From positions 44,922 through 108,921 of IMG/VR virus record IMGVR_UViG_3300045988_122191: a stretch of 64,000 nt of DNA, one strand, 5' to 3'. Within the stretch, counting starts at the first letter, position 1. Each line of letters begins with the position of its first letter. This DNA comes from a virus. Below, in pieces: positions 1 through 64,000 of this stretch. The notes under the pieces were generated by a model. The model did not search any database. It had not been told where the DNA came from and worked only from the letters and a program-made list of their open reading frames with translations. Both the position numbers and the translations under genes were made by a program.

Positions 1-267
1 TTTGAGGAACAACTGCAGGCGCGTGTTGATAAGATTAACAGCACAAGAGAGAAAGAATTAAACGAGGCCCTGTCAATGCTAAAGTTCGTTACTCAGAAAT
101 ATAACGAGGTATCCCTTGTGTTTAAGGAAGTTATGGGTAGTGACCTGTCTGAAATCATTTCTGTATTCTCAAAGAACGCTGAGTCTTTAAAGGCAAGTGT
201 CAGTGCATTGGCAGAAGATTTTAGTAAGTATGTATCTGAACAGGGTGATAGCGATGACAGTGTTTGA
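1..267 (+). CDS. hypothetical protein, 5' partial (tail module; possible tail assembly chaperone)
   Basis: ORF open from the window start in frame 1; stop TGA at 265-267. It lies directly upstream of the tape measure gene, the position usually occupied by chaperone G. Confidence 0.4.
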   Translation, partial: FEEQLQARVDKINSTREKELNEALSMLKFVTQKYNEVSLVFKEVMGSDLSEIISVFSKNAESLKASVSALAEDFSKYVSEQGDSDDSV

Positions 268-673
268 TAGCTTTGCAGAGCTTGAAGCACATTTAATGGA
301 GGAGCTTAGGAGTGTTATACATAACGACATTCCTCCTATAGTTGATGACGTCATAAAGGAACATATCAACTCGGACGTCTATTCGTACAGCCCTGAATGG
401 TATGACCGTAGAGGTATGATGAAATCTGGTGAGAACCTAAAACATTACGAAGGGGATCTGTCTCTCTTAGTAACAGATGAGACTCCAGGTAACACGCCAG
501 TGTTCCCCGGCTATCAACCGTCTGGCACAGACCTAAGCTTCATTATAAATACAGGCGCACAAGGAAACGGGAATGGCATGTGGAGAAAAGCGTTTGCCAG
601 ACCTTACATAGATAATGCACAAAAGGACGTCAATGCGAAGGTCATTGACGTCCTTCATTCTAAATTTGGATAA
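254..673 (+). CDS. hypothetical protein (possible tail assembly chaperone partner)
   Basis: ATG at 254 overlaps the upstream stop (ATGA). 140-aa ORF ends 19 nt before the TMP start. It is in the +1 frame relative to the upstream ORF. Confidence 0.4.
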   Translation: MTVFDSFAELEAHLMEELRSVIHNDIPPIVDDVIKEHINSDVYSYSPEWYDRRGMMKSGENLKHYEGDLSLLVTDETPGNTPVFPGYQPSGTDLSFIINTGAQGNGNGMWRKAFARPYIDNAQKDVNAKVIDVLHSKFG

Positions 674-691
674 TATCAAGGTGGTGAGATC

Positions 692-3600
692 GTGGCGGAA
701 GAATTTGGCGTAAAGGTAAAACTTATACCTGAGTTTGACAGTAATGCTTTAAAGACTGCTGCTAGTGCGGCTGCTGGAAAGAGTGGTGTAAAGGTAAATC
801 TCCTGCCCGTAATTGATACTAAGGGGCTGCAGAGCGCTGTCAATGCCGCAGCAAAGAACTTAGTTCTGAATATAGATGACGTAAAGATCAACGGCAAGAG
901 TGGTCGAGGTAGTGGTGCTAGTTCTGGCGGGAGCGGCAGTTCTGGAAGCAAAAGGTCGTCCGCCACTAACATCGAACCTCTTATCAAATATTATAAAAAT
1001 CTTGTAGATTATATTCGGAAGAACCCGTCTGTGCAAAAAGACAAGACCCTAGCTAGTGACCTATCTAATGAGAAAAAAGCGCTAGCTAATCTTGTTAGAG
1101 GTGCTATCCAGACTGGGTCTTATAGCAAGGATGGGTTTGCTAATAGCAAAAATAAAATTGCTGCAATACAAAATGCGGCTAGGGGCCGAGGTTTGGAGGA
1201 TACTTCTACTCCGAATAGGGCAGTCGCAACGCTTCAGAAACAAGTCGATGCCATCCGTGAAAAGGCAGCTAAATATAGCACGTCGGCGGATACTACGAGG
1301 GTAGAAACCGAGTTAAAAAAAGCGGAGGGTGCGATCCATCAACTTAGCCAACTTGGGACGGTGTCCGCTGAAAGCTTTGGTAAAGTTGAATCTTCGGCGA
1401 AAGCAGCTATCGCATCTGCCAAGGGAGCGATGGATAGTCTCTCTGCTTCAGTTAAAGATACGTCTAACGATTTAGTCCCCGTATATAACCTTTTAAAAAA
1501 AATATCCAGCATGGATCAACCGAAGAAGCTCTCGTTGCTGGATGATGCTGATATTAACGACCTGAAGTCTTACAAGGATCAACTTGAAGCTATTGTCGAG
1601 GCTGGGTCATACAGCAAATCAGATTTAAGAAAAATCACTTCAGGCGTCGCAGGGATAGATTACAAACAAAACAACATAAGTACCGGGTTTAAATCAGAAG
1701 TTCTTTCTATAGCGCAGGGCGTGACAGTAGCCGAAGCAATTCAAGGTGCTTTTTACAAAGCAAAGCAAGTTGCTACGGAAATGGTTACTGCTGTTAGGGA
1801 TATCAATGACGCGCTAACTCAGCTTACCATTGTTACTGGAAAGAGTGGCTCAGAACTCGACTCGTTCTTCCAGAGGGCGGCAGACTCAGCATATAATATG
1901 GGGCACAGTGTCACAGAGGTTCTTGGGTCTGTCGAGACATTCACCCGTCTTGGCTATGGATTAGAAGACGCCTCTACTCTTGCTGATGCTGCAACTATCA
2001 TGTCAAATGTTGCCGACACGACAGTGAGTGCGTCAACGACTGGTTTAACTTCTATTATTAAGAGCTACGGTCTTGAAGCTTCTGATGCCACTCGTGTTTC
2101 TGACGTTTTGGCTAAAGTCGGTAAAGATTATGCTATTAGCGCAGAAGAACTAATGACTGCTCTGGAGCGTGGTGGTGCGGCTCTTAACGTAGCTAACACA
2201 TCCTTCGAAGAATCTGTTGCCCTCGCGGCAGCCGGAAACGCCGCAATTCAGGACCCAATTAAAACGGGCACAGCTTTAAAAACAATGTCCGCAAGAATCC
2301 GCACATCTAAGCCTGAACTCGAAGAACTCGGTGAAGACTACGACGACGTTGCGACATCCGCTGCAAAATATCGCGCAGAAATTAAAGCGTTGTCTGGCGT
2401 TGATATTATGGAAAACGCCACTACCTATAAGTCGATTTACGATATCATGGTAGAGATTGCAAGCGTTTGGGATAAGATGTCTGATACAGACCAGGCAGCA
2501 TTGCTTGAGCGCATCGCTGGTAAGAATCAGTCCAATGTTGTTGCTGGCATTATCACTAACCTAAAGGACTTGACTGGCGCTTATGACGAAGCGCTGAGTG
2601 CTTCCGGAGAAACTGAAGTAGCTAATGAGGTCGTTATGGACTCAATCTCCGGTAAGGTTGGTCAGTTCAAAGAACAGTTTGAAGAGCTTTCTTACAACAC
2701 TATAAATTCTGACCTGGTAAAGGGTGTAGTGTCTGGTGGCACGGGCATCTTAGGATTTCTAAATAAAGCAATAGAACTATTCCACCAGCTTGGCCCCGTC
2801 GCAACAGCAACCGAGGCCGCACTTGCTGGCGTGGCTGGTGTTAAGTTAGCAAAAGGCGGAATGGATATAGTCAAGCAGCTTGCTACTGGCGATAAGAAAG
2901 ACTCCTTTAGCGGCATACTCGCCAACAAGACTTTATCCGGAGTTGATAAGGCTAAAGGCGCGATTAGTGGTCTATGGGGGGTTATAGCCGCTCATCCTGT
3001 TGCGTCTGCAGTGGTTGCTGTTGGTGCGTTGGCTACAGCGTTTGCTATTACCGCAATGAAGGCAGAGTCCCTTGATAGCAAGATCGAAAAGCTACAAGCT
3101 TCCACGGAGTCTTATAAGGCTGCACAGACAGATGTAGATAACACGAAAACGCAGATAGACGCTAACCAAAAGATTATTGATAATATCAGAGATCAAGGTT
3201 ATACAAGTCTTACTGACGAAGGTACGGTCGCAAAACTTCAAAGGGAAAACGAAGGGCTTCGGCGCTCTCTTGCGTACAAAAAAGAAGTAGCCGAGACGGA
3301 ATCCAAAAAGGTACATGACGATGCGTTAGACGTTATAACTTCAAGCGGCGGTGCGTGGGATTCTATCTCGTCTGCTTTTACTGGGGATTATGACGGTCTT
3401 CTTGGTGAGAGACTTATCAGCGCCTCTAAAGACATCCTTGAATATACTAAAGACGTTGACGACTTAAAAGAAAAATTAAGTGACGATAGTATTTCTGAGT
3501 ATACGAGAAATGGTTATGAGGCTGGTCTCGAACAAACAGAGAAAATGCTTGAGTCGGCAAAAGGGTCTGCCCAGGAATATGTCTCTGTTATTGAAGACAC

Positions 3601-6600
3601 GTTAAGCGGTTTTAAAGCAGCAACGCCCGAAGAGCAAAAATATGTCGATCTACTCCGTGAAGCAGAGGCCGCTTACGTACAAGCGATGGACGCTGCTGAA
3701 GGAAAAAGCGTTGAAGAAATCATTGGTGATGGGTTTGCAGCGGACGGAGCCTTATCTTCTTTGGTTGATGACTTTTATAACCTTGGTGACGCTGGAGATG
3801 TAACCGAGCAGTCTGTTTTAGCGCTTGCTGGTGAATTTGACGAGCTGGATACCTTCATGCAAATACATGGTATCACCGCGCAACAACTTTGTGATTACTA
3901 TAATAACCTAGCAGACGCCACCGACCGCGCACTATCTTCCGAAGAACAGTATGGTTACGTATTACAAGATGTAATCTCCTTCGGGAAGAGTATGCAAAAT
4001 TATCAAAATATGTCGAAGTCTTATACGCCGTATGATGAGACTGTAAAGGCATATGATAATATGATGCAGTATCAAAAGACTGGTATGACTGGTCTTGGCA
4101 ACGAAAGCTATTGGGGTTTTTTGAAGGAAAACTTCACGGGTTTCGATGATGTTGATATCGACAATGTTGGAGAGAAAAGGAAGCAAGCAGAAAAACTATT
4201 AAGAGAGTATGACTCGATCTACAGAAATAGAGATAAGGATGGCAACTTAACGGCGTCCGGTGTTCAAGCATTCTTTGATAAAATGAGTTCCAACAAAAAG
4301 GTGCAAGACATACTGAAGAAAAATGGAGACTCATTCACAAAGGATAAGAATGGCGATTATGACTGGAACATCCCGGTTAGTCACTTTAAAGAGGTTGCAG
4401 AAGCACTCGGTCTGTCAAGAGAAGGGTTTGAGTCTTTGATTGCTGCGGCTGGGAACTATGTTGATATAGACTGGTCAGACGACGCCGGAATGAACTATTT
4501 TGAGCGGCTTAAGAAGTACGCGAAAGAAGCTGGAGACTCTATAGAGAATACGAAAGAGTATACAGTTGCATCCAAAGAAGCTATCTCAAAAGCGTCAGAG
4601 GCTGCAGGGAAAACTGAAGAAGAGTTCTCTAAAAAATATCAGGAAAAACAAAAGAAAATTCTGTATACAGACCTCGGAAGCGGGTATTACCAGACTGATT
4701 ACAGCTCTATGGAAAAAGCCGCGAAAGATGCTGGCACAAATGTAACTAGGTATGTACAAGGGCTTGAAGCATCTATGGGCAAGAAGATTATACTGTCTAT
4801 GGATGTTGATACAGTAAATGCTGAAAAAGAGATTGGTACGTTTGTAGAGGATGAAAACGGTAAAACGATCCAGGTCTATTCAAAGGCAGATCCAGAATCT
4901 ATTGAGAGAATAAAGAAGGAGTACGAGGGACAGGACGTCACTATCAAAGTTCGCACCCAGTACGGCGGCGAGACAAAGACAGTCGAGGCAGCAGGTGACG
5001 CCGGTAATGAAAAAATAATTAAGGTCTCTGTGGCTGGCATAGAACAGGCAGGTACGCAGCTAGACGCACTTCAGGGTAAGTACGAAGCACTTCGGTCTAA
5101 GCCAAATATTACAAAGACTGTCACAACGAATTACGTAGAGAATCACACCATCAATACAATCAAGAAGACAACATCGTCCGGAAGCAATTCTAACCGCTAT
5201 GCTGGCTTGACCTTAAACAGCAGTAGCGGAGGCGCTAGACGGAGACAGACGAATGGGTCTAAGGCTAACGGTACTGCTTTCGCTCAGGGTACTTCTGGTT
5301 TCTGGGGCGCTGGAGGCTCTGGTACTGCTCTCGGTGGTGAAGTCGGCCCAGAGCTATTGGTGAGAGATGGCTCGTTCTATATAATCGGGCAGGACGGTGC
5401 GGAGTTCTTTGATTATCGTTCTCATGATATAATCTTTAATGCCGCTCAGACGGAAGAGCTTTTTAAGAAGGGTAAGCTTCGCGGCTCTGACACGCGCGGC
5501 AAGACAGCTATGGCGGACGGTACTGCTTTTGCCGGGGGAGCCGGGGGAAAAAATAACTTTGGCAATCCGAAACCTGGTGTCCGTGGTGACAGCAGTTTGA
5601 AGTCAGGAGGCTCCTCTGGTTCCAGCAAGAAGTCAGGCGGGGGTAAAAAAAAGACTGGCGGCGGAAAGAAAAAGGGCGGCGGTAAAAAGAGAGGATCCGG
5701 CTCAAAGTCAGATGCCGAATTTTTCGATTGGGTCGAGGTCAAGCTTCAGCGGATTGAAGAGGCTATTGAGAAGATTGGTATTGCAGCTGATAGCGTTTAT
5801 GGCACCACAAAAACTCGGAACGATGCTTTGAGAGAGAGTATCAAAAAACTCAATAGTGAAATTTCTTTGCAGGGCAAGGCGTATAATTATTACATTAAGA
5901 AGGCAAATTCTGTTGGCTTGAAAAAAGAGTATAAGAACAAAGTCCAGAATGGCGCGATTGATATTGATAAGATTTCCAATAAGAAATTAAAAGAGAAAAT
6001 CAGTCAGTATCAAGAGTGGTACAACAAAGCTCAAGATTGCAAGAAGCAAGTAGAAGAACTCAAGGTTAGCGTCGGTGACGCTTATAAAGAGATCTTCGAC
6101 AACTATTCTAAGCGAGCACAGGAAACCCTTGATAGGCTTGAAGATCATCGTGATTCTATACAAGCATTTATTGACCTTGCAGAAGAAGCTGGTTATAAGA
6201 TAAGCTCGAAGTATTACGAGGTTATGGTTGAAAGCGAAGGTAAGACTAGTGCGCGTCTTATCGAAAAGAGAAAAGGACTTGTAGAAAAACTGAATAAGGC
6301 GGTTGACTCAGGATTTGTTAAGACCGGGTCTGAAGCATGGTACGAGATGCGTCATGAGATCGACCAGCTTACCACCTCTATCATTGAAGCAGATGAAGCT
6401 ATAAAGAAGTATCAGAACGAACTAAGACAATTAAACTGGGACAAGTTTGACGACATGCAAGATGGCTTTTCAAAGCTAACAGACGAAGCCGAATTTCTGA
6501 TTGATTTGATGAGCGAGAAAGACTTGTTTGACGATAACGGCGCTATCACTAACGAGGGTATTGCCACAAGAGCATTGCACGCTCAAAATTACAACGTATA

Positions 6601-8119
6601 TATGGCCCAGGCTGATCAGTACGCTGAGGCTATTGCTGAAATCAATAAGTCTATCGCAAACGACCCGTACAACACAAAGTTGCTAGAGCGTCGTGAAGAT
6701 TTGATTGAGTCACATAGGGACGCTATTCTTGCGGCCAATGACGAAAAGGATGCACTAAAGGACTTAGCCGAAGATGGTTTTGATGCCCTGCTGGATTCTT
6801 TAAAGGATGTCATTGATGAATATGAAAAAGCATTAGATAGTGCAAAAGATTTGTATGACTATCAGAAAAATATTGACGAGCAAGTAAAGAACATATCAAA
6901 GCTTGAGAAGCAACTGACCGCCTATTCTGGCGACGCCTCAGAAGAATCTAAGAAGACTGTCCAACAGCTGAAGAACGACCTGAAGGAAGCTAAGGATGAT
7001 TTGGCTGACAGCCAGTATGACAAATATGTGTCTGACACAAAAGAGCTTCTAGACGACCTTGTTGATAATTTTGAAGAGTTTATAAATGAGCGCCTCGATG
7101 ACGTGGACAAGTTGTTGTCCGACGCAATTGAGTCAGCAAACAAAAACGCGGACACAATCGCAAGTACAATTAACAGCGCAACAAAAGAGGTCGGATCTTC
7201 CCTGTCCGACTCAATGCGGTCTATCTGGGATGCCAACAGCTCTAAGGATATCCTGTCTAACTACTCTGAGAGCTTCAGTGAAGAATGCACAACCTTGAAT
7301 GGCATACTGAACGAAATCAAAGGGTATGTCGCGCGGCTATATTCTACTGGGGACTCAGAGGCATCTGATAATATCAAGGATATAAAGAGCCAGACTAACG
7401 AAGGCAAAGGAACTCCGAAGCAAAGTGGCAGCGGCAACACTACAACCACAACAAAGAATCCTCCAGAAGATAAAAAGATGGACGGAATCTTTTATAAGAA
7501 GACATATACCAAAAGCAAGAAAAAACTGAAACCTAACAAATACTTCATTCATAGACTGAAGTATAAAGACTACGATTGGTCGATGAAGGCAAGAGACGAG
7601 TATTTTAAGAAGATGGGGTTCCAGGCTAAATATGGCGTGTACCATAAGGTTGGCGGCAAGTACAATAAGCAGATAATCAACTGGATGAAGAAGCGCGGCT
7701 ATGCGTCCGGTGCTCAAGACATCCCGCGTGATGAGTTGGCGTGGACTCAAGAGAACGGGCCTGAGACAATCGTCCGTAAGTCTGACGGCGCTCTGCTTAC
7801 CCAACTCAAGAGAGGCGATAGTATTCTGAACAAAAACGCTACCTCGAATATCTGGGATATGGCGAATGATCCACGTGATTTCATTGCTCGCACTATGAGT
7901 TTTGGCAACGGTTTGCCTGGCGTTAAGATTCCTGGCGGCACGGGTAACAATATCAAGAACTCTATTGATATGGAGATCGTACTACCCAATGTCTCAAACT
8001 ACAACGACTTTATGAACTCAGCTCGATCTGATCCTAAGTTCGAAAAGCTGGTTCAGGCAATGACCGTTGATAGACTAGCTGGCAGAAACACAAAAGGGAA
8101 AAATAATATTAAGTGGTGA
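692..8119 (+). CDS. tail tape measure protein (2475 aa)
   Basis: GTG start 5 nt after RBS AAGGTGGTGA. Very long alpha-helical/coiled-coil protein. The TP901-type TMP core (QLTIVTGKSG...TFTRLGYGLEDAST...) is present, with a Gly/Lys low-complexity linker. The conserved TMP C-terminal GPE motif occurs twice, at nt 5333-5474 and 7713-7856. Located immediately before Dit and Tal. Confidence 0.9.
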   Translation: MAEEFGVKVKLIPEFDSNALKTAASAAAGKSGVKVNLLPVIDTKGLQSAVNAAAKNLVLNIDDVKINGKSGRGSGASSGGSGSSGSKRSSATNIEPLIKYYKNLVDYIRKNPSVQKDKTLASDLSNEKKALANLVRGAIQTGSYSKDGFANSKNKIAAIQNAARGRGLEDTSTPNRAVATLQKQVDAIREKAAKYSTSADTTRVETELKKAEGAIHQLSQLGTVSAESFGKVESSAKAAIASAKGAMDSLSASVKDTSNDLVPVYNLLKKISSMDQPKKLSLLDDADINDLKSYKDQLEAIVEAGSYSKSDLRKITSGVAGIDYKQNNISTGFKSEVLSIAQGVTVAEAIQGAFYKAKQVATEMVTAVRDINDALTQLTIVTGKSGSELDSFFQRAADSAYNMGHSVTEVLGSVETFTRLGYGLEDASTLADAATIMSNVADTTVSASTTGLTSIIKSYGLEASDATRVSDVLAKVGKDYAISAEELMTALERGGAALNVANTSFEESVALAAAGNAAIQDPIKTGTALKTMSARIRTSKPELEELGEDYDDVATSAAKYRAEIKALSGVDIMENATTYKSIYDIMVEIASVWDKMSDTDQAALLERIAGKNQSNVVAGIITNLKDLTGAYDEALSASGETEVANEVVMDSISGKVGQFKEQFEELSYNTINSDLVKGVVSGGTGILGFLNKAIELFHQLGPVATATEAALAGVAGVKLAKGGMDIVKQLATGDKKDSFSGILANKTLSGVDKAKGAISGLWGVIAAHPVASAVVAVGALATAFAITAMKAESLDSKIEKLQASTESYKAAQTDVDNTKTQIDANQKIIDNIRDQGYTSLTDEGTVAKLQRENEGLRRSLAYKKEVAETESKKVHDDALDVITSSGGAWDSISSAFTGDYDGLLGERLISASKDILEYTKDVDDLKEKLSDDSISEYTRNGYEAGLEQTEKMLESAKGSAQEYVSVIEDTLSGFKAATPEEQKYVDLLREAEAAYVQAMDAAEGKSVEEIIGDGFAADGALSSLVDDFYNLGDAGDVTEQSVLALAGEFDELDTFMQIHGITAQQLCDYYNNLADATDRALSSEEQYGYVLQDVISFGKSMQNYQNMSKSYTPYDETVKAYDNMMQYQKTGMTGLGNESYWGFLKENFTGFDDVDIDNVGEKRKQAEKLLREYDSIYRNRDKDGNLTASGVQAFFDKMSSNKKVQDILKKNGDSFTKDKNGDYDWNIPVSHFKEVAEALGLSREGFESLIAAAGNYVDIDWSDDAGMNYFERLKKYAKEAGDSIENTKEYTVASKEAISKASEAAGKTEEEFSKKYQEKQKKILYTDLGSGYYQTDYSSMEKAAKDAGTNVTRYVQGLEASMGKKIILSMDVDTVNAEKEIGTFVEDENGKTIQVYSKADPESIERIKKEYEGQDVTIKVRTQYGGETKTVEAAGDAGNEKIIKVSVAGIEQAGTQLDALQGKYEALRSKPNITKTVTTNYVENHTINTIKKTTSSGSNSNRYAGLTLNSSSGGARRRQTNGSKANGTAFAQGTSGFWGAGGSGTALGGEVGPELLVRDGSFYIIGQDGAEFFDYRSHDIIFNAAQTEELFKKGKLRGSDTRGKTAMADGTAFAGGAGGKNNFGNPKPGVRGDSSLKSGGSSGSSKKSGGGKKKTGGGKKKGGGKKRGSGSKSDAEFFDWVEVKLQRIEEAIEKIGIAADSVYGTTKTRNDALRESIKKLNSEISLQGKAYNYYIKKANSVGLKKEYKNKVQNGAIDIDKISNKKLKEKISQYQEWYNKAQDCKKQVEELKVSVGDAYKEIFDNYSKRAQETLDRLEDHRDSIQAFIDLAEEAGYKISSKYYEVMVESEGKTSARLIEKRKGLVEKLNKAVDSGFVKTGSEAWYEMRHEIDQLTTSIIEADEAIKKYQNELRQLNWDKFDDMQDGFSKLTDEAEFLIDLMSEKDLFDDNGAITNEGIATRALHAQNYNVYMAQADQYAEAIAEINKSIANDPYNTKLLERREDLIESHRDAILAANDEKDALKDLAEDGFDALLDSLKDVIDEYEKALDSAKDLYDYQKNIDEQVKNISKLEKQLTAYSGDASEESKKTVQQLKNDLKEAKDDLADSQYDKYVSDTKELLDDLVDNFEEFINERLDDVDKLLSDAIESANKNADTIASTINSATKEVGSSLSDSMRSIWDANSSKDILSNYSESFSEECTTLNGILNEIKGYVARLYSTGDSEASDNIKDIKSQTNEGKGTPKQSGSGNTTTTTKNPPEDKKMDGIFYKKTYTKSKKKLKPNKYFIHRLKYKDYDWSMKARDEYFKKMGFQAKYGVYHKVGGKYNKQIINWMKKRGYASGAQDIPRDELAWTQENGPETIVRKSDGALLTQLKRGDSILNKNATSNIWDMANDPRDFIARTMSFGNGLPGVKIPGGTGNNIKNSIDMEIVLPNVSNYNDFMNSARSDPKFEKLVQAMTVDRLAGRNTKGKNNIKW

Positions 8120-8124
8120 TAGAA

Positions 8125-8153
8125 AACGGGAGCGGCTTTCTGCCGCTCCCGTT
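8125..8153 (+). promoter_or_regulatory. perfect 12-bp stem-loop immediately after the TMP stop (no U-tract)
   Basis: aacgggagcggc-tttct-gccgctcccgtt lies 6 nt after the TMP TGA. No T-run follows. Confidence 0.3.
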
Positions 8154-8175
8154 CATCACTATTGGAGGAAATGAT

Positions 8176-8469
8176 TTGGATTATAAAAGAAGGTATCAAA
8201 CTCAAAAGAACAAGTATGAGCGTTTGAGAGAAAAATATAATAATGCGTTGGCTGAGAAAAAGTTGTTCGAGACGCAATATTCCGACTCCCTAAAGGAGAT
8301 TGACTCGTTAAACGAAGAGATCTCTAATCTAAAGGTAGAGTTGTCCAAAGCAATTCTGGACGCAACAACGCAGAGTGAGAAGTGCGCTGTTCTAAATAAG
8401 AAAATGGGTAAGCTGTTTAAAGAGATTGAACAAGAGTTTTATAGACGCTACCAGACAGTAGCAGAATAA
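8176..8469 (+). CDS. small coiled-coil protein, hypothetical
   Basis: TTG start 7 nt after GGAGG. 97-aa ORF with heptad-like charged/hydrophobic pattern, sitting between TMP and Dit. Confidence 0.4.
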   Translation: MDYKRRYQTQKNKYERLREKYNNALAEKKLFETQYSDSLKEIDSLNEEISNLKVELSKAILDATTQSEKCAVLNKKMGKLFKEIEQEFYRRYQTVAE

Positions 8470-8488
8470 AAGAATAGGAGGTTACTAT

Positions 8489-9304
8489 ATGAGAGCAACA
8501 GATTTCATATATGATGGCGTGCAACTTAGTAGCCTCGGCTACATCGTATGCACGTTTGATAGCGGCGGCACCGACAGTAGTTCTGCTGGGTCTGAGATTA
8601 CTTTTAACTCTGTCAAGCAACACGGCGGAGTTTATTATGCTCAAACGGGAACGGAGTACGAGCAGTGTTTTTCCACCACATTTAGCATCTGCAAGAATAC
8701 CACAGATGGGCCTGGCCAGGAGATTTCCTTGGACGAGTACCGCAAGTTGATGCGTTGGTTAAACCGCAGACGGTTTTATGACTTTGCTTTGCTTGACCCA
8801 AAAGAAAACGGGTGGAAGGATATAACCTTCCAGGGAAGTTTCAACGTGGAAAAGATTGAGTTTGCCGGAAATATTATTGGGTTGAACCTTACCTTTAATA
8901 CTAACCGTCCGTTTGGCGTTGGTAAAGCTACTACTGTTGCGTTCTCTATAGAAGCCGCTAATGGCACTTATAATATAACAAACGACTCGGACGAGATTGG
9001 GGTACTTTATCCTGACCTCTTAGAAGTTACTTGTAAGCAGGCCGGGGATCTCTCTATTACTAATAATCTGGAAGGGCGGGTTACATTTATAACCGGCTGC
9101 ACTGCTGGAGAAAAGATAACAATGGACTGCGTAGACAAGATTGTCACATCTTCCCTAGCCTCCCACAAAAAGATTTATAACGATTTCAATTTCACATTCT
9201 TCCGGCTCTATAACTCTTATTCGGATCGCGTAAACACTATTACCTTCTCCATACCGTGTGACGTAAAAATTATTTACAGGCCGATACGGAAGGTGGTGTT
9301 CTAA
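8489..9304 (+). CDS. distal tail protein (Dit-like)
   Basis: RBS AGGAGG 8 nt upstream. 271-aa ORF immediately after the TMP and before Tal, the canonical siphovirus order. Size and position match the Dit family. Confidence 0.7.
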   Translation: MRATDFIYDGVQLSSLGYIVCTFDSGGTDSSSAGSEITFNSVKQHGGVYYAQTGTEYEQCFSTTFSICKNTTDGPGQEISLDEYRKLMRWLNRRRFYDFALLDPKENGWKDITFQGSFNVEKIEFAGNIIGLNLTFNTNRPFGVGKATTVAFSIEAANGTYNITNDSDEIGVLYPDLLEVTCKQAGDLSITNNLEGRVTFITGCTAGEKITMDCVDKIVTSSLASHKKIYNDFNFTFFRLYNSYSDRVNTITFSIPCDVKIIYRPIRKVVF

Positions 9305-12300
9305 TGGCTATTCGCATTCAGTTTGATGGAACTGGGTCGCCAGAGTGCCCAACTCTAGTGTTAGCAAAGCGCGGTGGAGAAAAGCTTGGCGTTTTAAATA
9401 CGGCTGATAATATCAGCTTGTCAGATAGATTGAGTGATTCATGCGAACTATCTTTTGATATATATAAAGAATTCGACGGTAGGGTCTGTCCTATATGGGA
9501 TAAGGTAGTTGACTTTAAGTTAGTCTGGTGTAAAGAGTGGGATAAGTGGTTTTCCATCTCTGTTAACACACAGGAGTCTTCTAGCGTTATGAAGAGTATA
9601 ACTGCAACAAGTTTGGGCGAAGCCGAGCTGTCTCAAATTTTACTGCACGACATTGAGATTAACACGGAAGATGACATCGACAGGGACGATTACGATGAAA
9701 ACTTCCCTACTATTCTCTATCGCCCGGACAGACCTGACGCGTCCCTTCTCCATCGTCTAATGGAGAAAGCGCCTCACTATTCTATTGGTCATGTAGATTC
9801 GACGATAGCAAAACTGCAGCGGACATTTTCTTTTGATGGCGATTCTATCAAAGATGCTTTCGACGCCGTTGCAGAAGAGATTGGCTGTCTGTTTGTTTAT
9901 CCTTCCGGGTCTACTGATAAAGGAACCCCATCCCGAACGGTAGAAGTGTATGACTTGGAACGTGCCTGCCTAGACTGCGGTTATAGGGGTGAATTTGACG
10001 GCAACTGCCCGGAGTGTAATAGTTCTAATATTAACGAGGGGTATGGTCAGGACACAACAATCTTTGTTTCTACGGAGAATCTCACCGACGAGGTGTCCTA
10101 CGAAACAGACACTGGTTCTGTGAAAAATTGTTTTCGACTAACTGCTGGCGATGACCTGATGACGGCGACGGTTCGCCTATGCAATCCAAGTGGCGGCGGA
10201 TACATTTGGTGTATTACGGATGACACCAAGGAAGATATGTCTGACGAGCTAGTAGCAAAAATAAATAGCTATGATGAGCTATGTCATCATTACGATGAAG
10301 AGGCTGGCAGCTCGATCGACGCCACCATTCTAGTTTCCTACAACGAGCTTGTAGATAAGTACAAGTCGATGAACGAAAACTTAGAGAAGATCACCTCTCC
10401 TATCGCTGGCTACTCTAATCTGGTCAAGGCTTACTTTAGCGCGATAGAGTTCGGCAGCTACTTACAGACATCCATGATGCCAACCTACGAGCACCAGGAA
10501 ACGAATGCTGCGGCACAAGCTGCTTTGCTAACAACAGACAACCTCTCCCCTATTGCGGTGTCCAAGCTGACTTCTAGTACGTCAAAGGCTACAGTTGAGA
10601 GCGCACTAAAGGCAATGGCGAAAGTGTTTATTGACACAAGCAGATTTAAGTTTACTATCAACACAACTTCATGGGTAAATACAGAAGGAAACACTCCAAC
10701 GTGGACAGGCAATTTTACTGTTACTAGCTACACTGAAGAAGGAGACGTGGCAACGTCGAGTACAATTTCTGTTGTCGTAACAGACAATTATGCCGACTAC
10801 GCAAAGCAACTTGTAGAAAAGAAGATTGCCATTTCAGACACTGAGGATGTTAGTATTACTGGTTTATTCAAGCTGGAGCTGGAGCAATTCACAAATAATC
10901 TAAAGAAGTACAGCATGGATTGTTTGGATGAATTTGAGGATTGCTGCCAAGACGTTCTAAATATCTTGACGGAATCCGGTGGTGGCGAAACAACCTCTAT
11001 TATGTACGACCAGTATTACCTGCCGTACTACAACAAACTGCTTGCGATACAAGCGGAGAAGGATGTTCGCAGCTCAGAGCTTATGATTATCCTGGGCGAC
11101 GAGGGGGCGGAGACGGCTTCGGATGAACCGGTGCTTGGGGTAAAGCAGTATATCGAAAGGGCGCAGGAAGAGATTCGGGGCGCTCTCGATTTGGAGACAT
11201 ACCTAGGTCACGATTTGTGGGTTGAGTTTTCTTCTTACCGGAGAGAGGATGAATATTCTAACGACAACTTCATCTCTGATGGACTGACTGACTCAGAGCT
11301 TGTTGACCAGGCTTTTCAGTTTATCGACAAGGCTAAGAAAGAAATCTACAAGTCTGCGAACCTGCAGCATACTATTACAGCTACATTAAAGAATCTTTTG
11401 GTCATCCCAGCGTTCGCGCCGATAGTTGACTACTTCTCTGTAGGGAATTGGATTCGGGTTAAGGTTGATGGCGCAGTATACAGACTAAGGCTTGTTAGTT
11501 ATGATCTTGACTATTCAGATATGGATAGCCTGTCTGTCGAGTTCTCCGACGTAACTAAGACGCTTAGTGGTACAGCTGATGTGGCGGATATTCTATCCCG
11601 CGCATCGTCTATGGCGTCTACCTTTGACTACGTAACAAAGCAGGCAGTCAAGGGTTCCGACGCGTCTGGGATCCTTTCTAACTGGACGGAAAATGGTCTA
11701 TCCACAACACACACAAAGATTATAGACAGTGCCGACAATCAGAACATGGTTGTTGACCAGCACGGGACGCTTTACAGAAAGTTCGATCCGATGACTGAGA
11801 AGTACGAAGACATCCAGATGAAGATCATCAACTCGACTATCGCTATTACAGATGACAACTGGAAGTCTACCCGCGCAGCTCTTGGTCGGTTCTTCTATGT
11901 CAATCCAAAAACCAAAAAGTACACTGAGGGGTACGGCATCAATGGTGAAGTCCTTTGCGGCAAACTGTTGCTAGGTGAGTCGCTGGGAATCTACAACTCT
12001 GATAACAGTATGCGGTTTGACGCCGACGGTCTGACCGTAACAAATGGTACGAACACAGTTACTATTGACCCCAAGGAGGGAGACTCGGTATTGTCGATAG
12101 TCAGTGAGAATGGAACTGTGATTTCGTTTAACAAGGATGGCACAGCAAACTTCACAGGCAACGTTAACGCTACTTCTCTATCCACTGGTGGCAAAGGGTC
12201 TATTGAATCTACAAACGACGGAATCTATATTGCAGCGGATGGCTCTATTTATATTGGCAAATACAACGAGAGTGTACAAAGATGTGTTAGCGAGATAAAA

Positions 12301-13104
12301 TCGGACGGAACATTTAATTTAGGTGATGGCTCAGTTATCTGGGACAATGAGAATAGCCTGATAAAATCTAAGAACTACAAAGAAGCAGTTAATAGCAACC
12401 CAGGCAGCGGTTCAGCACTAAACTTGGAGAATGGTAAGTTTAGTTTCGGTGGCGGGGCGTTAGTGTACGATGGCTCTGATTTAATTATTAAGGGAAAGAT
12501 GAGGGGCAGTGCTATTGATATCCAGGCAGAGACCGGGAATGAGCGGCTGCGGCTGGGTACTTCGGTGAATGCGGAGACCAATGCGTCTGCCATCAGCATG
12601 TCCGTGAAAGATACTCAGTCCAACGCCAGCGCAGAGGTGACCGTCAACGCAGTGGGCGTCACCATGGATGGGGTTCAGCTGGATCTGCTGGGAGAGTGGA
12701 TCGCCATCGGGGACGCAAATGTCGCGTCAGAGACCGAATTTTATGGGCATGTGGTCCTGCCGGGTGGAAATTTGGAGGACAAAGACTACAGCAGCACCAC
12801 ATATACCAGCTTTTCCGGCGGAGTTCTGTCGTCCGGGTCGGTGACGGTGACCAAAAAGCTGGGGGTATGCTACATCAGCGGCACAGTGACCTTGTCCAAG
12901 AGCATCAGCGCCTGGACTACCATCCTGTCCAGCTCCAAGATCCCGGCACCGCAGCACGGAGAGTTGGTTCCGTTTGAGGCATCCCAGTGGGGAACGAGCT
13001 ATGCTCGGCCCCTGCGCGGGAAGATTACGCCCAGCGGCGGGCTGCAGCTGGTCTATGGCGCTGCGGGAAATTATGTATTTACAATTGCTTACCCAATCGA
13101 CTGA
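9304..13104 (+). CDS. tail-associated protein / tail fibre (Tal-like, 1266 aa)
   Basis: Start overlaps the Dit stop (TAATG). N-terminal region is typical of prophage tail endopeptidase/Tal proteins. Contains a CxxC...CxxC zinc-ribbon insert (CLDCGYRGEFDGNCPECN). The last ~190 codons have markedly higher GC than the rest. Confidence 0.8.
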   Translation: MAIRIQFDGTGSPECPTLVLAKRGGEKLGVLNTADNISLSDRLSDSCELSFDIYKEFDGRVCPIWDKVVDFKLVWCKEWDKWFSISVNTQESSSVMKSITATSLGEAELSQILLHDIEINTEDDIDRDDYDENFPTILYRPDRPDASLLHRLMEKAPHYSIGHVDSTIAKLQRTFSFDGDSIKDAFDAVAEEIGCLFVYPSGSTDKGTPSRTVEVYDLERACLDCGYRGEFDGNCPECNSSNINEGYGQDTTIFVSTENLTDEVSYETDTGSVKNCFRLTAGDDLMTATVRLCNPSGGGYIWCITDDTKEDMSDELVAKINSYDELCHHYDEEAGSSIDATILVSYNELVDKYKSMNENLEKITSPIAGYSNLVKAYFSAIEFGSYLQTSMMPTYEHQETNAAAQAALLTTDNLSPIAVSKLTSSTSKATVESALKAMAKVFIDTSRFKFTINTTSWVNTEGNTPTWTGNFTVTSYTEEGDVATSSTISVVVTDNYADYAKQLVEKKIAISDTEDVSITGLFKLELEQFTNNLKKYSMDCLDEFEDCCQDVLNILTESGGGETTSIMYDQYYLPYYNKLLAIQAEKDVRSSELMIILGDEGAETASDEPVLGVKQYIERAQEEIRGALDLETYLGHDLWVEFSSYRREDEYSNDNFISDGLTDSELVDQAFQFIDKAKKEIYKSANLQHTITATLKNLLVIPAFAPIVDYFSVGNWIRVKVDGAVYRLRLVSYDLDYSDMDSLSVEFSDVTKTLSGTADVADILSRASSMASTFDYVTKQAVKGSDASGILSNWTENGLSTTHTKIIDSADNQNMVVDQHGTLYRKFDPMTEKYEDIQMKIINSTIAITDDNWKSTRAALGRFFYVNPKTKKYTEGYGINGEVLCGKLLLGESLGIYNSDNSMRFDADGLTVTNGTNTVTIDPKEGDSVLSIVSENGTVISFNKDGTANFTGNVNATSLSTGGKGSIESTNDGIYIAADGSIYIGKYNESVQRCVSEIKSDGTFNLGDGSVIWDNENSLIKSKNYKEAVNSNPGSGSALNLENGKFSFGGGALVYDGSDLIIKGKMRGSAIDIQAETGNERLRLGTSVNAETNASAISMSVKDTQSNASAEVTVNAVGVTMDGVQLDLLGEWIAIGDANVASETEFYGHVVLPGGNLEDKDYSSTTYTSFSGGVLSSGSVTVTKKLGVCYISGTVTLSKSISAWTTILSSSKIPAPQHGELVPFEASQWGTSYARPLRGKITPSGGLQLVYGAAGNYVFTIAYPID

Positions 13105-13155
13105 TCTAGCATAGTTATAAAGCAGCTAACAGTTCGTTTAAAAGAGGTGGACAAA

Positions 13156-13467
13156 TTGATTGAGTATATACCTCAAGTAATTATCCCTGTGCTTGTTTCT
13201 TTTTTTACAGGTGCGTGGGCAATTCTATATAAGAAACAGCAAACACTTTTTCAGCGTTATCATGCGGTTAACGACGGAATGAAGTGTTTGCTGCGGGCAG
13301 AAATCATCAGAGATCATTCGCATTATGTAAATATGGGTTACATCCCTATGTATGCAATGCAGAATGTATTGGAAAGTTATTGTGCGTACCACTCTCTAGG
13401 TGGGAATGGCACGATTACAAAAATGGTAGAGGAGCTTAAACAGCTCCCCACCAAGAATGAAGAATAA
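13156..13467 (+). CDS. small membrane protein with one N-terminal TM, putative holin (LL-H-like architecture)
   Basis: TTG start 6 nt after AAAGAGGTGG. Residues 7-27 are hydrophobic (IPQVIIPVLVSFFTGAWAILY) followed by a soluble domain. Immediately downstream of Tal. Confidence 0.35.
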   Translation: MIEYIPQVIIPVLVSFFTGAWAILYKKQQTLFQRYHAVNDGMKCLLRAEIIRDHSHYVNMGYIPMYAMQNVLESYCAYHSLGGNGTITKMVEELKQLPTKNEE

Positions 13468-13493
13468 CTGTACTAACGGAAGGAGTAATAGTT

Positions 13494-13703
13494 ATGAAAC
13501 AAAGAGAATGGCTCCATAGAGCACTACGTACCGCACTGCAGGCTGCCGCCGGTGCTATCGCCGCGAACCTGGTAGCATGGGTTAACGGCGTCACCGATGT
13601 GGCAAGCGCAAAGACTGTAGCGATCAGTGCTGGGGCGGTTGTCGTCAGCGCTGTGCTGGCAGCTTTGATGAATATGGATAAGAAAGAAGACCTGGAGGAA
13701 TAA
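13494..13703 (+). CDS. putative holin (69 aa, two TM segments, charged C-terminus)
   Basis: RBS GGAGTAA. Two hydrophobic helices (AAAGAIAANLVAWV / TVAISAGAVVVSAVLAALM) and a C-terminal tail DKKEDLEE, the classic class II holin layout. Confidence 0.45.
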   Translation: MKQREWLHRALRTALQAAAGAIAANLVAWVNGVTDVASAKTVAISAGAVVVSAVLAALMNMDKKEDLEE

Positions 13704-13718
13704 CCTCCAGGTCTTCTA
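13686..13718 (+). promoter_or_regulatory. perfect 14-bp stem-loop spanning the holin stop codon
   Basis: agaagacctggagg-aataa-cctccaggtcttct. No U-tract follows. Possible attenuator or RNA stability element. Confidence 0.3.
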
Positions 13719-13747
13719 ACATTGATGATGAAAGGATGTGACCTAAC

Positions 13748-14068
13748 ATGGTGTCCTTGATTAAATATGGCGGCCATCAGAATAAAAATGATATGAACTT
13801 TGTGGGCAAATCTACCGATACAAAGCCAATCAAAACTTTTGATGGAATGCCGATTTCAAATGGTAGTACGTTCTATGAAATGGATACGGAAACAGAGTAT
13901 ATGTATGATGAAGAACTTCATGAATGGACGTACAAAAATTCGGGAGGAGCTTCCGCGTTAGTAGCGGATGATACAGTAGCTAGTCTAGTGGATGCGAATA
14001 TGTTGGCGGCTGTTAGTAATAACGGAGAACTGCTGACTGATGAAGACGGGAAAATTATTTTGATGTGA
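13748..14068 (+). CDS. hypothetical protein
   Basis: 106-aa ORF in the co-directional block; no recognisable motif. Confidence 0.4.
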   Translation: MVSLIKYGGHQNKNDMNFVGKSTDTKPIKTFDGMPISNGSTFYEMDTETEYMYDEELHEWTYKNSGGASALVADDTVASLVDANMLAAVSNNGELLTDEDGKIILM

Positions 14069-14080
14069 GGAGTGAATTAT

Positions 14081-14266
14081 ATGAACGAACCTTTGGCTTT
14101 GCGGAGCGTCGCGGATCTCGAAGAGCTTCAAGTTCTTCCTGATAGCGCAAAGATTCTGATTATTGATGCGGGAACGGCAAAGCAGATCTCCAAGTCTAAC
14201 GCTAAATTTGGCGGCGGTAGTGTAACAATTTTCGATGTAGTTCAGAATGGGAGTGAGGTTAGTTGA
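14081..14266 (+). CDS. hypothetical protein
   Basis: ATG 6 nt after GAGGAGTG. 61 aa. Confidence 0.35.
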   Translation: MNEPLALRSVADLEELQVLPDSAKILIIDAGTAKQISKSNAKFGGGSVTIFDVVQNGSEVS

Positions 14267-14502
14267 CATATACTTTATATAATCAAGATGGCGTAGCCGC
14301 AACTGCACAGGAAGTTTACGATGCGCTCATGGCAGGCACGGTATACCTACATGTGCAAAATGTTTATCATTTAGTAACAAACTGGCAATGGTTTGATTCT
14401 ACTGGCGGAGCATCTGATAACAACAATGTTGTTGCAGTAGGTATGGGTACCGGAGACGGCGAGATTATAGTGGGAGCACTACCACGACCACCGTTTGAAT
14501 AA
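14263..14502 (+). CDS. hypothetical protein
   Basis: TTG start overlapping the upstream stop; 79 aa. Confidence 0.35.
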   Translation: MTYTLYNQDGVAATAQEVYDALMAGTVYLHVQNVYHLVTNWQWFDSTGGASDNNNVVAVGMGTGDGEIIVGALPRPPFE

Positions 14503-14514
14503 GGCGGTGTTGTC

Positions 14515-15825
14515 ATGAATAAACTGAATATTAAAAATTTACTCACCGCAATTCAGAACATGATAATGCGGAATAGAGTTGCGTACAAGGATTACCTTGG
14601 GAAGGAAACGGTAGTTAAGTCCGTATTGCTTGCGAGTGGATTGGCCGACGGAGATAATGTTGGGTTTAACCTAACTGAAGGCCAGTCATACGATATCGAC
14701 TTCGGCGACGAAAGGATCACTTTGACTGCAAGGTGTCGGCAGTGCGCTGAGGATGTGCCAGAAGATATTTCTTCGTGGGTAAGTGTAACACCAGAGCTTG
14801 ATAATTTTCCTAATGACTACTTGCTGTCTATTGATACATCTACATTCCCGGATAATTCATTCAGAATCCAGATACATGACGGTCTGATGTTTACATCTTC
14901 AACTGGCAAATACGCAGATAAAGACTTCGACTTGTATCGTAACGACCTGGTTACTACGAACAGATATGATATCAAGTTGTTGCCGGAAGAGCTACTGCCC
15001 AAGAGTGTTGCTAAGAAGAAGGATGTTAATAGTCAGTTTACTTTAGTCAACAGAAAAGTTGACAGTATAGAAAATCGTGTAACTTCTGTTGGTGACTTGG
15101 TTTACACAAAAGTGTGCTATGATCAAGATCAGTTTTTAACAGCATCACAAAAAGCGCAGGCACGGAAAAATATAGACGCATCAGATTTTTCTGGGAGCTA
15201 TCATGATCTACAAGATAAGCCATGTGAAAATTACGAAAGAAGGACAGAGGTGTATACGCTTACTGGCGGTATGAACGTTAGGGTTGGTGATGGAGATGAA
15301 GCCTACACCGTTACTACTGGTTATACGTCCCAGTTAGTACCTCAAGACAGCATCGTTCGGGTTTGTGGCAAAACATGGGAATCCCCGAAAATAGGCGTAC
15401 AATCAATCCTCGTTGGCGAGGGAATGGAATGCCGATATGTGGGCAACTTATCCATGATCACTAAAATTCTTTTTGTAAAAAATAGTTTCGGTGGTTTTCA
15501 GAGTAGCAAATATCCAACATCCGGCGACGATACAGGAGAAGATTTTCTGTTTATTATTTCTTGCGTGAAAATTGATGGACACTCAGTGTACGACTTTTAC
15601 TATGTAGTTTCCAGCAAAAAGTACGCCGATTCAAAATTATGTGCTGTAGTAGATGAACTGATAAAGTTAGATGACGCCCTAATCCCTAACAACATTCAAA
15701 GAGTTGGCTCCGATCTTATCATTAACTCTTCCACAGAGGGAAGCACTAAAAAGTTTAAGCTGGCTGTAGATGACAGCGGCACCCTCAGCGCGTCAGAAAT
15801 AACAAAAGCAGAATCAACAGGATAA
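14515..15825 (+). CDS. hypothetical protein (436 aa; possible tail fibre/receptor-binding or lysis-associated)
   Basis: Large ORF between the holin candidates and the endolysin; no catalytic motif recognised. Confidence 0.4.
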   Translation: MNKLNIKNLLTAIQNMIMRNRVAYKDYLGKETVVKSVLLASGLADGDNVGFNLTEGQSYDIDFGDERITLTARCRQCAEDVPEDISSWVSVTPELDNFPNDYLLSIDTSTFPDNSFRIQIHDGLMFTSSTGKYADKDFDLYRNDLVTTNRYDIKLLPEELLPKSVAKKKDVNSQFTLVNRKVDSIENRVTSVGDLVYTKVCYDQDQFLTASQKAQARKNIDASDFSGSYHDLQDKPCENYERRTEVYTLTGGMNVRVGDGDEAYTVTTGYTSQLVPQDSIVRVCGKTWESPKIGVQSILVGEGMECRYVGNLSMITKILFVKNSFGGFQSSKYPTSGDDTGEDFLFIISCVKIDGHSVYDFYYVVSSKKYADSKLCAVVDELIKLDDALIPNNIQRVGSDLIINSSTEGSTKKFKLAVDDSGTLSASEITKAESTG

Positions 15826-15850
15826 CTCATATAGATGGAGGAGTAGTAAT

Positions 15851-17164
15851 ATGGCATTAAAGGGTATTGATGTGTCTGTACATCAGGGAGCAATCGACTG
15901 GAAAAAAGTTGCGAAGGATGGCGTAAAATTCGCCATCCTTCGCGCCGGTTACGGGCGAGAGATCTCTCAGAAGGATAAGTATTTTGAAGTAAATTATGCC
16001 GGGGCTAGAGCCGCCGGTATCAAGGTTGGGGCTTACTGGTATAGCTATGCTGATAGTGTGGCTCGCGGTGAACAGGAAGCCAAGACTTTCCTAAAAGCAA
16101 TCGAGGGAAAGAAGTTTGACCTTCCCCTCTTCTTCGACCAGGAATATGAAACGGCCATTTTGAAACTGTCCGACGCTACTAGAACAGACATTGTTCTAAG
16201 GTTCGTAAAGACGGTAAAGGCCGCAGGTTATGAGTGCGGATTGTATAGTTCGACCGATTTTCTGAAGAATAAGCTGGTCACCTCCAGAGTTGCTGGCCTA
16301 AAAATTTGGCTGGCTGAGTATGGCCCCAAACTCCATTACACCGGCAAGGTTTGGGCTTGGCAGTATAGTAGCAAGGGGCGTGTATCCGGTATCAAGGGTA
16401 ACGTCGATATGAACCACGGCTACTTTGAGATTGCCACACCCGTAAAGACTCAAACTAAGAACAGTGACACTTTGCTGATGAAGGATGATACCGGCGATAA
16501 GGTGAAACTGTTACAACATCGGCTGAATATTATGGGCAGCCAGCTCGCTGAGGACGGTATCTGGGGCATCAAGACCGATCAGGCCGTTCGTAATTTCCAA
16601 TACAATTATGGTTTGGTTGTGGATGGTATCGTTGGCCCGAAGACACAGGAGAAGCTTATTTCGGAAGCGGTCGTTGCGTCCGCGAAGACGATCAGCAACT
16701 ACATGCTGAAGAACAAGTGGCATTACAAGGGTGACGGCTATACGGCGAAGACTACATTTGCTGCTACTAAGAGGTTGTCTAAGCCTGGTTCAAGCTGTGC
16801 GCACTTTGTCTCTTGGGTACTGCAGGATGTTGGTATGCTGCAGGCTGGAAAGATCCTGAGTCACAGCAAGGCTGGCTATGGCGTCGGCGAAAAGTCTATT
16901 GTTAATGCGGACAAGCTGATCGACTGTAAGGTCGTGTACCCGAATAAAAGTATCGACTCTTATAAGAATGAGCTGAAGCCTGGTGACGTGGTTGTCCATG
17001 ACTCCAGTATTGCTATCTACCTGCTGAAAGACAAGAAACCTGCTGTACTGACGGGCCGAAACGGATCATGTATCAATAGCAAGGGTCAGTATGTAAAAAT
17101 GCTTGTTACGTCTGGATATGAGTGGCGGCATAATGTCCTAGCAGTTGTAAGAGCGAAGGTGTAA
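15851..17164 (+). CDS. endolysin: GH25 muramidase with peptidoglycan-binding repeats
   Basis: N-terminus GIDVSVHQG...DWKKV...FAILRAGYG matches the GH25 lysozyme family. Residues ~210-265 resemble PG_binding_1 (LLQHRLNIMG...GIWG..T..AV..FQ). Followed by a terminator. Confidence 0.85.
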   Translation: MALKGIDVSVHQGAIDWKKVAKDGVKFAILRAGYGREISQKDKYFEVNYAGARAAGIKVGAYWYSYADSVARGEQEAKTFLKAIEGKKFDLPLFFDQEYETAILKLSDATRTDIVLRFVKTVKAAGYECGLYSSTDFLKNKLVTSRVAGLKIWLAEYGPKLHYTGKVWAWQYSSKGRVSGIKGNVDMNHGYFEIATPVKTQTKNSDTLLMKDDTGDKVKLLQHRLNIMGSQLAEDGIWGIKTDQAVRNFQYNYGLVVDGIVGPKTQEKLISEAVVASAKTISNYMLKNKWHYKGDGYTAKTTFAATKRLSKPGSSCAHFVSWVLQDVGMLQAGKILSHSKAGYGVGEKSIVNADKLIDCKVVYPNKSIDSYKNELKPGDVVVHDSSIAIYLLKDKKPAVLTGRNGSCINSKGQYVKMLVTSGYEWRHNVLAVVRAKV

Positions 17165-17169
17165 AATGA

Positions 17170-17202
17170 AAGAGGACGCCTAAAAAGCGTCCTCTTTTTT
17201 TT
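17170..17202 (+). terminator. rho-independent terminator of the lysis operon
   Basis: aagaggacgc-ctaaaaa-gcgtcctctt followed by T8, 6 nt after the endolysin stop. Confidence 0.8.
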
Positions 17203-17265
17203 GACTGTTTGTGCCTTCAAATCAATGATTTTAGATAGGTGTTATAAAACTAACAGTCCGTTTAT

Positions 17266-17317
17266 CCTTTAAAAATAAGAGGGTCGCCCTGCAGGGCGAC
17301 CCTCTTATTTTTAAAGG
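17266..17317. terminator. perfect 52-bp palindrome (24-bp arms, tgca centre), putative bidirectional terminator
   Basis: cctttaaaaataagagggtcgccc tgca gggcgaccctcttatttttaaagg with T/A runs on both sides. Lies between the convergent lysis and integrase transcription units. Confidence 0.6.
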
Positions 17318-17319
17318 AT

Positions 17320-17726
17320 AATTACATATGCACAAATATGTTTGATTGTCCTTGTTTTTCCTGTTGCGTAAACTTCGCCGAAGGAAACAAAATCTTTGCG
17401 TACTCAACGCACTACGCAACTTCTACTCAATGCTTCTTATAAAGCTGTGATAATATATGACATATATTTCAAAAAGTTGTGTAGTTTATTTTAAAGAGCA
17501 TATGCCGAAAACGTTGATATTGCAACGTTTTTTAACACTGTTACTCAGAATCTGCCGAAGACTTTGTTACTTAATCATCTTTGCTAAGTTTCAAAAATCG
17601 TGTTGATATATCAACGTTTTTCCATCACACGCACACTTCACTACTCAACAACTACTCAACGCTTATTGTTTTGTGCCTCCGCCATATTTAGAACACATGA
17701 CTCAACGCCACACACTACACAACACT
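17320..17726. promoter_or_regulatory. candidate attP region with arm-type repeat sites
   Basis: Non-coding 400 bp between the lysis module and int. Five or more same-orientation copies of ACT(A)CTCAAC(GC) at 17402, 17424, 17640, 17651 and 17699. Inverted pair of AAAACGTTGATAT at 17509-17521 (+) and 17608-17620 (-). Palindrome gttgatatatcaac at 17603-17616. Repeated TGCCGAARAC. Confidence 0.45.
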
Positions 17727-18926
17727 TTACAGTAGGCTTCCAGCTTTAGCAACCTCACTATTTGTGTAGGAGTCTGTGATGTGCGTATAATGTAGAGTCG
17801 TAGAGTAACTCGAATGCCCCATCACCTGTTGAACAAATAGCGGTTCGAGACCCTTTTTGAAACAGAGTGTTGCGAATGTATGTCTACATACATGCGGATG
17901 AATGCTTTTGATCTCCCTTGGAACTCGCCCTTTTTTATTTGCATTGTAGTTCTCTTTGGCTTGCATATTTGCACACACCCTTTTAAGATCGTGTGCAATA
18001 GGATATCTTGTAGCCGGAGACCCCATCGTTGTTGTAAAGACTAGGTTGCCGTGGTCGGGGTTTGCTCTCCACCTATTGCCAAGCTCCTCTTTTAAGGTTT
18101 GTTGCTTCATCCTCCAGGCTAGTAAATATTTTTCCACATCTCCGAAGAACGGGATTCTTCTGTACGCATTTGATGTTTTTGGAGTACATAGCTCTTCTAC
18201 TTTCTTGCCCCCGTCATAGTATGTTCTCATTGATCTCTCAATCGTGATTACCTTGTTGCCAAAATCTATATCCTCCCAACGTAACCCGGAGAATTCTCCG
18301 ATTCGTACGCCGGTAAGGAGCAAGAACATATATGCCTCATAGTAATAGTTGTTTTCGATCTCCTCCAAGAACAACTTTAGTTCCCAGTCAGCAAGCGCCC
18401 GTTTTTCTTTCGCGGCAGTTACATTGGCGTTCAGGATATTTATTCCAACACATGGGTTAACTTTAATTACTTTGTTTACTACAGCGATGTCTAGGCACTC
18501 TTTTAGAGCACCAAGGGCTTCTTTAATTGATCTATATGAATACTCCTTTTCTACAAGTTCATTTGTCGCTGTTTGAATATTCATCTGGGATATGTCTTCA
18601 ACCTTTTTTGCACCGATAATGTTGATATATGTGTTATTGATTTTTCTGTAATAGACCTTTCTGGATACATCAGATTTCAGACTTGGCGCTTTGCAGCGCT
18701 CAAACCATTCTTCAAACCACTCAGTAAGTTTTATGCCGGGGCGCTCTCCATACTCGTCCCTATGGGCGAGTGCTTTTTTCTCTTCAAACTCTTTCTTCAG
18801 TTTTGAAAGATTAGAATTATATATGCAGATCTTGGTCGTACCAATTTTTGCGCGAGCGCAATATATCCCGTCTTTCCGTTGAGAAAACCCAACCCCAAGA
18901 TCTTTCCCTTTTAAATCTTTGCCCAA
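17727..18926 (-). CDS. int: tyrosine integrase
   Basis: 399 aa. C-terminal catalytic region has HVCRHTFAT...GHSSYSTTLHYTH (R...HxxR...Y). Adjacent to the excisionase-like gene and the att-like repeats. Confidence 0.9.
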   Translation of the reverse strand: MGKDLKGKDLGVGFSQRKDGIYCARAKIGTTKICIYNSNLSKLKKEFEEKKALAHRDEYGERPGIKLTEWFEEWFERCKAPSLKSDVSRKVYYRKINNTYINIIGAKKVEDISQMNIQTATNELVEKEYSYRSIKEALGALKECLDIAVVNKVIKVNPCVGINILNANVTAAKEKRALADWELKLFLEEIENNYYYEAYMFLLLTGVRIGEFSGLRWEDIDFGNKVITIERSMRTYYDGGKKVEELCTPKTSNAYRRIPFFGDVEKYLLAWRMKQQTLKEELGNRWRANPDHGNLVFTTTMGSPATRYPIAHDLKRVCANMQAKENYNANKKGRVPREIKSIHPHVCRHTFATLCFKKGLEPLFVQQVMGHSSYSTTLHYTHITDSYTNSEVAKAGSLL

Positions 18927-18986
18927 GTCAGCACTCCTTTCTACTTACGGGCAAAACATATTTGTGCATATGTAATTAGTATACAC

Positions 18987-19175
18987 CTAGATGTCAATAC
19001 CGTATTTTGCGCACCGGTGTAAGTATTCGTCAAACCTCTCCTTGTGAACGTAAAGTCTATTTCCTACTCTAAGGGTAAAACCGCCCTCGTTTTCTTTTAG
19101 TAGTTTTCTTGTTTTTGTTTGTCCCCATCCCGTGTACTCACACACTTCTTTTAATGACAATAAAGCTTTTTCCAT
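18987..19175 (-). CDS. xis: excisionase-family HTH DNA-binding protein
   Basis: 62 aa; LSLKEVCEYTGWGQTKTRKLLKE...RVGNRLYVHKERFDEYL matches the HTH_17/Xis pattern. Immediately upstream of int. Confidence 0.6.
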   Translation of the reverse strand: MEKALLSLKEVCEYTGWGQTKTRKLLKENEGGFTLRVGNRLYVHKERFDEYLHRCAKYGIDI

Positions 19176-19227
19176 GTCCTCTCCTTATTAGGGCTGCCCG
19201 ATGGGCAGCCCTAAATTCATACGTTAG

Positions 19228-19968
19228 TTACTTTCTTGTATACTTACTTTTGACCTCTTCATACTTACCGCAGCTCATGCTGCCCTCCGGACACTTGCCC
19301 TCAGCTACACAACTAGGCCCAGCCTTTGCAAACAAGTTCGGTGCTACAGGGTAAACAAGCTCCAACATCTTATCGGCCAGTTCTCTGATCTCCCACTGGG
19401 CACGATTGCAACATCTGAGTTCGAATAAATGCATCAGAGATCTTGCATTCATAGTCACGATCATTTTTGTCGTCGCTGCATTCGGCAAGACAAATCGTGC
19501 ATCCTCATTCGCAGCTTTATCCGCTGCAGACTTTTTCATTCCTGCTTCAACATACTTCTTGGACAGCCTATCCTGGAGAACTTCGTACACTCTATTTTCC
19601 ATCGTCATCGTCTCGGAGAATAGGACGTTCAGTTCCTCGTCCTCCTTTACGGCTGGCGGAGTAACGAAATCAAACCCATTCATGTTGACATACCGCTGAC
19701 TCTGTACCGAGTAAGAAGCAATCCGGTGACGAGTCAACTGTGCGAGTAGTGCGCGAGACACTCCTTCAATACCAAATGTAAAAGATACGTGCTCGATAGG
19801 CGATTGATGCCCCATGTTCGAGAGATGCTGAATGAATTTGGACACAGATTCGTCCGTCAATCCGTTCATCAAAGTCTCAATACTATCTGCATTTGAGTAA
19901 CACAGCTTAGCCGCTGCAGCGACAACCTTCTCCGGTTCTGGTGTATGTGTAATCAGAGTAACCTTCAT
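19228..19968 (-). CDS. thyX: flavin-dependent thymidylate synthase ThyX
   Basis: ThyX signature RHRIASYSVQSQRY (RHRxxSxxxxSxR) and N-terminal ITHTP...AAKLCY. Confidence 0.85.
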   Translation of the reverse strand: MKVTLITHTPEPEKVVAAAAKLCYSNADSIETLMNGLTDESVSKFIQHLSNMGHQSPIEHVSFTFGIEGVSRALLAQLTRHRIASYSVQSQRYVNMNGFDFVTPPAVKEDEELNVLFSETMTMENRVYEVLQDRLSKKYVEAGMKKSAADKAANEDARFVLPNAATTKMIVTMNARSLMHLFELRCCNRAQWEIRELADKMLELVYPVAPNLFAKAGPSCVAEGKCPEGSMSCGKYEEVKSKYTRK

Positions 19969-19977
19969 TTATAAACC

Positions 19978-20880
19978 TCACTTATCCATTCCAATCATGA
20001 TGTTTCCGTCCTTCGATGTGACGACGCCAGGCATCTTGCCATCCCATTTTTCAATATACCGACTCTTAATAACGTTATCAGTCAAAGATTTTTCCAGCAT
20101 TTTGTTTGCCTTGGACTCAGCTTCGGCATTCTTAATCTTTACCTTCGCTTCCGCCTCTGCTTTAGCGATATTTTTCTTATTGAGGATCTCTTGCTCCTCT
20201 GCTTCAAGCTGTGCTTTCTGCTTTTTAGCAATGGCTCTGTTGTAACTATCCTCAAAATCAGCACCGTTGATAACAACTTTGTTAATCACAACAACGTTCT
20301 TATTATATTTTTCGTCCAACGCTTCTTGCAGGTGCTTCATAGCGAGTGGTTCAATCTTTGTTCTTGACGTCGCGTCGGTGTCTTGCAGCTCTTTGCTCGC
20401 AGATTTGACCGCAGAAGACACAATCCCAGTAGAAACTAGCGCATCTTTATAGTCTGAGACATTGGCGTAGATCCAAGAGGACTTGTCCGGGTTAATTTGA
20501 TAGGTCACAGTCACATTTTCGTAGTACACAGCAGTTCTATTTGCAGTCTCAGACCAAATCTTATCTTCAAAAGTGACGTCTTGTTGCTTGTTGTTTACCG
20601 CTTCGATTTTCTGAACGAACGGAACTTTCCAATTGAATCCGGTTTGGACAGTTTTCTCTGAAATCTGACCGAATGTGCTGCGCACGCCGGTATATCCGGT
20701 GGGAATAATAGTGAACGTCTGTAAACCCAACATAATAACAATTCCAGCTACAATAAAAATGTTGCAAGTCTTTGTAATTCTTGCTCCGGCCTCGTGCTTC
20801 ATGTCCCCGCATCGACAAACGATTGATACAACAATACCTGCCAGCACAAAGATGGCAGCAATAAAACGCAAAAACCCCAT
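19978..20880 (-). CDS. SPFH/band-7 (prohibitin/HflC-like) membrane protein
   Basis: N-terminal TM helices followed by an SPFH core (TGYTGVRSTFGQI...FNWKVPFVQKIE) and a C-terminal Ala/Glu/Lys coiled coil. Confidence 0.7.
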   Translation of the reverse strand: MGFLRFIAAIFVLAGIVVSIVCRCGDMKHEAGARITKTCNIFIVAGIVIMLGLQTFTIIPTGYTGVRSTFGQISEKTVQTGFNWKVPFVQKIEAVNNKQQDVTFEDKIWSETANRTAVYYENVTVTYQINPDKSSWIYANVSDYKDALVSTGIVSSAVKSASKELQDTDATSRTKIEPLAMKHLQEALDEKYNKNVVVINKVVINGADFEDSYNRAIAKKQKAQLEAEEQEILNKKNIAKAEAEAKVKIKNAEAESKANKMLEKSLTDNVIKSRYIEKWDGKMPGVVTSKDGNIMIGMDK

Positions 20881-20890
20881 ATAGCCCTCC

Positions 20891-21496
20891 TTATTTATCT
20901 ACTTCGTCCAGGTGACTCGCCATCATGTCCGCCATATGCAGCATAAAACCGAGCGGATACTTCTCCCACGCCTTATTAAGGGATTTGTCTCCGCCTTTCA
21001 CGGCGTTATCAAACTCACCCATATGCCATCTAATAGCGATTGCCTCTTCCGGCTTCAGCTTCATATAGTTCTGGATGATAAAGGTGGTTTTCTCGCCGTG
21101 ACCAATCGGGAATCTTTCGTCAATTACATAGGTTGGAACCGTTTCCCATCTACCAGTGTCCGGATTCTTTACGTTCCGTGTGCCAGGCTGGTAAAAATGA
21201 ATCTTGCACAGGTCGTGCAGGAGCGCCGCAATAGCAACTGTCTCGTTAATTTCTTCGTCCGGTACTCCGGCGGGGAAGCAGCGTTCCTTGTCTGCCTGAT
21301 TATCAAGCAGCTGGACCAATCTATCGTATACATTCAGACTATGGATACACAGACCTCCCTCGCAGGACAGGTGAAACCGGGTGCTGGCCGGTGCTGTAAA
21401 GAAATCAGATCGTTCCAGGTACGACAGGAGCTGGTCGCTCCCGTCGCGGTGGACGTTGTTTTTAAACACCTCAATAAATCTTTCCTTGTAGCCCAT
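20891..21496 (-). CDS. HD-domain phosphohydrolase (possible 5'-deoxynucleotidase)
   Basis: H...HD...H...D metal-binding pattern (FHLSCEG...LHDLCK...HGEKT...D) in a ~200-aa YfbR-sized protein. Confidence 0.55.
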   Translation of the reverse strand: MGYKERFIEVFKNNVHRDGSDQLLSYLERSDFFTAPASTRFHLSCEGGLCIHSLNVYDRLVQLLDNQADKERCFPAGVPDEEINETVAIAALLHDLCKIHFYQPGTRNVKNPDTGRWETVPTYVIDERFPIGHGEKTTFIIQNYMKLKPEEAIAIRWHMGEFDNAVKGGDKSLNKAWEKYPLGFMLHMADMMASHLDEVDK

Positions 21497-21504
21497 ATTC
21501 CTCC

Positions 21505-22146
21505 TTATTCTTCGTTGATGTTGTTGTTCTCGAACATAGCTTTGCAGTTTCTTTTCATATTTTCCGCAAGCATGTTAACCATGAACTCCCAGTTATCACG
21601 TGCCTGCTTCTTCTCCAGCTCACGAACTCTCTGCTTGGCCGCACGTTTTCTCTTTTCTTTTTCCTTAGCCTTCTCTTTTTCAATCTTGAAGGCGTCCTTC
21701 TTTTTGAGGGCCTCTCTCAGCATATTGTTGTACAGATTTGTACCGGATTTATTACCAAACTCTTCAAACATCAGCCGAAGCATTCTTTTCATGATGCAGA
21801 TCGTTACACCAGTTTCGATGGAGAACGTATCGCCTTCGCGGCAGATAGCTTTCTCCTGCGTTCCGTCAGTAAACGTGACGATGGTAACTTTGTCGTTCAC
21901 AGTTGATACGTCTGCAACCTCTGGGTCAACACCATGAGGAGTCTGATCCTTGGTTGCCCCGCGCCAGTCTGCGACAGGACACGCACAGCCAAGACCTTCC
22001 TTATCGTTATAGTTGATAGACTTTGCCTCCTTACTGGGCACACTCAGCGTGTCATTAAACCTAAGCTCAATATCACCAAGGAAGGGAACGTTATCACCAA
22101 GGAAGGGAACGTTAATTTCGTAAGTATTGCTACATTTACAACCCAT
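21505..22146 (-). CDS. hypothetical protein with N-terminal 7-aa tandem repeat and basic coiled-coil C-terminus
   Basis: 213 aa. A 21-bp tandem duplication at 22080-22125 encodes NVPFLGD x2. C-terminus is KEKEKRKRAAKQRVRELEKK. Confidence 0.4.
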   Translation of the reverse strand: MGCKCSNTYEINVPFLGDNVPFLGDIELRFNDTLSVPSKEAKSINYNDKEGLGCACPVADWRGATKDQTPHGVDPEVADVSTVNDKVTIVTFTDGTQEKAICREGDTFSIETGVTICIMKRMLRLMFEEFGNKSGTNLYNNMLREALKKKDAFKIEKEKAKEKEKRKRAAKQRVRELEKKQARDNWEFMVNMLAENMKRNCKAMFENNNINEE

Positions 22147-22159
22147 TTAATTACCTCTT

Positions 22160-22195
22160 TCTGTTTTATTATGTTTATATTTGTGGTATCATGAA
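22160..22195 (+). promoter_or_regulatory. candidate sigma-A-like promoter for the embedded + strand gene
   Basis: Extended -10-like TGgTATCAT preceded by a T-rich -35-like region, ~25 nt upstream of the ATG at 22224. Confidence 0.25.
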
Positions 22196-22223
22196 ATCAT
22201 ACTTTCATGAAAGGAATGAGAAT

Positions 22224-22439
22224 ATGGCAAGAGCCAGAAAAACCCTGGAACAGCAGCTTATTGACATCGACGAGAAAATTGCTTTTTACGAAAACAAGAT
22301 CGCAGAGCTTAAAACGAAGCGAGAAGAGCTTCTTGCTCCGTCTCCCGCAGAAATTATCGCCATGGCCAAGGGCAAAGGCATGACCATCACCGAGATCATG
22401 GATGTGCTTGGAGTTAACCCTAACGAAACTGCTGAATAA
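22224..22439 (+). CDS. small coiled-coil protein, hypothetical (only + strand gene inside the - strand block)
   Basis: ATG after AAGGAATGAG. 71 aa with a coiled-coil N-terminus and a short helical C-terminal segment (EIIAMAKGKGMTITEIMDVLG). Convergent with flanking genes. Confidence 0.4.
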   Translation: MARARKTLEQQLIDIDEKIAFYENKIAELKTKREELLAPSPAEIIAMAKGKGMTITEIMDVLGVNPNETAE

Positions 22440-22464
22440 CTTTTAACGCGTCGCTTGTCGGTGC

Positions 22465-23637
22465 TTATTTTTTATCTAGGCTACAGATAATCTCATCAAT
22501 CTTAATCGCACACCCCACAAAGTCCAGCGGGCCAAACCCTTTGGTCGTCATAGCTGCACAGCCGATTCTAATTCCACTAGTCTCTGTCGGAGATCTCTTA
22601 TCACCCGGCACACAGTTCTTATTTACTGCAATACCTTTCTCCTCCAAGGCGTCCTGGACCATTTTCCCAGTAACATTAGGATGGGTATTGGTCAGGTCAA
22701 TCATGAACAGATGATTGTCTGTTCCGCCGGATACAATCTCGTAGCCCATCTTTTTGAACTGCTCGCACATAGTGTATGTATTCAGAACCACCTTGGAGAT
22801 ATACTCCTTGTACTCTTCCGTGCAAGCCTCTTCTGCCGCCACTGCTTTGCCTGCAATAGCGTGCATTAGAGGGCCGCCCTGGTTTCTGGGGAACACCGCG
22901 CTATTGATTTTCTTTGCCAACTCTTCTGTACGAGAGAAGACCATGCCGCCCCTGGTAGAACGAAGGGTCTTATGCGTGGTGGTGGTGATTACATCTGCGA
23001 GGCCAAATGGAGATACGTGCTCGCCACCGACAATCAGCCCGGCGATATGTGCCATATCTACCATAAAGATAGGGTGGTAATCAGGATCAACAGACATTTC
23101 GATATCAATGATTTTTTTAATCAAGCCAAACTTAATTTCTCTTGAATAAGAACTCGCACCAGCTAAAATTAGCTTGGGTTTGTGAGTTCTTATTTTTTTA
23201 CTGAGATCGTAGTAATCAATAATCCCATCTTCATCTAAACCATAGAAAACCGGATTGTAAAGCTTACCAGAAATGCTGGCTGGCGAAAAGTGTGATAGGT
23301 GCCCACCACAGTCCAACGACATGCTCAAAACCGTATCACCTGGATTGAGCAGCGCGTAGTAAACCGCTTCGTTTGCCTGTGTGCCGGAGTGGGGTTGGAC
23401 ATTTACGAAGTAGTCTGTGTTGAAGGCTTCCTGCCATTTCTTTTGGCAGTAAAGCTCAAGCTCGTCTACCACTTCACAGCCGCCATAATACCGGTAACCA
23501 GGATACCCCTCGGCGTACTTGTTGGTAAGGCAAGAACCAACTGCTTTCATCACATCTTCTGAACAAAAGTTCTCTGACGCAATTAGATTGATCTGGCGTT
23601 CTTGTCTTTGCTGTTCTTCCGCAATAAAATCAAACAC
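22465..23637 (-). CDS. glyA: serine hydroxymethyltransferase
   Basis: SHMT motifs LIASENF, VQPHSG and TTTTHKTLRSTRGG (PLP lysine region) are present. 390 aa, slightly shorter than bacterial GlyA. Confidence 0.85.
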   Translation of the reverse strand: MFDFIAEEQQRQERQINLIASENFCSEDVMKAVGSCLTNKYAEGYPGYRYYGGCEVVDELELYCQKKWQEAFNTDYFVNVQPHSGTQANEAVYYALLNPGDTVLSMSLDCGGHLSHFSPASISGKLYNPVFYGLDEDGIIDYYDLSKKIRTHKPKLILAGASSYSREIKFGLIKKIIDIEMSVDPDYHPIFMVDMAHIAGLIVGGEHVSPFGLADVITTTTHKTLRSTRGGMVFSRTEELAKKINSAVFPRNQGGPLMHAIAGKAVAAEEACTEEYKEYISKVVLNTYTMCEQFKKMGYEIVSGGTDNHLFMIDLTNTHPNVTGKMVQDALEEKGIAVNKNCVPGDKRSPTETSGIRIGCAAMTTKGFGPLDFVGCAIKIDEIICSLDKK

Positions 23638-23685
23638 TCTTTTCGTTACTATACACCTCGCGTTTCGTTCGTCATATGTACGTTG

Positions 23686-24236
23686 TTAATTGACCCATCG
23701 CACAATCGGGTCGCCCTGGAATCCTTTCTCCCAGACAAACCATGCGTATGCGACGGCGTTATTCTTTCGATCAAACACACCGTTCTTGCCACAGCACACA
23801 CGCGATGAGAACACGTATATTGTTTTAGGCGGATACTTTTGAAACAGTTGCTTACGAGCCTTTCCTTCCAAGAAAGTGAGCTTCAAAAACATTGCAACCT
23901 TGTGCCCGTCTCCCACACACTCTAAAGACTTCTCAACAAATTCCCGTGCGTACTTATAGGGGGGTTGGTGATAATGTCGATGTCATCTGCCTCTGTAAAG
24001 TCCTCGTTTAAAAAATCAACAGGGGCTTTAAATCCAAAACCTCTATACACCAGGTCTGTACTTAGTACATCGTACCCTCTCTCAAGCAGGACTTTCGATA
24101 TATGGCCTTCACCACAAGCTGGTTCCCATACATCCTTAGAGAAGGTTTCGTGATCGAGCAAGATCTCCACGGCTCTTGGTTCTGTGGCGTAGTAATCGTT
24201 AGTCGCTGCGTCATCTTTTCTGTTGTTGCCAGACAA
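23686..24236 (-). pseudogene. phage Dam-family N6-adenine DNA methyltransferase, split by a frameshift at a G6/C6 homopolymer
   Basis: The upstream ORF (23922-24236) has DYYATEP and motif I WEPACGEGHI and ends ...DIDIITNPP then stops. Adding one C to the C6 run (plus-strand G6 at 23959-23964) restores NPPYKYAREF... and fuses in frame to the downstream ORF (23686-23916; ...AYAWFVWEKG). Confidence 0.6.
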
Positions 24237-24264
24237 GATGAACTGCTGTGTCCCAACCCAATCT

Positions 24265-24666
24265 TTATTCTTTATCGCTCAACAGCTCCTTTGCAAGATC
24301 TACAAACGGCTGGATGTCGTCTGCGAGAGTCCCAGGCCACCAAGGGCCATCTGCCTCGTTTGGTAGTTCTACGGCCTTGCAGACCGCCATTGCTTGATCA
24401 TACGTCATTCTGTTGCCGACCTCATCTTGAATCGCATAGCATACATCTCTAACACAGCGCGCATACCGCGCTTCTCGGTCTAGAATATCCGCGACGTACT
24501 TGGCCTCCAATTCCTCGTTTCTTTTCGCAAGCTGCTCTCTGTTCCACTTGACAGACTTGTTTTCGTCGATAATCATGTGGTCAACGTATCTATCACGCCT
24601 TGGTTTACTCCGTTGAATGCGGAATCCTTCGTCCTCAAGCGCTTTCCATGCTTCTTTGTAAACCAT
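24265..24666 (-). CDS. hypothetical protein
   Basis: 133-aa ORF; no recognisable motif. Confidence 0.4.
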   Translation of the reverse strand: MVYKEAWKALEDEGFRIQRSKPRRDRYVDHMIIDENKSVKWNREQLAKRNEELEAKYVADILDREARYARCVRDVCYAIQDEVGNRMTYDQAMAVCKAVELPNEADGPWWPGTLADDIQPFVDLAKELLSDKE

Positions 24667-24713
24667 AAATCATCCTCTCTGACCGCCGCCCGTGCGGGCG
24701 GCGGTTCTATAAA

Positions 24714-25052
24714 TCATTTATCTGTTTTGTCGTAAATCGTCTTTACGACAGTCCCAATGCGAACACTTTTAACGACCTTGTAAGGTTGTCCAGTCATTTG
24801 ATATCCAAGAAGATCCCACGTCCAAGGGATGCACCAAAGGTTATTACCAGCCTTAATGATGGTCTGCATCTCTTTAGCTGATCGGCCTTCTCCCCTTTCC
24901 ACCACATCAAATTCTTCGTACTTGCCAGGCTCTGTGTGACATCTATCATCATAACCAAGTGCTAGGTAGGAGAGTTCTTCTTCGTTAAGAGGAATGCCAT
25001 GCAGCATTTTCTCAATGATTGTCACTACCAAATCGCCTCCTCTCTTATTCAA
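24714..25052 (-). CDS. hypothetical protein (paralogue of 55850-56164)
   Basis: Shares ...G(N/D)(N/D)LW(C/A)IPW...QPY(K/R)VVK..R... with the ORF at 55850-56164. Confidence 0.45.
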   Translation of the reverse strand: MNKRGGDLVVTIIEKMLHGIPLNEEELSYLALGYDDRCHTEPGKYEEFDVVERGEGRSAKEMQTIIKAGNNLWCIPWTWDLLGYQMTGQPYKVVKSVRIGTVVKTIYDKTDK

Positions 25053-26007
25053 TCTTCACGCCGATCGACTCCAGGACTTCCTTCATCCCAAGTCCGCCTT
25101 CGTCCCAGGGCTTCATGCAATACTCCCACAGCTTCGGGTGAGTTTGCTTTAGCCGCTGGAACCGGTTCGGTTCTTTTTCCAGATGCGCCCCGAACGCGCA
25201 GAAGACGCAGCCCGTGCGAGCGCAACCAGTAGTATGTAACTTGCCCTTATCATCTTCCACAATCTCGCCATAGACCGAGGCGTAGGGGACGTTAAACCGC
25301 TTGAGATAAAGCAGCACGTCTTGCTCTGTCCAAAAGCTCATTGGTTGGGACTGTGGGTGTTTAACCTCAAAAGCGTTGCAGCCATTTACCAGCCAAGCCT
25401 GGCGACGCATAACACCTTCTTCCGCCATGGTGGCAATGATAGGGTGCTTCTTACTCGCCGTGTGGTATCGGTGTGCCGTGCTCTTCTTCATGACGTTGCA
25501 GCACTGCTTGCTCACTTTGATATGGTCGTTTTCGGGGTTGTTCACCCAGTCAACCCACCGGCGGGATAGGTTTAACCTAGCCCGCCGGTATAACGGGTGG
25601 CTCGAATCCATATAGCGTTGTGTGTAAGCGCAGCCCTTCCGGGAGTCTTCGATTAGCTGCGCGGTGTGCTTTGACCCCAACGGATACCCGTACTTCTCGA
25701 TCACCTGGCGGAAATTTATCTTCGGTTTCAGCCAAGTGACATTGTTAAACGTCTTGACAAACTCCCTAATCTCCGGGTACTCCAAGCCAGTGTCGATAAA
25801 CACTGCCTCGATGTCAGGGTAGATTCTACGGGCCATATCCAGCAGCACGGTAGAATCCTTGCCGCCAGAGAATGACACGTACACCTTGCCGTCATAGTGT
25901 TGATACCATTCGATGATGCGGGTCTGCGTGACCCGGATTTTGCGTTCTAACGGCCATGCCTGCATTTCCTTTAGGTCTTCTGGGGTGTATTTCTTTTCTT
26001 TTTCCAT
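25045..26007 (-). CDS. PAPS-reductase-like PP-loop ATP pyrophosphatase family protein (DndC-like)
   Basis: PP-loop motif VSFSGGKDSTVLL and a C-terminal Cys cluster (TTGCARTGCVFCAFG). 320 aa. Confidence 0.6.
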   Translation of the reverse strand: MEKEKKYTPEDLKEMQAWPLERKIRVTQTRIIEWYQHYDGKVYVSFSGGKDSTVLLDMARRIYPDIEAVFIDTGLEYPEIREFVKTFNNVTWLKPKINFRQVIEKYGYPLGSKHTAQLIEDSRKGCAYTQRYMDSSHPLYRRARLNLSRRWVDWVNNPENDHIKVSKQCCNVMKKSTAHRYHTASKKHPIIATMAEEGVMRRQAWLVNGCNAFEVKHPQSQPMSFWTEQDVLLYLKRFNVPYASVYGEIVEDDKGKLHTTGCARTGCVFCAFGAHLEKEPNRFQRLKQTHPKLWEYCMKPWDEGGLGMKEVLESIGVKIE

Positions 26008-26579
26008 CGGCTACCTTCTTTGCTTGTACTTCCGAACCCGCCGGTTCTTTCTTCGACACCGTACAGCTCCGCGTTTTTGTTGTCATACTCAGGAAGAGTG
26101 GAATACGGGACAATAATTCCCTGCATAAAGCCATCGTTAAAATGAAAAGTAACTGGTTCGTGGTGGTCGTGATTAAACAGCTTAGCCATGATATGTCCTT
26201 CGCTCCCAGTATCGGGGTTGTAGTAGTCACTATCAATAACGCCAACCGTGTTCGCAAGGCTTACACCGTACTTAAAACCACTGCCGCTTCTAGGGACAAT
26301 CAGGAGCACAGCCGATTCCGGCATGACAATTCTCACACCAGTGGGGATCGTGGCCGAACCGCCTGGTTGAATCGTCACGTCAAACGGGATGAAGAAATCG
26401 TACCCGGCGGAACCAGGTGTTGCCCTTGCTGGCAATCTAAATTCATCATAGGAACCCTGAATTCTTCGATTGAAGGCTGCGTCATCCTCGCAAAGACTTT
26501 GCATCTCTGGAATCTTTGCGCAGTCTGTTCTGAAGGTCTCGAAGGGAACCTTTTCAAAATAGCCTTTACATCCGATCAA
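25971..26579 (-). CDS. dut: dUTP diphosphatase (trimeric dUTPase)
   Basis: dUTPase motifs ATPGSAGYDF, PRSG, GVIDSDY and RTGGFGSTS. C-terminus overlaps the downstream start by ~37 nt. Confidence 0.8.
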   Translation of the reverse strand: MIGCKGYFEKVPFETFRTDCAKIPEMQSLCEDDAAFNRRIQGSYDEFRLPARATPGSAGYDFFIPFDVTIQPGGSATIPTGVRIVMPESAVLLIVPRSGSGFKYGVSLANTVGVIDSDYYNPDTGSEGHIMAKLFNHDHHEPVTFHFNDGFMQGIIVPYSTLPEYDNKNAELYGVEERTGGFGSTSKEGSRWKKKRNTPQKT

Positions 26580-26594
26580 TTCGTACCTCTCTTT

Positions 26595-27098
26595 CTAATC
26601 TGTAATCCATTTGACCCATACGCCATCTTGTTTTTTCCAAACAATCTGGTTACTGCTGCCTCGGAACTGAAGGGTGACATCTCGCTTGTCGATCTCAAAC
26701 TTCCCGTCTACTAAATACGTGCATCTATCTAATAGCTGAGACATATCTTTGTCTTGCTGCACCTGTCCCATTAGCAGCCCTGTGTAGCACCAGAGGTTAT
26801 CATTAGGGATATGGATCTTATCAATAATGGAAACCAGTTCCCCGGCGGAGAACATAGGGTCTCCGCCGGACAGAACCAGTGCGTTTAAAAACGGTCTTTT
26901 ATCAATCTCAAAATTGATTCTATCAATTACATCTTGTGTGATTTCAAGCCCATAATTAAAGTCATGGGTCTGTGGCGACTGACAGCCTGGGCAGTTATTT
27001 CGACACCCCGAAATAAACAGCACACAAGCTACACCCTCTGCATCACAGAAGGATTCCCAGTCATAGCCTGCGAGCTTAACCAAATAGCTCACCTGCAT
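26595..27098 (-). CDS. nrdG: anaerobic ribonucleotide reductase activating protein (radical SAM)
   Basis: CX3CX2C as GCRNNCPGC near the N-terminus. 167 aa. Immediately downstream of nrdD with a 23-nt overlap. Confidence 0.8.
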   Translation of the reverse strand: MQVSYLVKLAGYDWESFCDAEGVACVLFISGCRNNCPGCQSPQTHDFNYGLEITQDVIDRINFEIDKRPFLNALVLSGGDPMFSAGELVSIIDKIHIPNDNLWCYTGLLMGQVQQDKDMSQLLDRCTYLVDGKFEIDKRDVTLQFRGSSNQIVWKKQDGVWVKWITD

Positions 27099-29337
27099 CT
27101 TGATATGTACTATGTTTCACTCTTTCTTCTACCTCTGCTTGTTTGCCGTCGTTAAAATTGTGGTAATCAGTAGAAAGATATCCTGTTACGCGACGTAGCT
27201 GCTGGATGTTCTTGCTTCCGCATTCAGGACAACTATTATTAAACTCGCCCTGATATCCGCAATCTAAGCAACTATCAATTGGGAAATTGAAAGCAAGATA
27301 CGGAATATCAAGCTCTTTAAAAGCATAATCAATAATATCTTCCACAGCTTTAGTATTCTTTACGAAGGTGCTCGACAATTCTACGTAAGTAATAGTGCCA
27401 CCTGTCGGATACTTACAGAACGGAGCTTCAATACGAAGCTTGTCATAGATAGACACCTTTTCCCATACAGGCACATGGTGGGAGTTTGTCAGATAATCAT
27501 GAGATGTAACATCTTTAATAACACCATATTGCTCTCTAAGCGCAACCAGCGCTGTACGCGCTAATGTTTCGGCCGGAGTCGCGTAACATGAGAAATTCAG
27601 GTCATTTCGCTTAGATGCCTCTGCCGCAAACTCATTGATTCTTTTTACAACAGATAGCGCAAAGGCGTGAATATCCTTGTCGTGAACATGATTTTTCCCG
27701 AATAGCGCTTGACACATCTCTGCAACTCCAATGAAGCCTATGGCAAGCGTGTTGCCTTTTAAAGCATTAAACACGTCGTCTTCACACTCACGTGCTTTTT
27801 GGATTGTATTGTTTTCATACATAAACGGAGCAGCTTTCGGTGATTGCCGAACCATGATTTCGAACCGCTCTAGCAGCCCTCTCTCACACAGTTTTAATGT
27901 TTCCTCAAAAGCGTTCCAGAACCCGTCGAGATCTGGCTTTGTGCGCTCTCCTAGGCAAATACCAAACTCGATTCCGAGCTTCGGGAGAATAATTGTGTTG
28001 GGTACATTATTCCCTCTGCCTTGGCGGATATACCCAAGGCCATGGCGATCATACCCCAGCATAGTTCTACAACCCATGGTACTAAACCAGGTGTCCGGGT
28101 TGTCGTCGTCCTCATGCGCTTGAGACCAATCACCGTTACACCAGTTCGGGTAAATTCGTTTGCTCATTGACTTTAAGGCAAGCTGTTTGAGGTCGTAATT
28201 TTTATCTTCAGGATTTGCATTAACACCTTGCTTGTACTGGAAGATGCTAATTGGGAAGATGCTTGTCAGATGGTGTTTACCGATCCCATCTAGGCTGGCT
28301 TCAAAAACCCACTTGGTTATGAGTCGGCCTTCGACGGATGTATCTCTGCCAAGGTTGATTGACGTGAATGGCACCTGCGAACCTTGCCGTGATTCTAGTG
28401 TATTCAGGTTATGGTACAACGCCTGAGTCGATTGCTGCCCCTCTCTCTCTAACATATCCATAGCGTACTGATATGCTTTCGGGTAATATGATTTGAAAAC
28501 TGGATTGTCAATATGCCAATCATCTGTTTCAAAAATAACTATATCTCCAATTCCCCTCACAGTTGGTTCGTCGATGTATTTCTTTCCGTCTTCATAATGT
28601 TTGCGAAAGCTTTTCTTTACAAACGGAGCGAGATCCAGGTCAAAGTGTACCGTGCCGCAGCCACCGTACTGGATCTGGCTTTGGCACTGAAAAGCGACGG
28701 CGACAAGCTGACACGCTGTGCTGAAGCTTGCGGGTGGTCGCACATCTCCGTTTCTAGTGTGAAACCCGTATGTAAACAGCTCTTGGAAATTAACGTTAAG
28801 GCAATTGTGCATACCGTAAATCGCCTTCTCCAGGTCGTGCTGATAAATCAACATTTCCTTATGAGCTTTTGCTACTTCGTCAGATAGACCGCCATACTCT
28901 AAGGCAATCATCTTACCGATATCAGCAGATGCCTCTTTTTCTCTGCCTGAAAAGCTCTTCTCGTCCACATTTGCATTAGATCTATTATCTACACTGGACG
29001 TTGCGCGATCCAAAACCTTCTGAACAAGCCGTCCGTTCCGCTCTCTTACCTTCGTTCTCTCATTTCTGTATAGGATGTATGCTTTTGCCACATCTTTTCT
29101 GTCAGATTCCATAAGTTTGGCTTCAACAATATCTTGAATTTCCTCAACAGACTTGCTTTTTTTCATTTCAGCAGTCACGGCGACCGCAATTTCCTTTGCA
29201 ACAGCTGCACACTGCCCATTTTCTTCCCCATCGACGCTTACAAACGCCTTCTTTACTGCTTCTTCTATCTTTTTAGGGGAAAATTTCTCTAACCGACCGT
29301 CTCTTTTGATTACAAATAGCTCGATAATCAACCACAA
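27076..29337 (-). CDS. nrdD: anaerobic ribonucleoside-triphosphate reductase (class III)
   Basis: 753 aa with an ATP-cone-like N-terminus. C-terminal zinc ribbon CLDCGYQGEFNNSCPECG followed by the glycyl-radical region RRVTGYLS. Confidence 0.9.
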   Translation of the reverse strand: MWLIIELFVIKRDGRLEKFSPKKIEEAVKKAFVSVDGEENGQCAAVAKEIAVAVTAEMKKSKSVEEIQDIVEAKLMESDRKDVAKAYILYRNERTKVRERNGRLVQKVLDRATSSVDNRSNANVDEKSFSGREKEASADIGKMIALEYGGLSDEVAKAHKEMLIYQHDLEKAIYGMHNCLNVNFQELFTYGFHTRNGDVRPPASFSTACQLVAVAFQCQSQIQYGGCGTVHFDLDLAPFVKKSFRKHYEDGKKYIDEPTVRGIGDIVIFETDDWHIDNPVFKSYYPKAYQYAMDMLEREGQQSTQALYHNLNTLESRQGSQVPFTSINLGRDTSVEGRLITKWVFEASLDGIGKHHLTSIFPISIFQYKQGVNANPEDKNYDLKQLALKSMSKRIYPNWCNGDWSQAHEDDDNPDTWFSTMGCRTMLGYDRHGLGYIRQGRGNNVPNTIILPKLGIEFGICLGERTKPDLDGFWNAFEETLKLCERGLLERFEIMVRQSPKAAPFMYENNTIQKARECEDDVFNALKGNTLAIGFIGVAEMCQALFGKNHVHDKDIHAFALSVVKRINEFAAEASKRNDLNFSCYATPAETLARTALVALREQYGVIKDVTSHDYLTNSHHVPVWEKVSIYDKLRIEAPFCKYPTGGTITYVELSSTFVKNTKAVEDIIDYAFKELDIPYLAFNFPIDSCLDCGYQGEFNNSCPECGSKNIQQLRRVTGYLSTDYHNFNDGKQAEVEERVKHSTYQDAGELFG

Positions 29338-29873
29338 CCTTCCATAATCTCACTTGCGACCCAATCCGCTTCAGATCTCAGACTTTCAAGCGTCAAATTT
29401 TCAACTACATAGTCAAAATCATAGTCGTCAAGCTCATTTTCTGATTTATGCCTACGCCAAAACGCCGTTTCATCACCGCAATCCATTCTCTCAACACGCA
29501 CGGTCACGGTTTTAAACGCCGCTTTCACTTTTTCTACCTCATTTTTGAACCGCGCGTCGGGAATCAGCACGATATCCCACAGATACCCGATGGAATGTAG
29601 GGTATCTACCACAAAGTTCACAAAAAAATCCTCATTGTTTGCTCTAAATGTATCCCCTGTCACTTGAAGAAGCTCTCTGCCGCAAGAATCCTTCTTGCTA
29701 TCCCAACTGAAGTAACTGCGGAGAATATATTTCAAAGAATCAGCGTAATGAGTTGTGCAAACCTTCTTCCCGTACGCCTGTTCAAGCTCATCCGTCAGCA
29801 TTCCAGCAAATGTATCCTTACCAGAACCAGCCTTCCCTGAAATCAGGACAACCAAGGGGCTTTGACTCTTCAT
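29328..29873 (-). CDS. P-loop kinase, dNMP-kinase-like (T4 gp1-like)
   Basis: Walker A VVLISGKAGSGKDTFAG resembles phage deoxynucleoside monophosphate kinases. 181 aa. Confidence 0.55.
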   Translation of the reverse strand: MKSQSPLVVLISGKAGSGKDTFAGMLTDELEQAYGKKVCTTHYADSLKYILRSYFSWDSKKDSCGRELLQVTGDTFRANNEDFFVNFVVDTLHSIGYLWDIVLIPDARFKNEVEKVKAAFKTVTVRVERMDCGDETAFWRRHKSENELDDYDFDYVVENLTLESLRSEADWVASEIMEGCG

Positions 29874-30196
29874 GCCATCCCCTCCTCAGTCAAATTACTC
29901 AGAACCAGCCATAGCTCATCGTCCGGAACAACCTTGTTACTGACCATTGGGGATCTTTCAATCCAATCATATTGACATTTTGCGTCCCAGTTCTTCTTCT
30001 GTGGGCTATATCTGTCAACTCTGTTCTGCATATACAGCAGGAGCTTATAGCAATTACTTTCACTCATATAAACGTCCAGCGGTGAGGCGTGAAGTCGGTT
30101 CATGTCGTAAGACAAACCCTCCACACCTTTGAAAAAATCCGCCATGCACGTAATCAGTTTGAATTCTTCAATATTGTACTTGTATTTCTTGATCAT
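29870..30196 (-). CDS. hypothetical protein
   Basis: 108-aa ORF, translationally coupled to its neighbours. Confidence 0.35.
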   Translation of the reverse strand: MIKKYKYNIEEFKLITCMADFFKGVEGLSYDMNRLHASPLDVYMSESNCYKLLLYMQNRVDRYSPQKKNWDAKCQYDWIERSPMVSNKVVPDDELWLVLSNLTEEGMA

Positions 30197-30402
30197 TCTT
30201 CCTCCGTGAATGGGTTAACCGCAAAATCAATACGGTTTACAATTTTATCAAAGCAGTCGTAACATAAAGTGCAAGAAAACCGCAGCCCATCATAGACACT
30301 TCCATATCCAACCTCTCCAAGGTCGATATCAAAGTAGTTGCCCAGGCTAAACTCTTTTAGTTCACGACCACACACATTACATTTCTTATGTACATCATTC
30401 AT
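30193..30402 (-). CDS. small zinc-ribbon protein
   Basis: CNVCG...CTLCYDC Cys pairs in 69 aa. Confidence 0.35.
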   Translation of the reverse strand: MNDVHKKCNVCGRELKEFSLGNYFDIDLGEVGYGSVYDGLRFSCTLCYDCFDKIVNRIDFAVNPFTEEE

Positions 30403-30482
30403 CTTGTAAAAACTCCTGTTGTAATGATTGCTTTCGCCAACAAGGCGGGCTTCTGTTGTTCAAAAACTTTTCTGCAGTTGCA

Positions 30483-31661
30483 TCACTCCAATACTTTGTA
30501 GTCGTTCAAATACCAATACCCTTTCTTGTTCTTGTACAGACCTGCGCCGAACAGGATATTGTATTGAGCGAAAGGCTTCTTATCAAAAATAGACTTACGA
30601 ACCGTGAGTCTTGCCTCGTTACCAGTCCCGATAGACCGAACTGTTGTGGCAACACCCCACACTCCGTTAGGCCCATTCAGGTCAAACGTCTCAAGAACAA
30701 TCAGCTTTCTTCTGTCTTGCGGATCATTGGTCGTGATGTCTATGTACCCCATTAGTCCAAGCTGATCCATGATCCTACTCCTCACATCAGCCTCTTCAAT
30801 ACCAAGACTTAGAACATTGCGCTCACATTCCTCCAATAAGCCGGGCATATCTGTGATCGTATAAGACTTTAGCTCATTGCCCTTCACGCCAACGTCTGTC
30901 GCGTGTCGCTTTACTATTTCACACATCGGCCCTTCTTTAAGCTTTGTCTTCTTAATAGATTTGGCCGTGCCATCATTAAAGAACTTGAAGATGTCGTATA
31001 TTCTTTGCAACTCACGGGTGTTGCCATACTCAGAAAAGAACCCTATGCGGATTAGATTTAAGAGTTGTCGCTCATTACACGACGTCTCTGATCTAATTCG
31101 AATGAGTGTCTCCATAAATGTCTTCGGTTTCTTCTGGTGATACATGGCATAGAGTTGCTGCGGCACAACTTTGTTAAGATACTTTACAGAGCTGATACCT
31201 TTGGATACGATCTTTCTGTCCGGGTCAAACATGTACTGGTCAGACGACGCACCAAACATCGGGGGCGTAATCTTCAGCCCGTATATCTGTGCAAGCTTAG
31301 TGCCGTTTCTGATATCCTCATCCTTTGCTGGATTATTTAGATAACTCGTCACAAACTCATACGGATGATAACAACGCAACCACGCACACAAAAACCCAAC
31401 CAGACAATAGCTAATAGAGTGATTGTAACCAAACTGATATGACGCACTGTCCTCCAGTATCTGAAGGAACTCTTTTGCTTCTTCTTCGGCCACTTCTCGT
31501 GGCTTATCTGACTTACTACAATACCCGTCAAGAATTTTTGGAAGCGCAGCGTCTAATCTATCTTTGTCCTTTCTACCAATGGCTCGGCGGATATTGTCAC
31601 TTTCAGAACCAGACAACCCGCAGATTTGTTGCAGGAATTTAATCGTGTCTTCCTGATAAAT
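30483..31661 (-). CDS. dnaE: DNA polymerase III alpha subunit, C-terminal segment (exon 2)
   Basis: The reading frame is open upstream of the annotated TTG as ...YQEDTIKFLQQICGLSGSESDNIRRAIGRK, matching DnaE [26 protein letters not shown]. Pol III alpha C-terminal region follows. Confidence 0.8.
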   Translation of the reverse strand: MYQEDTIKFLQQICGLSGSESDNIRRAIGRKDKDRLDAALPKILDGYCSKSDKPREVAEEEAKEFLQILEDSASYQFGYNHSISYCLVGFLCAWLRCYHPYEFVTSYLNNPAKDEDIRNGTKLAQIYGLKITPPMFGASSDQYMFDPDRKIVSKGISSVKYLNKVVPQQLYAMYHQKKPKTFMETLIRIRSETSCNERQLLNLIRIGFFSEYGNTRELQRIYDIFKFFNDGTAKSIKKTKLKEGPMCEIVKRHATDVGVKGNELKSYTITDMPGLLEECERNVLSLGIEEADVRSRIMDQLGLMGYIDITTNDPQDRRKLIVLETFDLNGPNGVWGVATTVRSIGTGNEARLTVRKSIFDKKPFAQYNILFGAGLYKNKKGYWYLNDYKVLE

Positions 31662-32618
31662 TAGATCCGTTTTATTATGTGCTATGTATCTCTTTCATCT
31701 TAATCGCATCTTCGAGCGGGATGCCTCGACGGATTCTAGCTCTTAACGTCGTGTATTTTATTCCCGTTCTTCTGGCCCATTCTGCCATGGTTAATGTTTC
31801 GCCATTGTAAGTAAACAGTTTATTGCTTGATTGGTTATTGCATTGTGATGTATGGTTAGACCACCTACAATTCGACGGGCAGTAATCTTTTGAGTTATCT
31901 ATCCTGTCAATTGTACATTCTTGTGGGGCCGCGTACTCGTTATATCCATTCTCGATTGCCCACTCTGAAAACGCCGTAAAATCGTTTCGCCATTCTTCGC
32001 ATACCGCAATGCCTTTCCCGCCATAATACTTATAGTTTTCAGAATTCTTATTGTAACAACGGTTTTTAATACCAGCCCACACACGATACAGTCTTGTTTT
32101 CGACGCTTTATGTGTCGTCATTCTTTCTCTAACTAGCTCTCTTTGAAGACACCCGCATGAACGAGTGTCTCCGGTAATTAGGTCACGGCTTGACACTACC
32201 TTTTCTTTGCCACAGTCGCATCGGCAACGCCACGTTGCGTTTTTTGCCTTATCGCTACCAGCTCTATCGACTACCAACAGTCTTCCAAACTGTTGCCCTT
32301 TTAATTGATACATACATTCACCTCCTTCATAATTTATTTACATAGCACTTAGTTCGCTAAACTATCCTCTACCATTTCGATAGAGCGTAGACTATATCTT
32401 CATCCGTTTTATCCGGATGCCCACCGCTTCGAACCGCCGATCGCTTGCGGTCCTACTTGCATACGCAATAGTCGTTGAACCTTTCTCTGTTCGAGACTTG
32501 GCTGCTGATTGCCCAATCTACATTCTTTTCAAACCATCACGCTTATCTTTGTTTCAAAATTACGTTGTGGCGAATATAGCTCTAAGGGGTTTCCAGCAAT
32601 TCAATGGGTTTGCAAGCG
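31659..32618 (-). mobile_element. intervening sequence in dnaE: putative group I intron carrying an HNH homing endonuclease ORF (boundaries approximate)
   Basis: About 960 nt separate DnaE ...ELLADNNG(LEIVPV) from (DL)IYQED.... It holds ~290 nt of ORF-free sequence upstream of the HNH gene. The HNH ORF has its own SD (AAGGAGGTG) and ends ~15 nt before the exon-2 homology. Confidence 0.55.
31675..32313 (-). CDS. HNH homing endonuclease (AP2-like plus HNH plus C-terminal HTH)
   Basis: RLYRVWAGIKNRCYNKNSENYKYYGGKGIAVCEEW, HNH motif IDRIDNSKDYCPSNCRWSNHTSQCNNQ, and C-terminal MAEWARRTGIKYTTLRARIRRGIPLEDAI. Confidence 0.8.
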   Translation of the reverse strand: MYQLKGQQFGRLLVVDRAGSDKAKNATWRCRCDCGKEKVVSSRDLITGDTRSCGCLQRELVRERMTTHKASKTRLYRVWAGIKNRCYNKNSENYKYYGGKGIAVCEEWRNDFTAFSEWAIENGYNEYAAPQECTIDRIDNSKDYCPSNCRWSNHTSQCNNQSSNKLFTYNGETLTMAEWARRTGIKYTTLRARIRRGIPLEDAIKMKEIHST

Positions 32619-34598
32619 CATATTACTATGCACCGGGACTATCTCTAATCCATTATTGTCCGCAAGCAACTCGTCAATCATTGGCGACGGGTTATGATGT
32701 GGAACTCTACTTATCAAATCATTTCTATACGACGCGCCAGACGGGCGAATACACGCAGTCACCAACGACATATCAAAGATCGACTTCGTGTTGAAGTCCT
32801 TTAGCATCTTTCCTGCAAAGGGAGATTCCATCTGAAAGATGCCGATATTGGAAACCATCATGTCTTCCCAAACCTTTTGGTCACCCCAATCTATTTCATG
32901 TGACTTCGGGTATGGGATGTTTGCCAGTTTGCAAGCGTCACGAATAATTTGTAGCGTACTTAGAACAAGCATGTCGTACTTAACGAGAGACACCTCATGG
33001 ATTTCTTCCATGTCAATCTGAAGTACGATACCGCTATCCTTGTGGTGAAAAACGCCATAGTTATCATCTAATGTAACAGGGCTGATCACAATGCCAGCCG
33101 GATGTACAGATTGTGATACTCTTGTATTCAGGAACCCATCAAAATAATAGAACGTTTCTTTGTATCTCTCTCTGCACGTTTCTGCATCCTTTCCGTAATC
33201 TGCTTTAATCTTTGCCGCTAGACTTACTGGATATGGGTTTTCGTTTTTGTCCGCTTCCGGATGTTGCTCTGCCCATTTATGTCTGAACCCACGCACAATC
33301 TCTTCGATAGTCGCCAAGCCTTTTAGTGTACCGCATGATGGAACGAACGCAGTCTTCCGTTGCCCGAATCGTTCAATAATGTAATTGAAGATCTTAGGCC
33401 GGTCATCTTCAATAACGTCTGTGTCGATATCGCCTACTTCAATCCGGTCCTCATTGCAAAAGCGGCTGAATACCGTATGCCATGTTTCCGGGTTAACATC
33501 TGTAATATCTGTCACATAAGCAACTCTTGACCCAGCTACACTGCCACGCCCAGGACCTGTTACAATTCCATTCTCATGACACCATGTAAGAATCTCGCTC
33601 ATGGATTGCATGAACCCGCACATCCCAAGTTTTGTGAATACTCTAAGCTCTTCTTTAATTGCGTCTCGGAACGCTTGTTCTTGCTCTCTTGGGATGATTC
33701 CGGCCTCTAACTTTGCTTCTAGCTTTTCGTTAATATTCTGGATAAATTTTTCTCTATCTTCTTCTGCAGACCCATAAAGGATTGGGTATTTCAAAGAAGT
33801 ATCTAATTCAAACTCCTCAACCTGATTTGCCATCAAGACTGTATTGTCTATCGCGGCCTGCCATGCTTCTTCTGGGATAGCGTCTTGTTTTTTAAAAGCT
33901 TCCCCCAGTTCCTCGCGCGACTTATACGTTAGATCAAAATCATCTTCCGTGTCATAATGCTTACTCTTTGCATAAGCAAGCAACGACCGACACTCAGCGT
34001 AGTATTGGTCGATACTGTGCGTGTCTGTTGCCGCAATCAAAGGGATGCCATACCTTTGAGACAGCGCTGCCAAGTGTCTGTTATAGACAATCTGATCTTC
34101 ACAATCGTGCGGTTGGATCTCAAGGTAGTCATACTTCTTTACGAGCTTCTCGTAGTACGGATGACTTACGTCCAGCTTGTTCAGTGGTGAAGCCAAACAA
34201 GCGGACGTTTTGATAATATTCGGAGAGATATTCAAAAACTCATCAAACGAAAGTCGCCCGACGTAGTATTTATGTTCTTCATCCGTTGACATACTAAGCA
34301 ACTTATTAAGTTCCAAAAACCCTTGTCGGTTCTTCGCTATCAGAATCGTATGATAGTTATCTCTCACTTTCTCATGTAGAGATTCCGTCAAATAAATTTC
34401 CACGCCATGTAGATACTTGACACCTGCTGCATCACAAGCCATCTTCTTGGCAACCCATCCACGGATGTTGCCATGCTCGGTGAAGCAAATAGCCTTCTGC
34501 CCAAGCTGCTTTGCCTTCTCTATGTAAAGGTTAAAATCTGTCGTCGAGTCCAACAGCGAATAGTCGCTGTGAACATGATACGCAACATAATTATCCAA
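32601..34598 (-). CDS. dnaE: DNA polymerase III alpha subunit, N-terminal segment (exon 1; the last ~6 codons before the stop are probably intron-encoded read-through)
   Basis: PHP domain start YHVHSDYSLLDS. Palm/fingers motifs ...KYDMLVLSTLQII..., IGIFQMES and ACIRPSGAS. Homology to DnaE is lost at ...GLEIVPV. Confidence 0.8.
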   Translation of the reverse strand: MDNYVAYHVHSDYSLLDSTTDFNLYIEKAKQLGQKAICFTEHGNIRGWVAKKMACDAAGVKYLHGVEIYLTESLHEKVRDNYHTILIAKNRQGFLELNKLLSMSTDEEHKYYVGRLSFDEFLNISPNIIKTSACLASPLNKLDVSHPYYEKLVKKYDYLEIQPHDCEDQIVYNRHLAALSQRYGIPLIAATDTHSIDQYYAECRSLLAYAKSKHYDTEDDFDLTYKSREELGEAFKKQDAIPEEAWQAAIDNTVLMANQVEEFELDTSLKYPILYGSAEEDREKFIQNINEKLEAKLEAGIIPREQEQAFRDAIKEELRVFTKLGMCGFMQSMSEILTWCHENGIVTGPGRGSVAGSRVAYVTDITDVNPETWHTVFSRFCNEDRIEVGDIDTDVIEDDRPKIFNYIIERFGQRKTAFVPSCGTLKGLATIEEIVRGFRHKWAEQHPEADKNENPYPVSLAAKIKADYGKDAETCRERYKETFYYFDGFLNTRVSQSVHPAGIVISPVTLDDNYGVFHHKDSGIVLQIDMEEIHEVSLVKYDMLVLSTLQIIRDACKLANIPYPKSHEIDWGDQKVWEDMMVSNIGIFQMESPFAGKMLKDFNTKSIFDMSLVTACIRPSGASYRNDLISRVPHHNPSPMIDELLADNNGLEIVPVHSNMRLQTH

Positions 34599-34601
34599 CC
34601 A

Positions 34602-37448
34602 TCATCCTCCTCCCTGTATCACTCCGTACACTTCCGATTCCATATCTAATGGAGCACATGGAACGCGGGTAGTGTAAATCTTGTCATCCCATTTATATCT
34701 GCGGTCATACTCTTCGTAGTTCGTAAAGAACCTCCGGCACGCTTCGTCGTAGTATAAGCCGAGTTCAAAACCAGCCCTTCCTCGCATACGATCTTTTGTT
34801 ACAGACACAACGCAGGAATACTGCGAGAACTTTGATGTTCCTTGTTCTTTCTCGTCCTGCCGCACTCTTCGTAAAGACAATGTTCGGTGTGCAAGATTGG
34901 GGAGGTTTGATGTGCCGCCAATATCGTACAACGCAACTGCTCCCGGTGTTGTACCGCTTGGGATTTTACGAGGGTGTGCAACCAGAATCACACACACGTT
35001 AAACTTTGAGGCGAACTGAATCAGCCAGTTGACCAGCTCGGTCTGTTTGTCATACTTGTTCTCGTCAGAAGAGTGCAGGTCTATTGTCATTAGGTTGTCC
35101 AACAGGAACAACTTACTGCCATACTTTCTAGCTGAGGCTTCCATAGATTCCTGGATTGATTCAATATCATTCGGCCATTCATTCTTATACACAAACCACT
35201 GGCCTCTATAACAATCGTTGATTTTTTCTTTCGCTTCTCTCGAAGCAACCCAGTAGACCGCGCCGTTCTTACCGGTGTGTTCTTCAACGTTCCTCGGCCC
35301 CGCGAGCAGGTAGTTCATCCACGCCTTGCTCATGAAGTCCGGTAACTCTCTTGAGAAAATCCAAGCACCTCTGTTTTGCTCAAGTGCATTACAGATAAGC
35401 TGGTACAAGAAGCTGGTCTTGCCGGAACCTGGCGTGCCGGTCACGAGCGTTAACGTCCCGAAGAACAGTTTAAACAGTTCCCTGTCGAGGCTTTCAATAC
35501 CAAAATAAATCCCGTCCAAGTCACTGATATTAACGTCCTCGACGTCACTAAGATCCATCACACTGTCAATCGGAGACTCCTTCGCGCTAAGAATTGCGTT
35601 CATCACCGCTTCTTTTCCCTTGTAATAAAGCAACTCATTCAAATCCTTAATGTGCCTACCAGTTGCTTCATCTATTGGCGGGATGTCTACCACCTTTGTC
35701 CTCCAGGAACCAAGTCTAGGGCACACATCTTTTGCCATTTGATAACCAGCTTTATCATTGTCAGAGCAGATAATAATTTCGGAAAACTGGTCTAGCCAAT
35801 CCATATTCTCTTCAATCCAGTGGTGATTTTGAGAACCTAAAGGAACGCTCACCGCGTTTGTATATCCGGACTCGATAGCAGCCATTGCGTCGCAGTTGCC
35901 TGTAACAAAAATTGTCCCGTATTGCCTCACTAAGATCATTCCACTTGGAACCGTCACACAATAAACTGGACCGCTGTAATACTGCGTGTCATATGTAATA
36001 TTGTTTAGATCCGCTTTTTTCTTACCTGTGATTGACACACGATAGCTCCCGTCCAATGTAGACAACTGGTATTTAACAGAGCATTGCTGTCCGCTTGTGT
36101 GAGCAATCGTCTGCATCACATTAGCGTTATCCAGTTTGCAGGCATAGCCTGCAGTCCATTTCTGAAATCGCCGAAGGATCACGAGCTTTTGTGTTTCAGA
36201 CGTGGTGCTAACCCACGAATAAGAGACGGGTTCTATGTGAACATGTGACGGGATCTTGAACAACAATTTAAAACCATAATCAGAAACTGGCGTCTCAACG
36301 TAACTAACGGATAGTTTCTTGAGAAGCCGCCGCAACCTACGCCGTTTTCTCTTTTCTGTCGTCAAGAGTCTGTACTCACCAGTGCTCTTGTCATAACTAC
36401 AGTTCTCCGATATAGCAATTGATAGTTCGACTTCATCCATAGTGAGAAAAAACCCATCGCCTGAATAACTCGTTGTAATTGGAGCCGATTTATACCAATC
36501 ATCTGGCAGTTTCCTCGCCTTCGTCTTCTCTAGAAAACCAAGAGCATTATAAGTTACAATATTATGGCCTCCAGTTACACACGACACATAGTTATCCGCA
36601 GCAATGAAGGAGAGGAACCCTTCGTAGTGCTCGTTGATAATTGCAACCGGTCTTACAAATCCGCCACGCAGTTTCGACCAAGTACCAGCAAATAGGTCAT
36701 CCGCGCACACCGAATACACGTCCTGCCCGTGATATTCATTAAACCGAACCCATCCATCAGGCGTTAGAATTTCTGCGTCACCAGGGAAGCACTCACCTTC
36801 AGTTATCAATAACGGTTGACTTATGTTTACCCTGTTCATATTGAAAAGGAGCGGACGAGTGTCCGCTCCTTTCTGACACCAGTTCTTAGCTTCGCCTTTT
36901 GACTTGTCAATTTTTCTAGCCGGTCGGTACTTTACCATCGTCAGTACGTCGTTCGTATCATAGTAATTAAACACAGCGTTGCCATGTTCATCCTCCCGCA
37001 CATCGCAATGGTCTAACGTCTTTTCACTAATCTTTCTCGTAGCCATGTACTGGTTTACGATTGACCGATCTCTTAACGGAGTCTGCTGAGGATAGCGATA
37101 CCCCCTATGAGTCTTGATGCCTTTCTCTCCAAAGCTATATACCATCCCAGCTTCTTCAAAAGTTTTCTCTGCCGCTTCAAGATATGTATCGCCAGACATC
37201 ACATAGGCGTCAATAATATCAATATTGCAGCCGCATCCAAAGCAGTGAAAACTATAGGCTTTCGGATTATAAATAAAGCTCGGAGTGTCTTCTTGATGCA
37301 CCGGGCATAATGATTTCAAGTTAGACGGATCAAACAATTTAAGGTCAAGTGTTTCAGCAATCAAGAATGGAGTTCTGTCTCCGACCTTCTCTTTTGCCTT
37401 TTGTAATTTTTCCTTTTCAATTAGCATTTCGTTCTCACCATCTACCAC
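34602..37448 (-). CDS. primase-helicase (CHC2 zinc finger, TOPRIM, DnaB/RepA-like P-loop helicase) with an intein
   Basis: Zn finger CPVHQEDT...HCFGCGC. TOPRIM LLITEGE|(intein)|CDAMAAIESGY. Helicase Walker A TGTPGSGKTSF. Confidence 0.8.
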   Translation of the reverse strand: MVDGENEMLIEKEKLQKAKEKVGDRTPFLIAETLDLKLFDPSNLKSLCPVHQEDTPSFIYNPKAYSFHCFGCGCNIDIIDAYVMSGDTYLEAAEKTFEEAGMVYSFGEKGIKTHRGYRYPQQTPLRDRSIVNQYMATRKISEKTLDHCDVREDEHGNAVFNYYDTNDVLTMVKYRPARKIDKSKGEAKNWCQKGADTRPLLFNMNRVNISQPLLITEGECFPGDAEILTPDGWVRFNEYHGQDVYSVCADDLFAGTWSKLRGGFVRPVAIINEHYEGFLSFIAADNYVSCVTGGHNIVTYNALGFLEKTKARKLPDDWYKSAPITTSYSGDGFFLTMDEVELSIAISENCSYDKSTGEYRLLTTEKRKRRRLRRLLKKLSVSYVETPVSDYGFKLLFKIPSHVHIEPVSYSWVSTTSETQKLVILRRFQKWTAGYACKLDNANVMQTIAHTSGQQCSVKYQLSTLDGSYRVSITGKKKADLNNITYDTQYYSGPVYCVTVPSGMILVRQYGTIFVTGNCDAMAAIESGYTNAVSVPLGSQNHHWIEENMDWLDQFSEIIICSDNDKAGYQMAKDVCPRLGSWRTKVVDIPPIDEATGRHIKDLNELLYYKGKEAVMNAILSAKESPIDSVMDLSDVEDVNISDLDGIYFGIESLDRELFKLFFGTLTLVTGTPGSGKTSFLYQLICNALEQNRGAWIFSRELPDFMSKAWMNYLLAGPRNVEEHTGKNGAVYWVASREAKEKINDCYRGQWFVYKNEWPNDIESIQESMEASARKYGSKLFLLDNLMTIDLHSSDENKYDKQTELVNWLIQFASKFNVCVILVAHPRKIPSGTTPGAVALYDIGGTSNLPNLAHRTLSLRRVRQDEKEQGTSKFSQYSCVVSVTKDRMRGRAGFELGLYYDEACRRFFTNYEEYDRRYKWDDKIYTTRVPCAPLDMESEVYGVIQGGG
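35895..36791 (-). mobile_element. intein (299 aa) inserted in the TOPRIM EGE-CDA motif of the primase-helicase
   Basis: Block A CFPGDAEILTPDGWVRF begins immediately after TEGE. Block B is VTGGHNIV. Blocks F/G are VYCVTVPSGMILVRQYGTIFVTGN followed by the +1 Cys of CDAMAA. Confidence 0.6.
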
Positions 37449-37454
37449 ACTCCT

Positions 37455-37946
37455 TTACTCCATTGTTGCATCCGTACTCTCTACATTCATCCTCGCTCCG
37501 CAATTTGGGCAATATCTTGCGAATGTATACGGCTTGAGGTTTTCTAAAAACTTCTCTAAAGCTTTTTGCTTTTCTGCTTCTAAATCCCATTCATACGTAT
37601 ACTCTTCTCCATCCGGCGCATATAGTCTGCGCGACCATACTACTGCATTATTTGGATACCTTTCCCCGCACCCAGAACACACTGCCGTGATGGACACAGA
37701 AAGCTCTCTTTCCTCAGACATTGTATCCATATAAAAGGCGGCTGGTCTTAGTCGCCATTCTTGAAGGTGCGCAGAGGAAACATTCGCCGCTGGTGCATTT
37801 TCTATAGCACTAATCACATCTTCAGGATCAAAGTTTCCTTCCGGGTATTTCATTGGTGGCCCGTACACACCGCCGCCATCTTCCCACCATATCGGCAGAT
37901 CTTTTATGTATGCTAAAAGAGATTCTCTCTCGATATATTCAGGCAT
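37455..37946 (-). CDS. hypothetical zinc-ribbon protein
   Basis: CSGCG...CPNCG Cys pairs in 163 aa. Confidence 0.4.
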   Translation of the reverse strand: MPEYIERESLLAYIKDLPIWWEDGGGVYGPPMKYPEGNFDPEDVISAIENAPAANVSSAHLQEWRLRPAAFYMDTMSEERELSVSITAVCSGCGERYPNNAVVWSRRLYAPDGEEYTYEWDLEAEKQKALEKFLENLKPYTFARYCPNCGARMNVESTDATME

Positions 37947-39240
37947 CTTTATCTCCTTCTATTGCCCACTTTGCAATTCCGCCCAACACAAACTCAACGC
38001 ATGGCAACGCAACGCCATTGCCCCACATCTTGTATTCCGCCGATTCGGAGTACGGACTTTTCAGCCACTTGACGATTTGCTTGTCTGTCTTCCGCTTCTT
38101 TCCAGCCAGACCCGTCCAGGTGTCGAACACCTCGCGCCAAAAAGACAGCTCATCGGCTGTCGGGTCCTCCGCGCTAAGATCAGCGCACCACCAGCCGGGG
38201 AAGCCTTGGAGTCTGGCACACTCTGTCGGGGTCAGTTTGCGCACCTGATAGTAGGGGGTGACTATAGCGATACCGCCTTGATTTGAGCAGGGGTTTCCGC
38301 CGCCCTCGCACTCTGAGCGTATCTCGAGCAACAGGGGAACGTTGTTGCCGCCAGTACCCATATGGCTAGTCAGGGTTGGGACTACATCACCCTCCGCAAT
38401 CTTCACCCTGCCATCCTGCGCGTGATTTTCTAAGACTATTGGCGCGTACCCGTGCATACTCGCTCTGAGCGTTCCGTTTATACCATAGGACAAATCCATT
38501 TGTTGTCCACCTTGGTCGTTTAGACAGACGCCGCTTGCATTTCCAAGGCCACTCGCAAGGCTTCTGGGAGTTCCTTTCCCCGCTCGGCGGCTCTGCGCAG
38601 GATTCCCTGACAAGCCTTCGCACTCAAAAAGTATTTCTCCGGCACTTCCGCCTGCAAGATCTGCGACGAGGTAGATGCGACGTCTGTGTTGGGGGACTCC
38701 CCAGTATTGCGCATCAAGAGTTCTGTACGCAACGCTCCATCCGTCTCCCATGTATAGGTCGGCGTAGGGCCATCGTGCCTTTTCAGGCATAGGCACCTGG
38801 GCATTCGGTTCGGCGATCCCGATGACTGCCTCAAGGACGCACCGGAAGTCTTCGCCTTTGTTCGAGGAGAAGGCCCCGGGGACGTTCTCCCACACGATGT
38901 ATCTTGGATATTTGCCACCTGTGGCACACCTCATTTCTTTGATAACGCGGACGGCTTCGTAAAAAAGACTGGAACGCGCTCCGCCCAAGCCGTCTCTTCG
39001 GCCTGCCACGCTCATGTCCTGGCACGGTGAACCGAAGGTGATGATGTCAACCGGTTCGATTTCGTCACCGTGCATCTTGGACACATCCCCGTAATGTTTC
39101 ATCTCAGGGATGCGTTTAGTAGTGACACGAATCGGAAACGGCTCAATCTCCGACGCCCATACGGGGGTGATCCCGTGGGCAAGGCCAGCTAACGGGAATC
39201 CACCAGAGCCGTCAAATAAGCTGCCTAAAGTCATCTTCAC
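37939..39240 (-). CDS. DNA (cytosine-5)-methyltransferase
   Basis: Motif I LFDGSGG, motif IV GSPCQDMS and ENV motif WENVPG. The GC-rich central region (target recognition domain) produces spurious antisense ORFs. Confidence 0.85.
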   Translation of the reverse strand: MKMTLGSLFDGSGGFPLAGLAHGITPVWASEIEPFPIRVTTKRIPEMKHYGDVSKMHGDEIEPVDIITFGSPCQDMSVAGRRDGLGGARSSLFYEAVRVIKEMRCATGGKYPRYIVWENVPGAFSSNKGEDFRCVLEAVIGIAEPNAQVPMPEKARWPYADLYMGDGWSVAYRTLDAQYWGVPQHRRRIYLVADLAGGSAGEILFECEGLSGNPAQSRRAGKGTPRSLASGLGNASGVCLNDQGGQQMDLSYGINGTLRASMHGYAPIVLENHAQDGRVKIAEGDVVPTLTSHMGTGGNNVPLLLEIRSECEGGGNPCSNQGGIAIVTPYYQVRKLTPTECARLQGFPGWWCADLSAEDPTADELSFWREVFDTWTGLAGKKRKTDKQIVKWLKSPYSESAEYKMWGNGVALPCVEFVLGGIAKWAIEGDKDA

Positions 39241-40157
39241 GCGCTCCTCCTCCCCTCTCTTTTCACCCTAAACGGACAACTCTCAGCAGTGTCACAAATA
39301 TATGTACATCTGAAAAACTCAGGGTCTGGTTCAAACTCTCTCTCATTTTTAATCTCTTCGATTCGATCCAGTACCCACTGTTTCACCTGCTCAAGCCGTT
39401 CTTCGTCGAATGCTTCTGCGATAAACCGCCCATGTCGGTAACAATTGAAATCCAAAGTCGCAGGCCATTTCCCATATTCTTCTTTGATGGGGATTGAGTA
39501 AATATAAGGCTGCCTGTAGTACCTGTCTAGTTCCTTGTCATACTCTGTCTGGAACTTTCTATTGCTTCTGAATCTCAATCCGTGTGACTTGTGGTCGGCT
39601 ATATGTAACCCGTTCTCTTCGGCCAATACATCTATAAAACCAACAAAGTTGTACGGGCCAATCATGAAGTGGACTTCTTTTTCAACAGCGACAATATCTT
39701 TGATATCGTATGGGAAGTCAATGTTTTCCAAATACGAAAGTGAATTATTGAAGAAATTATCCTCGACCTTTTTGCTCGGTGGTTTACCAACGACCTCCTC
39801 GTCATAGTGATCCAGGAAATACGGTACAAGCTCTTCCTTCTTTAACGCCCGTGACAAATACTGCTCCAGCACATGGTGCATAAATCTGCCATACGTGGAA
39901 AAGAAGTGTGGCTCCGGTTTGATTCTTACCGCTGTGTGCTCAAGAACCTTTTGGTAAGTCTCGTCGTCGAGTCTTTTCTTCATCCACTCCATAACCTTCC
40001 TGTAAACCTGGTCTAATTCTTTGTTGTACGCTATGTACCGAACAAACCAGCCATACTTGCAGTCATCAAACGAAGACAGTCTAGAATAACTCCACAGCAT
40101 AGCTGAAATTGCTCTTTCATATTCGGGGTCAGAGACGACTTCAAAAGGGATCGTCAT
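39237..40157 (-). CDS. PD-(D/E)XK nuclease, Cas4/RecB-like phage exonuclease
   Basis: D...ExK-like core (FIDVL...HIADHK) and a C-terminal Cys cluster CTYICDTAESCPF typical of Cas4-like Fe-S nucleases. Adjacent to ssb and erf. Confidence 0.6.
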   Translation of the reverse strand: MTIPFEVVSDPEYERAISAMLWSYSRLSSFDDCKYGWFVRYIAYNKELDQVYRKVMEWMKKRLDDETYQKVLEHTAVRIKPEPHFFSTYGRFMHHVLEQYLSRALKKEELVPYFLDHYDEEVVGKPPSKKVEDNFFNNSLSYLENIDFPYDIKDIVAVEKEVHFMIGPYNFVGFIDVLAEENGLHIADHKSHGLRFRSNRKFQTEYDKELDRYYRQPYIYSIPIKEEYGKWPATLDFNCYRHGRFIAEAFDEERLEQVKQWVLDRIEEIKNEREFEPDPEFFRCTYICDTAESCPFRVKREGRRSA

Positions 40158-40500
40158 CTGTTACGGCAGGCTGACTTGCCGGAATCGCGCCACTATCAGA
40201 GTTGCCTCTGGAGTTGTCAGCGGACTCAAAAGAGAACACAGCAAAATTGTAGTACCGCTTGTTCGTTTCCTTGTTATAGCTATTGGTTGCATCCATATCG
40301 CCGATACGAATTCTGTCTCTCGGCTTCAGCTCCTTTGCGTTAGCGTGCGCCGCACCAACAAAATTTACGAAGTCACTAAACTTAGTCTCGTATTCGCCAG
40401 TGTTCTTATTCTTCTGGCTGACAGACAGATTTACCTTTGTATAATTACCTTTGTCTTCGACAGACCAAATTGTTGCATACGCGCCAGTATGAAAACCCAT
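40141..40500 (-). CDS. ssb: single-stranded DNA-binding protein
   Basis: OB-fold-sized (119 aa) with a Gly/Ser-rich tail ending DDDPF, like the SSB acidic tip DDDIPF. Confidence 0.6.
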   Translation of the reverse strand: MGFHTGAYATIWSVEDKGNYTKVNLSVSQKNKNTGEYETKFSDFVNFVGAAHANAKELKPRDRIRIGDMDATNSYNKETNKRYYNFAVFSFESADNSRGNSDSGAIPASQPAVTDDDPF

Positions 40501-40503
40501 GTA

Positions 40504-41214
40504 TTATTCCTCCGTATGTAGTTTATTCAAATCTCTCAGCAGAGCAGTCGCTCTTGCCTTCTTTTTAATTTGTTTGTAGTCTCCAGTGGGAATCAGCTTC
40601 CCATTTTCGTCACGCTTATCTACGTGCTTTGTAACCAACTCTCTAATCTTTTCTCTCTTGCTAGGATCTTTTGCCGCGATGTCGTTAGCGATTGCGTCAA
40701 TTTCTTCAATGATAGACGCGAGTTCGTTCTTAGACTTCTCTTCTTTTTGCTTCGAGCGAATGAAGTCCGGATCGTCGGTAGTAGTAGCACACTGAAAGTA
40801 TTTCAGTAGGAAATATCTGTTACTGTAGGTAAGAGCCGAACCAAACGCCTGGCTGCTATCTGCTTGATTGCCAGTCATCGTCCAGGGGACAATGATCTTT
40901 TCTTCAGGATTGTCGTTGTTAACCCAGGTATAGACCATATCGGCAGAGACCAAGAATTCATTTACTGTTTCCGTCTTGCCGCCTTTCGTTTTCTCGTAGC
41001 TAAAAGGCCGCACGTCCGCCGTACCGTGGACAATCCCTGGAACCAGCGTCAGACCGTACTCCGCAACAGCACTGTTGATTTTAGGCAACAGCTCTACGTC
41101 AGAAGTGTAGCTATACCCATACCCCTTCTTATCTTTCTTGACAACATCTACGGCTTTCTGTACTGCCGCAAGCTTCTGATAGATGTTCAATGTTGCGTGA
41201 TTTTCTTTTTCCAT
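40504..41214 (-). CDS. erf: ERF-family single-strand annealing protein
   Basis: N-terminus NIYQKLAAVQKAV...KDKKGYGYSYTSDVELL resembles Erf. Sits with ssb and the exonuclease as a recombination module. Confidence 0.55.
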   Translation of the reverse strand: MEKENHATLNIYQKLAAVQKAVDVVKKDKKGYGYSYTSDVELLPKINSAVAEYGLTLVPGIVHGTADVRPFSYEKTKGGKTETVNEFLVSADMVYTWVNNDNPEEKIIVPWTMTGNQADSSQAFGSALTYSNRYFLLKYFQCATTTDDPDFIRSKQKEEKSKNELASIIEEIDAIANDIAAKDPSKREKIRELVTKHVDKRDENGKLIPTGDYKQIKKKARATALLRDLNKLHTEE

Positions 41215-41284
41215 ATTTCACCTCGTCTCATTTTTTGCGCTGGCCGCGTTGCAAAATAACCTTATATTTTTTAACCGCTCAGCG

Positions 41285-41313
41285 TGATTATATTATATAA
41301 CTTTATTTTTCAA
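41285..41313 (-). promoter_or_regulatory. candidate sigma-A-type promoter upstream of the erf-ssb-exo operon
   Basis: On the - strand, TTGAAA then 15 nt then TATAAT, ~70 nt upstream of the erf start. Adjacent hairpin at 41329-41355. Confidence 0.3.
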
Positions 41314-41374
41314 ATGTCTACCCCTTTTCGCGAAACTCGTCTGACGAGTTTCGCGACGGAGCAGCCACTTAAAA

Positions 41375-41788
41375 TCACAGTCCTTGAATCCTCTTTGACT
41401 CCTTCCATACGTCCAGGAGTTCCTCCTCTGAAAGAAGGGCGATGGCCGAGGAGGATAGGATGTTTCCAATAGCTATGCTCTTAATATCCTCCTCTTCTAG
41501 AGCACCTAGATATTTCAGCAATCTTGACTTTGACATCCTCTGCGGATTCTCACATAGGACAAGGCTATCCGCCAGCAGGTTGTATTTCTCCGCTGGCAGA
41601 AGCACATGTGTGGGTTGAGCTAGATTCTTAATTCTGGTCGTGAGCGGCAGCGCTATGACGTTCGGGCTTCTGTCATTTCCAATATCGTTTTGGAAAATGA
41701 TTCCCGGCCTGACGCCTTTCTGTTCACTGCCAACCCCACTGAAACTCATTAGATATATATCGCCTAGTCGCGGCTTATCGTATTCCAT
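41375..41788 (-). CDS. mazF: MazF/PemK/EndoA-family endoribonuclease toxin
   Basis: Near-collinear match to B. subtilis EndoA: RLGDIYLMSFSGVGSEQKGVRPGIIFQNDIGNDRSPNVIALPLTT...PTHVLL. RBS GAAGGAG. Confidence 0.8.
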   Translation of the reverse strand: MEYDKPRLGDIYLMSFSGVGSEQKGVRPGIIFQNDIGNDRSPNVIALPLTTRIKNLAQPTHVLLPAEKYNLLADSLVLCENPQRMSKSRLLKYLGALEEEDIKSIAIGNILSSSAIALLSEEELLDVWKESKRIQGL

Positions 41789-41799
41789 AAAATCTCCTT

Positions 41800-41834
41800 C
41801 TACCCGATGTTAGGTTCCGCTAACACACGGGTAG
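41800..41834 (-). promoter_or_regulatory. 13-bp interrupted stem-loop immediately upstream of the mazF RBS
   Basis: ctacccg a tgttag gttccg ctaaca ca cgggtag. Confidence 0.3.
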
Positions 41835-41842
41835 AAGAGAGC

Positions 41843-42013
41843 ACTTAATCGTTACTTTTCTTCCGTGTCTTTGCGTAAAGTATCGGGCTTTTCCTTAAAT
41901 CTATCTGTTACCTGTCGCCATGTGCAGGCGACCCATGCTTGCCAGTCAGGACACTGGCGAGTACACTTCCAGTCCCTATCACACAATCTACAAGGACTAG
42001 TATCCAAAATATT
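41843..42013 (-). CDS. small Cys-rich ORF (56 aa) in the antitoxin position upstream of mazF
   Basis: ATG after GGAGGCGGTGG; MPENILDTSPCRLCDRDWKCTRQCPDWQAWVAC.... Below the ORF-track size cutoff. Confidence 0.25.
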
Positions 42014-42021
42014 CTCCGGCA

Positions 42022-42309
42022 TTATTCCACCGCCTCCAACCTTTTTAATCCAAGAGTTTTAATAACAACGTATACTGCGGACGGCGTCACCTTGATCTTT
42101 CTTGCGATATCACTGGCGCTCATCCCGTCTAGATACAAAGACGCCACTTCGTCAATATCAATCTTAATACGGCCATCTCTCACTTTGCTCTTTCGCTTTC
42201 TATGTACCTGCTCATTCGGGCGATTCTGCGCTACCCACTGACCATAACTCAAACCAGCTTCCTTAGCCGCAGCCGCCACTTCATCAATTGTCATTGGATT
42301 GCAGCTCAT
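42022..42309 (-). CDS. HTH DNA-binding protein
   Basis: Start chosen at MSCNPMTIDEV after GAAGGAGAGGA. HTH-like MSASDIARKIKVTPSAVYVVIK. Confidence 0.4.
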   Translation of the reverse strand: MSCNPMTIDEVAAAAKEAGLSYGQWVAQNRPNEQVHRKRKSKVRDGRIKIDIDEVASLYLDGMSASDIARKIKVTPSAVYVVIKTLGLKRLEAVE

Positions 42310-43843
42310 AATACTTATCCTCTCCTTCGGTATCTTCATCGTTATTGTCCTTCTGGCTACCAGCGGCGACCTTCCCGCCAATCAGCCCGGAAATCAACGC
42401 GTTAATGTCAAGACCAGTCGAACTCTTAACACCCTCAGTTACCTGAGTCATCGTATTCATGATGTTGTTTGCAAGCTGGCCTGAGGCGTCACCAAACATC
42501 TTAATTTCCCCGACGTTGGCATAGCCATCACCAATTGCCGCAGCGATCTTAGGTAACTGCTCGAAATATACTTTCAGTGTGTCGAGTTCCATCTGCTGCT
42601 TTGCCGCATCGCCATACTCCTTCATTGCTTCTGCCTTCTTCAGAATACCAGCAGCCTCTGCTTCTGCCTTCGCCTTGATCGCCTCAGCTTCTGCAACACC
42701 CTTAGCGGAAATTGCATCAGCCTCCGCAATACCAGCAGCTCTTACAGCCTCTGCTTCCTGTTCCTTTGCAAATCTCTCTGCTTCTGCGCGAGCTTTCTGA
42801 GCTTCCGCCTCCTTCTGGGTCTCAAAGAGTTCTGCCTCTGCCTGCTTCTGTCGTTCGTACTGGTCTGCGTCCGCCTTCTGCTGGGCTGCATACTTCTCTG
42901 CTTCAGCCTGCTTCTTAACAGTAGCCTCCAGCACTTTCTCCTTAATCGCAACCTCTCGTTCCTTTAGCTCAATCTCTTTCTCCTGTCGAGCCAGGTTTGC
43001 GTTAGCGGTTGCAATCTCTACGGTACGGCGCTGCTCTTCCTTCTGAATGTCGTAAGCTGCTTCCGCCTCTGCTCTCTTGGAGTCGGCCTGCTTCAGCAGC
43101 TCGGACTTCTTAATAGCAAGTTCGTTCTGCCGCTCTGCAATTTCCGTGTCGCTCTTAACACGAGCATCATTCGCTTCACGCTCTGCCACCGCGTTTGCAA
43201 TAGCGACTTCCTTATCTGCGTTCGCCTTTGCAATAGCTGCATCCTTTTTAATCTGAGAGATGTTGTCAATGCCAAGATCTTCAATGACATGGTTTGCGTC
43301 AGAGAACCGCTGCACGTTAAATGAAACCAGTTCAAGACCCATCTTTTGCAGGTCGGGGATTACGTTTTCAGAAACTTTCTCGACGAAAGTTTTACGATCT
43401 CCAATCAGTTCCCGCAGCTTCATTGTGCAGATAATCTCTCTGATATTACCTTCAAGAACTTCAGCGACAATCGCCCCGACCTCTTCGCTGGTCTTATTCA
43501 GGAAATTCTTTGCCGCGACCTCGACCATCTCCGGTGTAGAACCAATCTTCACGTTAACAGCAGAATCAACGTAGATATTGATACAGTCTGCTGTCGGCAC
43601 TGCATCCCCAGTTCTAATGTCCAGAGGGATCAGCTTGAGAGAAAGCTCGTCCACCCGTTCAAAGAAAGGAATCTTCACGCCAGCTTTACCAATAAGAACC
43701 TTCGGCTTCTTTCTTACGCCGGAGATAATCAGCGCTTTGTCGGGCGGAGCCTTCACATATCCTCTAGCAAGAACACCGGCGACACCAACTGCCGCTACAA
43801 CAGGCACCGCAACTGTGAGACCACTCATAAGTTCAGTAATCAT
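42284..43843 (-). CDS. SPFH/flotillin-like protein (YqiK/FloT family)
   Basis: N-terminal hydrophobic segment, SPFH core, then a long Ala/Glu/Lys-rich coiled coil and C-terminal region. 519 aa. Confidence 0.75.
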   Translation of the reverse strand: MITELMSGLTVAVPVVAAVGVAGVLARGYVKAPPDKALIISGVRKKPKVLIGKAGVKIPFFERVDELSLKLIPLDIRTGDAVPTADCINIYVDSAVNVKIGSTPEMVEVAAKNFLNKTSEEVGAIVAEVLEGNIREIICTMKLRELIGDRKTFVEKVSENVIPDLQKMGLELVSFNVQRFSDANHVIEDLGIDNISQIKKDAAIAKANADKEVAIANAVAEREANDARVKSDTEIAERQNELAIKKSELLKQADSKRAEAEAAYDIQKEEQRRTVEIATANANLARQEKEIELKEREVAIKEKVLEATVKKQAEAEKYAAQQKADADQYERQKQAEAELFETQKEAEAQKARAEAERFAKEQEAEAVRAAGIAEADAISAKGVAEAEAIKAKAEAEAAGILKKAEAMKEYGDAAKQQMELDTLKVYFEQLPKIAAAIGDGYANVGEIKMFGDASGQLANNIMNTMTQVTEGVKSSTGLDINALISGLIGGKVAAGSQKDNNDEDTEGEDKYYELQSNDN

Positions 43844-43846
43844 TAT

Positions 43847-45880
43847 TCATTCCTCCACTATGTAATTATTTAAAAATCCTTCTTCTGAAAGAATCGGGAT
43901 TCCCATGCTAACAGCTTTCTTGAGTTTCGAGCTTCCGCCCTGCGGATCATTGCAAACCAGACAAGTCGTGTCTTTTGTCACACTTAACGACACGCTCCAG
44001 CCCGCACCTTTTGCAACCTCCTCGAACTCTTTTCTTGACTTAAACGTCTTCAGTTTGCCAGTCACGCAAACCGTCATTCCTGCGTTCTTCTTGTTTTCCC
44101 TAACAGTAATAGCTAAATAGCAACTCAACGACGTAATCTCCTCAGAATGTCTTTTGACATAGTCGTTAATCCCATCACTGGTTTTTGCGCCAACCCCATT
44201 GAGATTGCTCCAATCCGCATCAGTATTTGCCATATCGCACAACGTCTCAGCAAACGAGCACTCGCCCATTACTTCAAAGATTGCCTCAGCTATAACCGGT
44301 GCAGAGGATTTCCCTACGCCAGGAATTCCTATTGCAACAATAAAGTTTTCTGCCGCACAAGTCTTGCTTTTCTCTATCGCGGCCAGCAGCTTGTCCACGC
44401 TGGCGTCACCAAACCCGTCGAGCTGCTTCATATCATCACAATATCTGTCGAGCTGGTAAACATCAGCAAGATTCTTCAACCATCCGTTGTTGACGAAAAG
44501 CTTGATGCGCTCCGTAGACAGGCCATCAATATTCATCCCTTGCCTAGACACGAAGTTTGAAATCCTGTCTACCAAAACCGCAGGACAATTATCGTTACTA
44601 CACTCAAGACGCTGAGCTTCGTTACTTGATACAACTCTAGCGGCTTCCCCGCAGACCGGACAGTGTTCCGGAATTGAATACGTGTCACTCTGAGTAAGGT
44701 TACGAACAACCATCGGGATGATTTGATTAGCCTTGATGACTTCAATTTCGTCGCCAATCCCAAGCTTTAGCTTTTTAATCTGGCTTACATTAGAAAGGCT
44801 CGCCCTGCTTACAGTCGTGCCATCAATTTCTACAGGGTCGAACACAGCGACTGGGTTGATCGTGCCGGTCCTCGTAGTATTCCACTCAATGCTTCTAAGC
44901 GTTGTCAGATTTCTCTCCTGATAGAACTTAAAGGCGAAGCTATGATTTGGGTGGTGAGAAGTCTCGCCTAGCGACCGCCCATATTTCTGATCGCAGAATG
45001 TTCCGACCACTCCGTCGATTGGGTATGGCGTACGCTTCATTGTCTCCATGGTACGGCTCACAAATTCCTTGACGTTAGCACCGCCCTTACCGGAAGAAGG
45101 GACAGGCACAATCCGAGCGGTCGTAAACCCTAGGTCGCTCAGCACCTGCATGGCGTCTCGAAAATCTTTATCTTGAAATCCAGGTGTAGAATTTCGCCAC
45201 GCTATGAAACTGACATTTCGTCTACACAAAACAGCACTGTCTAGCTGTCTGACAGTTCCACTCACAAGGTTGCGGGGGTTCTTATAGCAGGTGTTTTCGG
45301 CATTTTTGATTTTTTCAAAATCTTCATAGCTGATCACTGCTTCCCCATCTACATACAGCTTGCCTTGATATGGAATGGTTAACGGGATATTAGTGAACTC
45401 TTTTGCGTTATGAGTGATATCCTCGCCGACAGTACCATCTCCTCGTGTCTCGGCGCGTTTAAGGACGCCATGTTCGTATGTAAGAGCGCAAGTAATACCA
45501 TCTAGTTTCGGCATCAATACGAACTCATGCTGATTAAAATACGCAACAAACTCATCTAGCCCGGTCGTCTTAGCGAGGGACAGTAACTTGTGTGTATGCG
45601 TTACCTTTCTCAGATCACTAACCACTTTGCTACCAACAGTTCTTGTCGGAGAGCTTGAGTATGTAATACCTGTTTCTTTTTCAAGCCACGCTAACGCATC
45701 TACAAACTTGTCAAACTCCCTGTCGCTTACTACATTTTCGCCACCATTAAAATAGCTATCGTTGAGACAATTTATAAAATATATTAGCTCTTGCATGAGT
45801 TCGATGTCGTTAAGACGCTGCTGCTCTTTATCAAGTAATATCGGCTTATACATTGACATAAGCACAAACCCCAATTGCAA
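43847..45880 (-). CDS. ligA: NAD-dependent DNA ligase
   Basis: Adenylation motif PKLDGI, OB domain, zinc finger CPVCG...CSNDNCP, HhH region and C-terminal BRCT. 677 aa. Confidence 0.9.
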   Translation of the reverse strand: MQLGFVLMSMYKPILLDKEQQRLNDIELMQELIYFINCLNDSYFNGGENVVSDREFDKFVDALAWLEKETGITYSSSPTRTVGSKVVSDLRKVTHTHKLLSLAKTTGLDEFVAYFNQHEFVLMPKLDGITCALTYEHGVLKRAETRGDGTVGEDITHNAKEFTNIPLTIPYQGKLYVDGEAVISYEDFEKIKNAENTCYKNPRNLVSGTVRQLDSAVLCRRNVSFIAWRNSTPGFQDKDFRDAMQVLSDLGFTTARIVPVPSSGKGGANVKEFVSRTMETMKRTPYPIDGVVGTFCDQKYGRSLGETSHHPNHSFAFKFYQERNLTTLRSIEWNTTRTGTINPVAVFDPVEIDGTTVSRASLSNVSQIKKLKLGIGDEIEVIKANQIIPMVVRNLTQSDTYSIPEHCPVCGEAARVVSSNEAQRLECSNDNCPAVLVDRISNFVSRQGMNIDGLSTERIKLFVNNGWLKNLADVYQLDRYCDDMKQLDGFGDASVDKLLAAIEKSKTCAAENFIVAIGIPGVGKSSAPVIAEAIFEVMGECSFAETLCDMANTDADWSNLNGVGAKTSDGINDYVKRHSEEITSLSCYLAITVRENKKNAGMTVCVTGKLKTFKSRKEFEEVAKGAGWSVSLSVTKDTTCLVCNDPQGGSSKLKKAVSMGIPILSEEGFLNNYIVEE

Positions 45881-45946
45881 ACATAAGCAGATAGAACAGC
45901 CCCCAAAGAGATTCTATTACAACATCTAAAATCTTACACAACTTTC

Positions 45947-46147
45947 TCATTTCTTCGTCCCGCCTTTCAGCAACTCCTTCAGCTTTCTAGAGATGACGTA
46001 CCACAAGAAAATTGCCCCAGCTGGCATAAGAATCACCACAGTAACAGTCGCAAACAATTCCGAAACATACTGCCCCAAAAGAAAGAGGACGGCAATGATC
46101 AACGCTAACGTGATCGCCGTCCAAACTCCAACAATTTTTTCTTTCAT
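45947..46147 (-). CDS. small membrane protein
   Basis: 66 aa with two hydrophobic helices. Confidence 0.35.
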   Translation of the reverse strand: MKEKIVGVWTAITLALIIAVLFLLGQYVSELFATVTVVILMPAGAIFLWYVISRKLKELLKGGTKK

Positions 46148-46156
46148 ATGTCCTCC

Positions 46157-46510
46157 TTAGCAAGCAATCTTACTAACCTCGATTGCTGTTGTACGGATAA
46201 ATTTTTTCAGTGTTATATCTCCGGTTCTATAGAAGTCCTCATCCGGAAACAGATCGTACAGATACTGAATTGGCTGCTTTACATCCAGCATACTTACTAC
46301 GTTCCTTTGCATAGCTTTTTCTACAGACTTGAATGACGCCCCGTATTTACACCCAAGATCCATGATGAGTTCTTTCAGTTCAAACCCGTAGAAATCCTTC
46401 TCCTCTGCTACCGCACATATCGCATCCTGCAGGTATCCAGCTCCACGCTGCGAAAACCTGCAACCTAAAGCTTGTAGTAGGTCTGCCGTTACAGCACGTA
46501 CTTTATTCAC
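46157..46510 (-). CDS. stand-alone Spo0A C-terminal (DNA-binding) domain homologue
   Basis: Aligns with Spo0A-C over VTADLLQALG....GAGYLQDAICAV (hIGxxxxxKGYxYLxxAI) and ...YGASFKSVEKAMQRNV (the NTTASRVERAIRHAI recognition helix). No receiver domain. Confidence 0.55.
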   Translation of the reverse strand: MNKVRAVTADLLQALGCRFSQRGAGYLQDAICAVAEEKDFYGFELKELIMDLGCKYGASFKSVEKAMQRNVVSMLDVKQPIQYLYDLFPDEDFYRTGDITLKKFIRTTAIEVSKIAC

Positions 46511-46522
46511 TTACCCAGCTCC

Positions 46523-46789
46523 TTAGCGAGCTACAGACACCTGCCGCCCATCGGAGCAAGCATCGCGACACTCTTCACACTTTACACAGTCCTCTTTTAG
46601 CCACACATTAAAAAGTGTGCATTTTGGCACATGATATTCTGTCGGAGCTTTCTTACCGTGCGTGCGATTTCTTCGTCTATGATATTTACACACATACTTC
46701 CCATAAAAGTCTCCACCGTAAGTGCAGTTATTTTCGTCTGGTGACACATTATGTTCAACTGTAATTCTCGTCATTGTTTCAAAATTCAT
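46523..46789 (-). CDS. Cys-rich hypothetical protein
   Basis: Start moved to an internal Met (MNFETMTR). CVKCEECRDAC cluster. Confidence 0.3.
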   Translation of the reverse strand: MNFETMTRITVEHNVSPDENNCTYGGDFYGKYVCKYHRRRNRTHGKKAPTEYHVPKCTLFNVWLKEDCVKCEECRDACSDGRQVSVAR

Positions 46790-46987
46790 TATTAACCTCA
46801 TCCATGTCTTTAAATTCAAGCACAATCTAAACAAACAGATCAATCGCCGAGAGCACGGTGGAGGCAATGAAGAGAAAGCTTCCTACAAAGAACCTCTTAC
46901 TGCGACTAGCAAGCTCCTCGCTATAGCCGCTTGCAAACGCAGCAATAGTAATAAGGTCCAATATGTCTATAATAAAATGTAAAGTGC

Positions 46988-47269
46988 TCACTCTAATTTC
47001 TCACCTCCATCAGCTACTCTTATAACCTCCAGTAGTTCAATATATTTCTTTACATACATCGCCAAACCGTTTACATAGTCATCAAAAAACCTCATTCCAT
47101 ACGACTCGAAACCCCAGCAACTCTCTTTTAAATCCCAGTAGATTCTGGCGATCGCATAACAGTGACCGTCACCAAACCATTTCACCAGTTCATAATCTCT
47201 TGTCTCTTGGTTGGCAGAATGAATGATTGGCCTGATCTCAAATTCTTTAAACCGCATCTTCTTCTCCAC
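46988..47269 (-). CDS. hypothetical protein
   Basis: 93-aa ORF. Confidence 0.35.
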   Translation of the reverse strand: MEKKMRFKEFEIRPIIHSANQETRDYELVKWFGDGHCYAIARIYWDLKESCWGFESYGMRFFDDYVNGLAMYVKKYIELLEVIRVADGGEKLE

Positions 47270-47561
47270 GTCTATTCATATACGCAACGACCGCATCATT
47301 CCAATTCCGTTTTGCCTGCTTAGCAGTCTCTGCGGGTGCTCCCTCGAAAGTGCAGGTCTTTCGGGTGCCTCTCACGCAAAACTGATCGTCAGACTCAGCT
47401 TGCCAATTTCTGCAGCGTCTAATGTACTTACCACCACCAAACCACTCGCTGGTAGTTTTGCTGCCGCACACGGGGCACGGCAGCAGCTTAATACTTTCTG
47501 GTTTCTTCGTGAGGTTATAACCCAACTTGTCAGCTTCAGTTCTCAGTTCTTCAACAGTCAT
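47247..47561 (-). CDS. Lar-family restriction alleviation-like protein
   Basis: Lar-type N-terminal zinc motif LLPCPVCGS and C-terminal AKQAKRNWNDAVVAYMNRR (cf. ...EAIAAWNRR). Confidence 0.5.
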   Translation of the reverse strand: MTVEELRTEADKLGYNLTKKPESIKLLPCPVCGSKTTSEWFGGGKYIRRCRNWQAESDDQFCVRGTRKTCTFEGAPAETAKQAKRNWNDAVVAYMNRRGEEDAV

Positions 47562-47770
47562 TATGTACTCCTTTACAAATCTGTGTCGCCATATTTACAT
47601 GCCAGTTAAATCAAATCCGGCATGGCAAAACCCATAGGTATCAGACAGAAAATCTGAAACCTCATCTACATCCGTCATACCCTCCGGGATCTCAACAGAT
47701 TGCGGCAGTTGGCTTAGAAGCTCTTTATCGCCATCTGTGTCCCACTTAATGTTTGTTGCAATCATGAGAT

Positions 47771-47989
47771 TTACTCCTTCAGCTCAAAGCTTCCTTCCGG
47801 ATAAAAGTCGGTGCTGACATTGATGTACGGTTCCGCATCTAGATCGTCAACATAGCAAGTAACGATAACGCCTTTCGAGTATTTGTAATTGCCAATAATA
47901 CTCTCCGCGTTGTCGATCAAAGACTGCCCACACTTTTTAATAGCATGAATCTTCCTTTCGTTATCCCAGATATTAAATTCTGTCGCCAT
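47771..47989 (-). CDS. hypothetical protein
   Basis: 72-aa ORF. Confidence 0.3.
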   Translation of the reverse strand: MATEFNIWDNERKIHAIKKCGQSLIDNAESIIGNYKYSKGVIVTCYVDDLDAEPYINVSTDFYPEGSFELKE

Positions 47990-48015
47990 ATGTATCCCTC
48001 CATGAAAACAGTAGT

Positions 48016-48264
48016 TTAAATTTTGATGCCTCTCTTATCCAGCTCTGCCTTGAATACAGCTAACCAATACTCGTTCTCTAATATCCCCTGTTTAAGCATG
48101 TAGTAACAGTTCTGAATATGAGCATCGGTCATGCTCCCGACCGTGAGTTTCTTTCCGTTTTTAGTAATCCAAATTACGTTTGATGGGTTGCCAGCATATA
48201 TTAGGTTTCGTTCCGGAAACGCCGCATCATCGCTCCATATATTGATAAAATCATGCCGTGTCAC
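48016..48264 (-). CDS. hypothetical protein
   Basis: 82-aa ORF. Confidence 0.3.
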   Translation of the reverse strand: MTRHDFINIWSDDAAFPERNLIYAGNPSNVIWITKNGKKLTVGSMTDAHIQNCYYMLKQGILENEYWLAVFKAELDKRGIKI

Positions 48265-48270
48265 CTGTCC

Positions 48271-48528
48271 TCACCTCCACTCTTTTTTCGGCAGCGGAGG
48301 TAAACCTTTTCCGGCCTTGATGTCGTCCATCAAATCACGACTGCCACTCTGAGGCTTCACATCATCCCTTTCATACACAACAATTACTCCGTGCTTCGGT
48401 GTTGCTGCCATCGTGACCACTCTGTAATCGTCCCAAGTCATTTCGCGCATTTCACCACTTGCTGTGATTACGTCTTCATAAAGCCTTACGATTTGTCTAG
48501 ACACTATCTTTGTCTCCTTTAAACCCAA
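48271..48528 (-). CDS. hypothetical protein
   Basis: 85-aa ORF. Confidence 0.3.
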   Translation of the reverse strand: MGLKETKIVSRQIVRLYEDVITASGEMREMTWDDYRVVTMAATPKHGVIVVYERDDVKPQSGSRDLMDDIKAGKGLPPLPKKEWR

Positions 48529-48833
48529 ACAATATCTTCGTATTTCCCCATATAAAAATTACGGACTGCTCTGTCAATCATTCTCTTGTCTTTTTCCTTG
48601 TTGCACCAGAGCCTACCAACTCTTTTCACACAAGTGGCTTCGTCCGGCATCCATGACAGTACGGTGCCGTCCGTAAATTCCGTAAATGCCATATGTTCAT
48701 GTCGCCTGTATCTGTGCCTCACTTCTTTGCCGCAGGTCTGTTCGATCTTATCCATTAAGGCACAGCCAGATTCATAATCGAACCCGATAACAGCCCAGTA
48801 TTTTCTAAACATGATTCCCTCCGTAAAAATCAT
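48519..48833 (-). CDS. hypothetical protein
   Basis: 104-aa ORF overlapping its neighbours by a few nt (operon packing). Confidence 0.35.
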   Translation of the reverse strand: MIFTEGIMFRKYWAVIGFDYESGCALMDKIEQTCGKEVRHRYRRHEHMAFTEFTDGTVLSWMPDEATCVKRVGRLWCNKEKDKRMIDRAVRNFYMGKYEDIVWV

Positions 48834-49371
48834 AGTACCGATATAGGCTGCTCACATCTTTATTTCTTACCGGAGACCCATCGTAAAACACGTACGCATG
48901 TTTAACACCCTCGCCTACACAACGCATATAATCTGTCACGGCATTCAACGTCTTCCCGCTATAGTAGCTATCGTCAAGGAATATGAACTCTTTCCCCTGC
49001 GAGAACTCGCAGCAATGCCCTTTTGAAGCCAGTTTTGTGGGGTCCTCTCTCAGGCCGCCCGGCAATAAAAATAGATTGATGTTATCTGGAATTTCCCCAG
49101 CACACTGCAATTCGGCATACCTGTCACCTATCTCACCACTAACAACCACGTCATAAACGCCTGACCTGTCAGTAACATACTTTATGTACTCCGCAAGCAG
49201 CTTGGGCTGCTTCTTCACTTCAGCATCAAGTCTTGTGAAGTAAGATCTCCCCCCACTTTCTTCCGCCAGACATTTATTTACGATTAGTCTCATCCACACT
49301 TCAAGAAAAATCCTTGTGTGCATTTCACTCATGAGTTTACTTACAAGTAAATCAATTTCTCTATATAGCAT
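48805..49371 (-). CDS. type I phosphoribosyltransferase-fold protein (Hpt/Apt-like)
   Basis: PRPP-binding-like motif EFIFLDDSYYSGKTLNA, preceded by a YDVVVSGEIGDRYA flexible-loop region. Confidence 0.4.
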   Translation of the reverse strand: MLYREIDLLVSKLMSEMHTRIFLEVWMRLIVNKCLAEESGGRSYFTRLDAEVKKQPKLLAEYIKYVTDRSGVYDVVVSGEIGDRYAELQCAGEIPDNINLFLLPGGLREDPTKLASKGHCCEFSQGKEFIFLDDSYYSGKTLNAVTDYMRCVGEGVKHAYVFYDGSPVRNKDVSSLYRYYDFYGGNHV

Positions 49372-49446
49372 CTCTCCGCTCCTTTGAAAATAGGAATCTT
49401 CTCAATTACTTCCCATGTAGTTCTTCCGTCTGGCATCAGCTCATCC

Positions 49447-50211
49447 TCAGCATGAGTTTTCCATTCGTGCTCGCTGACCTGATACATCTTTACACAGCAA
49501 ACTACCTCTCCTCTGACACATAGGAAGATCATTCCAGTTGATACCCCTCTCCGCCATCAGCATGTCCAAGATATCGCTACAAGACTTATGGTCTAATTCA
49601 CGATGGCTGAAATTTGCCCTGCCAACCATCTGGACGCTGTTCCTGATGGCGTCCAACTGTCTCCAATAAATAAGATTTGCCACATCTTCTTTGGGGATAT
49701 TAAACACTCTTGCATCAAACATAGCCCCTCTATCTTCTGCACGACTATAAGTCCAACTCAACTTCAGCAAATCCTTATCGACAGGATCATTTGTGCCGCC
49801 TTCATCCCAGTACGGGAACCTCTCTCTGCCCCACTCGTCTCGACGCTTTGCAAATGCTTTGTTAAACGCCAGGGTAGCCATACTCGCTGCCACGCTGCAC
49901 ATTTTCTGCACCTCATAACCAAACCAAGCAGCAGAATTAAGATTCTTATAGTCTACAAGAATTAACGTGATTTCATCGGATTGAGTGTAGCCAAACACCA
50001 CACCCTGGATGTTCTCACAGAGATACTTCATTGTATCTTGCATTGATTTGATCAGCACATCATCAAAAGGCTTTTGAAAACCTTTTGTGAAAGTGTGAAA
50101 CGCTTTACCATCCAGTCTGATCGCAACCGGCGTTCTTCGCATTAGCTTTGTCTTCGGAATGCTTTCGTAGTACGCTTTCATTCTGTCGCCGAGCGCATCT
50201 TTTACCGACAT
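49447..50211 (-). CDS. Thg1-like protein (tRNA 3'-5' nucleotidyltransferase / tRNA-His guanylyltransferase family)
   Basis: N-terminal Thg1 core RLDGKAFHTFTKGF...VVFGYTQSDEITLIL, with the palm carboxylates. Start chosen at M11, 6 nt after GAGGTG. Confidence 0.6.
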   Translation of the reverse strand: MSVKDALGDRMKAYYESIPKTKLMRRTPVAIRLDGKAFHTFTKGFQKPFDDVLIKSMQDTMKYLCENIQGVVFGYTQSDEITLILVDYKNLNSAAWFGYEVQKMCSVAASMATLAFNKAFAKRRDEWGRERFPYWDEGGTNDPVDKDLLKLSWTYSRAEDRGAMFDARVFNIPKEDVANLIYWRQLDAIRNSVQMVGRANFSHRELDHKSCSDILDMLMAERGINWNDLPMCQRRGSLLCKDVSGQRARMENSC

Positions 50212-50227
50212 AATATTCACCTCGTCT

Positions 50228-50458
50228 TTACCTATCTTCACTAGTCTTTCTACGCATTACCAACTCAAACTCTGTGCTTGGATATGTAATAGAGTATTCT
50301 TCATTGCCATTCATATTTCCAATAAACCATTCAAATACAGCCGCAATAGCTTTATCAGTTACATCTTCCTTCTTTCCAGTCCACATTTGTTTTTCTGGAT
50401 TTTGTGTTCCAAAATAAATAGTATTTGTAATTGGGCTAACTCCAAATCCTTTCGCCAT
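50228..50458 (-). CDS. hypothetical protein
   Basis: 76-aa ORF. Confidence 0.3.
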   Translation of the reverse strand: MAKGFGVSPITNTIYFGTQNPEKQMWTGKKEDVTDKAIAAVFEWFIGNMNGNEEYSITYPSTEFELVMRRKTSEDR

Positions 50459-50481
50459 AGCTTATACCTCACTTATACCTT

Positions 50482-50718
50482 TCAATCCCTTACAAAAACC
50501 TGGCCACATTTTTTACAATAACAAAGAGTCTTTTTCTTATATCCTCTATCCCAAGACCAAACGACAGAATCTTTGATATCATAATCAGCGTCGCAGCAGT
50601 ATGATAACTTTGCAAACTCATGCTCGCATTTTCCATTCTTGACATTCATAATTTCTATCTGCTTTCTGATCTCTTCAACTTCTTTTAAAATCCTTGCAAT
50701 AATATATGTTTTTCTCAT
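50482..50718 (-). CDS. small zinc-ribbon protein
   Basis: CEHEF...CYCKKCG pattern. Confidence 0.3.
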   Translation of the reverse strand: MRKTYIIARILKEVEEIRKQIEIMNVKNGKCEHEFAKLSYCCDADYDIKDSVVWSWDRGYKKKTLCYCKKCGQVFVRD

Positions 50719-50829
50719 GGGTTATCCTTTTTAACTATCGACTCATCTCCGACCTGACACATAGTCTACTACCACAGCTACAGCCAGCTACCATGTCTAC
50801 TGCTAAAGTTTTTTATATCCAGCGTCTCA

Positions 50830-51045
50830 TCAATCAGTTTCAAATCCAATCGTACGAATATAATGTTCTTTAGAACATAAATCAAGACCCAGTTGTTCTT
50901 TAATAATATATCTGTCCCAAAGACAACAAGTTACACATTCTTCATTTACTTCTGACACAAATCCTATAGGTATATTATTAATAGTCACAGGAATATTTAC
51001 AGCACTTTCTCCATAAGAACCGTCATTTTTAAAATATACTTCCAT
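50830..51045 (-). CDS. hypothetical protein
   Basis: 71-aa ORF in the AT-rich block. Confidence 0.3.
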   Translation of the reverse strand: MEVYFKNDGSYGESAVNIPVTINNIPIGFVSEVNEECVTCCLWDRYIIKEQLGLDLCSKEHYIRTIGFETD

Positions 51046-51168
51046 TATTCTTTTCCTTTCATTTTCTCAAACATCAACATTCCAAAATAAATTTCAAACA
51101 AAGTTCTTGCCATAGAAAATCCACAATGACGAACTGGAACACTAATTGGCACACTAAAACCATGCTTT

Positions 51169-52062
51169 TTAATAGTTGCTCAAAATCTTTTGAAACATTC
51201 CATCAATACTGTCCATAATTGGGTACCTCTCAGTTGCCAAAGAATTCTTGCCAAAAGTTCCATCCACCATATCAATATAAAAAGTATAATTCCCGTCATC
51301 GCCCATATAGAATTCCTCCCACTGTTCTTTGGGTAAATGCTCTTGTACATGGAACTGCTTAATTGCAAGATTGTCAAAACTTACAACCTTAAACCAACTC
51401 TTATCAATAATTTCAGGGAACAAATATTTATCCAAATCTTCTTGCAAAGCATTTACAATCTCATCATTCTGCTCATAGTAACTTTCTCCACGACGAAGAT
51501 TCTTATAGCCAAGGATAAGAACTTTAAGATTATGCCCTGCAAGACGCGATAAGTCATACACAGATACCATACCATTAATCACATGAATGACGGCATTAGG
51601 AAGTTGAGTAATCATGTTAATAAATTTATCCGTAGGTTCTTTCAGAGATACACCGAGGCCATAAATTAAACCATCATCAATCCACTCTTTGATAACATTG
51701 AAATGTTTTTCAAAATGAATCTGATTAACAGTCATATTCAGAATGATTTTCTTATCTCTCATCTTATACATAAAAGGAACTAAATCAGGATGAGATAAAT
51801 CGTTCCCATTGATGGCAAGTTCGGTATAAGGATGTAGAGTATCTAAGAACTTATAATTCAAAATATCTCCATGTCTGCCGTTAGGAGTACACCCTTCATA
51901 GCAGAACGGACATCCACCATCACATTTATCAGTAATTTTAACATCACAGTTTTCCGCAAAAGAAGGAATAAATTCATTATCATTTGTCTCTCTAATCTTA
52001 GTACCGTCTGACAACAAAGTTACAACATAATCACCATTCTTATACTTACCAATAATATTCAT
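51169..52062 (-). CDS. radical SAM protein
   Basis: CX3CX2C as CDGGCPFC near residue 45. 297 aa, in the AT-rich block. Confidence 0.55.
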   Translation of the reverse strand: MNIIGKYKNGDYVVTLLSDGTKIRETNDNEFIPSFAENCDVKITDKCDGGCPFCYEGCTPNGRHGDILNYKFLDTLHPYTELAINGNDLSHPDLVPFMYKMRDKKIILNMTVNQIHFEKHFNVIKEWIDDGLIYGLGVSLKEPTDKFINMITQLPNAVIHVINGMVSVYDLSRLAGHNLKVLILGYKNLRRGESYYEQNDEIVNALQEDLDKYLFPEIIDKSWFKVVSFDNLAIKQFHVQEHLPKEQWEEFYMGDDGNYTFYIDMVDGTFGKNSLATERYPIMDSIDGMFQKILSNY

Positions 52063-52074
52063 TTTTAAATCTCC

Positions 52075-52371
52075 TTAATCATGTCCATAATAACCAAATG
52101 CGACAACTTCATCTCCGCCAGGAGTTGTATAATGCTGTTCAAATGTTTCAAGCCATCCATTTTTAAAAAATTCTCCATAAGTTTCAATACCTTCATCTGA
52201 AAAAATATTATTAACTTTATATTCATCGTCCCAATTCACATCAGAAAACCAGGGATTCTTTTTTAGTTCTTCAATAATTTCTTCTCTTGTGGCAAACTTT
52301 TCATCCTCTTCCCAAAATAGGACTTCTCCTTTTTCCCATTTATCGTATTCTTCATTAGAACACATTGTCAA
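52075..52371 (-). CDS. hypothetical acidic protein
   Basis: 98-aa ORF. Confidence 0.35.
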   Translation of the reverse strand: MTMCSNEEYDKWEKGEVLFWEEDEKFATREEIIEELKKNPWFSDVNWDDEYKVNNIFSDEGIETYGEFFKNGWLETFEQHYTTPGGDEVVAFGYYGHD

Positions 52372-52440
52372 ACTGTGTACAGAAGAGCTATTAGTTTCAA
52401 AACTCCTCGTCTAATTTGTTTCTTCATAAAATTTTCCTCT

Positions 52441-53094
52441 TTAATTTCTCTTATAAAAATAGTCGTAATTTTCAGAATCATGATACGGATTTAGTACTTC
52501 GACATATTCTCCGTGTTCATCTTCTGTCCAGCAATATTCATTTGCGATATTACATCCGCCAGGGTCATCATCTTGATTGTCGTTACCGGTATATACAGCA
52601 CTATCGCCAAATAAATATCTCATAAGTAAATCTTCGTCATTAAGAACCGCAAGAACAAATTCTCTGGTTTCATACGCATGGTCGATATATCCACAATCAA
52701 TACTAAGCCAAATATGTTTTCCGTCATTAGACTTTTCATATTTCGGTTTTTCAAATTTATATTTAATCGAATGATTGTTAAGAATATCTTTTAATTTATC
52801 AAGTAATTCGTCTCTATCATCCTGTTCAAGAATTGCTGTGTATAGATAGTTTGCTGTATCAACACAATCATTTTCCCAACCAAATTTTCCAATGCTAAAA
52901 CTAATATATTCACCAGCTACAACAGGCTTCTTTGGAATCGCAATGCTATGAGTGCTACTTGAATTAGTTTCAAATACACCACTTCTAATTTGTCTTTTCA
53001 TATGAATTTGTTCCTGTTCAATCTCCGAAATAGGGTTTTTATAATCATCATAAAAATTGTACACAAAACACCTCTTAAAATACTTTCTTCTCAA
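52441..53094 (-). CDS. hypothetical protein
   Basis: 217-aa ORF. Confidence 0.4.
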   Translation of the reverse strand: MRRKYFKRCFVYNFYDDYKNPISEIEQEQIHMKRQIRSGVFETNSSSTHSIAIPKKPVVAGEYISFSIGKFGWENDCVDTANYLYTAILEQDDRDELLDKLKDILNNHSIKYKFEKPKYEKSNDGKHIWLSIDCGYIDHAYETREFVLAVLNDEDLLMRYLFGDSAVYTGNDNQDDDPGGCNIANEYCWTEDEHGEYVEVLNPYHDSENYDYFYKRN

Positions 53095-53659
53095 TCAGTT
53101 TATTCAGTACGTCAGTTACATCTTTATTCGCCTGCGCTACCTTAACACAGTTGTTATTGATGATAATCTTGTACGCTTCACTCAACTCTTCTAGGTTCTT
53201 GATCTCAGATCTTCTTTCTTTAATCTGGGCATCTGCCTCATCAATCATTTTCCTATACATGTCAGACTCTTCCTGCACTTGCTTCTGAACATCCTCCAGA
53301 GTTGCCTTAGTAGAGTTCAATTTATCCAGCATTTTAGTTACATATGTATTGTTAAATTCATCACCTAAACCAAGGTCGATCTTGTAAAGAGTCACGACAA
53401 CCTTTTCTCGTTCGTCTACAAGGAGCACCCAAGTATCTTGCACATAAACGTCAATTACTTTGCCCTTGCCATCCTTCTGAGATTGTCTGCCTGAATAAAT
53501 ACAACTGCCGTATTCTATCATCTTGTTAATATCTGTCTTAATCTTATCTTCATTCAGAGAAACAAAACGAGCAGCGTCTGGCTTCTCCCTTTTACCCATA
53601 ACGCGTTCCGCGTAACGAGTTTTACAATGCGATGATACTTGATACTTTACATTTTCCAT
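53075..53659 (-). CDS. hypothetical protein (N-terminal alpha/beta domain plus C-terminal coiled coil)
   Basis: 194-aa ORF. Confidence 0.4.
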   Translation of the reverse strand: MENVKYQVSSHCKTRYAERVMGKREKPDAARFVSLNEDKIKTDINKMIEYGSCIYSGRQSQKDGKGKVIDVYVQDTWVLLVDEREKVVVTLYKIDLGLGDEFNNTYVTKMLDKLNSTKATLEDVQKQVQEESDMYRKMIDEADAQIKERRSEIKNLEELSEAYKIIINNNCVKVAQANKDVTDVLNKLIEKKVF

Positions 53660-53687
53660 GTACTATCCTCAAACCTTATTTTAATTT

Positions 53688-54023
53688 TCAAATAGAAATC
53701 TCAATCAAGAAATCATAAACTTTATCCCACGATGATAGGTCGATGTACTCTTTTTTCTCCTCCCCGTGTGAGACAAATACATCTCCGATCTTAAAATCCT
53801 TTAGCCAGTCTTTCTCATAAATGCAATAACTAACCCAATGTTCGTCATCGTGCATCGCGTCTTCGATCAGTTGTATTGCTATGTCGAAAATATCCGTAAT
53901 GTAGAGGCCGCAGAAATCAGGATTAAGTTTTTTCATGGCAGAGTCCACTGCGTTCATCCTGCTATCCAAATCCATTAGCCTTTTCATAATGCTAACAAAA
54001 ATTTCTTTTGTCATATTAGCCAC
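53688..54023 (-). CDS. hypothetical protein
   Basis: 111-aa ORF. Confidence 0.35.
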   Translation of the reverse strand: MANMTKEIFVSIMKRLMDLDSRMNAVDSAMKKLNPDFCGLYITDIFDIAIQLIEDAMHDDEHWVSYCIYEKDWLKDFKIGDVFVSHGEEKKEYIDLSSWDKVYDFLIEISI

Positions 54024-54163
54024 CCATAATCATAATCTCAAAACCGCTTTCCTTTGCCTTCTCGCATTTGCGCATCTCTTCTTTGAGGAAAGCGATAAAG
54101 TCATGTTCTGAACTCAGTTCGACGACCTCACAGCTATTATTGAACGTAACAAAGTAGTTCATA

Positions 54164-54505
54164 TTAAGCATCCTCCTCCAAATTTTTTACGGCATTCTTT
54201 ACCGCTCTGGTTCTTCTGAGTCTTTCAGCCAGTCTATCAGCAGCAAGCTCAATAATCTCATCCTTATGTTCGTTGATTACCTCTGTGAGTTTTTTGTCAA
54301 AGTATATCGTTGGCTCATCATTTCCGCACCACTTCATAATCAGGACGTTGCGCACTTGCTCCGCCATTTCCTTAGTGATAGCGTTCTCAGCCCCTTGTTC
54401 AATGCTTTTCTTGATGTATTCGTCGTCAATCGTAATGCCAAACTGTACGATATGTTCCATTGAAACTCCTCCTGTCACATGAGTTGATAATCTATACGCC
54501 CGCAC
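54164..54505 (-). CDS. hypothetical protein
   Basis: 113-aa ORF. Confidence 0.35.
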   Translation of the reverse strand: MRAYRLSTHVTGGVSMEHIVQFGITIDDEYIKKSIEQGAENAITKEMAEQVRNVLIMKWCGNDEPTIYFDKKLTEVINEHKDEIIELAADRLAERLRRTRAVKNAVKNLEEDA

Positions 54506-54696
54506 TTATCGCACCGATACATATAGGTTTCTGGATGTGTAAGTATTCTGACTGTCTGATTCTTGCACATATTCCCACCGCAGTCCGGGCACAGATACTT
54601 CGGTTCTGACCATTCTGACCACTCTAGAGGTGTCGCCCTCACCATCTTCCTGTACTCCTCCGCAGTAGGAAGATACTTTTCGCTATAGCTACTCAT
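54475..54696 (-). CDS. zinc-ribbon protein
   Basis: CPDCGG...CDKCG pattern. Confidence 0.35.
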   Translation of the reverse strand: MSSYSEKYLPTAEEYRKMVRATPLEWSEWSEPKYLCPDCGGNMCKNQTVRILTHPETYMYRCDKCGRIDYQLM

Positions 54697-55125
54697 CTGT
54701 ACTCACCACCCGTCCATTTTCATATATTCTCCTTTGTACTTCTTTTGTTTACTTCCCTTCGCTAACTTCCTATTCTCCTTACACTGATTACAGTTATTTC
54801 TATTTTTACAAAGCCAGCATCCGTCCCTATTTCCCTACGCCCAATGTGGGATAGAAGGGCGTGGCTTTCTTTTAGCTCTTCCCATTTCTTTCTTACCTCA
54901 TTATTTTGGAATTCAGGTCACTCAAAGTTTTCGCCATTGCTGAAATTGCGCATACATCCCTCGGCCCAACAGGGGTTGAGACTGTTTGAAGCCAAGCACA
55001 GTGACTTTCACATATGGCCATCCTCCCAAGGCTGATAGAGAACAAGGGGCAGAACGGTCTGCTGTCGTCTTCATGCTCTCTTATATCCAGCACCTTATAC
55101 TTCGTCATCATCGCCACCTCCATAG

Positions 55126-55617
55126 CTAAATGTCCATTGGGTCATGGTCATGCGGCGAACAGCAAACGCTCACTTCCCACTCGTCACAACAACCACTCAT
55201 TGTGCATCCATTACAGAAATAATCACGCTCACCATTATCTCGTTCCCATCTCTCACAGAGTCGCTCGAATTCTTCTACTTCCTCCAGGTCTGCATCAAAA
55301 TATACCCCCTGTGTCGGGAGAGCTGAATGTTGCGGGCCGATCATAGTATAGACGGGTCTGTCTTGCCGCTGTTCTTCTAGGAAGATTGGGTTCTCTGATT
55401 CAGCAAAAGTTTCTCGGATTGTCAGCTCGTTTGCCAACATTTTTCTACACTGGTCAATCGTTGTCTTCGTAAGCACACAACTCTCATCATCGCTTCGGCA
55501 ACATAAGAAAAGCTCGTCTTTAAACGAGCTTAAAAACAGCACCGGATATCGGTGCTCAAAGAAAATATATTCAATAGACCAGTCTTTAATAAGCCCTATC
55601 AAACCCCAACCTTTCAT
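55126..55617 (-). CDS. hypothetical Cys-rich protein
   Basis: Start moved to an internal Met (MKGWG). C-terminus CNGCTMSGCCDEWEVSVCC. Confidence 0.3.
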   Translation of the reverse strand: MKGWGLIGLIKDWSIEYIFFEHRYPVLFLSSFKDELFLCCRSDDESCVLTKTTIDQCRKMLANELTIRETFAESENPIFLEEQRQDRPVYTMIGPQHSALPTQGVYFDADLEEVEEFERLCERWERDNGERDYFCNGCTMSGCCDEWEVSVCCSPHDHDPMDI

Positions 55618-55837
55618 CAATAATAGCCTCAGTTGCATCTTGCTGGATAACGCCAGCCAACATGTGAGCAGTTGTCGGAGTACACTCGTAGTAATTAGAA
55701 TAAATCTCCTCCGTGTCTTTACCAATAGCAACAATAGCAATGCTCGTTACGTCGCTAATCACGCTACTGATCTCATCCAAGGATTCCGCGAAGAAGTCCT
55801 GATATCGAACATCTTTATTTGAAATAATATGTACCAT
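55586..55837 (-). CDS. hypothetical protein
   Basis: 83-aa ORF. Confidence 0.3.
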   Translation of the reverse strand: MVHIISNKDVRYQDFFAESLDEISSVISDVTSIAIVAIGKDTEEIYSNYYECTPTTAHMLAGVIQQDATEAIIDERLGFDRAY

Positions 55838-55849
55838 GGCTACACCCTC

Positions 55850-56164
55850 TCACATCGTGACTTCCGTTCCTCCCAGTGTTTCGTAATACGTCTCGGTGAT
55901 AACTCTCGTTTTCTTAACCACTCTGTACGGCTGGTCATAAAACTCATTTTCCTGATACTCTGTAAGCCCCCGCTGCCACGGAATCGCCCAAAGATCATTA
56001 CCGACCTGGAAGATAGTTTCCATAGACTGTGACCATCTGCCAGAGTCGTACCCAACTTCATCGACCCAACCATATCCGTCAAGACGACAATCGCCATACG
56101 CAAGGTCTTTCAACTCACGCTCACTAAGTCTCTTTCCGGCATACAATTTTTCAACAATATTCAT
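55850..56164 (-). CDS. hypothetical protein (paralogue of 24714-25052)
   Basis: Shares the GNDLWAIPW...QPYRVVKKTRV core with the ORF at 24714-25052. Confidence 0.45.
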   Translation of the reverse strand: MNIVEKLYAGKRLSERELKDLAYGDCRLDGYGWVDEVGYDSGRWSQSMETIFQVGNDLWAIPWQRGLTEYQENEFYDQPYRVVKKTRVITETYYETLGGTEVTM

Positions 56165-56430
56165 GTTTTATCTTCCACCCTTTCATAAGTCATCGCAAAA
56201 ATATCAGGTTTACACGGATATAGCTCACCCTTCACACCGCGGATAATATAGTCTTCCATGTTCGCACGGTGAGTACCTTCCAGTGTCTCAATCTCAGTAC
56301 ACATATCACCGTCTTCGTTGATATATACTCGTGCCACGCCAGACTCACACGCCTCATCAAACCAATCAAGAGGTTTCTCTTCGCCAAACTGAAACGCTTC
56401 AATTACTACCGGCTTCTTTATATATCTCAT
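56161..56430 (-). CDS. hypothetical protein
   Basis: 89-aa ORF, translationally coupled to its neighbours. Confidence 0.3.
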   Translation of the reverse strand: MRYIKKPVVIEAFQFGEEKPLDWFDEACESGVARVYINEDGDMCTEIETLEGTHRANMEDYIIRGVKGELYPCKPDIFAMTYERVEDKT

Positions 56431-56648
56431 TTGCGCCCCTTTTCTTTAGTCACTACTTCAACTAAGGCTTCTTGTAGTTCTGACTTTGACATGGAATACA
56501 GCGCGGGAATTTCACAGGAGTTGCTGTTCTCATAAAAAGGGCAGACGAGCAAACACCCCTCACCGCTATACCATTTGCCGCCACAAATTTCTATAAACGA
56601 ATTCCTTAACTCATGCAAACCCATCTTGTTAATATCATCTTTTGTCAT
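56427..56648 (-). CDS. hypothetical protein
   Basis: 73-aa ORF. Confidence 0.3.
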   Translation of the reverse strand: MTKDDINKMGLHELRNSFIEICGGKWYSGEGCLLVCPFYENSNSCEIPALYSMSKSELQEALVEVVTKEKGRK

Positions 56649-56848
56649 TCGCCATTCTCCTCGTCCCGGCTATACTCACTTAGCTCAACAAAATCATTAG
56701 GCGAATTTTTGAAACTTCTTCTCAGATATGACAGGCCGCCATCACAACCAACAGCTCCGCAACTGCACATCTTAAAATCGTGAGTATACTCAGAGACAAG
56801 AATATCACCACACCATTTACATTGAATTGAGTTTTTGATTAGCTTCAT
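56645..56848 (-). CDS. small zinc-ribbon protein
   Basis: CKWCG...CSCG pattern. Confidence 0.3.
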   Translation of the reverse strand: MKLIKNSIQCKWCGDILVSEYTHDFKMCSCGAVGCDGGLSYLRRSFKNSPNDFVELSEYSRDEENGE

Positions 56849-57053
56849 TCTTTCTTTTCACCTCTTCCTTCTTTAATAACTCAGCCTTTCTTCTTGCTCT
56901 TCTAATTACATCTCCGGCGGCCAGCGAAAGCGCGTATTTTTGGAATGGGCGTAGCTTCATTCCAGTTAGGTTACACCACCACTCAATATCTTTTTCTCGT
57001 TTTCTGCATCTCATCACACCACCATCACAATCCATGTTAAAATAATCTGACAA
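56817..57053 (-). CDS. hypothetical protein
   Basis: 78-aa ORF. Confidence 0.3.
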   Translation of the reverse strand: MSDYFNMDCDGGVMRCRKREKDIEWWCNLTGMKLRPFQKYALSLAAGDVIRRARRKAELLKKEEVKRKNEANQKLNSM

Positions 57054-57391
57054 ATATGAACCAGCTGATCCTGAACCAGGTTGATTTTCTTAAAGTTCGC
57101 CTTCAAGTCGTCAACACAAAAGTGAATAACGCAGTTCACTACCAGCATAACAAAAAACAGAACCGGTAGATTGAGCTTCAGATAAACCGCCACCGGCAGT
57201 ATCGTCATGAACGTCCAGCTAGAAGCGTGCATAAACAGTGCTGCGATATAGTCATGCTTGTACTTCTCTCCAGGAGAGTTCTTTCTCCACCAATCCTTCT
57301 GCTTCATACTGGCAAGCACACCTTGCAGATAATAGTCATCTACAATGTGAGCAAACAGCATTACCAATAACACAAATAACTTAGCCTGCAT
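57014..57391 (-). CDS. membrane protein (3-4 TM helices)
   Basis: Hydrophobic helices throughout 125 aa. Confidence 0.4.
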   Translation of the reverse strand: MQAKLFVLLVMLFAHIVDDYYLQGVLASMKQKDWWRKNSPGEKYKHDYIAALFMHASSWTFMTILPVAVYLKLNLPVLFFVMLVVNCVIHFCVDDLKANFKKINLVQDQLVHICQIILTWIVMVV

Positions 57392-57394
57392 TCA

Positions 57395-58363
57395 TCACAC
57401 CTCCGTAGCACCAGCAGAAATCAGAGCATTCCCGCAAGTAATTCTATCGCTGTCCTCTTCCTTGCTCGGGACAAACACGATGACATCCCAACCGGCGTCA
57501 ACCAGTGGCTGTTCAAATTTCCGGTAAACATCGTAATTCGTGTAGGTAGTAGACACGTCGAATCCATTCTGAACCGCAGAGTTTGTCTCGTGAATAGGCG
57601 TAATCTTAACGATGAACTTATCCTTGCTAAATAGCTCCCCCAGTCTAACAGGATCAATAATTGTATCGGCAGTCACTGCAAAATTCAGAGTGTACTTTCT
57701 CCCTACCGGATCAGGAAGCCCCCTTGCAATCTTAGAAATCTCATCCAGGCTGAGGCTCATGCCGCTGAACTGCTCCTCTCGTTGCTTATCGTCCGTACTG
57801 TTGATACTAAACTGCAGTCCTGCTTCGCCACCGTACCAACGATTCTTAACTCTACACCACACCATAAGGAACAACTTTAGGTGCGGATTATTCTTCGGTA
57901 ACATCGTAGAAACAACCGGGTGAATTGTTTTAGCGGTGATATACTTTCCTACCAGAGGTTTAAGCTCATCACGCGCAAAGAAAATAACGTCAGAATTAAA
58001 TGTTGGCTCGCCCATTCTTGCAAAATGCACGTTAAACCTATCCGTGTATTTAGTAGACTCGCCTTTTAGGATCGTTTCAATCTCATACTTGAGATCTTCG
58101 AGAGAAGCATTACCGTGAAATCCGTACTTTGGACAATCACAAAACTTGCATTTCATTGGGCACCCTTTCTGGGTGCTGATTGTTGCGACCCATTTCTTAC
58201 TGAGGTCAACCGGCTTGTTCTCTACGCCATTGATTTCCTTATGCAACCCAAGGAAATCTGCCTTAATATTATTCTCTTTACCGTAGTCTCCGACGGTCAG
58301 AAACTCCAGCTGTCTTTCTTCATCAACGTAAATCTTACCGGTGTGGGTGTTAACAATTCTCAT
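57395..58363 (-). CDS. radical SAM protein
   Basis: CX3CX2C as CPMKCKFC near residue 68. 322 aa. Confidence 0.55.
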   Translation of the reverse strand: MRIVNTHTGKIYVDEERQLEFLTVGDYGKENNIKADFLGLHKEINGVENKPVDLSKKWVATISTQKGCPMKCKFCDCPKYGFHGNASLEDLKYEIETILKGESTKYTDRFNVHFARMGEPTFNSDVIFFARDELKPLVGKYITAKTIHPVVSTMLPKNNPHLKLFLMVWCRVKNRWYGGEAGLQFSINSTDDKQREEQFSGMSLSLDEISKIARGLPDPVGRKYTLNFAVTADTIIDPVRLGELFSKDKFIVKITPIHETNSAVQNGFDVSTTYTNYDVYRKFEQPLVDAGWDVIVFVPSKEEDSDRITCGNALISAGATEV

Positions 58364-58547
58364 TCTTGGTTGCCTCCTTTTCTTCTCGCATCCTGGGATA
58401 ATCGTAAAAGTCTTTTAGCGTTGACATCGCCACCCTGATACCTTCGCAGAAAACCTCTCCTTTATTCCCACGATAGCCGTGTTTAGTTTTTAAATGTTTT
58501 CTCAGGTTCTGCTGTAGTAGTTCATACTCATAATTTGTCATATACAA
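58350..58547 (-). CDS. hypothetical protein
   Basis: 65-aa ORF. Confidence 0.3.
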   Translation of the reverse strand: MYMTNYEYELLQQNLRKHLKTKHGYRGNKGEVFCEGIRVAMSTLKDFYDYPRMREEKEATKNENC

Positions 58548-58553
58548 CCTTCT

Positions 58554-58928
58554 TTACCTGATTTCAAAACGGCCCTGACTTAGCGCACCTAACACACTCC
58601 TATCCCGCAGCACGCATACAAGATACCAGATCACTTCCCAGTCAAATTTTTCTACGTCCTCTGGGTTGATCGGCTCACCCTTACCGGCTACGTCAATAGG
58701 CAGCGAACCATTGTTGCCGTACTCATAATAAACGTTCGGGATGCACGGGCCAAACTCCCGCCACTCAACATCGTCAATAAATACGAAAAGCCCTTCATTC
58801 AACCAATCATGCTGGATATACGCCAGTAGCTGCTGCAGTTGGACATTGGTAATCGGATGACCTAAATCAATACACTTCTGTACGACATATCTAGCTACAT
58901 CAATTGCTCTATACATGTAATACCTCAC
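58554..58928 (-). CDS. hypothetical protein
   Basis: 124-aa ORF. Confidence 0.35.
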   Translation of the reverse strand: MRYYMYRAIDVARYVVQKCIDLGHPITNVQLQQLLAYIQHDWLNEGLFVFIDDVEWREFGPCIPNVYYEYGNNGSLPIDVAGKGEPINPEDVEKFDWEVIWYLVCVLRDRSVLGALSQGRFEIR

Positions 58929-59212
58929 TTCGCGTCCCGCTCATACATTAGCCAGTAAACGCCTTTGCTATGACGCTCATCAAACAGTCTCCAAATATCC
59001 TCCACATCGGTTCCATTTGCAAACCCATGCCAATCCTCATCAAGAACCGTTCTCATATCCGCATCTTCAGTGACTGGAACATCTGTTAGATCGTCCCACA
59101 GTCCCTCCAACCTTGCATCTGTTGAATACTTCACTTGTGACCAACCCCTCCTCAGCCCATACATCAATTTCAGTACCAGAATAGTCGCTGTCGTCCAGTA
59201 CGATCTCCTCAT
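58925..59212 (-). CDS. hypothetical protein (overlaps an alternative ORF at 59067-59315; exact boundaries uncertain)
   Basis: Two overlapping - strand ORFs; an acidic protein. Confidence 0.25.
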   Translation of the reverse strand: MRRSYWTTATILVLKLMYGLRRGWSQVKYSTDARLEGLWDDLTDVPVTEDADMRTVLDEDWHGFANGTDVEDIWRLFDERHSKGVYWLMYERDAK

Positions 59213-59477
59213 TGTTATACTTGCGCTTCACAATCTCGTAAGCCTGTTCCTTGCTCTCTGCCTCAATTTCCAGCTCTCTCCGGAGTTCTTCCGTAACAGC
59301 TACAACGTACTTCATACGGACCTCACTTTCTTCCGATCACAACGTGCTTTACACGCCCACACTTCTTACACATATAGACAAGCTCAATTCCATCCGGCAT
59401 AGTTACATTATCACCAAACTTCTTTACACCCGTCACATAATGAAAGTCGTGTTTGCAAAACAACTTTGACAACAACT

Positions 59478-59666
59478 TCATTTGCCACCTCTAGCAATCC
59501 GATCTTTATATCTGAAAAATGAGTACCGCGCGTATTCACTTCTGATACGTCCTCGCCACTTAATCCGGTTGTCCATTTTCTTTGCCTCTTTATATTTCTC
59601 GCAAAAACTATGACATCCTACCTCTCTGTCTTCGCAGTCTTTACACGGATACACCATCTTTACCAC
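59478..59666 (-). CDS. small zinc-ribbon protein
   Basis: CKDCEDREVGCHSFC pattern. Confidence 0.3.
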   Translation of the reverse strand: MVKMVYPCKDCEDREVGCHSFCEKYKEAKKMDNRIKWRGRIRSEYARYSFFRYKDRIARGGK

Positions 59667-60091
59667 CCATCTTTCGTGTACACATCCAGCAGCCGCATTC
59701 TATCCTCGCCACGCCAAATAAGATACGGAAGCTCGAACTCCTCATATCGCGTGTAACCAATAAATCCATACGTTCTTACATACGGGAAAATAAAGTCCAA
59801 GAACTTAGAAATTTCTCCGTCATAATTTTTCAGATTACAACGCACATTTAGTTCGTATTCCTTCGTGATATTATTACGGACCATAGAACTGTCAGTTCTG
59901 CCATCGAAATAATAGCTGCCACTTTTTAACATATACCGCCATCTTTCAGTCTGAAACAGCGGATGATCCGGTACTTCAACCACGTCTTCTTTATTACCAA
60001 GCATGTAATTGAGAACCTCAATGACGCTGTCAGGCGTCGAGGGTGCAAGGTTCACTCCAATGTTTAGTTCTGTATACATCCCCATTTTCAT
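59660..60091 (-). CDS. hypothetical protein
   Basis: 143-aa ORF. Confidence 0.35.
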   Translation of the reverse strand: MKMGMYTELNIGVNLAPSTPDSVIEVLNYMLGNKEDVVEVPDHPLFQTERWRYMLKSGSYYFDGRTDSSMVRNNITKEYELNVRCNLKNYDGEISKFLDFIFPYVRTYGFIGYTRYEEFELPYLIWRGEDRMRLLDVYTKDGW

Positions 60092-60345
60092 TCCCTCAGC
60101 TTTCTATGGTTGTCGTTCAGAAAACGATACAGGATGCTGTCATTGCCACCATCATGTCTCTGATTGCCGTCTTGTTCCAAAACCCATCTGTGTACGGACA
60201 CTTCCAGCACGTCTTCATTGAAACTCTGTTGTAACCCCCTCATATATGCTTCGTTAGGATCCAAATATGTATTAATATAATCAAACGGCACGTCAACGCC
60301 GTCTACATTAACTACGCTTTTTACATCTAACAAATAGAAGTTCAT
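60088..60345 (-). CDS. hypothetical protein
   Basis: 85-aa ORF. Confidence 0.3.
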   Translation of the reverse strand: MNFYLLDVKSVVNVDGVDVPFDYINTYLDPNEAYMRGLQQSFNEDVLEVSVHRWVLEQDGNQRHDGGNDSILYRFLNDNHRKLRE

Positions 60346-60361
60346 TATTACACCTGCTTTC

Positions 60362-61039
60362 TTACTGAATAATCATTTCGTCCGCAAAGATTTTTTCACG
60401 CTGACTAGCATCAATCTTCTCCAGATTTACCGGCAGAATACCTGCGATGCCAATACTAGTCTCAATCATCAGCATACCAAGCCTATCTTTGTAGTATACT
60501 TTTGCCACACTGCCATCATTAACAATGCTAAACGCTCTATCCAGCAGAGACATCTTATACCCTCCATCCTTGTATCGGAGCATATACCGGAAGTCATGTG
60601 TCGTCTCTGCCTTCTTGAATTTGTACCCTTTGGATTTCGCTTCTGCGAGCACTTTGTTAAGATCAACTCGGTCTACCTCTGTGTAATTGGTGTAGTTCAC
60701 AAACCCGTCCAGCTTAAAATACGAGCCATGTTCTTCCTCGTTATATGTATCCATCTCACCAAGCGGTTCCTTAGTAATTACAAAGGAATGACCGTCCACA
60801 AAGCCGTTGTAAATTTCCCCGTTCACTTTAACGTTGTCACACGGATAGTGACAACACGGATTTGGCTTATCCACATACTTAAAGTATCGTTTCATAGCCG
60901 CATAACGTTCTTTCGCACCAACATTTTTCTTCAAACTGTCCTGATAGATTTCATCAGTCAACAAGCTTTTAAGCTCGTCAATCCGCCCTTCTTTCAACAT
61001 TTCAAGTACAACTGTATTTTTCATATTTACTCCTTTCAA
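60362..61039 (-). CDS. hypothetical protein
   Basis: 225-aa ORF. Confidence 0.4.
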   Translation of the reverse strand: MKGVNMKNTVVLEMLKEGRIDELKSLLTDEIYQDSLKKNVGAKERYAAMKRYFKYVDKPNPCCHYPCDNVKVNGEIYNGFVDGHSFVITKEPLGEMDTYNEEEHGSYFKLDGFVNYTNYTEVDRVDLNKVLAEAKSKGYKFKKAETTHDFRYMLRYKDGGYKMSLLDRAFSIVNDGSVAKVYYKDRLGMLMIETSIGIAGILPVNLEKIDASQREKIFADEMIIQ

Positions 61040-61049
61040 ATTATCTTTT

Positions 61050-61277
61050 TTAATTGCTTACCAATCTAACCTTACTTTTTCTTACATAGATTCCGACATC
61101 GCCTTCTCCGTCAATCGAATCAAGCGTAACATAAATTTTCTTATCATACTTTTTTGGTGTTACCCCTACTGTACCTTCCGTAACAACTCTACAATTATAA
61201 TCATGAATCCAAAGTTCCGATGTATCACCAGAAATACAAACTCTATCTCCTGCCTTGAACATAGTTAAACCCTTCAC
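61050..61277 (-). CDS. hypothetical protein
   Basis: 75-aa ORF. Confidence 0.3.
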   Translation of the reverse strand: MKGLTMFKAGDRVCISGDTSELWIHDYNCRVVTEGTVGVTPKKYDKKIYVTLDSIDGEGDVGIYVRKSKVRLVSN

Positions 61278-61562
61278 TTAAAAATTACATTTTTATAGAG
61301 TCACTCAATATAGCCATCATAAATCAGGACTTCCGACCATCCTTTAACATTGATTGAGTCCTGTAAAATAATATCTCCGTATTTATTCTTGAAATCCATA
61401 AGCTCCTCCAGAGAGTTTATCTCAACAGTCCAGAACTTTTTTCTTTTTTACTAATACCATCGAAGAGAATCATTTGTTTTGATTCTTCGCAGGGGCAACC
61501 AGTACCCCATAAACTTGCTCTATTAACAATAAAAGTCATAAAGCTCCTCCTAATCCATCTCG

Positions 61563-61796
61563 TTAGAGTATGTAATACTCGCCATCTCTATCAAATACAA
61601 GTCGCTCTTTACCGTCAAGAACGATATACTCGTTAAGCAAAATATCAACATCTACATCAACACACTCAATATCGAAGACTTCGTTTGTTTCCGTATCCAC
61701 TTTGCAATCAGTAGTAATAGTTACATCTCCGCTCCACACCGTTACAAACTTAGCATCTTTAACCATAGCAACCTCCTTCATAAGCTCATAAGTCAC
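61563..61796 (-). CDS. hypothetical protein
   Basis: 77-aa ORF. Confidence 0.3.
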   Translation of the reverse strand: MTYELMKEVAMVKDAKFVTVWSGDVTITTDCKVDTETNEVFDIECVDVDVDILLNEYIVLDGKERLVFDRDGEYYIL

Positions 61797-61855
61797 ACGA
61801 ACAAATCTTCCTGATAATCCTTCTTGTAACCATAACTCTACAACTCACTCATCCA

Positions 61856-62266
61856 CTAATCCCATAGAAGATAAAAGACTTCTTTGAACAGATCAAAGAA
61901 GTCGTTCTTGTATTTGTCGGCCATATTTTGTGCCCACATATCTCTCTCTAGCAAGCTCATCTCTTCGGGAGCCTTCTCAAACCATTCTGACGCCCGCATA
62001 TTCTTCAGGCATTCAATCATCTTATCAACAACCGCCTGCCATTCCTCATCAGTATATCCGCCTGGGATTCCCCATCGTGTATCTGAGTATCTGGTCATTA
62101 CTCTCGTCATCGTTTTGATGAACCAAAGTGGCATATCATATTCTGCTTCTCTGGTGAATCCGTGTTTCAGAAGGTACCTCCGCTCTTTAAAGTAATAAGG
62201 TATCCCAAACACGTTCCGCCACCAGTGAATACCTTCATGTTGAAAACTTTTCTTCCAATCTACCAT
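61856..62266 (-). CDS. hypothetical protein
   Basis: 136-aa ORF downstream of the RT locus. Confidence 0.35.
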   Translation of the reverse strand: MVDWKKSFQHEGIHWWRNVFGIPYYFKERRYLLKHGFTREAEYDMPLWFIKTMTRVMTRYSDTRWGIPGGYTDEEWQAVVDKMIECLKNMRASEWFEKAPEEMSLLERDMWAQNMADKYKNDFFDLFKEVFYLLWD

Positions 62267-62295
62267 ATAGTACCTCCAGCATAGCTGCTTTAAGA

Positions 62296-62535
62296 TTACT
62301 CATTACCCTTCTTGTCTTTCTGCTCACCGCCATTTTCCTTCACACAAATCGGAAGCCGCCGAACATGGTAGTCCTTTCTTTCTCTTACCACGTTATACTT
62401 CTCACAGGTGTGTGTCGGGTATGGATGAGTCCCAGGGAGTCCGTACATGGCAGCGAGAGAGCTAGAGATACCAGCTCTGTACTTAGAGAATCTACACTCA
62501 TTACACAATACTGTTTTAGTTTTCATATATGACAC
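62296..62535 (-). CDS. small Cys-containing protein immediately downstream of the RT
   Basis: 79 aa; CNEC...HTCEKY...C pattern. Stop-start spacing of 8 nt to the RT suggests co-transcription. Confidence 0.35.
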   Translation of the reverse strand: MSYMKTKTVLCNECRFSKYRAGISSSLAAMYGLPGTHPYPTHTCEKYNVVRERKDYHVRRLPICVKENGGEQKDKKGNE

Positions 62536-62543
62536 CTCGTCCT

Positions 62544-63716
62544 TTAGTTTTTGAGATCCTTCTTCATCGTGGCTTCAATATCAAAGCCAAACTTCTGACT
62601 ATAGCGAGTGATAACTCCATCAATACTTCCTCTGTTAACCATTCGATAGTAGCTCATAAGACCGAGCACATATTGCAGTTGCTCAAGAGGCCAATAAGTT
62701 CCGCTCTTTCTGTCCTTCGCGTAATTGAAAAGCATCGCCTCGAAGTTGCGCTTCTTCTTATACCCAATCGTGATCTGGTTGTCCTTGTTGATCATCACAC
62801 CGAGTACCCAATTCTTATGATACGAGGGGCCGTAATGAGTTTTCTCATCTTTGATGAGATAACTGGCCCCGAAAAGTCTAAACAGATTTTCAATCTTTCT
62901 GATAATGAAGCTCTTATCAAACTCAATACCACAGCTGATGTTCATATCATCAGCATATCTGGTATACGCGAACCTTCTACCCTTTTCATCAGGGTTGTTT
63001 TCCGGGTTCTGCAGGCTACGCAGAAACTTACTGAACTCAAAATCAAACGGAATCATAATCAGATTGGTCAGCATCGGGCTGATCGGCGTTCCCATAGGTA
63101 GACCTCCATCCAGGAAGCAAAGCGACAGAGCTTTTCTAAGCTCTTCTCTCCCGCTTTTGCACTCCATAATGAGACAGAACGGGTAAATCATAGACAGCGC
63201 GTTCCATACAAACTCCGGAGTGGTATTAGGAAAGAAACCGCTGATGTCAGTCTTTAAATACCACTTGCTCTTATTCCACTGATGGACTTTTGCGGCGTCT
63301 ACACTACTTCTGTTTTTGACATAAGCGTATGCAGCGGCATGGCTGCTCGCATAAAACTCAGATTCTAACAGCAGTTTTAGCTCTCGCAGACAATTCATCA
63401 GCTCGTCGTCCGGCGCGTTAATCTCTCTCATGCCGCCGCTCTTTTTCGGGATAAAAAACTTGTGGTAATGCTCACGAATATCACTCTCCATCAGGCCATG
63501 GTGTTTCTTGTTGAATGTTCTTAACAAACCAATCTTTTTCTCAACATCAAACCCCGCTAAAATTCTTTCAGGAAGTCGCTCATATGTAAATGTTCTAGTA
63601 TACGGAGATCTTGGTGTTCGCTCCCGCACATTCTCACCTTGGAATAATGCGAGCATAATATCTTCTAAAGCAATTTGCTTGTACGGCTCTGTAATTCTAA
63701 CTGTTACATAAATCAT
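62544..63716 (-). CDS. reverse transcriptase, retron-type (or retron-like Abi/DRT)
   Basis: RT motifs 1/2 KKSGGMREINAP and motif 3 WYLKTDISGFFPNT. Pre-motif YAYVKNRSSVDAAKVH (cf. retron ...RSI.TNA..H). Motif 4 GLPMGTPISPMLTNL. Motif 5 YTRYADDMNIS. Thumb region VLGVMINKDNQITIGYKKKRNFEA (cf. the retron VTG...KR pattern). RBS AAGGAGA. Confidence 0.75.
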   Translation of the reverse strand: MIYVTVRITEPYKQIALEDIMLALFQGENVRERTPRSPYTRTFTYERLPERILAGFDVEKKIGLLRTFNKKHHGLMESDIREHYHKFFIPKKSGGMREINAPDDELMNCLRELKLLLESEFYASSHAAAYAYVKNRSSVDAAKVHQWNKSKWYLKTDISGFFPNTTPEFVWNALSMIYPFCLIMECKSGREELRKALSLCFLDGGLPMGTPISPMLTNLIMIPFDFEFSKFLRSLQNPENNPDEKGRRFAYTRYADDMNISCGIEFDKSFIIRKIENLFRLFGASYLIKDEKTHYGPSYHKNWVLGVMINKDNQITIGYKKKRNFEAMLFNYAKDRKSGTYWPLEQLQYVLGLMSYYRMVNRGSIDGVITRYSQKFGFDIEATMKKDLKN

Positions 63717-63820
63717 ATTATTCTCCTTGCTTTTATCTGAAACTATATATGGATTTGGATGTCAGTTGGCGATGCTGATCTCGGAGCCTGTTGCGGTGTA
63801 ATCCCAGTCTTGGCTTTTAT

Positions 63821-64000
63821 TGTTCGCCAGGATGTCGCTGCAGGTGGCGGATGTCGAACTTGTCGAACGAATATCCTTCTCGTTTTTTTTTGTTGGGAGG
63901 CTGCTCCTCATCAGAGAAGGGCTGTTTCTCATCAGAGAAGGGCTGTTTCTCGTCAGAGAAGATGCAACCTGGGTTGTTAAGCCTTCTTGGAGGTAGCAGA
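63821..64000 (-). CDS. 3' end of an upstream ORF (5' end lies beyond the window) with tandem PFSDEKQ repeats
   Basis: - strand frame open from the window edge: ...FSDEKQPFSDEKQPFSDEEQPPNKKKREGYSFDKFDIRHLQRHPGEQ*. Encoded by a 21-bp tandem repeat at 63903-63962. Confidence 0.35.
63903..63962. repeat. 21-bp tandem direct repeat (~2.7 copies)
   Basis: catcagagaagggctgtttct repeated; lies within the ORF upstream of the RT. Confidence 0.7.

What the first reader, a model, noticed from the sequence alone, without database searches (positions are those of the whole stretch)
41375..42021. MazF/EndoA-family toxin without a recognisable RHH/AbrB antitoxin; Cys-rich micro-ORF and hairpin in the antitoxin position
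The 137-aa protein aligns almost residue-for-residue with B. subtilis EndoA over GDIY..SF.GSEQ.GVRPGII.QNDIGN..SP..IA.P.T. No MazE, PemI or EndoAI-like gene precedes it. Instead there is a 233-nt spacer holding a 13-bp interrupted stem-loop abutting the mazF RBS. The spacer also holds a 56-aa ORF with C-x2-C...C-x3-C spacing (MPENILDTSPCRLCDRDWKCTRQCPDW...) and a good RBS. A lytic-cycle MazF could shut down host translation or destroy competitor or defence transcripts. The Cys-rich peptide may be a novel antitoxin or regulator.
Basis: partly seen in the sequence, partly recalled or inferred. Interest (0 to 1): 0.6.

Follow-up and report, generated by a model that had tools for sequence, protein, structure and literature searches.

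The report
Phage MazF toxin lacking a canonical antitoxin
A temperate gut phage carries an intact MazF RNA-cutting toxin with an extra tail helix and no normal antidote gene; the tiny cysteine-rich gene in front of it is real, but its relatives elsewhere do not sit next to a MazF, so it is at best an unproven antidote.

Summary
Window 41375-41788 (-) encodes an intact MazF/PemK endoribonuclease: Pfam E=7e-23, AF2 pLDDT 91, closest solved folds S. aureus and B. subtilis MazF, catalytic Arg27/Thr50 invariant. No MazE, PemI or AbrB/RHH-type gene precedes it.

The 56-aa Cys ORF (41852-42022) is a real gene: 12 synonymous and 0 non-synonymous changes in its core against a relative. It stays next to this MazF down to 70% MazF identity. 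The hairpin is stronger than described (-31 kcal/mol, z=-5.2) and buries the mazF Shine-Dalgarno sequence.

The antitoxin reading is only weakly supported.
- The Cys4 protein belongs to a wider, unannotated family of small phage proteins. All 5 distant members checked have no MazF neighbour.
- The MazF belongs to a long-form phage subfamily with a conserved extra C-terminal helix. About 107 of 128 relatives lie between a different ~105-aa gene and an MrpR/SroF-like repressor, and many have their own strong promoter.
- About 10% of relatives have neither upstream gene.
- The phage carries an integrase, so "lytic-cycle MazF" is doubtful.

Best reading: an orphan-type phage MazF whose translation is gated in cis and which is linked to lysogeny. 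The Cys4 protein is a candidate neutraliser, not a shown one.

The parts
41375..41788 (-). Long-form MazF/PemK endoribonuclease gene (137 aa). Catalytic Arg27 and Thr50 correspond to BsMazF Arg25 and Thr48.
   Evidence: Pfam PF02452 E=6.7e-23. AF2 pLDDT 91.4. Foldseek hits to SaMazF and BsMazF. R27 is invariant and T50 at least 90% conserved in 58 homologues. dN/dS is 0.04-0.10 against close relatives.
41378..41449 (-). C-terminal extension of MazF (residues 114-137, SAIALLSEEELLDVWKESKRIQGL), absent from solved MazF structures. Predicted helix 121-136 with near-invariant L124 and W128.
   Evidence: Alignment with BsMazF ends at about residue 116. L124 and W128 are at least 90% conserved. The helix is confidently modelled, with block pLDDT of 97 and 83. 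PDB matches cover only about 112 columns. tblastn hits to cultured-phage MazF genes stop at residue ~103.
41794..41839 (-). Stem-loop in the 63-nt gap between the Cys ORF and mazF. Its 3' arm contains the mazF Shine-Dalgarno sequence GAAGGAG (41794-41800), 5 nt before the ATG at 41788.
   Evidence: dG -31.2 kcal/mol, z=-5.16. An equivalent SD-occluding fold occurs in L021, L022, L023, L016, L149 and L151, at -20 to -31 kcal/mol. There are only one-sided or wobble changes and no double compensatory pair.
41852..42022 (-). 56-aa Cys4 mini-protein gene (P-C-x2-C-x5-C-x3-C followed by a Trp-rich helix). It belongs to an unannotated family of small phage proteins.
   Evidence: 12 synonymous and 0 non-synonymous changes in the core against L023. 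Orthologues in L016 and L017 have invariant C11, C14, C20, C24, W30 and W35. There are 17 further hits at E<=1e-3 (16 credible). No Pfam, PHROG, PADLOC, NCBIfam or PDB hit. The AF2 model is low-confidence (pLDDT 51) with helix 26-43.
42022..42309 (-). 95-aa helix-turn-helix protein gene. Its stop overlaps the Cys ORF start (TAATG). It is conserved with the Cys-MazF pair in the close clade but absent in L017.
   Evidence: HTH_7 E=6e-6 and HTH_28 E=2.6e-5. The trio HTH-Cys-MazF is present in 10 of 10 places. L017 has Cys-MazF without it. No homologue in cultured phages.
41328..41356 (-). Perfect 13-bp hairpin 19 nt after the mazF stop, without a U-tract. It marks the 3' end of the mazF unit.
   Evidence: dG -31 kcal/mol, z=-5.35. 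Sequence read.
41292..41320 (-). Promoter-like site (TAGACA-17-TATAAT, 11 of 12 matches) heading the downstream Erf/SSB/exonuclease operon. This would make mazF the last gene of its transcription unit.
   Evidence: Downstream genes identified as Erf and PDDEXK nuclease.

Best explanation
The locus encodes an active, orphan-type, long-form MazF endoribonuclease carried by a temperate ~105-kb phage of gut Clostridia.

Shown:
- It has the MazF fold, with the catalytic Arg/Thr pair and the RNA-binding motifs intact and under purifying selection.
- It has a conserved extra C-terminal helix.
- It has no MazE-type partner.
- Its ribosome-binding site is buried in a -31 kcal/mol hairpin.

Inferred:
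- MazF output in this phage is set mainly in cis. The gene is the last cistron of an early operon (ligase, variable gene, HTH, Cys4, mazF). It lacks the dedicated strong promoter that most relatives have, and it is translated only when the SD-occluding hairpin is opened. Toxin levels should therefore be low or conditional.
- By analogy with its subfamily, the RNase acts in the lysis/lysogeny or prophage-immunity programme by cleaving phage and/or host transcripts, rather than as a plasmid-style addiction module. In about 107 of 128 relatives the gene lies 19 nt (median) upstream of an MrpR/SroF-like repressor gene, and most distinct upstream regions carry a TTGACA-N14-TGnTATACT promoter. SPbeta/phi3T phages are reported to use the host MazF to favour lysogeny.
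- The upstream Cys4 mini-protein is a real protein of a wider phage family that is not specific to MazF. It may modulate or neutralise this MazF, but nothing found here requires that.
For: - MazF identity and integrity.
- No canonical antitoxin.
- SD-occluding hairpin, kept in relatives of 78-99% MazF identity.
- Operon position and boundary.
- Temperate lifestyle (integrase).
- Subfamily context over 128 loci: 107 have UP105 upstream and an MrpR-like gene downstream, 6 have Cys4 upstream, 14 have neither (2 of them distant non-family MazFs). MrpR_N_CB E=1e-13, above the Pfam cutoff.
- Spacing: mazF to MrpR-like gap has a median of 19 nt; UP105 to mazF gap is about 110 nt.
- A near-consensus extended -10 promoter lies in 74 of 100 distinct upstream regions.
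- The -10 region is predicted to pair with the SD region in 55% of these, against 19% in controls.
- Cys4 family members without a MazF neighbour: 5 of 5. The family is mostly basic, unlike acidic antitoxins.
- Cultured phages also carry solitary MazF genes.
- Literature: host MazF degrades phi3T mRNAs except the sroF operon and promotes lysogeny. YopM, encoded in the mrpR operon, binds MazE (bioRxiv 10.1101/2025.11.27.690993; PMC10769878; PMC10516654).
Against: - Nothing here measures RNase activity, toxicity or expression.
- The hairpin shows no double-sided compensatory changes, so its conservation could partly reflect low divergence plus the constrained SD.
- The window phage lacks the MrpR-like gene and the proximal promoter, so transferring the lysogeny role from relatives is indirect.
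- Cys4 and mazF stay adjacent through two rearrangements: with or without HTH, and with or without the MrpR-like gene. The position upstream of mazF is occupied by one of two unrelated small genes in about 90% of loci. Both facts fit a neutraliser encoded there.
- An unneutralised active MazF would be expected to harm the lysogen.
Confidence: 0.45

Rival explanations
1. This is a non-canonical two- or three-component toxin-antitoxin module. The Cys4 mini-protein, a zinc-knuckle-like motif plus an aromatic amphipathic helix, binds and neutralises MazF-long. The upstream HTH protein supplies the DNA-binding and autoregulatory function, as in omega-epsilon-zeta or PaaR-PaaA-ParE. The hairpin ties mazF translation to that of the Cys4 gene.
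For: - Cys4 is a real gene with selective constraint similar to that of mazF.
- It is always directly upstream of mazF in this clade: 10 of 10 places, and in L016 and L017 at 78% and 70% MazF identity. L017 lacks HTH and has gained an MrpR-like gene.
- HTH and Cys4 overlap by TAATG.
- The Cys4 stop lies 12 nt before the core stem of the SD-occluding hairpin.
- It occupies the slot held by another small gene (UP105) in most relatives.
- Precedent: the small phage proteins AimX and YosL bind MazF through a single helix (PMC10769878).
Against: - Five of 5 distant Cys4-family members have no MazF nearby and share no neighbour.
- The family is mostly basic.
- In L017 a promoter-like site lies between Cys4 and mazF, and the SD there is not occluded.
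- A ribosome terminating at the Cys4 stop would reach only the weak outer pairs, not the core stem (inference from coordinates).
- About 10% of MazF-long loci have neither Cys4 nor UP105.
- There is no structural or binding evidence.
Confidence: 0.25
2. This is a self-neutralised, fused toxin-antitoxin-like MazF. The conserved extra C-terminal helix (residues 121-136, L124/W128) folds back onto the MazF body or dimer groove and keeps the RNase inactive until a trigger displaces it. This would be analogous to CapRel-type fused TA defence proteins. It would explain why no adjacent antitoxin is universal.
For: - The extension is conserved across the whole subfamily at 46-100% identity, with near-invariant L124 and W128.
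- It is modelled as a helix packed on the domain with high confidence.
- It is absent from all solved MazF structures.
- The tail is acidic (pI 4.6).
- A hydrophobic-x3-aromatic pattern recalls the M-x3-Y motif of the MazE/AimX helix (comparison by eye with PMC10769878; a lead only).
- About 10% of loci lack both upstream genes, and 5 loci also lack the MrpR-like gene.
Against: - It may simply extend the C-terminal helix bundle or the dimer interface.
- Many phage PemK-like proteins carry assorted extensions.
- The motif resemblance is generic for amphipathic helices.
Confidence: 0.15
3. The HTH protein (42022-42309) is itself the antitoxin, an Xre/HTH-type antitoxin as in HigA- or MqsA-like systems, and Cys4 is a bystander.
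For: It is a conserved HTH gene in the same operon in the close clade and is translationally linked to the downstream genes.
Against: It is absent upstream of Cys4-mazF in L017. It is not adjacent to mazF. It is basic (pI 9.4). Its HTH hits are weak and generic, and it has no TA or defence family hit.
Confidence: 0.08

Closest known systems
B. subtilis EndoA/MazF (YdcE) with MazE (YdcD), and S. aureus MazEF
   Same: Same fold and motifs. 36% identity to BsMazF in the protein alignment and 37-42% to BsMazF/SaMazF in the structural matches, TM about 0.9 on the target. The Arg25/Thr48 equivalents are conserved (role of these residues from my knowledge of Simanshu et al. 2013).
   Different: There is no upstream RHH-type MazE. 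There are about 24 extra C-terminal residues forming a conserved helix. The SD is buried in a hairpin. The gene is phage-borne and lies in an early operon.
Solitary phage 'MazF-like growth inhibitor' genes (phrog_1936), e.g. Enterocloster phage PMBT24 and Psychrobacillus phage Perkons
   Same: These are phage-encoded PemK/MazF genes with no annotated antitoxin next to them.
   Different: They are about 118-120 aa. tblastn matches stop at residue ~103, so the C-terminal helix is not matched. They sit in other genome contexts (a tail/lysis region in PMBT24) and are at most 48% identical.
SPbeta/phi3T lysogeny circuit: host MazEF, YopM (phi3T_93), AimX/YosL and the integrase-fold repressor MrpR/SroF
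   Same: In about 107 of 128 relatives MazF-long is encoded immediately upstream of an MrpR_N_CB-type repressor-like gene. In Bacillus phages MazF activity favours lysogeny, and small phage proteins bind MazF.
   Different: There the MazF is the host's. Here it is phage-encoded. The window phage itself lacks the MrpR-like gene. No arbitrium genes were looked for. The functional link is inference only.
Three-component TA systems (omega-epsilon-zeta; PaaR2-PaaA2-ParE2)
   Same: The gene order is regulator (HTH), small protein without a recognisable DNA-binding domain, then toxin, with overlapping regulator and small-protein genes. The comparison rests on my knowledge of those systems.
   Different: The toxin family differs. 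The small protein's relatives occur without any toxin. A 63-nt structured gap precedes the toxin. No functional data exist.
Fused toxin-antitoxin defence proteins such as CapRelSJ46
   Same: It is prophage-borne, with a toxin domain followed by a conserved C-terminal add-on and no universal separate antitoxin. The comparison rests on my knowledge.
   Different: The add-on here is a single ~16-residue helix, not a domain. Autoinhibition is untested.

Membership tests
MazF/PemK (CcdB/MazF-fold) endoribonuclease toxins | Sequence membership in PF02452 above the curated threshold | tested here: met
   81.4 bits against a cutoff of 23.1, E=6.7e-23.
MazF/PemK (CcdB/MazF-fold) endoribonuclease toxins | MazF three-dimensional fold | tested here: met
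   AF2 pLDDT 91.4. Foldseek to SaMazF and BsMazF gives E~1e-13, TM on target 0.88-0.90, rmsd 1.8 A.
MazF/PemK (CcdB/MazF-fold) endoribonuclease toxins | Catalytic Arg and Thr (BsMazF R25/T48) and the SEQ.G.RP loop retained | tested here: met
   R27 is invariant and T50 at least 90% conserved. S21 is at least 90% conserved, and E22, Q23, G25 and P28 are invariant in 58 homologues.
MazF/PemK (CcdB/MazF-fold) endoribonuclease toxins | Sequence-specific RNA cleavage and growth inhibition | not testable with these tools
   Needs an in vitro cleavage assay or an expression assay.
Canonical type II mazEF/pemIK operon | Upstream adjacent antitoxin with an AbrB/RHH/MazE-type DNA-binding domain | tested here: not met
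   The two upstream ORFs have no such hit in Pfam, PHROGs, PADLOC or NCBIfam.
Canonical type II mazEF/pemIK operon | Antitoxin and toxin genes overlapping or nearly abutting, in one autoregulated operon | tested here: inconclusive
   There is a 63-nt structured gap between Cys4 and mazF. No promoter-like site was found in the gap between Cys4 and mazF; one weak 9-of-12 site sits at the HTH/Cys4 junction. Relatives carry a promoter directly upstream of mazF.
Canonical type II mazEF/pemIK operon | Direct toxin-antitoxin binding and neutralisation | not testable with these tools
Three-component TA (regulator + antitoxin + toxin) | Gene order of a separate DNA-binding regulator, a small antitoxin, then the toxin, co-conserved | tested here: inconclusive
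   The order is present in 10 of 10 close relatives and in L016. L017 lacks the HTH, and Cys4 relatives occur without any toxin.
Fused (single-chain) toxin-antitoxin | A conserved extra segment on the toxin that occludes its active site in cis | tested here: inconclusive
   The extra helix 121-136 is conserved and confidently modelled. Its packing site could not be read because no coordinates were available.
SD-sequestering translational control hairpin | A stable structure, beyond chance, that pairs the Shine-Dalgarno sequence | tested here: met
   dG -31.2 kcal/mol, z=-5.16, with SD GAAGGAG inside the 3' arm. The same topology occurs in six relatives.
SD-sequestering translational control hairpin | Covariation supporting the pairing | tested here: not met
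   0 of 18 pairs have double-sided compensatory changes. Only one-sided or wobble changes are seen.
Cys4-Trp small phage protein family (unnamed; alignment A8) | Motif P-C-x2-C-x5-C-x3-8-C-x2-[WYF]-x2-W-[FVL]-x3-W in a 44-110-aa protein | tested here: met
   P10, C11, C14, C24, W30 and W35 are invariant and C20 at least 90% conserved across 18 sequences. The hits have E=6e-6 to 1e-3 in an exhaustive search.

The most novel reading that the evidence does not exclude
MazF-long may be a phage-internalised version of the host MazF that SPbeta-like phages exploit: a self-contained lysogeny or immunity RNase. Its activity would be held in check without a MazE, by one of two routes. Either its own conserved C-terminal helix acts as a cis antitoxin (a single-chain MazF TA), or members of the new Cys4-Trp mini-protein family are phage anti-MazF proteins. 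The second route would also explain why distant members occur without a neighbouring MazF, since they would target host MazF.
Probability: 0.15. Interest if true: 0.75.

Novelty: new variant of a known kind. Interest (0 to 1): 0.5.

Why it matters
MazF toxins are normally understood as one half of a MazE-MazF pair. Here a distinct long-form subfamily is found in more than 100 large gut-Clostridia phage and prophage loci.

- It lacks MazE.
- It carries a conserved extra helix.
- In most members it lies 19 nt (median) upstream of an MrpR/SroF-like prophage repressor gene, and most distinct upstream regions carry a strong promoter just upstream of mazF.
- In this window it sits behind an SD-burying hairpin next to an uncharacterised Cys4 mini-protein.

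If the RNase is active, these phages would encode for themselves the activity that Bacillus SPbeta-like phages borrow from the host to steer lysis versus lysogeny. That would give a second, independent system in which to test that idea. It would also show how an active MazF can be tolerated without a canonical antitoxin. If instead MazF-long is simply a tightly repressed moron, the finding is a routine phage accessory gene.

Tried and rejected
- Complex prediction of Cys4 with MazF. The in-frame window reference was rejected because of 2 stop codons.
- Cys4 alone in AF2 gave pLDDT 51, which is not interpretable beyond a helix at residues 26-43.
- The afdb50 fold library was unavailable.
- Homology between Cys4 and the ~105-aa upstream protein of relatives: hhalign probability 0.2%, so they are unrelated.
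- PDB sequence-profile searches for both small proteins gave nothing meaningful.
- Pfam, PHROG, PADLOC and NCBIfam gave nothing for Cys4 or UP105.
- Rfam over 41100-42500 gave nothing above noise.
- Depletion of UACAU, the Bs/Sa MazF site, in the operon: counts are too small to mean anything.
- A search for UP105 or MrpR-like homologues elsewhere in the window found none.
- tblastn of HTH and Cys4 against cultured phages gave no real match.
- Word-indexed homologue searches for Cys4 found only 3 clusters. Only the exhaustive HMM search revealed the wider family.
- Isoelectric points did not discriminate an antitoxin.
- Locus L148 is a chimeric contig containing adaptor-derived sequence. Only its intergenic variant was used.
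Full report
**What is at the locus.** On the minus strand the window reads: NAD-dependent DNA ligase (43847-45880), an SPFH/flotillin gene (42284-43843), a 95-aa HTH gene (42022-42309), a 56-aa Cys-rich ORF (41852-42022), a 63-nt gap, a 137-aa ORF (41375-41788), a 13-bp hairpin, a promoter-like site, then Erf, an SSB-like gene and a PD-(D/E)XK exonuclease. The window also holds a GH25 endolysin and a tyrosine integrase (17727-18926, Phage_integrase E=3e-24). Near-identical sequences sit on 96-109-kb viral contigs. This is therefore a large, probably temperate phage. Hosts of the wider MazF subfamily, by MAG labels, are gut Clostridia (Oscillospiraceae, Ruminococcus and others).

**The MazF.** The 137-aa protein is an unambiguous MazF/PemK member.
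- Pfam E=6.7e-23 and phrog_1936 'MazF-like growth inhibitor'.
- AF2 pLDDT 91.4.
- Best solved matches are S. aureus and B. subtilis MazF at TM about 0.9.
- The equivalents of BsMazF Arg25 and Thr48 (R27, T50) and the SEQ.G.RP loop are invariant or nearly so in 58 homologues.
- dN/dS against close relatives is 0.04-0.10.

There is no sign of inactivation. The protein is about 24 residues longer than solved MazFs. The extension (SAIALLSEEELLDVWKESKRIQGL) is conserved across the subfamily, with near-invariant L124 and W128. It is modelled as a confident helix at residues 121-136. No PDB match covers it, and matches to cultured-phage MazFs stop near residue 103.

**The 'antitoxin position'.** The 56-aa ORF is a real gene.
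- Its start overlaps the HTH stop (TAATG).
- Its core accumulates only synonymous changes against relatives (12 synonymous/0 non-synonymous, 9/0 and 8/0).
- Orthologues at 48-51% identity in L016 and L017 keep C11, C14, C20, C24, A29, W30, W35, T39, F42 and K43.
- In 10 of 10 sampled contigs the order HTH-Cys4-MazF-Erf is constant, while the gene between the ligase and HTH varies: flotillin, 260 aa, 249 aa, 128+121 aa, or none.
- In L017 (MazF 70% identical) Cys4 precedes mazF without the HTH, and an MrpR-like gene follows mazF.

The Cys4-mazF adjacency therefore survives two rearrangements.

**The hairpin.** The gap folds into a two-tier stem-loop with dG -31.2 kcal/mol and z=-5.16. Its 3' arm contains the mazF SD (GAAGGAG, 41794-41800). 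Relatives with different gap sequences (L021/22, L023, L016, L149, L151) fold the same way, at -20 to -31 kcal/mol. The alignment shows only one-sided or wobble substitutions and no double compensatory pairs. The structure is thus supported by thermodynamics and by recurrence, not by covariation. The Cys4 stop lies 12 nt before the core stem. By my reading of ribosome footprints, a terminating ribosome would open only the weak outer pairs, so strict translational coupling is possible but not demonstrated.

**What the relatives show.** I collected 128 loci encoding this long-form MazF from viral contigs and species-representative genomes.
- 107 have an unannotated ~100-120-aa protein ('UP105') directly upstream and a 304-359-aa protein directly downstream.
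- The downstream protein hits Pfam MrpR_N_CB above threshold (E~1e-13) and phrog_5830, with no Phage_integrase hit. It resembles the integrase-fold master repressor MrpR/SroF of SPbeta.
- The mazF to MrpR-like gap has a median of 19 nt. The UP105 to mazF gap is about 110 nt.
- In 74 of 100 distinct upstream sequences that gap holds a near-consensus extended -10 promoter, TTGACA-N14-TGnTATA(C/A)T, about 39 nt before the start codon.
- In 55% of these the -10 region is predicted to pair with the SD region, against 19% when the 5' arm is shuffled. The leader architecture echoes the window's hairpin.
- UP105 and Cys4 are unrelated (hhalign probability 0.2%).
- Fourteen loci have neither upstream gene; two of these are distant non-family MazFs (31-34% identity). 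Seven of the 14 keep the MrpR-like gene and five have none of the three.
- The window has no UP105 or MrpR-like homologue and no proximal promoter.

**The wider Cys4 family.** Word-indexed searches found only the close clade. An exhaustive profile search of 1.84 billion representatives found 17 further hits at E<=1e-3, of which one (P0126) is a repeat-protein false positive; the other 16 are 44-110 aa. They share P-C-x2-C-x5-C-x3-8-C-x2-[WYF]-x2-W-[FVL]-x3-W (alignment A8). None has a Pfam or PHROG assignment. I looked up five of them. All lie among small phage genes, two just upstream of terminase genes. None has a PemK/MazF neighbour, and nothing but the Cys4 gene is shared between the neighbourhoods. 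Most members are basic. This is the main evidence against a dedicated antitoxin family. It does not exclude that this clade recruited the protein as a neutraliser.

**Interpretation.** The best-supported reading is an intact, orphan-type, long-form phage MazF.
- Its production in this phage is restrained in cis. It is the last cistron, it has no promoter of its own, and its SD is buried.
- Its biological role is tied to the temperate lifestyle rather than to plasmid-style addiction or a purely lytic host shut-off.
- The link to lysogeny is inferred from the subfamily's dominant context (promoter, mazF-long, MrpR-like repressor) and from the literature.
[quoted passage not shown] YopM, encoded in the mrpR operon, binds MazE. 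The small proteins AimX and YosL bind MazF through one helix.

I put about 0.45 on this composite. The rivals are Cys4 (with or without HTH) as a non-canonical antitoxin (0.25), cis-inhibition by the C-terminal helix (0.15, and not exclusive of the best reading), and the HTH protein as antitoxin (0.08).

**Comparison with known systems and novelty.** Membership in the MazF toxin family is met on sequence, fold and catalytic residues. Membership in a canonical mazEF operon fails on the defining antitoxin feature. Solitary MazF genes are already annotated in cultured phages such as PMBT24 and Perkons, so 'phage MazF without antitoxin' is not new in itself. Several things appear undescribed in the libraries and papers I could search: the long-form subfamily with its conserved tail helix, its systematic pairing with an MrpR-like repressor and a leader that pairs with the SD, and the Cys4-Trp mini-protein family. 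I rate it a new variant of a known kind, with interest 0.5.

Noticed in passing
window 17727-18926 (-) and 15851-17164 (+): A tyrosine integrase (Phage_integrase E=3e-24, with SAM-like N-terminal domain) lies next to a GH25 endolysin with a PG_binding_1 domain. The phage is probably temperate.
   Followed up: partly
window 62544-63716 (-): A 390-aa ORF has a reverse-transcriptase domain (RVT_1 E=2.9e-13). It could belong to a diversity-generating retroelement or a retron-like element. No template or variable repeats were sought.
   Followed up: no
window 22465-23637 (-), 25045-26007 (-), 57395-58363 (-): Three auxiliary metabolic or modification genes: serine hydroxymethyltransferase (E=4e-140), a PAPS-reductase-domain protein and a weak radical-SAM protein. 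Together they suggest nucleotide or DNA-modification functions.
   Followed up: no
window 42284-43843 (-) and 19978-20880 (-): There are two SPFH/Band-7 (flotillin-like) genes in one phage. The 519-aa copy occupies a variable slot between the ligase and the HTH gene. In relatives that slot holds unrelated genes or nothing.
   Followed up: partly
window 41328-41356 (-) and 41292-41320 (-): A perfect 13-bp hairpin (-31 kcal/mol, z=-5.35) lies right after mazF. It has no U-tract on the gene strand; an A-run follows it. Next comes an 11-of-12 promoter match heading the Erf operon. mazF is thus bracketed by two very stable hairpins.
   Followed up: partly
loci L024-L145 (e.g. L098:2552-2875, L098:2926-3408, L098:3435-4385): A conserved cassette occurs in more than 100 large gut phages and prophages: an unannotated ~105-aa protein (UP105; near-invariant N28, Q29, P53, V70, G83, C90, Y102), then a promoter TTGACA-N14-TGnTATACT, then long-form MazF, then an MrpR/SroF-like integrase-fold protein. 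The -10 box region is often complementary to the mazF SD region.
   Followed up: partly
loci L163:1483-1665, L165:2665-2901, L167:2655-2900: In distant phages the gene immediately downstream of the Cys4-Trp mini-protein is itself a small multi-Cys protein. These downstream proteins show no detectable similarity to each other.
   Followed up: no
window 692-8119 (+) and 9304-13104 (+): There are two very large ORFs (2475 aa and 1266 aa) in the plus-strand structural block. They were not analysed.
   Followed up: no
locus L148 (ENA scaffold, 1923 bp): The contig carrying MazF homologue P0063 is chimeric. The reading frames contain stretches typical of sequencing-adaptor read-through, so its 175-aa 'MazF' is an artefact.
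   Followed up: yes

Follow-up and report, generated by a model that had tools for sequence, protein, structure and literature searches.

How phages control the dormancy of their hosts is an active question, and phage-borne copies of the sporulation regulator Spo0A that lack its receiver domain are the most direct candidates for such control. Truncated spo0A homologues have been reported from gut phages (Schwartz et al. 2023, mBio 14:e00182-23, PMC10294663). Specifically, 29 human-gut virome sequences align to the C-terminal domain of Spo0A only, and the truncated products have been proposed to act without the normal host signals (PMC10294663). The literature searched yielded no experimental test of function for any truncated phage spo0A homologue.

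A further gene of this kind, encoding a stand-alone protein of 117 residues, lies in an IMG/VR virus record (IMGVR_UViG_3300045988_122191, positions 44,922 to 108,921; this stretch of 64,000 nucleotides is the window, and positions given here are those within it). The initial annotation read the product as a binder of the 0A box that could constitutively mimic or compete with Spo0A of the host, an idea that is not new and corresponds to the hypothesis of Schwartz et al. 2023 (PMC10294663). The locus thereby raises the question of whether such a gene can be read in this way, or whether the Spo0A effector domain has been put to a different use in this phage.

The phage and its probable host

The source of the window is a temperate siphophage of about 106 kb, in which the 117-aa gene belongs to the leftward early/replication operon. 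Structural and lysis functions are represented by a tape measure protein of 2475 residues and a GH25 endolysin with a PG_binding_1 domain, lysogeny by a tyrosine integrase and a Tn916-type excisionase, and replication by a DNA polymerase III alpha-like protein, a primase-helicase, an ERF recombinase and an NAD-dependent ligase. Further genes encode a methyltransferase, an anaerobic NrdD, ThyX, SHMT, two SPFH/flotillin proteins, a PemK toxin, a Thg1-like enzyme and a reverse transcriptase. The suggestion in the initial annotation that the gene is encoded by a phage agrees with these surrounding hallmark genes.

Sequence comparisons indicate that the host is likely to be found among the gut Clostridia. 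The closest integrases (37-43% identity) belong to Lachnospiraceae, Oscillospiraceae and Bacillota gut MAGs, and the closest polymerases of cultured phages (35-39%) to C. difficile and Bacillus phages. None of the GTDB species genomes scanned with the 117-aa protein carries the gene, and neither tRNA genes nor other sporulation genes were found in the window. The nucleotide-metabolism block with its anaerobic NrdD (Table 1) fits a strictly anaerobic host.

The reverse transcriptase (Pfam RVT_1, 50 bits; PHROG 2825) may belong to a diversity-generating system, to a retron-like defence or to a group II intron; a search of the window for repeat pairs of the type seen with diversity-generating reverse transcriptases found none. 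The two SPFH/Band-7 flotillin-like proteins, the larger of which also matches the Flotillin domain, are unusual phage cargo. The early region furthermore holds a Thg1-like tRNA-His guanylyltransferase, a PemK/MazF-type toxin next to which no antitoxin was evident, and a radical-SAM protein that forms a pair with a DUF3307 protein. Also within this region, G+C falls to 0.35 at 50001-54000, compared with about 0.44 elsewhere in the window, and this segment may have been acquired recently.

Table 1 Features of the 117-aa locus and of the surrounding window
Feature	Position	Strand	Basis or remark
Spo0A_C-fold stand-alone CDS, 117 aa, GTG start, receiver-less	46157..46510	-	ORF, Pfam, HMM, fold, dN/dS
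Predicted helix-turn-helix, residues 45-75 (equivalents of Spo0A alpha-C and alpha-D)	46286..46378	-	model and alignment
Shine-Dalgarno AAGGAG	46519..46524	-	8 nt 5' of GTG; read from sequence
66-aa protein, two predicted membrane-spanning segments	45947..46147	-	directly downstream of the Spo0A_C-like gene
Nucleotide-metabolism block	19228-29337		ThyX, SHMT (GlyA-like), PAPS-reductase-like, nucleotide-kinase-like, anaerobic NrdD
SPFH/Band-7 flotillin-like protein	19978-20880	-	
SPFH/Band-7 flotillin-like protein (larger)	42284-43843	-	
PemK/MazF-type toxin	41375-41788	-	early region
Thg1-like tRNA-His guanylyltransferase	49447-50241	-	early region
Radical-SAM protein paired with DUF3307 protein	57014-58363	-	early region
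Reverse transcriptase	62544-63716	-	Pfam, PHROG

A receiver-less homologue of the Spo0A effector domain

The 117-aa protein is a true homologue of the Spo0A effector domain that lacks the receiver. The HMMER search against Spo0A_C that the initial annotation had proposed as a check places it above the threshold, with 32.8 bits against a gathering cut-off of 25 (Pfam PF08769, E=7.2e-8) and a match that spans residues 10-109 of the protein and positions 3-101 of the 104 in the profile. A second HMM was derived from Spo0A C-domains and canonical stand-alone homologues, with neither the target nor its nearest relative among the sequences. Against this independent model the protein scores 39.9 bits, compared with 7.8 bits for the best of 2000 shuffles of its own sequence. 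A single-sequence phmmer search of the PDB sequences gives a weak match (E=0.075 for 1fc3), and a profile of the target and its relatives matches 1fc3 and 1lq1 over the whole domain with E of about 4e-19; since this last profile includes canonical members, the independent HMM serves as its control.

The structural comparison points the same way. The AlphaFold2 model, the input alignment of which contained family members, has a mean pLDDT of 86.6 and seven helical segments, and a Foldseek search of the PDB with this predicted fold finds 1fc3 and 1lq1 only (TM 0.73-0.84, rmsd 2.1-3.1 Å), the next structure following at E 0.6. In BFVD, the model matches only five proteins of uncultured phages, which are already named 'Spo0A C terminal' (UniProt, BFVD). 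The protein is accordingly predicted to adopt the six-helix effector-domain fold with its helix-turn-helix, in common with the Spo0A C-domains of B. subtilis and G. stearothermophilus (1LQ1, 1FC3). It keeps their hydrophobic core together with G165, G172, Y175, L176, A179 and I180, as well as V212, E213, A215, F236, F252, I253 and A257. Unlike Spo0A, to which its identity is about 21%, it has no receiver and so no phosphorylation control. Specifically, no receiver domain precedes the effector domain, since the protein begins about eight residues ahead of it, and the full-length Spo0A equivalog TIGR02875 (NCBIfam) scores 20 bits against a cut-off of 200. Both central structural claims of the initial annotation, an effector-domain homologue and the absence of a phosphoacceptor receiver, are borne out by these data.

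The gene starts with GTG at 46510-46508 on the minus strand, and the sequence upstream of it on the coding strand reads CTAAGGAGCTGGGTAAGTG. Its Shine-Dalgarno sequence overlaps the TAA stop of the preceding gene, an arrangement that suggests translational coupling inside a long operon. Since the gene lies within an array of tightly packed minus-strand genes that extends from about 17.7 kb to the window end, and since a promoter and terminator scan around it gave no signal above shuffle level, it would most simply be an internal cistron of such an operon.

The recognition helix

In the AlphaFold2 model, the helix-turn-helix consists of helices at residues 45-56 and 60-75, the latter being the recognition helix, SFKSVEKAMQRNVVSML. 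The whole helix-turn-helix was aligned residue by residue to positions 194-224 of B. subtilis Spo0A; the numbering follows the B. subtilis sequence, which is identical to the 1lq1 chain segment over residues 157-260. The stretch S210-R-V-E-R-A-I-R-H218 of Spo0A reads K-S-V-E-K-A-M-Q-R in the 117-aa protein. Among the exposed positions of the signature SRVERAIRHAIE (S210, R211, E213, R214, R217, H218 and E221), only E213 is kept, the comparison with B. subtilis Spo0A giving S210K, R211S, E213E, R214K, R217Q, H218R and E221V. Identities or similarities within the helix fall on V212, A215, I216 (as M) and I220 (as V), which from their periodicity would form its buried face. As such, the recognition-helix match described in the initial annotation stands for its identical V, E and A; the rest of SRVERAIRH differs, and the V and A positions are those expected to be buried. 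A lack of conservation among the contact residues had been named there as an observation that would speak against that reading, and it is largely what the helix displays, with R211S, R214K, R217Q and H218R beside the retained E213.

The divergence extends to the sigma-A-activating helix, residues 227-240 of B. subtilis Spo0A: L235 and F236 alone survive among its 14 positions in the 117-aa protein. In the Spo0A-DNA complex of Zhao et al. 2002, the base contacts are reportedly made by E213, R214 and R217. The specific contacts of Spo0A are with G2, C4 and G5 of TGTCGAA, and all DNA-contacting residues are common to Bacillus and C. difficile Spo0A (PMC3485338).

Phage-borne homologues elsewhere adhere to the Spo0A residues. 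Stand-alone Spo0A_C genes occur in at least 295 IMG/VR contigs and in 14 GenBank 'Bacteriophage sp.' records from human faeces, and in about 50 of 82 profile matches (80 kept loci) the domain begins no later than residue 20 of a product 86-135 aa long. Of the 80 other phage-borne homologues surveyed in IMG/VR, all keep H218, and 79 keep the Spo0A residue at each of E213, R214 and R217; the survey is biased towards canonical helices through its seeding, as 54 of its members matched a recognition-helix search pattern and are conserved by construction. The other 26 loci, found without this pattern, still keep the residues at E213, R214, R217 and H218.

The class described by Schwartz et al. 2023 is likewise encoded by phages, which infect gut Firmicutes, and comprises an effector domain without a receiver. 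Its recognition helix is nearly letter for letter that of Spo0A (TTxSRVERAIRHAIE), from which the 117-aa protein and its relative P0004 differ. The 117-aa protein is a divergent addition to this class of phage genes published in 2023.

One other stand-alone Spo0A_C protein (P0005) is encoded at 773-1132 of a 3.1-kb contig in a Treponema MAG (L030; GCA_017622735.1, JAGAQQ010000033.1), where its gene adjoins genes for a phage pRha, a Cro/CI-type HTH protein, YqaJ and RecT. Treponema is not a spore former, and either the contig is mis-binned phage DNA or Spo0A_C genes are not confined to the phages of spore formers.

0A boxes and the search for an operator

TGTCGAA, the consensus 0A box, shows no enrichment in the window, with 10 sites observed and 9.99 expected. 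Exact boxes in putative intergenic DNA number two, at 26052 and 26999, which is within chance. The relaxed pattern TGNCGAA occurs 55 times against 35.6 expected from dinucleotide shuffles, an excess that was discounted, since nearly all of these sites are intragenic and such shuffles do not model codon structure.

A pair of tandem consensus boxes with a 9-bp period is present at 63852-63867 (63852/63861; TGTCGAAcTTGTCGAA), and a 21-bp sequence repeated three times in tandem (CATCAGAGAAGGGCTGTTTCT) follows at about 63903-63965. A minus-strand ORF that is cut off by the end of the window contains the two features and reads them as ...FDKFD... and as repeats of FSDEKQP. The box pair was rejected as a regulatory site, as it is coding (FDKFD) and probably a coincidence.

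A k-mer search of intergenic DNA returned the 8-mer CGCAAAGA/TCTTTGCG, which occurs eight times in the window, six of them in putative intergenic DNA; copies lie at 26489-26520, where a pair forms an inverted repeat, and at 13607, 14146, 17393 and 41868. It was set aside as a candidate operator because its copies share no longer consensus and part of the DNA counted as intergenic may be coding. No convincing operator motif for the 117-aa protein emerged from this search of the window.

A faithful mimic of Spo0A?

The reading closest to the initial annotation is that of a faithful mimic or competitor, which would bind host 0A boxes without phosphorylation, activate the Spo0A regulon or, given that the activation surface is missing, block it, and so force or prevent sporulation. 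Such a protein would be built much like this one, a true effector-domain homologue without a receiver that shares its architecture with the published phage spo0A homologues (PMC10294663). The isolated Spo0A DNA-binding domain, moreover, binds legitimate targets without phosphorylation (PMC3485338). The retained E213, the lysine at position 214 and a likely host among the gut Clostridia, many of which sporulate (the nearest integrases being in Lachnospiraceae and Oscillospiraceae MAGs), are also compatible with it. However, a mimic should keep the residues of the host factor at E213, R214, R217 and H218, as at least 79 of the 80 other phage copies do, whereas four of five otherwise near-invariant exposed helix residues differ here (R211S, R214K, R217Q, H218R). 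The relative P0004 presents yet another set at the exposed positions, a third one (S-K-R-W-K-K-D), and no companion sporulation gene was found in the window. With most of the exposed helix residues replaced, the sigma-A helix diverged and TGTCGAA unenriched, the claim of a constitutive 0A-box mimic or competitor finds no support, and we consider it unlikely for this protein.

The comparison with laboratory constructs is instructive in the same respect. An N-terminally deleted, constitutive Spo0A allele, sad67, is said to have been described by Ireton et al. 1993, and a proteolytic Spo0A DNA-binding domain reportedly by Grimsley et al. 1994; PMC10294663 cites both works. The isolated DNA-binding domain and N-terminally deleted alleles have in common with the phage protein the principle that removal of the receiver leaves a phosphorylation-independent, DNA-binding-competent domain (PMC3485338). 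They differ in that these constructs retain the wild-type recognition helix and bind 0A boxes, whereas the 117-aa protein has a different reading face.

Relatives, selective constraint and gene order

Close relatives of the protein are few. A tblastn search of 50,697 phage records gave no match, and an exhaustive phmmer search of 1.8 billion representative proteins found five relatives only. Together, word-indexed and exhaustive phmmer searches recovered its own cluster and three stand-alone relatives, plus P0006, which was rejected as a spurious repeat protein. The sole near relative among the 1.8 billion representative proteins is P0004, with 38% identity; common to both are an N-terminal LLQxLGCxFSQxG and a C-terminal TLKxFIxxxAxEVSKxxC. 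Where the context of relatives was examined, all lie in phage early, replication or recombination modules.

The gene recurs nearly unchanged (89-98% identity) and in the same gene order in IMG/VR viral contigs of 106-107 kb and in Logan contigs. The gene is real and under purifying selection: across the window and five homologous phage contigs (six sequences), dN/dS is 0.02-0.12 with dS up to 0.69. Substitutions are concentrated in residues 51-58 and the N-terminus, leaving the recognition helix and the C-terminal half almost unchanged. Even at this level of synonymous divergence, the helix sequence SFKSVEKAMQR is invariant among the five phage homologues.

The gene for the 66-aa membrane protein (Table 1) also stands 3' of the Spo0A_C homologue in three other loci (L001-L003) and follows P0004 in L025 (1100-1300), where its product is 64% identical to the window copy. 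Between these distant phages, the 66-aa protein is better conserved (64%) than the Spo0A_C-like protein (38%). It matched nothing in Pfam or PHROG; among ten small ORFs of the neighbourhood scanned against these databases, a single weak match below threshold was obtained, and none that was informative. The helix residues of P0004 and the 64% identical downstream protein together indicate that the gene pair is conserved while the reading face changes.

Constraint within the lineage also bears on a reading in which the protein does not bind DNA at all. The Spo0A_C scaffold could have been kept to bind a protein partner, making the product a decoy that inhibits in a dominant-negative manner or modulates RNA polymerase; candidate partners would be the Spo0A receiver, a second Spo0A effector domain on tandem boxes, or region 4 of sigma-A or sigma-H. 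The isoelectric points of the 117-aa protein (6.3) and P0004 (5.5), compared with 7.8-9.1 for canonical Spo0A_C domains, would suit such a protein, and the two are best conserved in the N-terminal helix and loop and the C-terminal helix rather than in the recognition helix. Yet within the lineage the invariance of the recognition helix implies that it is functionally constrained, and the sigma-A-contact helix has itself diverged. As this reading is also purely inferential, we regard it as improbable, more so than the mimic.

That the gene is a spurious ORF, or what is left of a decaying, once captured piece of spo0A, is scarcely credible. Its low identity to Spo0A and its small number of relatives would fit such an origin, but the dN/dS values effectively refute it. 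A strong ribosome-binding site, a GTG start and full length kept in five related phage contigs, a confident full-domain model and conserved synteny in at least seven contigs also count against it.

Proposed role

To our knowledge, the Spo0A_C fold has elsewhere been described only in the reading of 0A boxes by endospore formers. For the 117-aa protein, the reading that we favour is a predicted DNA-binding regulator of this fold that is independent of phosphorylation, altered in specificity and made early in infection, a proposal that we hold to be evenly poised between right and wrong. The unphosphorylated receiver of Spo0A keeps the effector domain from acting, and once isolated, the effector domain needs no phosphorylation to bind DNA (PMC3485338). 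Because the phage protein has no receiver, by analogy with this isolated domain it would be active once made, independently of host kinases or the phosphorelay.

The target site would most likely differ from TGTCGAA, the consensus 0A box, and the protein would most likely lack Spo0A's mode of recruiting RNA polymerase, because the helix face is rewritten (R211S, R214K, R217Q, H218R, E221V) and the sigma-A helix is not conserved. The product would then be an early regulator particular to this phage lineage, which had captured a Spo0A effector domain for the purpose, and it would occupy operator-like sites of its own in the phage or the host. A reading face that is fixed within a lineage and different between lineages argues for a regulator that co-evolves with its own operators, not for mimicry of a host factor that does not vary. 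A degree of cross-talk with 0A-like sites and sporulation is nevertheless possible, because E213 is kept and the replacement of Arg214 by Lys is conservative. The isoelectric points of the protein and of P0004, in turn, fit a weak DNA binder or a non-binder and count against the regulator reading.

In evolutionary terms, a Spo0A effector domain may have been captured and its reading face re-tooled for a new specificity, perhaps in conjunction with the 66-aa membrane protein, or the product may be a dominant-negative anti-Spo0A; this account is tentative, its chances falling somewhat short of even.

Implications

Taken alone, the 117-aa gene is an annotation-level result within an already published class. 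Its value lies mainly in the contrast that it provides, as a Spo0A_C gene in a phage does not by itself signify a 0A-box mimic. The copies that keep the canonical SRVERAIRH are the better candidates for the hijacking of sporulation and for experiments directed at it. The divergent lineage, in turn, may show the Spo0A fold in the course of evolving a new DNA specificity.

Follow-up and report, generated by a model that had tools for sequence, protein, structure and literature searches.

Bacteria use retrons against phages, and retrons have also become tools for genome editing. Some of them reside on phage-type genomes: in Enterobacteria, temperate P4-like elements carry Ec67 (phiR67) and Ec73 (phiR73) as defence cargo, each with a single ncRNA and with known effectors (a Toprim fusion, NDT-like). 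Distant retron-like reverse transcriptases (RTs) are also encoded by the Staphylococcus jumbo phages Machias/PALS_2 and by Klebsiella phage 4LV2017 (PHROG 2825). In the literature that we searched, no ncRNAs, arrays or linkage to Ubl/JAB/E1 genes were found described for those phage RTs, and nothing relevant turned up on phage retrons, on retron arrays or on retrons combined with E1/JAB. The closest described systems to the locus reported here, judged by the best HMM and solved-structure matches, are the type I-A (Ec78/Eco7, Ec83) and type II-A (St85/Sen2) retrons of RT clade 1. In the type I-A/II-A1 consensus, the ncRNA lies directly upstream of the RT gene and carries the inverted repeats a1 and a2 as well as two opposing Gs, the branching G and the G that faces it (PMC7736814).

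We found a locus of this layout at the end of a 64,000-nt stretch (hereafter, the window) of the IMG/VR virus record IMGVR_UViG_3300045988_122191. The features are listed in Table 1. The ncRNA unit directly upstream of the RT gene (unit B) runs over the window end, and its a1 repeat was read in L001, a metagenome contig locus that matches the window without a difference along 11,457 nt.

Table 1. Features of the RT locus (window positions unless stated otherwise)
Feature	Position	Strand	Basis or remark
136-aa ORF	61856-62266	minus	downstream of the 79-aa ORF
79-aa Cys-containing ORF (76 aa by gene callers)	62296-62535	minus	8 nt after the RT stop
Retron-type RT ORF, 390 aa	62544-63716	minus	ORF list, motifs
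RT ribosome-binding site AAGGAG, between a2 and ATG	63724-63729	minus	sequence; kept in L001-L007
a2 inverted repeat, TTTCAGATA on the RT strand	63734-63742	minus	9-bp pairing with a1
Opposing G, directly 5' of a2, facing the priming G after a1	63743	minus	
msd 3' part of unit B, ending at the window edge	63743-64000	minus	close-relative alignment
21-nt tandem repeat, three copies, inside the msd	63899-63961		TRF score 105
a1, TATCTGAAA	L001 9610-9618 (window-equivalent 64099-64107)		about 100 nt past the window end

The preliminary description of this DNA had proposed a retron-type RT of 390 aa, followed 8 nt later by the 79-aa ORF and then by the 136-aa ORF. Both this layout and the RT motifs given there (RSSVDAAKVH, DISGFFPNT, YTRYADD, VLG and KKKRN) stand. 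The protein matches Pfam RVT_1 (2.9e-13) and PHROG 2825 (4.9e-38). Its best 25 PADLOC matches are all retron RT models, including RT_II-A (6e-41) and RT_I-A (2e-38), and all 13 matches in a PDB profile search are retron RTs, the best being those of the Ec83, Ec78 and St85 family. Ec67-type RT profiles match as well. The retron profiles score 139-162 bits, with retron_St85_RT (NF038233) of NCBIfam at 162 bits against a cut-off of 235, and for no named retron family does the RT reach the curated cut-off. The weaker NCBIfam matches are to group II (66 bits), Drt2 (26 bits) and Drt3a (17 bits), so that the profile comparison proposed earlier comes out on the retron side.

DGRs and group II introns are both found in phage genomes, and the group II model TIGR04416 does give its weak match of 66 bits, set against a 300-bit cut-off. 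That the locus belongs to either class is nevertheless hardly conceivable. The retron profiles score far above that match, Rfam searches with E up to 10 gave no intron RNA families and no intron domains, and the a1/a2 and priming-G layout described below is retron-specific. The earlier reading of the RT as unlike those of DGRs is borne out, since neither the window nor L001 contains a template/variable repeat pair: a comparison of the intergenic RNA region with the 64-kb window and the 21-kb L001 sequence gave chance matches of 9-16 nt.

The catalytic YADD is intact, and Y254, D256 and D257 are invariant among 21 homologues down to 43% identity, as are H145, L305 and G306. With the type I-A and II-A enzymes, the RT shares YADD and, in part, the thumb motif (as VxG) and the region X motif (as xAxxH). 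Unlike them, it has AAKVH for NAxxH in region X between RT2 and RT3, where DAAKVHQ stands opposite DNAKIHQ of Ec83 and the N is replaced by A (family consensus, DAVKxH); the H is the most conserved residue of this retron motif. It also has VLG opposite the VTG of Ec83 and Ec78 in region Y of RT7, with the T replaced and the G, the most conserved residue of the triplet, kept. Its N-terminus is about 55 aa longer than that of the Ec83 RT. At the level of sequence, these motifs and profile matches show a catalytically intact RT of the retron type.

The RT belongs to a family of at least 3,517 homologous proteins. Members were located on 241 IMG/VR contigs and on 71 MAG contigs, the MAG bins being mostly Clostridia. 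The carriers are phage contigs of roughly 45-150 kb that are binned mostly with gut Clostridia; they are mostly non-integrated, and most are free-standing contigs of about 100 kb. The only phage-database record inside the clade is MT835544.1 (human faeces, unannotated), with 41% RT identity, and the nearest phage-database RTs outside it share 24-30% identity (tblastn). The clade is apparently a large, phage-specific and undescribed lineage. As the preliminary description had assumed for this phage early region, the RT gene is set in a replication/early block, with Pol III, primase-helicase, NrdD and ligase genes. An RNase H gene is located just downstream in a distant relative. The retron module itself sits among tRNA and tmRNA genes that form an island, and the ncRNA units adjoin a skipping-rope RNA.

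An msr/msd ncRNA with a1/a2 repeats had been expected directly upstream of the RT, and it is present there; the repeats had escaped inspection by eye because a1 lies outside the window. Unit B is about 374 nt long. Its part in the window comprises a2, the opposing G and most of the msd, and the a1 repeat, the priming G and two msr hairpins follow about 35-107 nt past its edge. In the RNAfold structure, a1 is paired with a2 (z = -4.3). Among the relatives, a1 and a2 form a stem of 7 bp or more that abuts the G in 89 of 95 distinct units, where the inverted repeats bracket 227-357 nt, and the stem sequences differ between units in a compensating manner. The priming position is a G in 94 of the 95, and the base 5' of a2 is a G in essentially all units, the commonest sequences being ATGTAG, ATATAG, TTGTAG and CATTAG. 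In the position of the ncRNA, the a1/a2 repeats, the branching G and the opposing G, the locus is thus like the type I-A/II-A1 consensus (PMC7736814).

The msr consists of two hairpins with 13 pairs. In the alignment, 86.9% of the cells pair, compared with 65.8% in shuffles and at most 52.6% in slid registers, and compensatory changes occur in 11 of the 13 pairs. Hairpin 2 is paired to 93.8%, with compensatory changes in seven of its eight pairs, and none of 500 shuffles equals its observed score. A covariance model of the msr finds copies in distant relatives. No Rfam family was matched by the msr, the RT-1 to RT-19 motifs included. The terminal a1/a2 stem, the G after a1, the opposing G and the two covarying msr hairpins show, by comparative analysis, that the element has the architecture of a retron ncRNA.

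A second ncRNA unit (unit A, L001 4666-5034) is located 5 kb upstream in this gut phage. Many relatives have 2-5 or more units per RT, each with its own compensating a1/a2 pair; the tandem units of one locus (L022, with a three-unit array at 5648-7755), for example, have separate a1/a2 repeats. Further units occupy the position after the RT gene in many relatives, and some lie kilobases away from it. This last placement, the location of the units among tRNA and tmRNA genes beside the skipping-rope RNA and an msd that has no conserved hairpin (see below) would fit structured leaders or stable small RNAs that are not reverse transcribed, the RT using another template or protein- or self-priming. 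We consider this very improbable, given that the units carry the full retron signature (the a1/a2 stem abutting a G, the opposing G and the msr hairpins), that one copy almost always ends shortly before the RT start codon (median distance between the end of a2 and the start codon, 24 nt over 60 loci) and that the RT is retron-type by every profile.

The msd, at about 200-260 nt in the family, is 2-4 times longer than in type I-A/II-A retrons, and, unlike theirs, it is mostly unstructured and hypervariable. Several ncRNA units per RT are a further difference from these types. In an alignment of close relatives, the block next to a2 (63743-63760) is conserved and the centre is hypervariable. The median identity of the msd is 84% where the DNA of the RT gene is 98% and the msr 100% identical, and blastn alignments between relatives break exactly at the msd. 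These alignments show the msd to diverge several-fold faster than its flanks; relaxed constraint could be a partial cause.

The direct repeats noted upstream of the RT in the preliminary description belong to this changing region. They do exist: three GGATGTC copies start at 63757, 63830 and 63849, and the 21-nt repeat is present as well. They are not conserved, being lineage-specific parts of the hypervariable msd. The 21-nt repeat occurs in L001 and L002 only and is missing in L003, L005 and L007, the RTs of these loci being 85-100% identical. GGATGTC occurs 15 times in the whole window against 6.3 expected, a count reached by one of 100 shuffles. A conserved GGATGTC/ACATCC element was considered and discarded, since ACATCC near a2 is not enriched across the family.

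The msd is non-coding. Its longest open frames are no different from those of shuffles, with 57.6 codons in the sense direction (51.3 in shuffles) and 51.5 codons in the antisense direction (49.8 in shuffles). A DRT2-like stop-free frame was likewise rejected, fewer than 3% of the units being significant. A long stable hairpin is also absent from the msd in general: the median z among 69 distinct msds is -0.8, and 9% fall below -2. The msDNA product is perhaps shorter or different, because the msd does not have the long stable hairpin usual in retrons. The msd of unit B is an exception, with z = -2.95 and a 9-bp closing stem (GCTGCAGGT/ACCTGCAGC).

A template that changes this rapidly, encoded beside an RT inside the replication/early block, might be thought to serve phage DNA metabolism, with msDNAs acting as primers, as recombination donors or in a DGR-like diversification of a target; the RNase H gene of the distant relative would also fit. 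We regard such a role as improbable. The msd has no homology elsewhere in the approximately 74 kb of the phage genome available, and for either unit no msd target was found there or in the phage database. No msd cassettes are common to units, positions or phages, and the msds of different units and phages are dissimilar, 133 of them falling into 62 groups. The msd substitutions are mixed and dominated by transitions, without the adenine-specific bias of a DGR-like process, and a primer role would not predict hypervariability.

We then investigated the neighbouring genes. The 79-aa and 136-aa ORFs, which had been put forward as candidate effectors, are unlikely to be so. The 79-aa ORF has no Pfam, PADLOC, NCBIfam or PHROG matches and the 136-aa ORF no significant ones, and they are found almost only with RTs that are at least 91% identical. 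The 79-aa cluster is confined to such loci, and the 136-aa cluster is present in 6 of 84 loci, five of them close relatives and one distant. The conserved neighbours are instead located upstream, outside the window, in the order: a small Ubl-like protein, c1 (about 480 aa), a JAB/MPN isopeptidase, ThiF/E1, ncRNA and RT. A search by way of the JAB gene gave 80 viral loci; the RT gene is downstream in 78 of them, and the remaining two are truncated. Among 53 MAG loci, JAB is present in 48 and E1 in 49; four have the RT without any detected module gene, and one more lacks JAB and c1 but retains E1 and the Ubl-like gene. The module with its RT-JAB linkage is retained down to 32-42% RT identity. 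The retron seems to be a stable, vertically retained module of a phage clade, unlike sporadic cargo, and in this respect it differs from Ec67 and Ec73: it is conserved throughout the clade of phage contigs and has another set of partners. The linkage of the RT to Ubl/JAB/E1 could be inherited synteny inside one phage lineage.

The E1 protein matches ThiF (PF00899) with 85.5 bits against a cut-off of 28.1 bits. In the JAB protein, the JAMM motif HxHx7Sx2D (H99-S-H101...S109..D112) is invariant. Its AF2 model (pLDDT 82, pTM 0.80) matches Rpn11, CSN5 and JAMM1 in Foldseek (probability 1.0, E = 1.5e-7), and the fold also matches Citrobacter BubCD. The small upstream protein has 75-82 aa and a conserved KAD[N/G/S] followed by a variable C-terminal tail of 1-3 residues. 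Weak matches to ubiquitin and DUF2604 hint that it may be a Ubl, and an hhalign comparison with a ThiS sequence was negative. The c1 protein (477 aa), considered for the role of an E2-like enzyme, has invariant N390, H392 and C398, but its alignment has no conserved stretch, and Pfam, the PDB profile search, an AF2 model (poor, pLDDT 63) and Foldseek gave no assignment. No E2 was recognised among the upstream neighbours. ThiF/E1 and JAB/MPN with an intact JAMM are common to this module and to Bil, Bub, CBASS Cap2/Cap3 and 6A-MBL; unlike these systems, the module is phage-encoded, is linked to a retron and has no recognised E2.

These partners bear on the question of whether the locus is a classical tripartite defence retron, used for superinfection exclusion or inter-phage competition. 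RT-msDNA would then restrain an effector (c1 by itself or the whole c1/JAB/E1/Ubl-like module); perturbation of the msDNA by a competing phage would release it, and shutdown of the infected cell would follow. All retrons characterised in the literature work in this manner, and the nearest RTs are those of the defence retrons Ec83, Ec78 and St85. E1/JAB modules are known in defence systems, the ThiF protein being matched by PADLOC E1-E2 and NCBIfam 6A-MBL cap2_3, and the tight RT-E1-JAB linkage resembles an RT-effector linkage. We take this to be a serious but unlikely reading. Accessory defence genes are patchy, whereas this module is kept clade-wide across the RT divergence given above. This phage has its own Pol III, primase-helicase, NrdD and ligase, and most contigs of the clade are free-standing at about 100 kb; this suggests a virulent lifestyle, in which abortive infection would be of little benefit. 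Such a virulent-looking carrier lineage is a further difference from the type I-A/II-A retrons. Several hypervariable templates per RT are foreign to known defence retrons. Finally, PADLOC gave no match to a known retron effector (types I-XIII) among the two downstream and eight upstream proteins, the E1-like ThiF matches excepted, and the PtuA/PtuB or NDT effectors of types I-A and II-A are missing from the locus.

We think it probable, though well short of certain, that the locus as a whole is a complete phage retron whose msDNA complexes act in conflict, with Ubl/JAB/E1 as the partner. From the architecture alone, we infer that msDNA is synthesized. The RT would bind the msr hairpins and use the 2'-OH of the G that follows a1 (L001 9619) for priming. 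Copying of the msd would start beside a2, the 5' end of the cDNA being complementary to ...CCATATATAG. Each unit would yield one branched msDNA, perhaps of up to 200-280 nt. The msDNA-RNA-RT complexes would then act in phage-host or phage-phage conflict, which is the weakest step of this scheme. A conflict role is suggested because the RT is kept with Ubl/JAB/E1 across deep divergence on mostly non-integrated phage contigs, and because evolution is fast in the template, which occurs several times over in arrays.

Within this conflict scheme, we hypothesize a role in counter-defence. Most likely, the complexes would be decoys or antidote mimics that neutralize nucleic-acid-sensing or retron-type defences of the host, and Ubl/JAB/E1 would be a functional partner instead of a classical toxin. 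Examples of the decoy targets may be the effectors of host retrons, or else nucleases and sensors for ssDNA or tRNA-like molecules. Phage PhiTE carries pseudo-ToxI repeats, that is, tandem copies of a nucleic-acid antidote. They offer a working model for the ncRNA arrays by analogy only, there being no sequence or structural relationship. The full version of the idea, in which one phage RT uses a diversifying array of templates to make several long msDNAs as decoys against host sensors, together with E1/JAB, is speculative and rather unlikely to hold in every part.

Here, a large phage lineage carries a retron as a stable component, and this retron departs from described ones in four respects: an RT with multiple templates, long and little-structured templates, fast template evolution and a constant linkage to E1/JAB. 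Such RTs may accept long inserts that lack structure, a property that would be of use for producing DNA with retrons. Should the RNAs be reverse transcribed, the question becomes what a phage gains from msDNA, and the lineage would be a natural case of one RT serving many templates. If the reading as decoys acting with E1/JAB is true, the system would be the first of its kind in three ways: as a counter-defence retron, as a multi-template retron and as a functional link between a retron and Ubl conjugation.

The reverse transcriptase (RT) near the right edge of the window carries every motif that the preliminary description listed for it. Its Pfam match is the generic RVT_1 domain only, and the best 25 matches in a PADLOC search are all retron RT models, headed by RT_II-A (6e-41) and RT_I-A (2e-38). 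In NCBIfam it scores 162 bits with retron_St85_RT, under the cut-off of 235, 66 bits with the group II maturase and at most 26 bits with Drt2 and Drt3a, so that retron profiles rank best in the HMM comparison, in line with the class first proposed. Every one of the 13 solved-structure matches is a retron RT, and Ec83, Ec78 and the St85 family have the highest scores. In alignments with solved retron RTs, AAKVH stands at NAxxH, VLG stands at VTG and YADD is intact, whereas about 55 additional N-terminal residues distinguish the phage RT from that of Ec83. The H, G and YxDD residues are invariant in 21 homologues, down to 43% identity. Because of these profile scores, structure matches, aligned motifs and invariant residues, the RT is, judged from its sequence, retron-type and a member of no curated family. 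Source databases already tag some homologues automatically as 'retron-type reverse transcriptase'. Readings of the locus as a DGR or a group II intron were excluded.

Genes for exactly this RT protein are found on several metagenome contigs. One of these loci, L001 (from a 108.9-kb contig), is identical to the window across an 11,457-nt overlap and has a gap of 492 nt between an upstream ThiF gene and the RT. The msr/msd RNA with terminal a1/a2 repeats that had been expected upstream of the RT is present there (unit B); RNAfold predicts its a1-a2 pairing (z = -4.3), and the repeats covary in relatives. They had been missed by eye because, of this unit, only a2, the opposing G and the 3' part of the msd fall inside the window. 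Between the ThiF stop and a1, at L001 9515-9595 (window-equivalent ~64122-64202), lies a skipping-rope RNA (Rfam RF02924), an orphan structured RNA. It scores over the gathering threshold here (38.9 bits) and in L005 (5547-5627; 50.3 bits), and is deleted in the relative L003.

Features of the RT locus. Unit B elements are read in RT orientation in L001 coordinates; window position = 73717 - L001 position.
Feature	Position	Strand or orientation	Size	Remarks
RT ORF	window 62544-63716	minus	390 aa	
Unit B a1	L001 9610-9618	RT orientation		TATCTGAAA
Unit B priming G	L001 9619	RT orientation		
Unit B hairpin 1	L001 9623-9644	RT orientation		TTTCTATTT-GAAA-AAATAGAAA
Unit B hairpin 2	L001 9645-9664	RT orientation		CTCTTACCG-GAA-CGGAAGAG
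Unit B conserved tail	directly after hairpin 2			
Unit B variable template			~290 nt	
Unit B conserved block	L001 9957-9974			ATCCAAATCCATATATAG, last base G
Unit B a2	L001 9975-9983 = window 63734-63742			TTTCAGATA
RBS, then ATG of RT	after unit B a2			
Unit A	L001 4666-5034			second complete ncRNA of this phage, ~5 kb upstream, beyond window end
Unit A a1	L001 4666-4678			
Unit A priming G	L001 4679			
Unit A a2	L001 5022-5034			13-bp stem with a1
c5 (Ubl-like)	upstream of RT		75-82 aa	conserved KAD[N/G/S], then 1-3-residue tail
c1	upstream of RT		~480 aa	
c2 (JAB/MPN)	upstream of RT			invariant HxHx7Sx2D motif
c3 (ThiF/E1)	upstream of RT			

At least 3,517 homologues of the RT were found; they include 241 IMG/VR viral contigs and 71 MAG contigs, the latter mostly binned with gut Clostridia of animals and humans. 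Just upstream of the RT, 84 loci have a stretch of 227-357 nt flanked by an inverted repeat of 8-12 nt. Across a 24-sequence alignment, 86.9% of cells in the two msr hairpins are paired versus 65.8% in shuffles, compensatory changes occur in 11 of 13 hairpin pairs, and hairpin 2 pairs at 93.8% while every slid register reaches at most 52.6%. A covariance model built from a1, the G and the hairpins gave 216 matches (E up to 1), all lying on the same strand as the RT. The best 150 of these comprise 95 distinct units: the priming position is G in 94, an a1/a2 stem of at least 7 bp adjoins that G in 89, and nearly every unit has G just ahead of a2. A pair of opposing Gs characterises the type I-A/II-A1 retron RNA consensus (PMC7736814). 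The a1/a2 stems vary yet compensate (TATCTGAAA/TTTCAGATA, CATTTGCAAT/ATTGCAAATG, GATTCACGAC/GTCGTGAATC and others). An Rfam search with the retron ncRNA matched no family. At the sequence level, RT and RNA satisfy the definition of a retron, the msd hairpin excepted, and we infer that msDNA is synthesized from these units.

Many relatives contain additional complete ncRNA units, mostly directly after the RT. Three units, each with its own a1/a2, are found in L022, at least five in L012, four in L220 and three in L118; when only the best 150 model matches are considered, two or three units occur in 48 of 73 loci. In this phage, unit A heads the upstream operon, before the 129-aa and Ubl-like genes, and carries the same CCATATATAG block ahead of a2 as unit B. 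Its msd is unalignable among L001, L002 and L003, the flanks being 92-97% identical. In L003, unit A is directly preceded by a tRNA-like 3' end (GGTTCGAGTCC...CCA, positions 1-40), and L001 and L002 have unrelated sequence at this place.

Across the family, the msd is ~200-260 nt long, with an A/C-rich RNA strand. Most msds fold no more strongly than shuffled sequence does (median z = -0.8), although z is -2.95 for unit B of this phage. L001 and L003 encode identical RT proteins within flanks of 92-95% identity, and for both units their blastn alignments end at the msr and restart ~20 nt before a2. In 42 locus pairs with a median RT DNA identity of 98.2%, the msr is 100% and the msd 84% identical; where median RT identity is ~94%, msd identity is 68.5%, against a baseline of 51% for unrelated msds. 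The changes lie in the central part, comprise mixed substitutions as well as indels, and show no adenine bias. We found no stop-codon depletion on either strand, no similarity between the msds of different units and no msd matches elsewhere in the available genome or in the phage database. The three GGATGTC copies in the interval from the RT start to the window end, and the 21-bp tandem repeat described upstream of the RT (21 nt x3, 63899-63961), are indeed present and form part of this lineage-specific msd variation.

The 79-aa ORF begins 8 nt past the RT stop and is followed by the 136-aa ORF, as described. Both had been put forward as effectors, which the comparison does not bear out: neither has a family match, and they occur only in relatives with an RT at least 91% identical, save one stray 136-aa homologue. 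Conserved instead are the genes upstream. c5 matches ubiquitin and DUF2604 weakly, and the AF2 model of c2 (pLDDT 82) matches Rpn11, CSN5, JAMM1 and BubCD. In a search from the JAB gene, the RT lies downstream in 78 of 80 viral loci in the order JAB-E1-RT, the other two being truncated, and this order holds even at an RT identity of only 32-42%. JAB is present in 48 and E1 in 49 of the 53 MAG loci with enough upstream sequence. The main rival to the reading we favour is that the locus is a classical retron for defence or exclusion, with the Ubl-like/JAB/E1 module as its effector; roles in replication or recombination, or at the RNA level alone, are less likely. Four MAG loci (L089, L095, L117 and L119) have an RT with 4.5 kb or more of sequence upstream and no c1, JAB or E1 detected, and thus the retron can exist without the module; a fifth has E1 and c5 alone of the module genes. 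The distant relative L236 (8363-14069 of a 470-kb contig) has the order Ubl-like, c1, JAB, ThiF, ncRNA, RT, with an RNase H gene ~570 nt beyond the RT. In its subgroup, JAB homologues are on contigs of 200-470 kb, which could be prophages, very large phages or misassemblies. A radical-SAM gene upstream of the module in L236 resembles one in the window, where a radical-SAM protein (322 aa) and then a DUF3307 protein (125 aa) are encoded at 57014-58363 (minus), and a DpnD/PcfM-like small protein at ~59067-59315. In L052 (1118-1738) and L072 (726-1346), c5 is fused in frame to a ~130-aa protein, which in this phage is encoded by a gene of its own upstream (L001 5067-5456). The fusion point lies immediately after the KADNA tail, suggesting a precursor resembling a polyprotein, which the JAB protease might cleave.

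The module is flanked by tRNA gene arrays (L001 321-3565, L010 8160-10584, L047 9873-11186, L068 7918-8862 and L044 11579-11902), with a tmRNA gene also in L047. The retron RNAs therefore belong to the RNA-gene island of these phages. The window itself contains no tRNA genes. It encodes a Pol III alpha-type polymerase, primase-helicase, NrdD, NAD ligase, C5 methylase and GH25 lysin. The polymerase appears split (30483-34598, minus) into a 665-aa ORF with PHP, NTPase and finger domains and a separate 377-aa ORF with an HHH_6 match, with a 212-aa ORF between them. A 519-aa SPFH/Band-7 flotillin-like protein, unusual in a phage, is encoded among the replication genes (42284-43843, minus), adjoining the NAD-dependent DNA ligase (43847-45880).

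In the literature searched, we found no description of this RT clade or its ncRNA, of multi-template retron arrays, of msd hypervariability of the kind seen here, or of a retron-E1/JAB association. Sporadic abortive-infection cargo is an ill-fitting explanation, because the retron is retained across a deep phage clade, the gene content is apparently virulent and the template has multiplied into fast-evolving arrays. A better fit is that the phage itself uses the retron in conflict with hosts or competitors. We favour the hypothesis that the msDNA complexes would serve as decoys or antidote mimics, with the Ubl-like/JAB/E1 genes as their partner.
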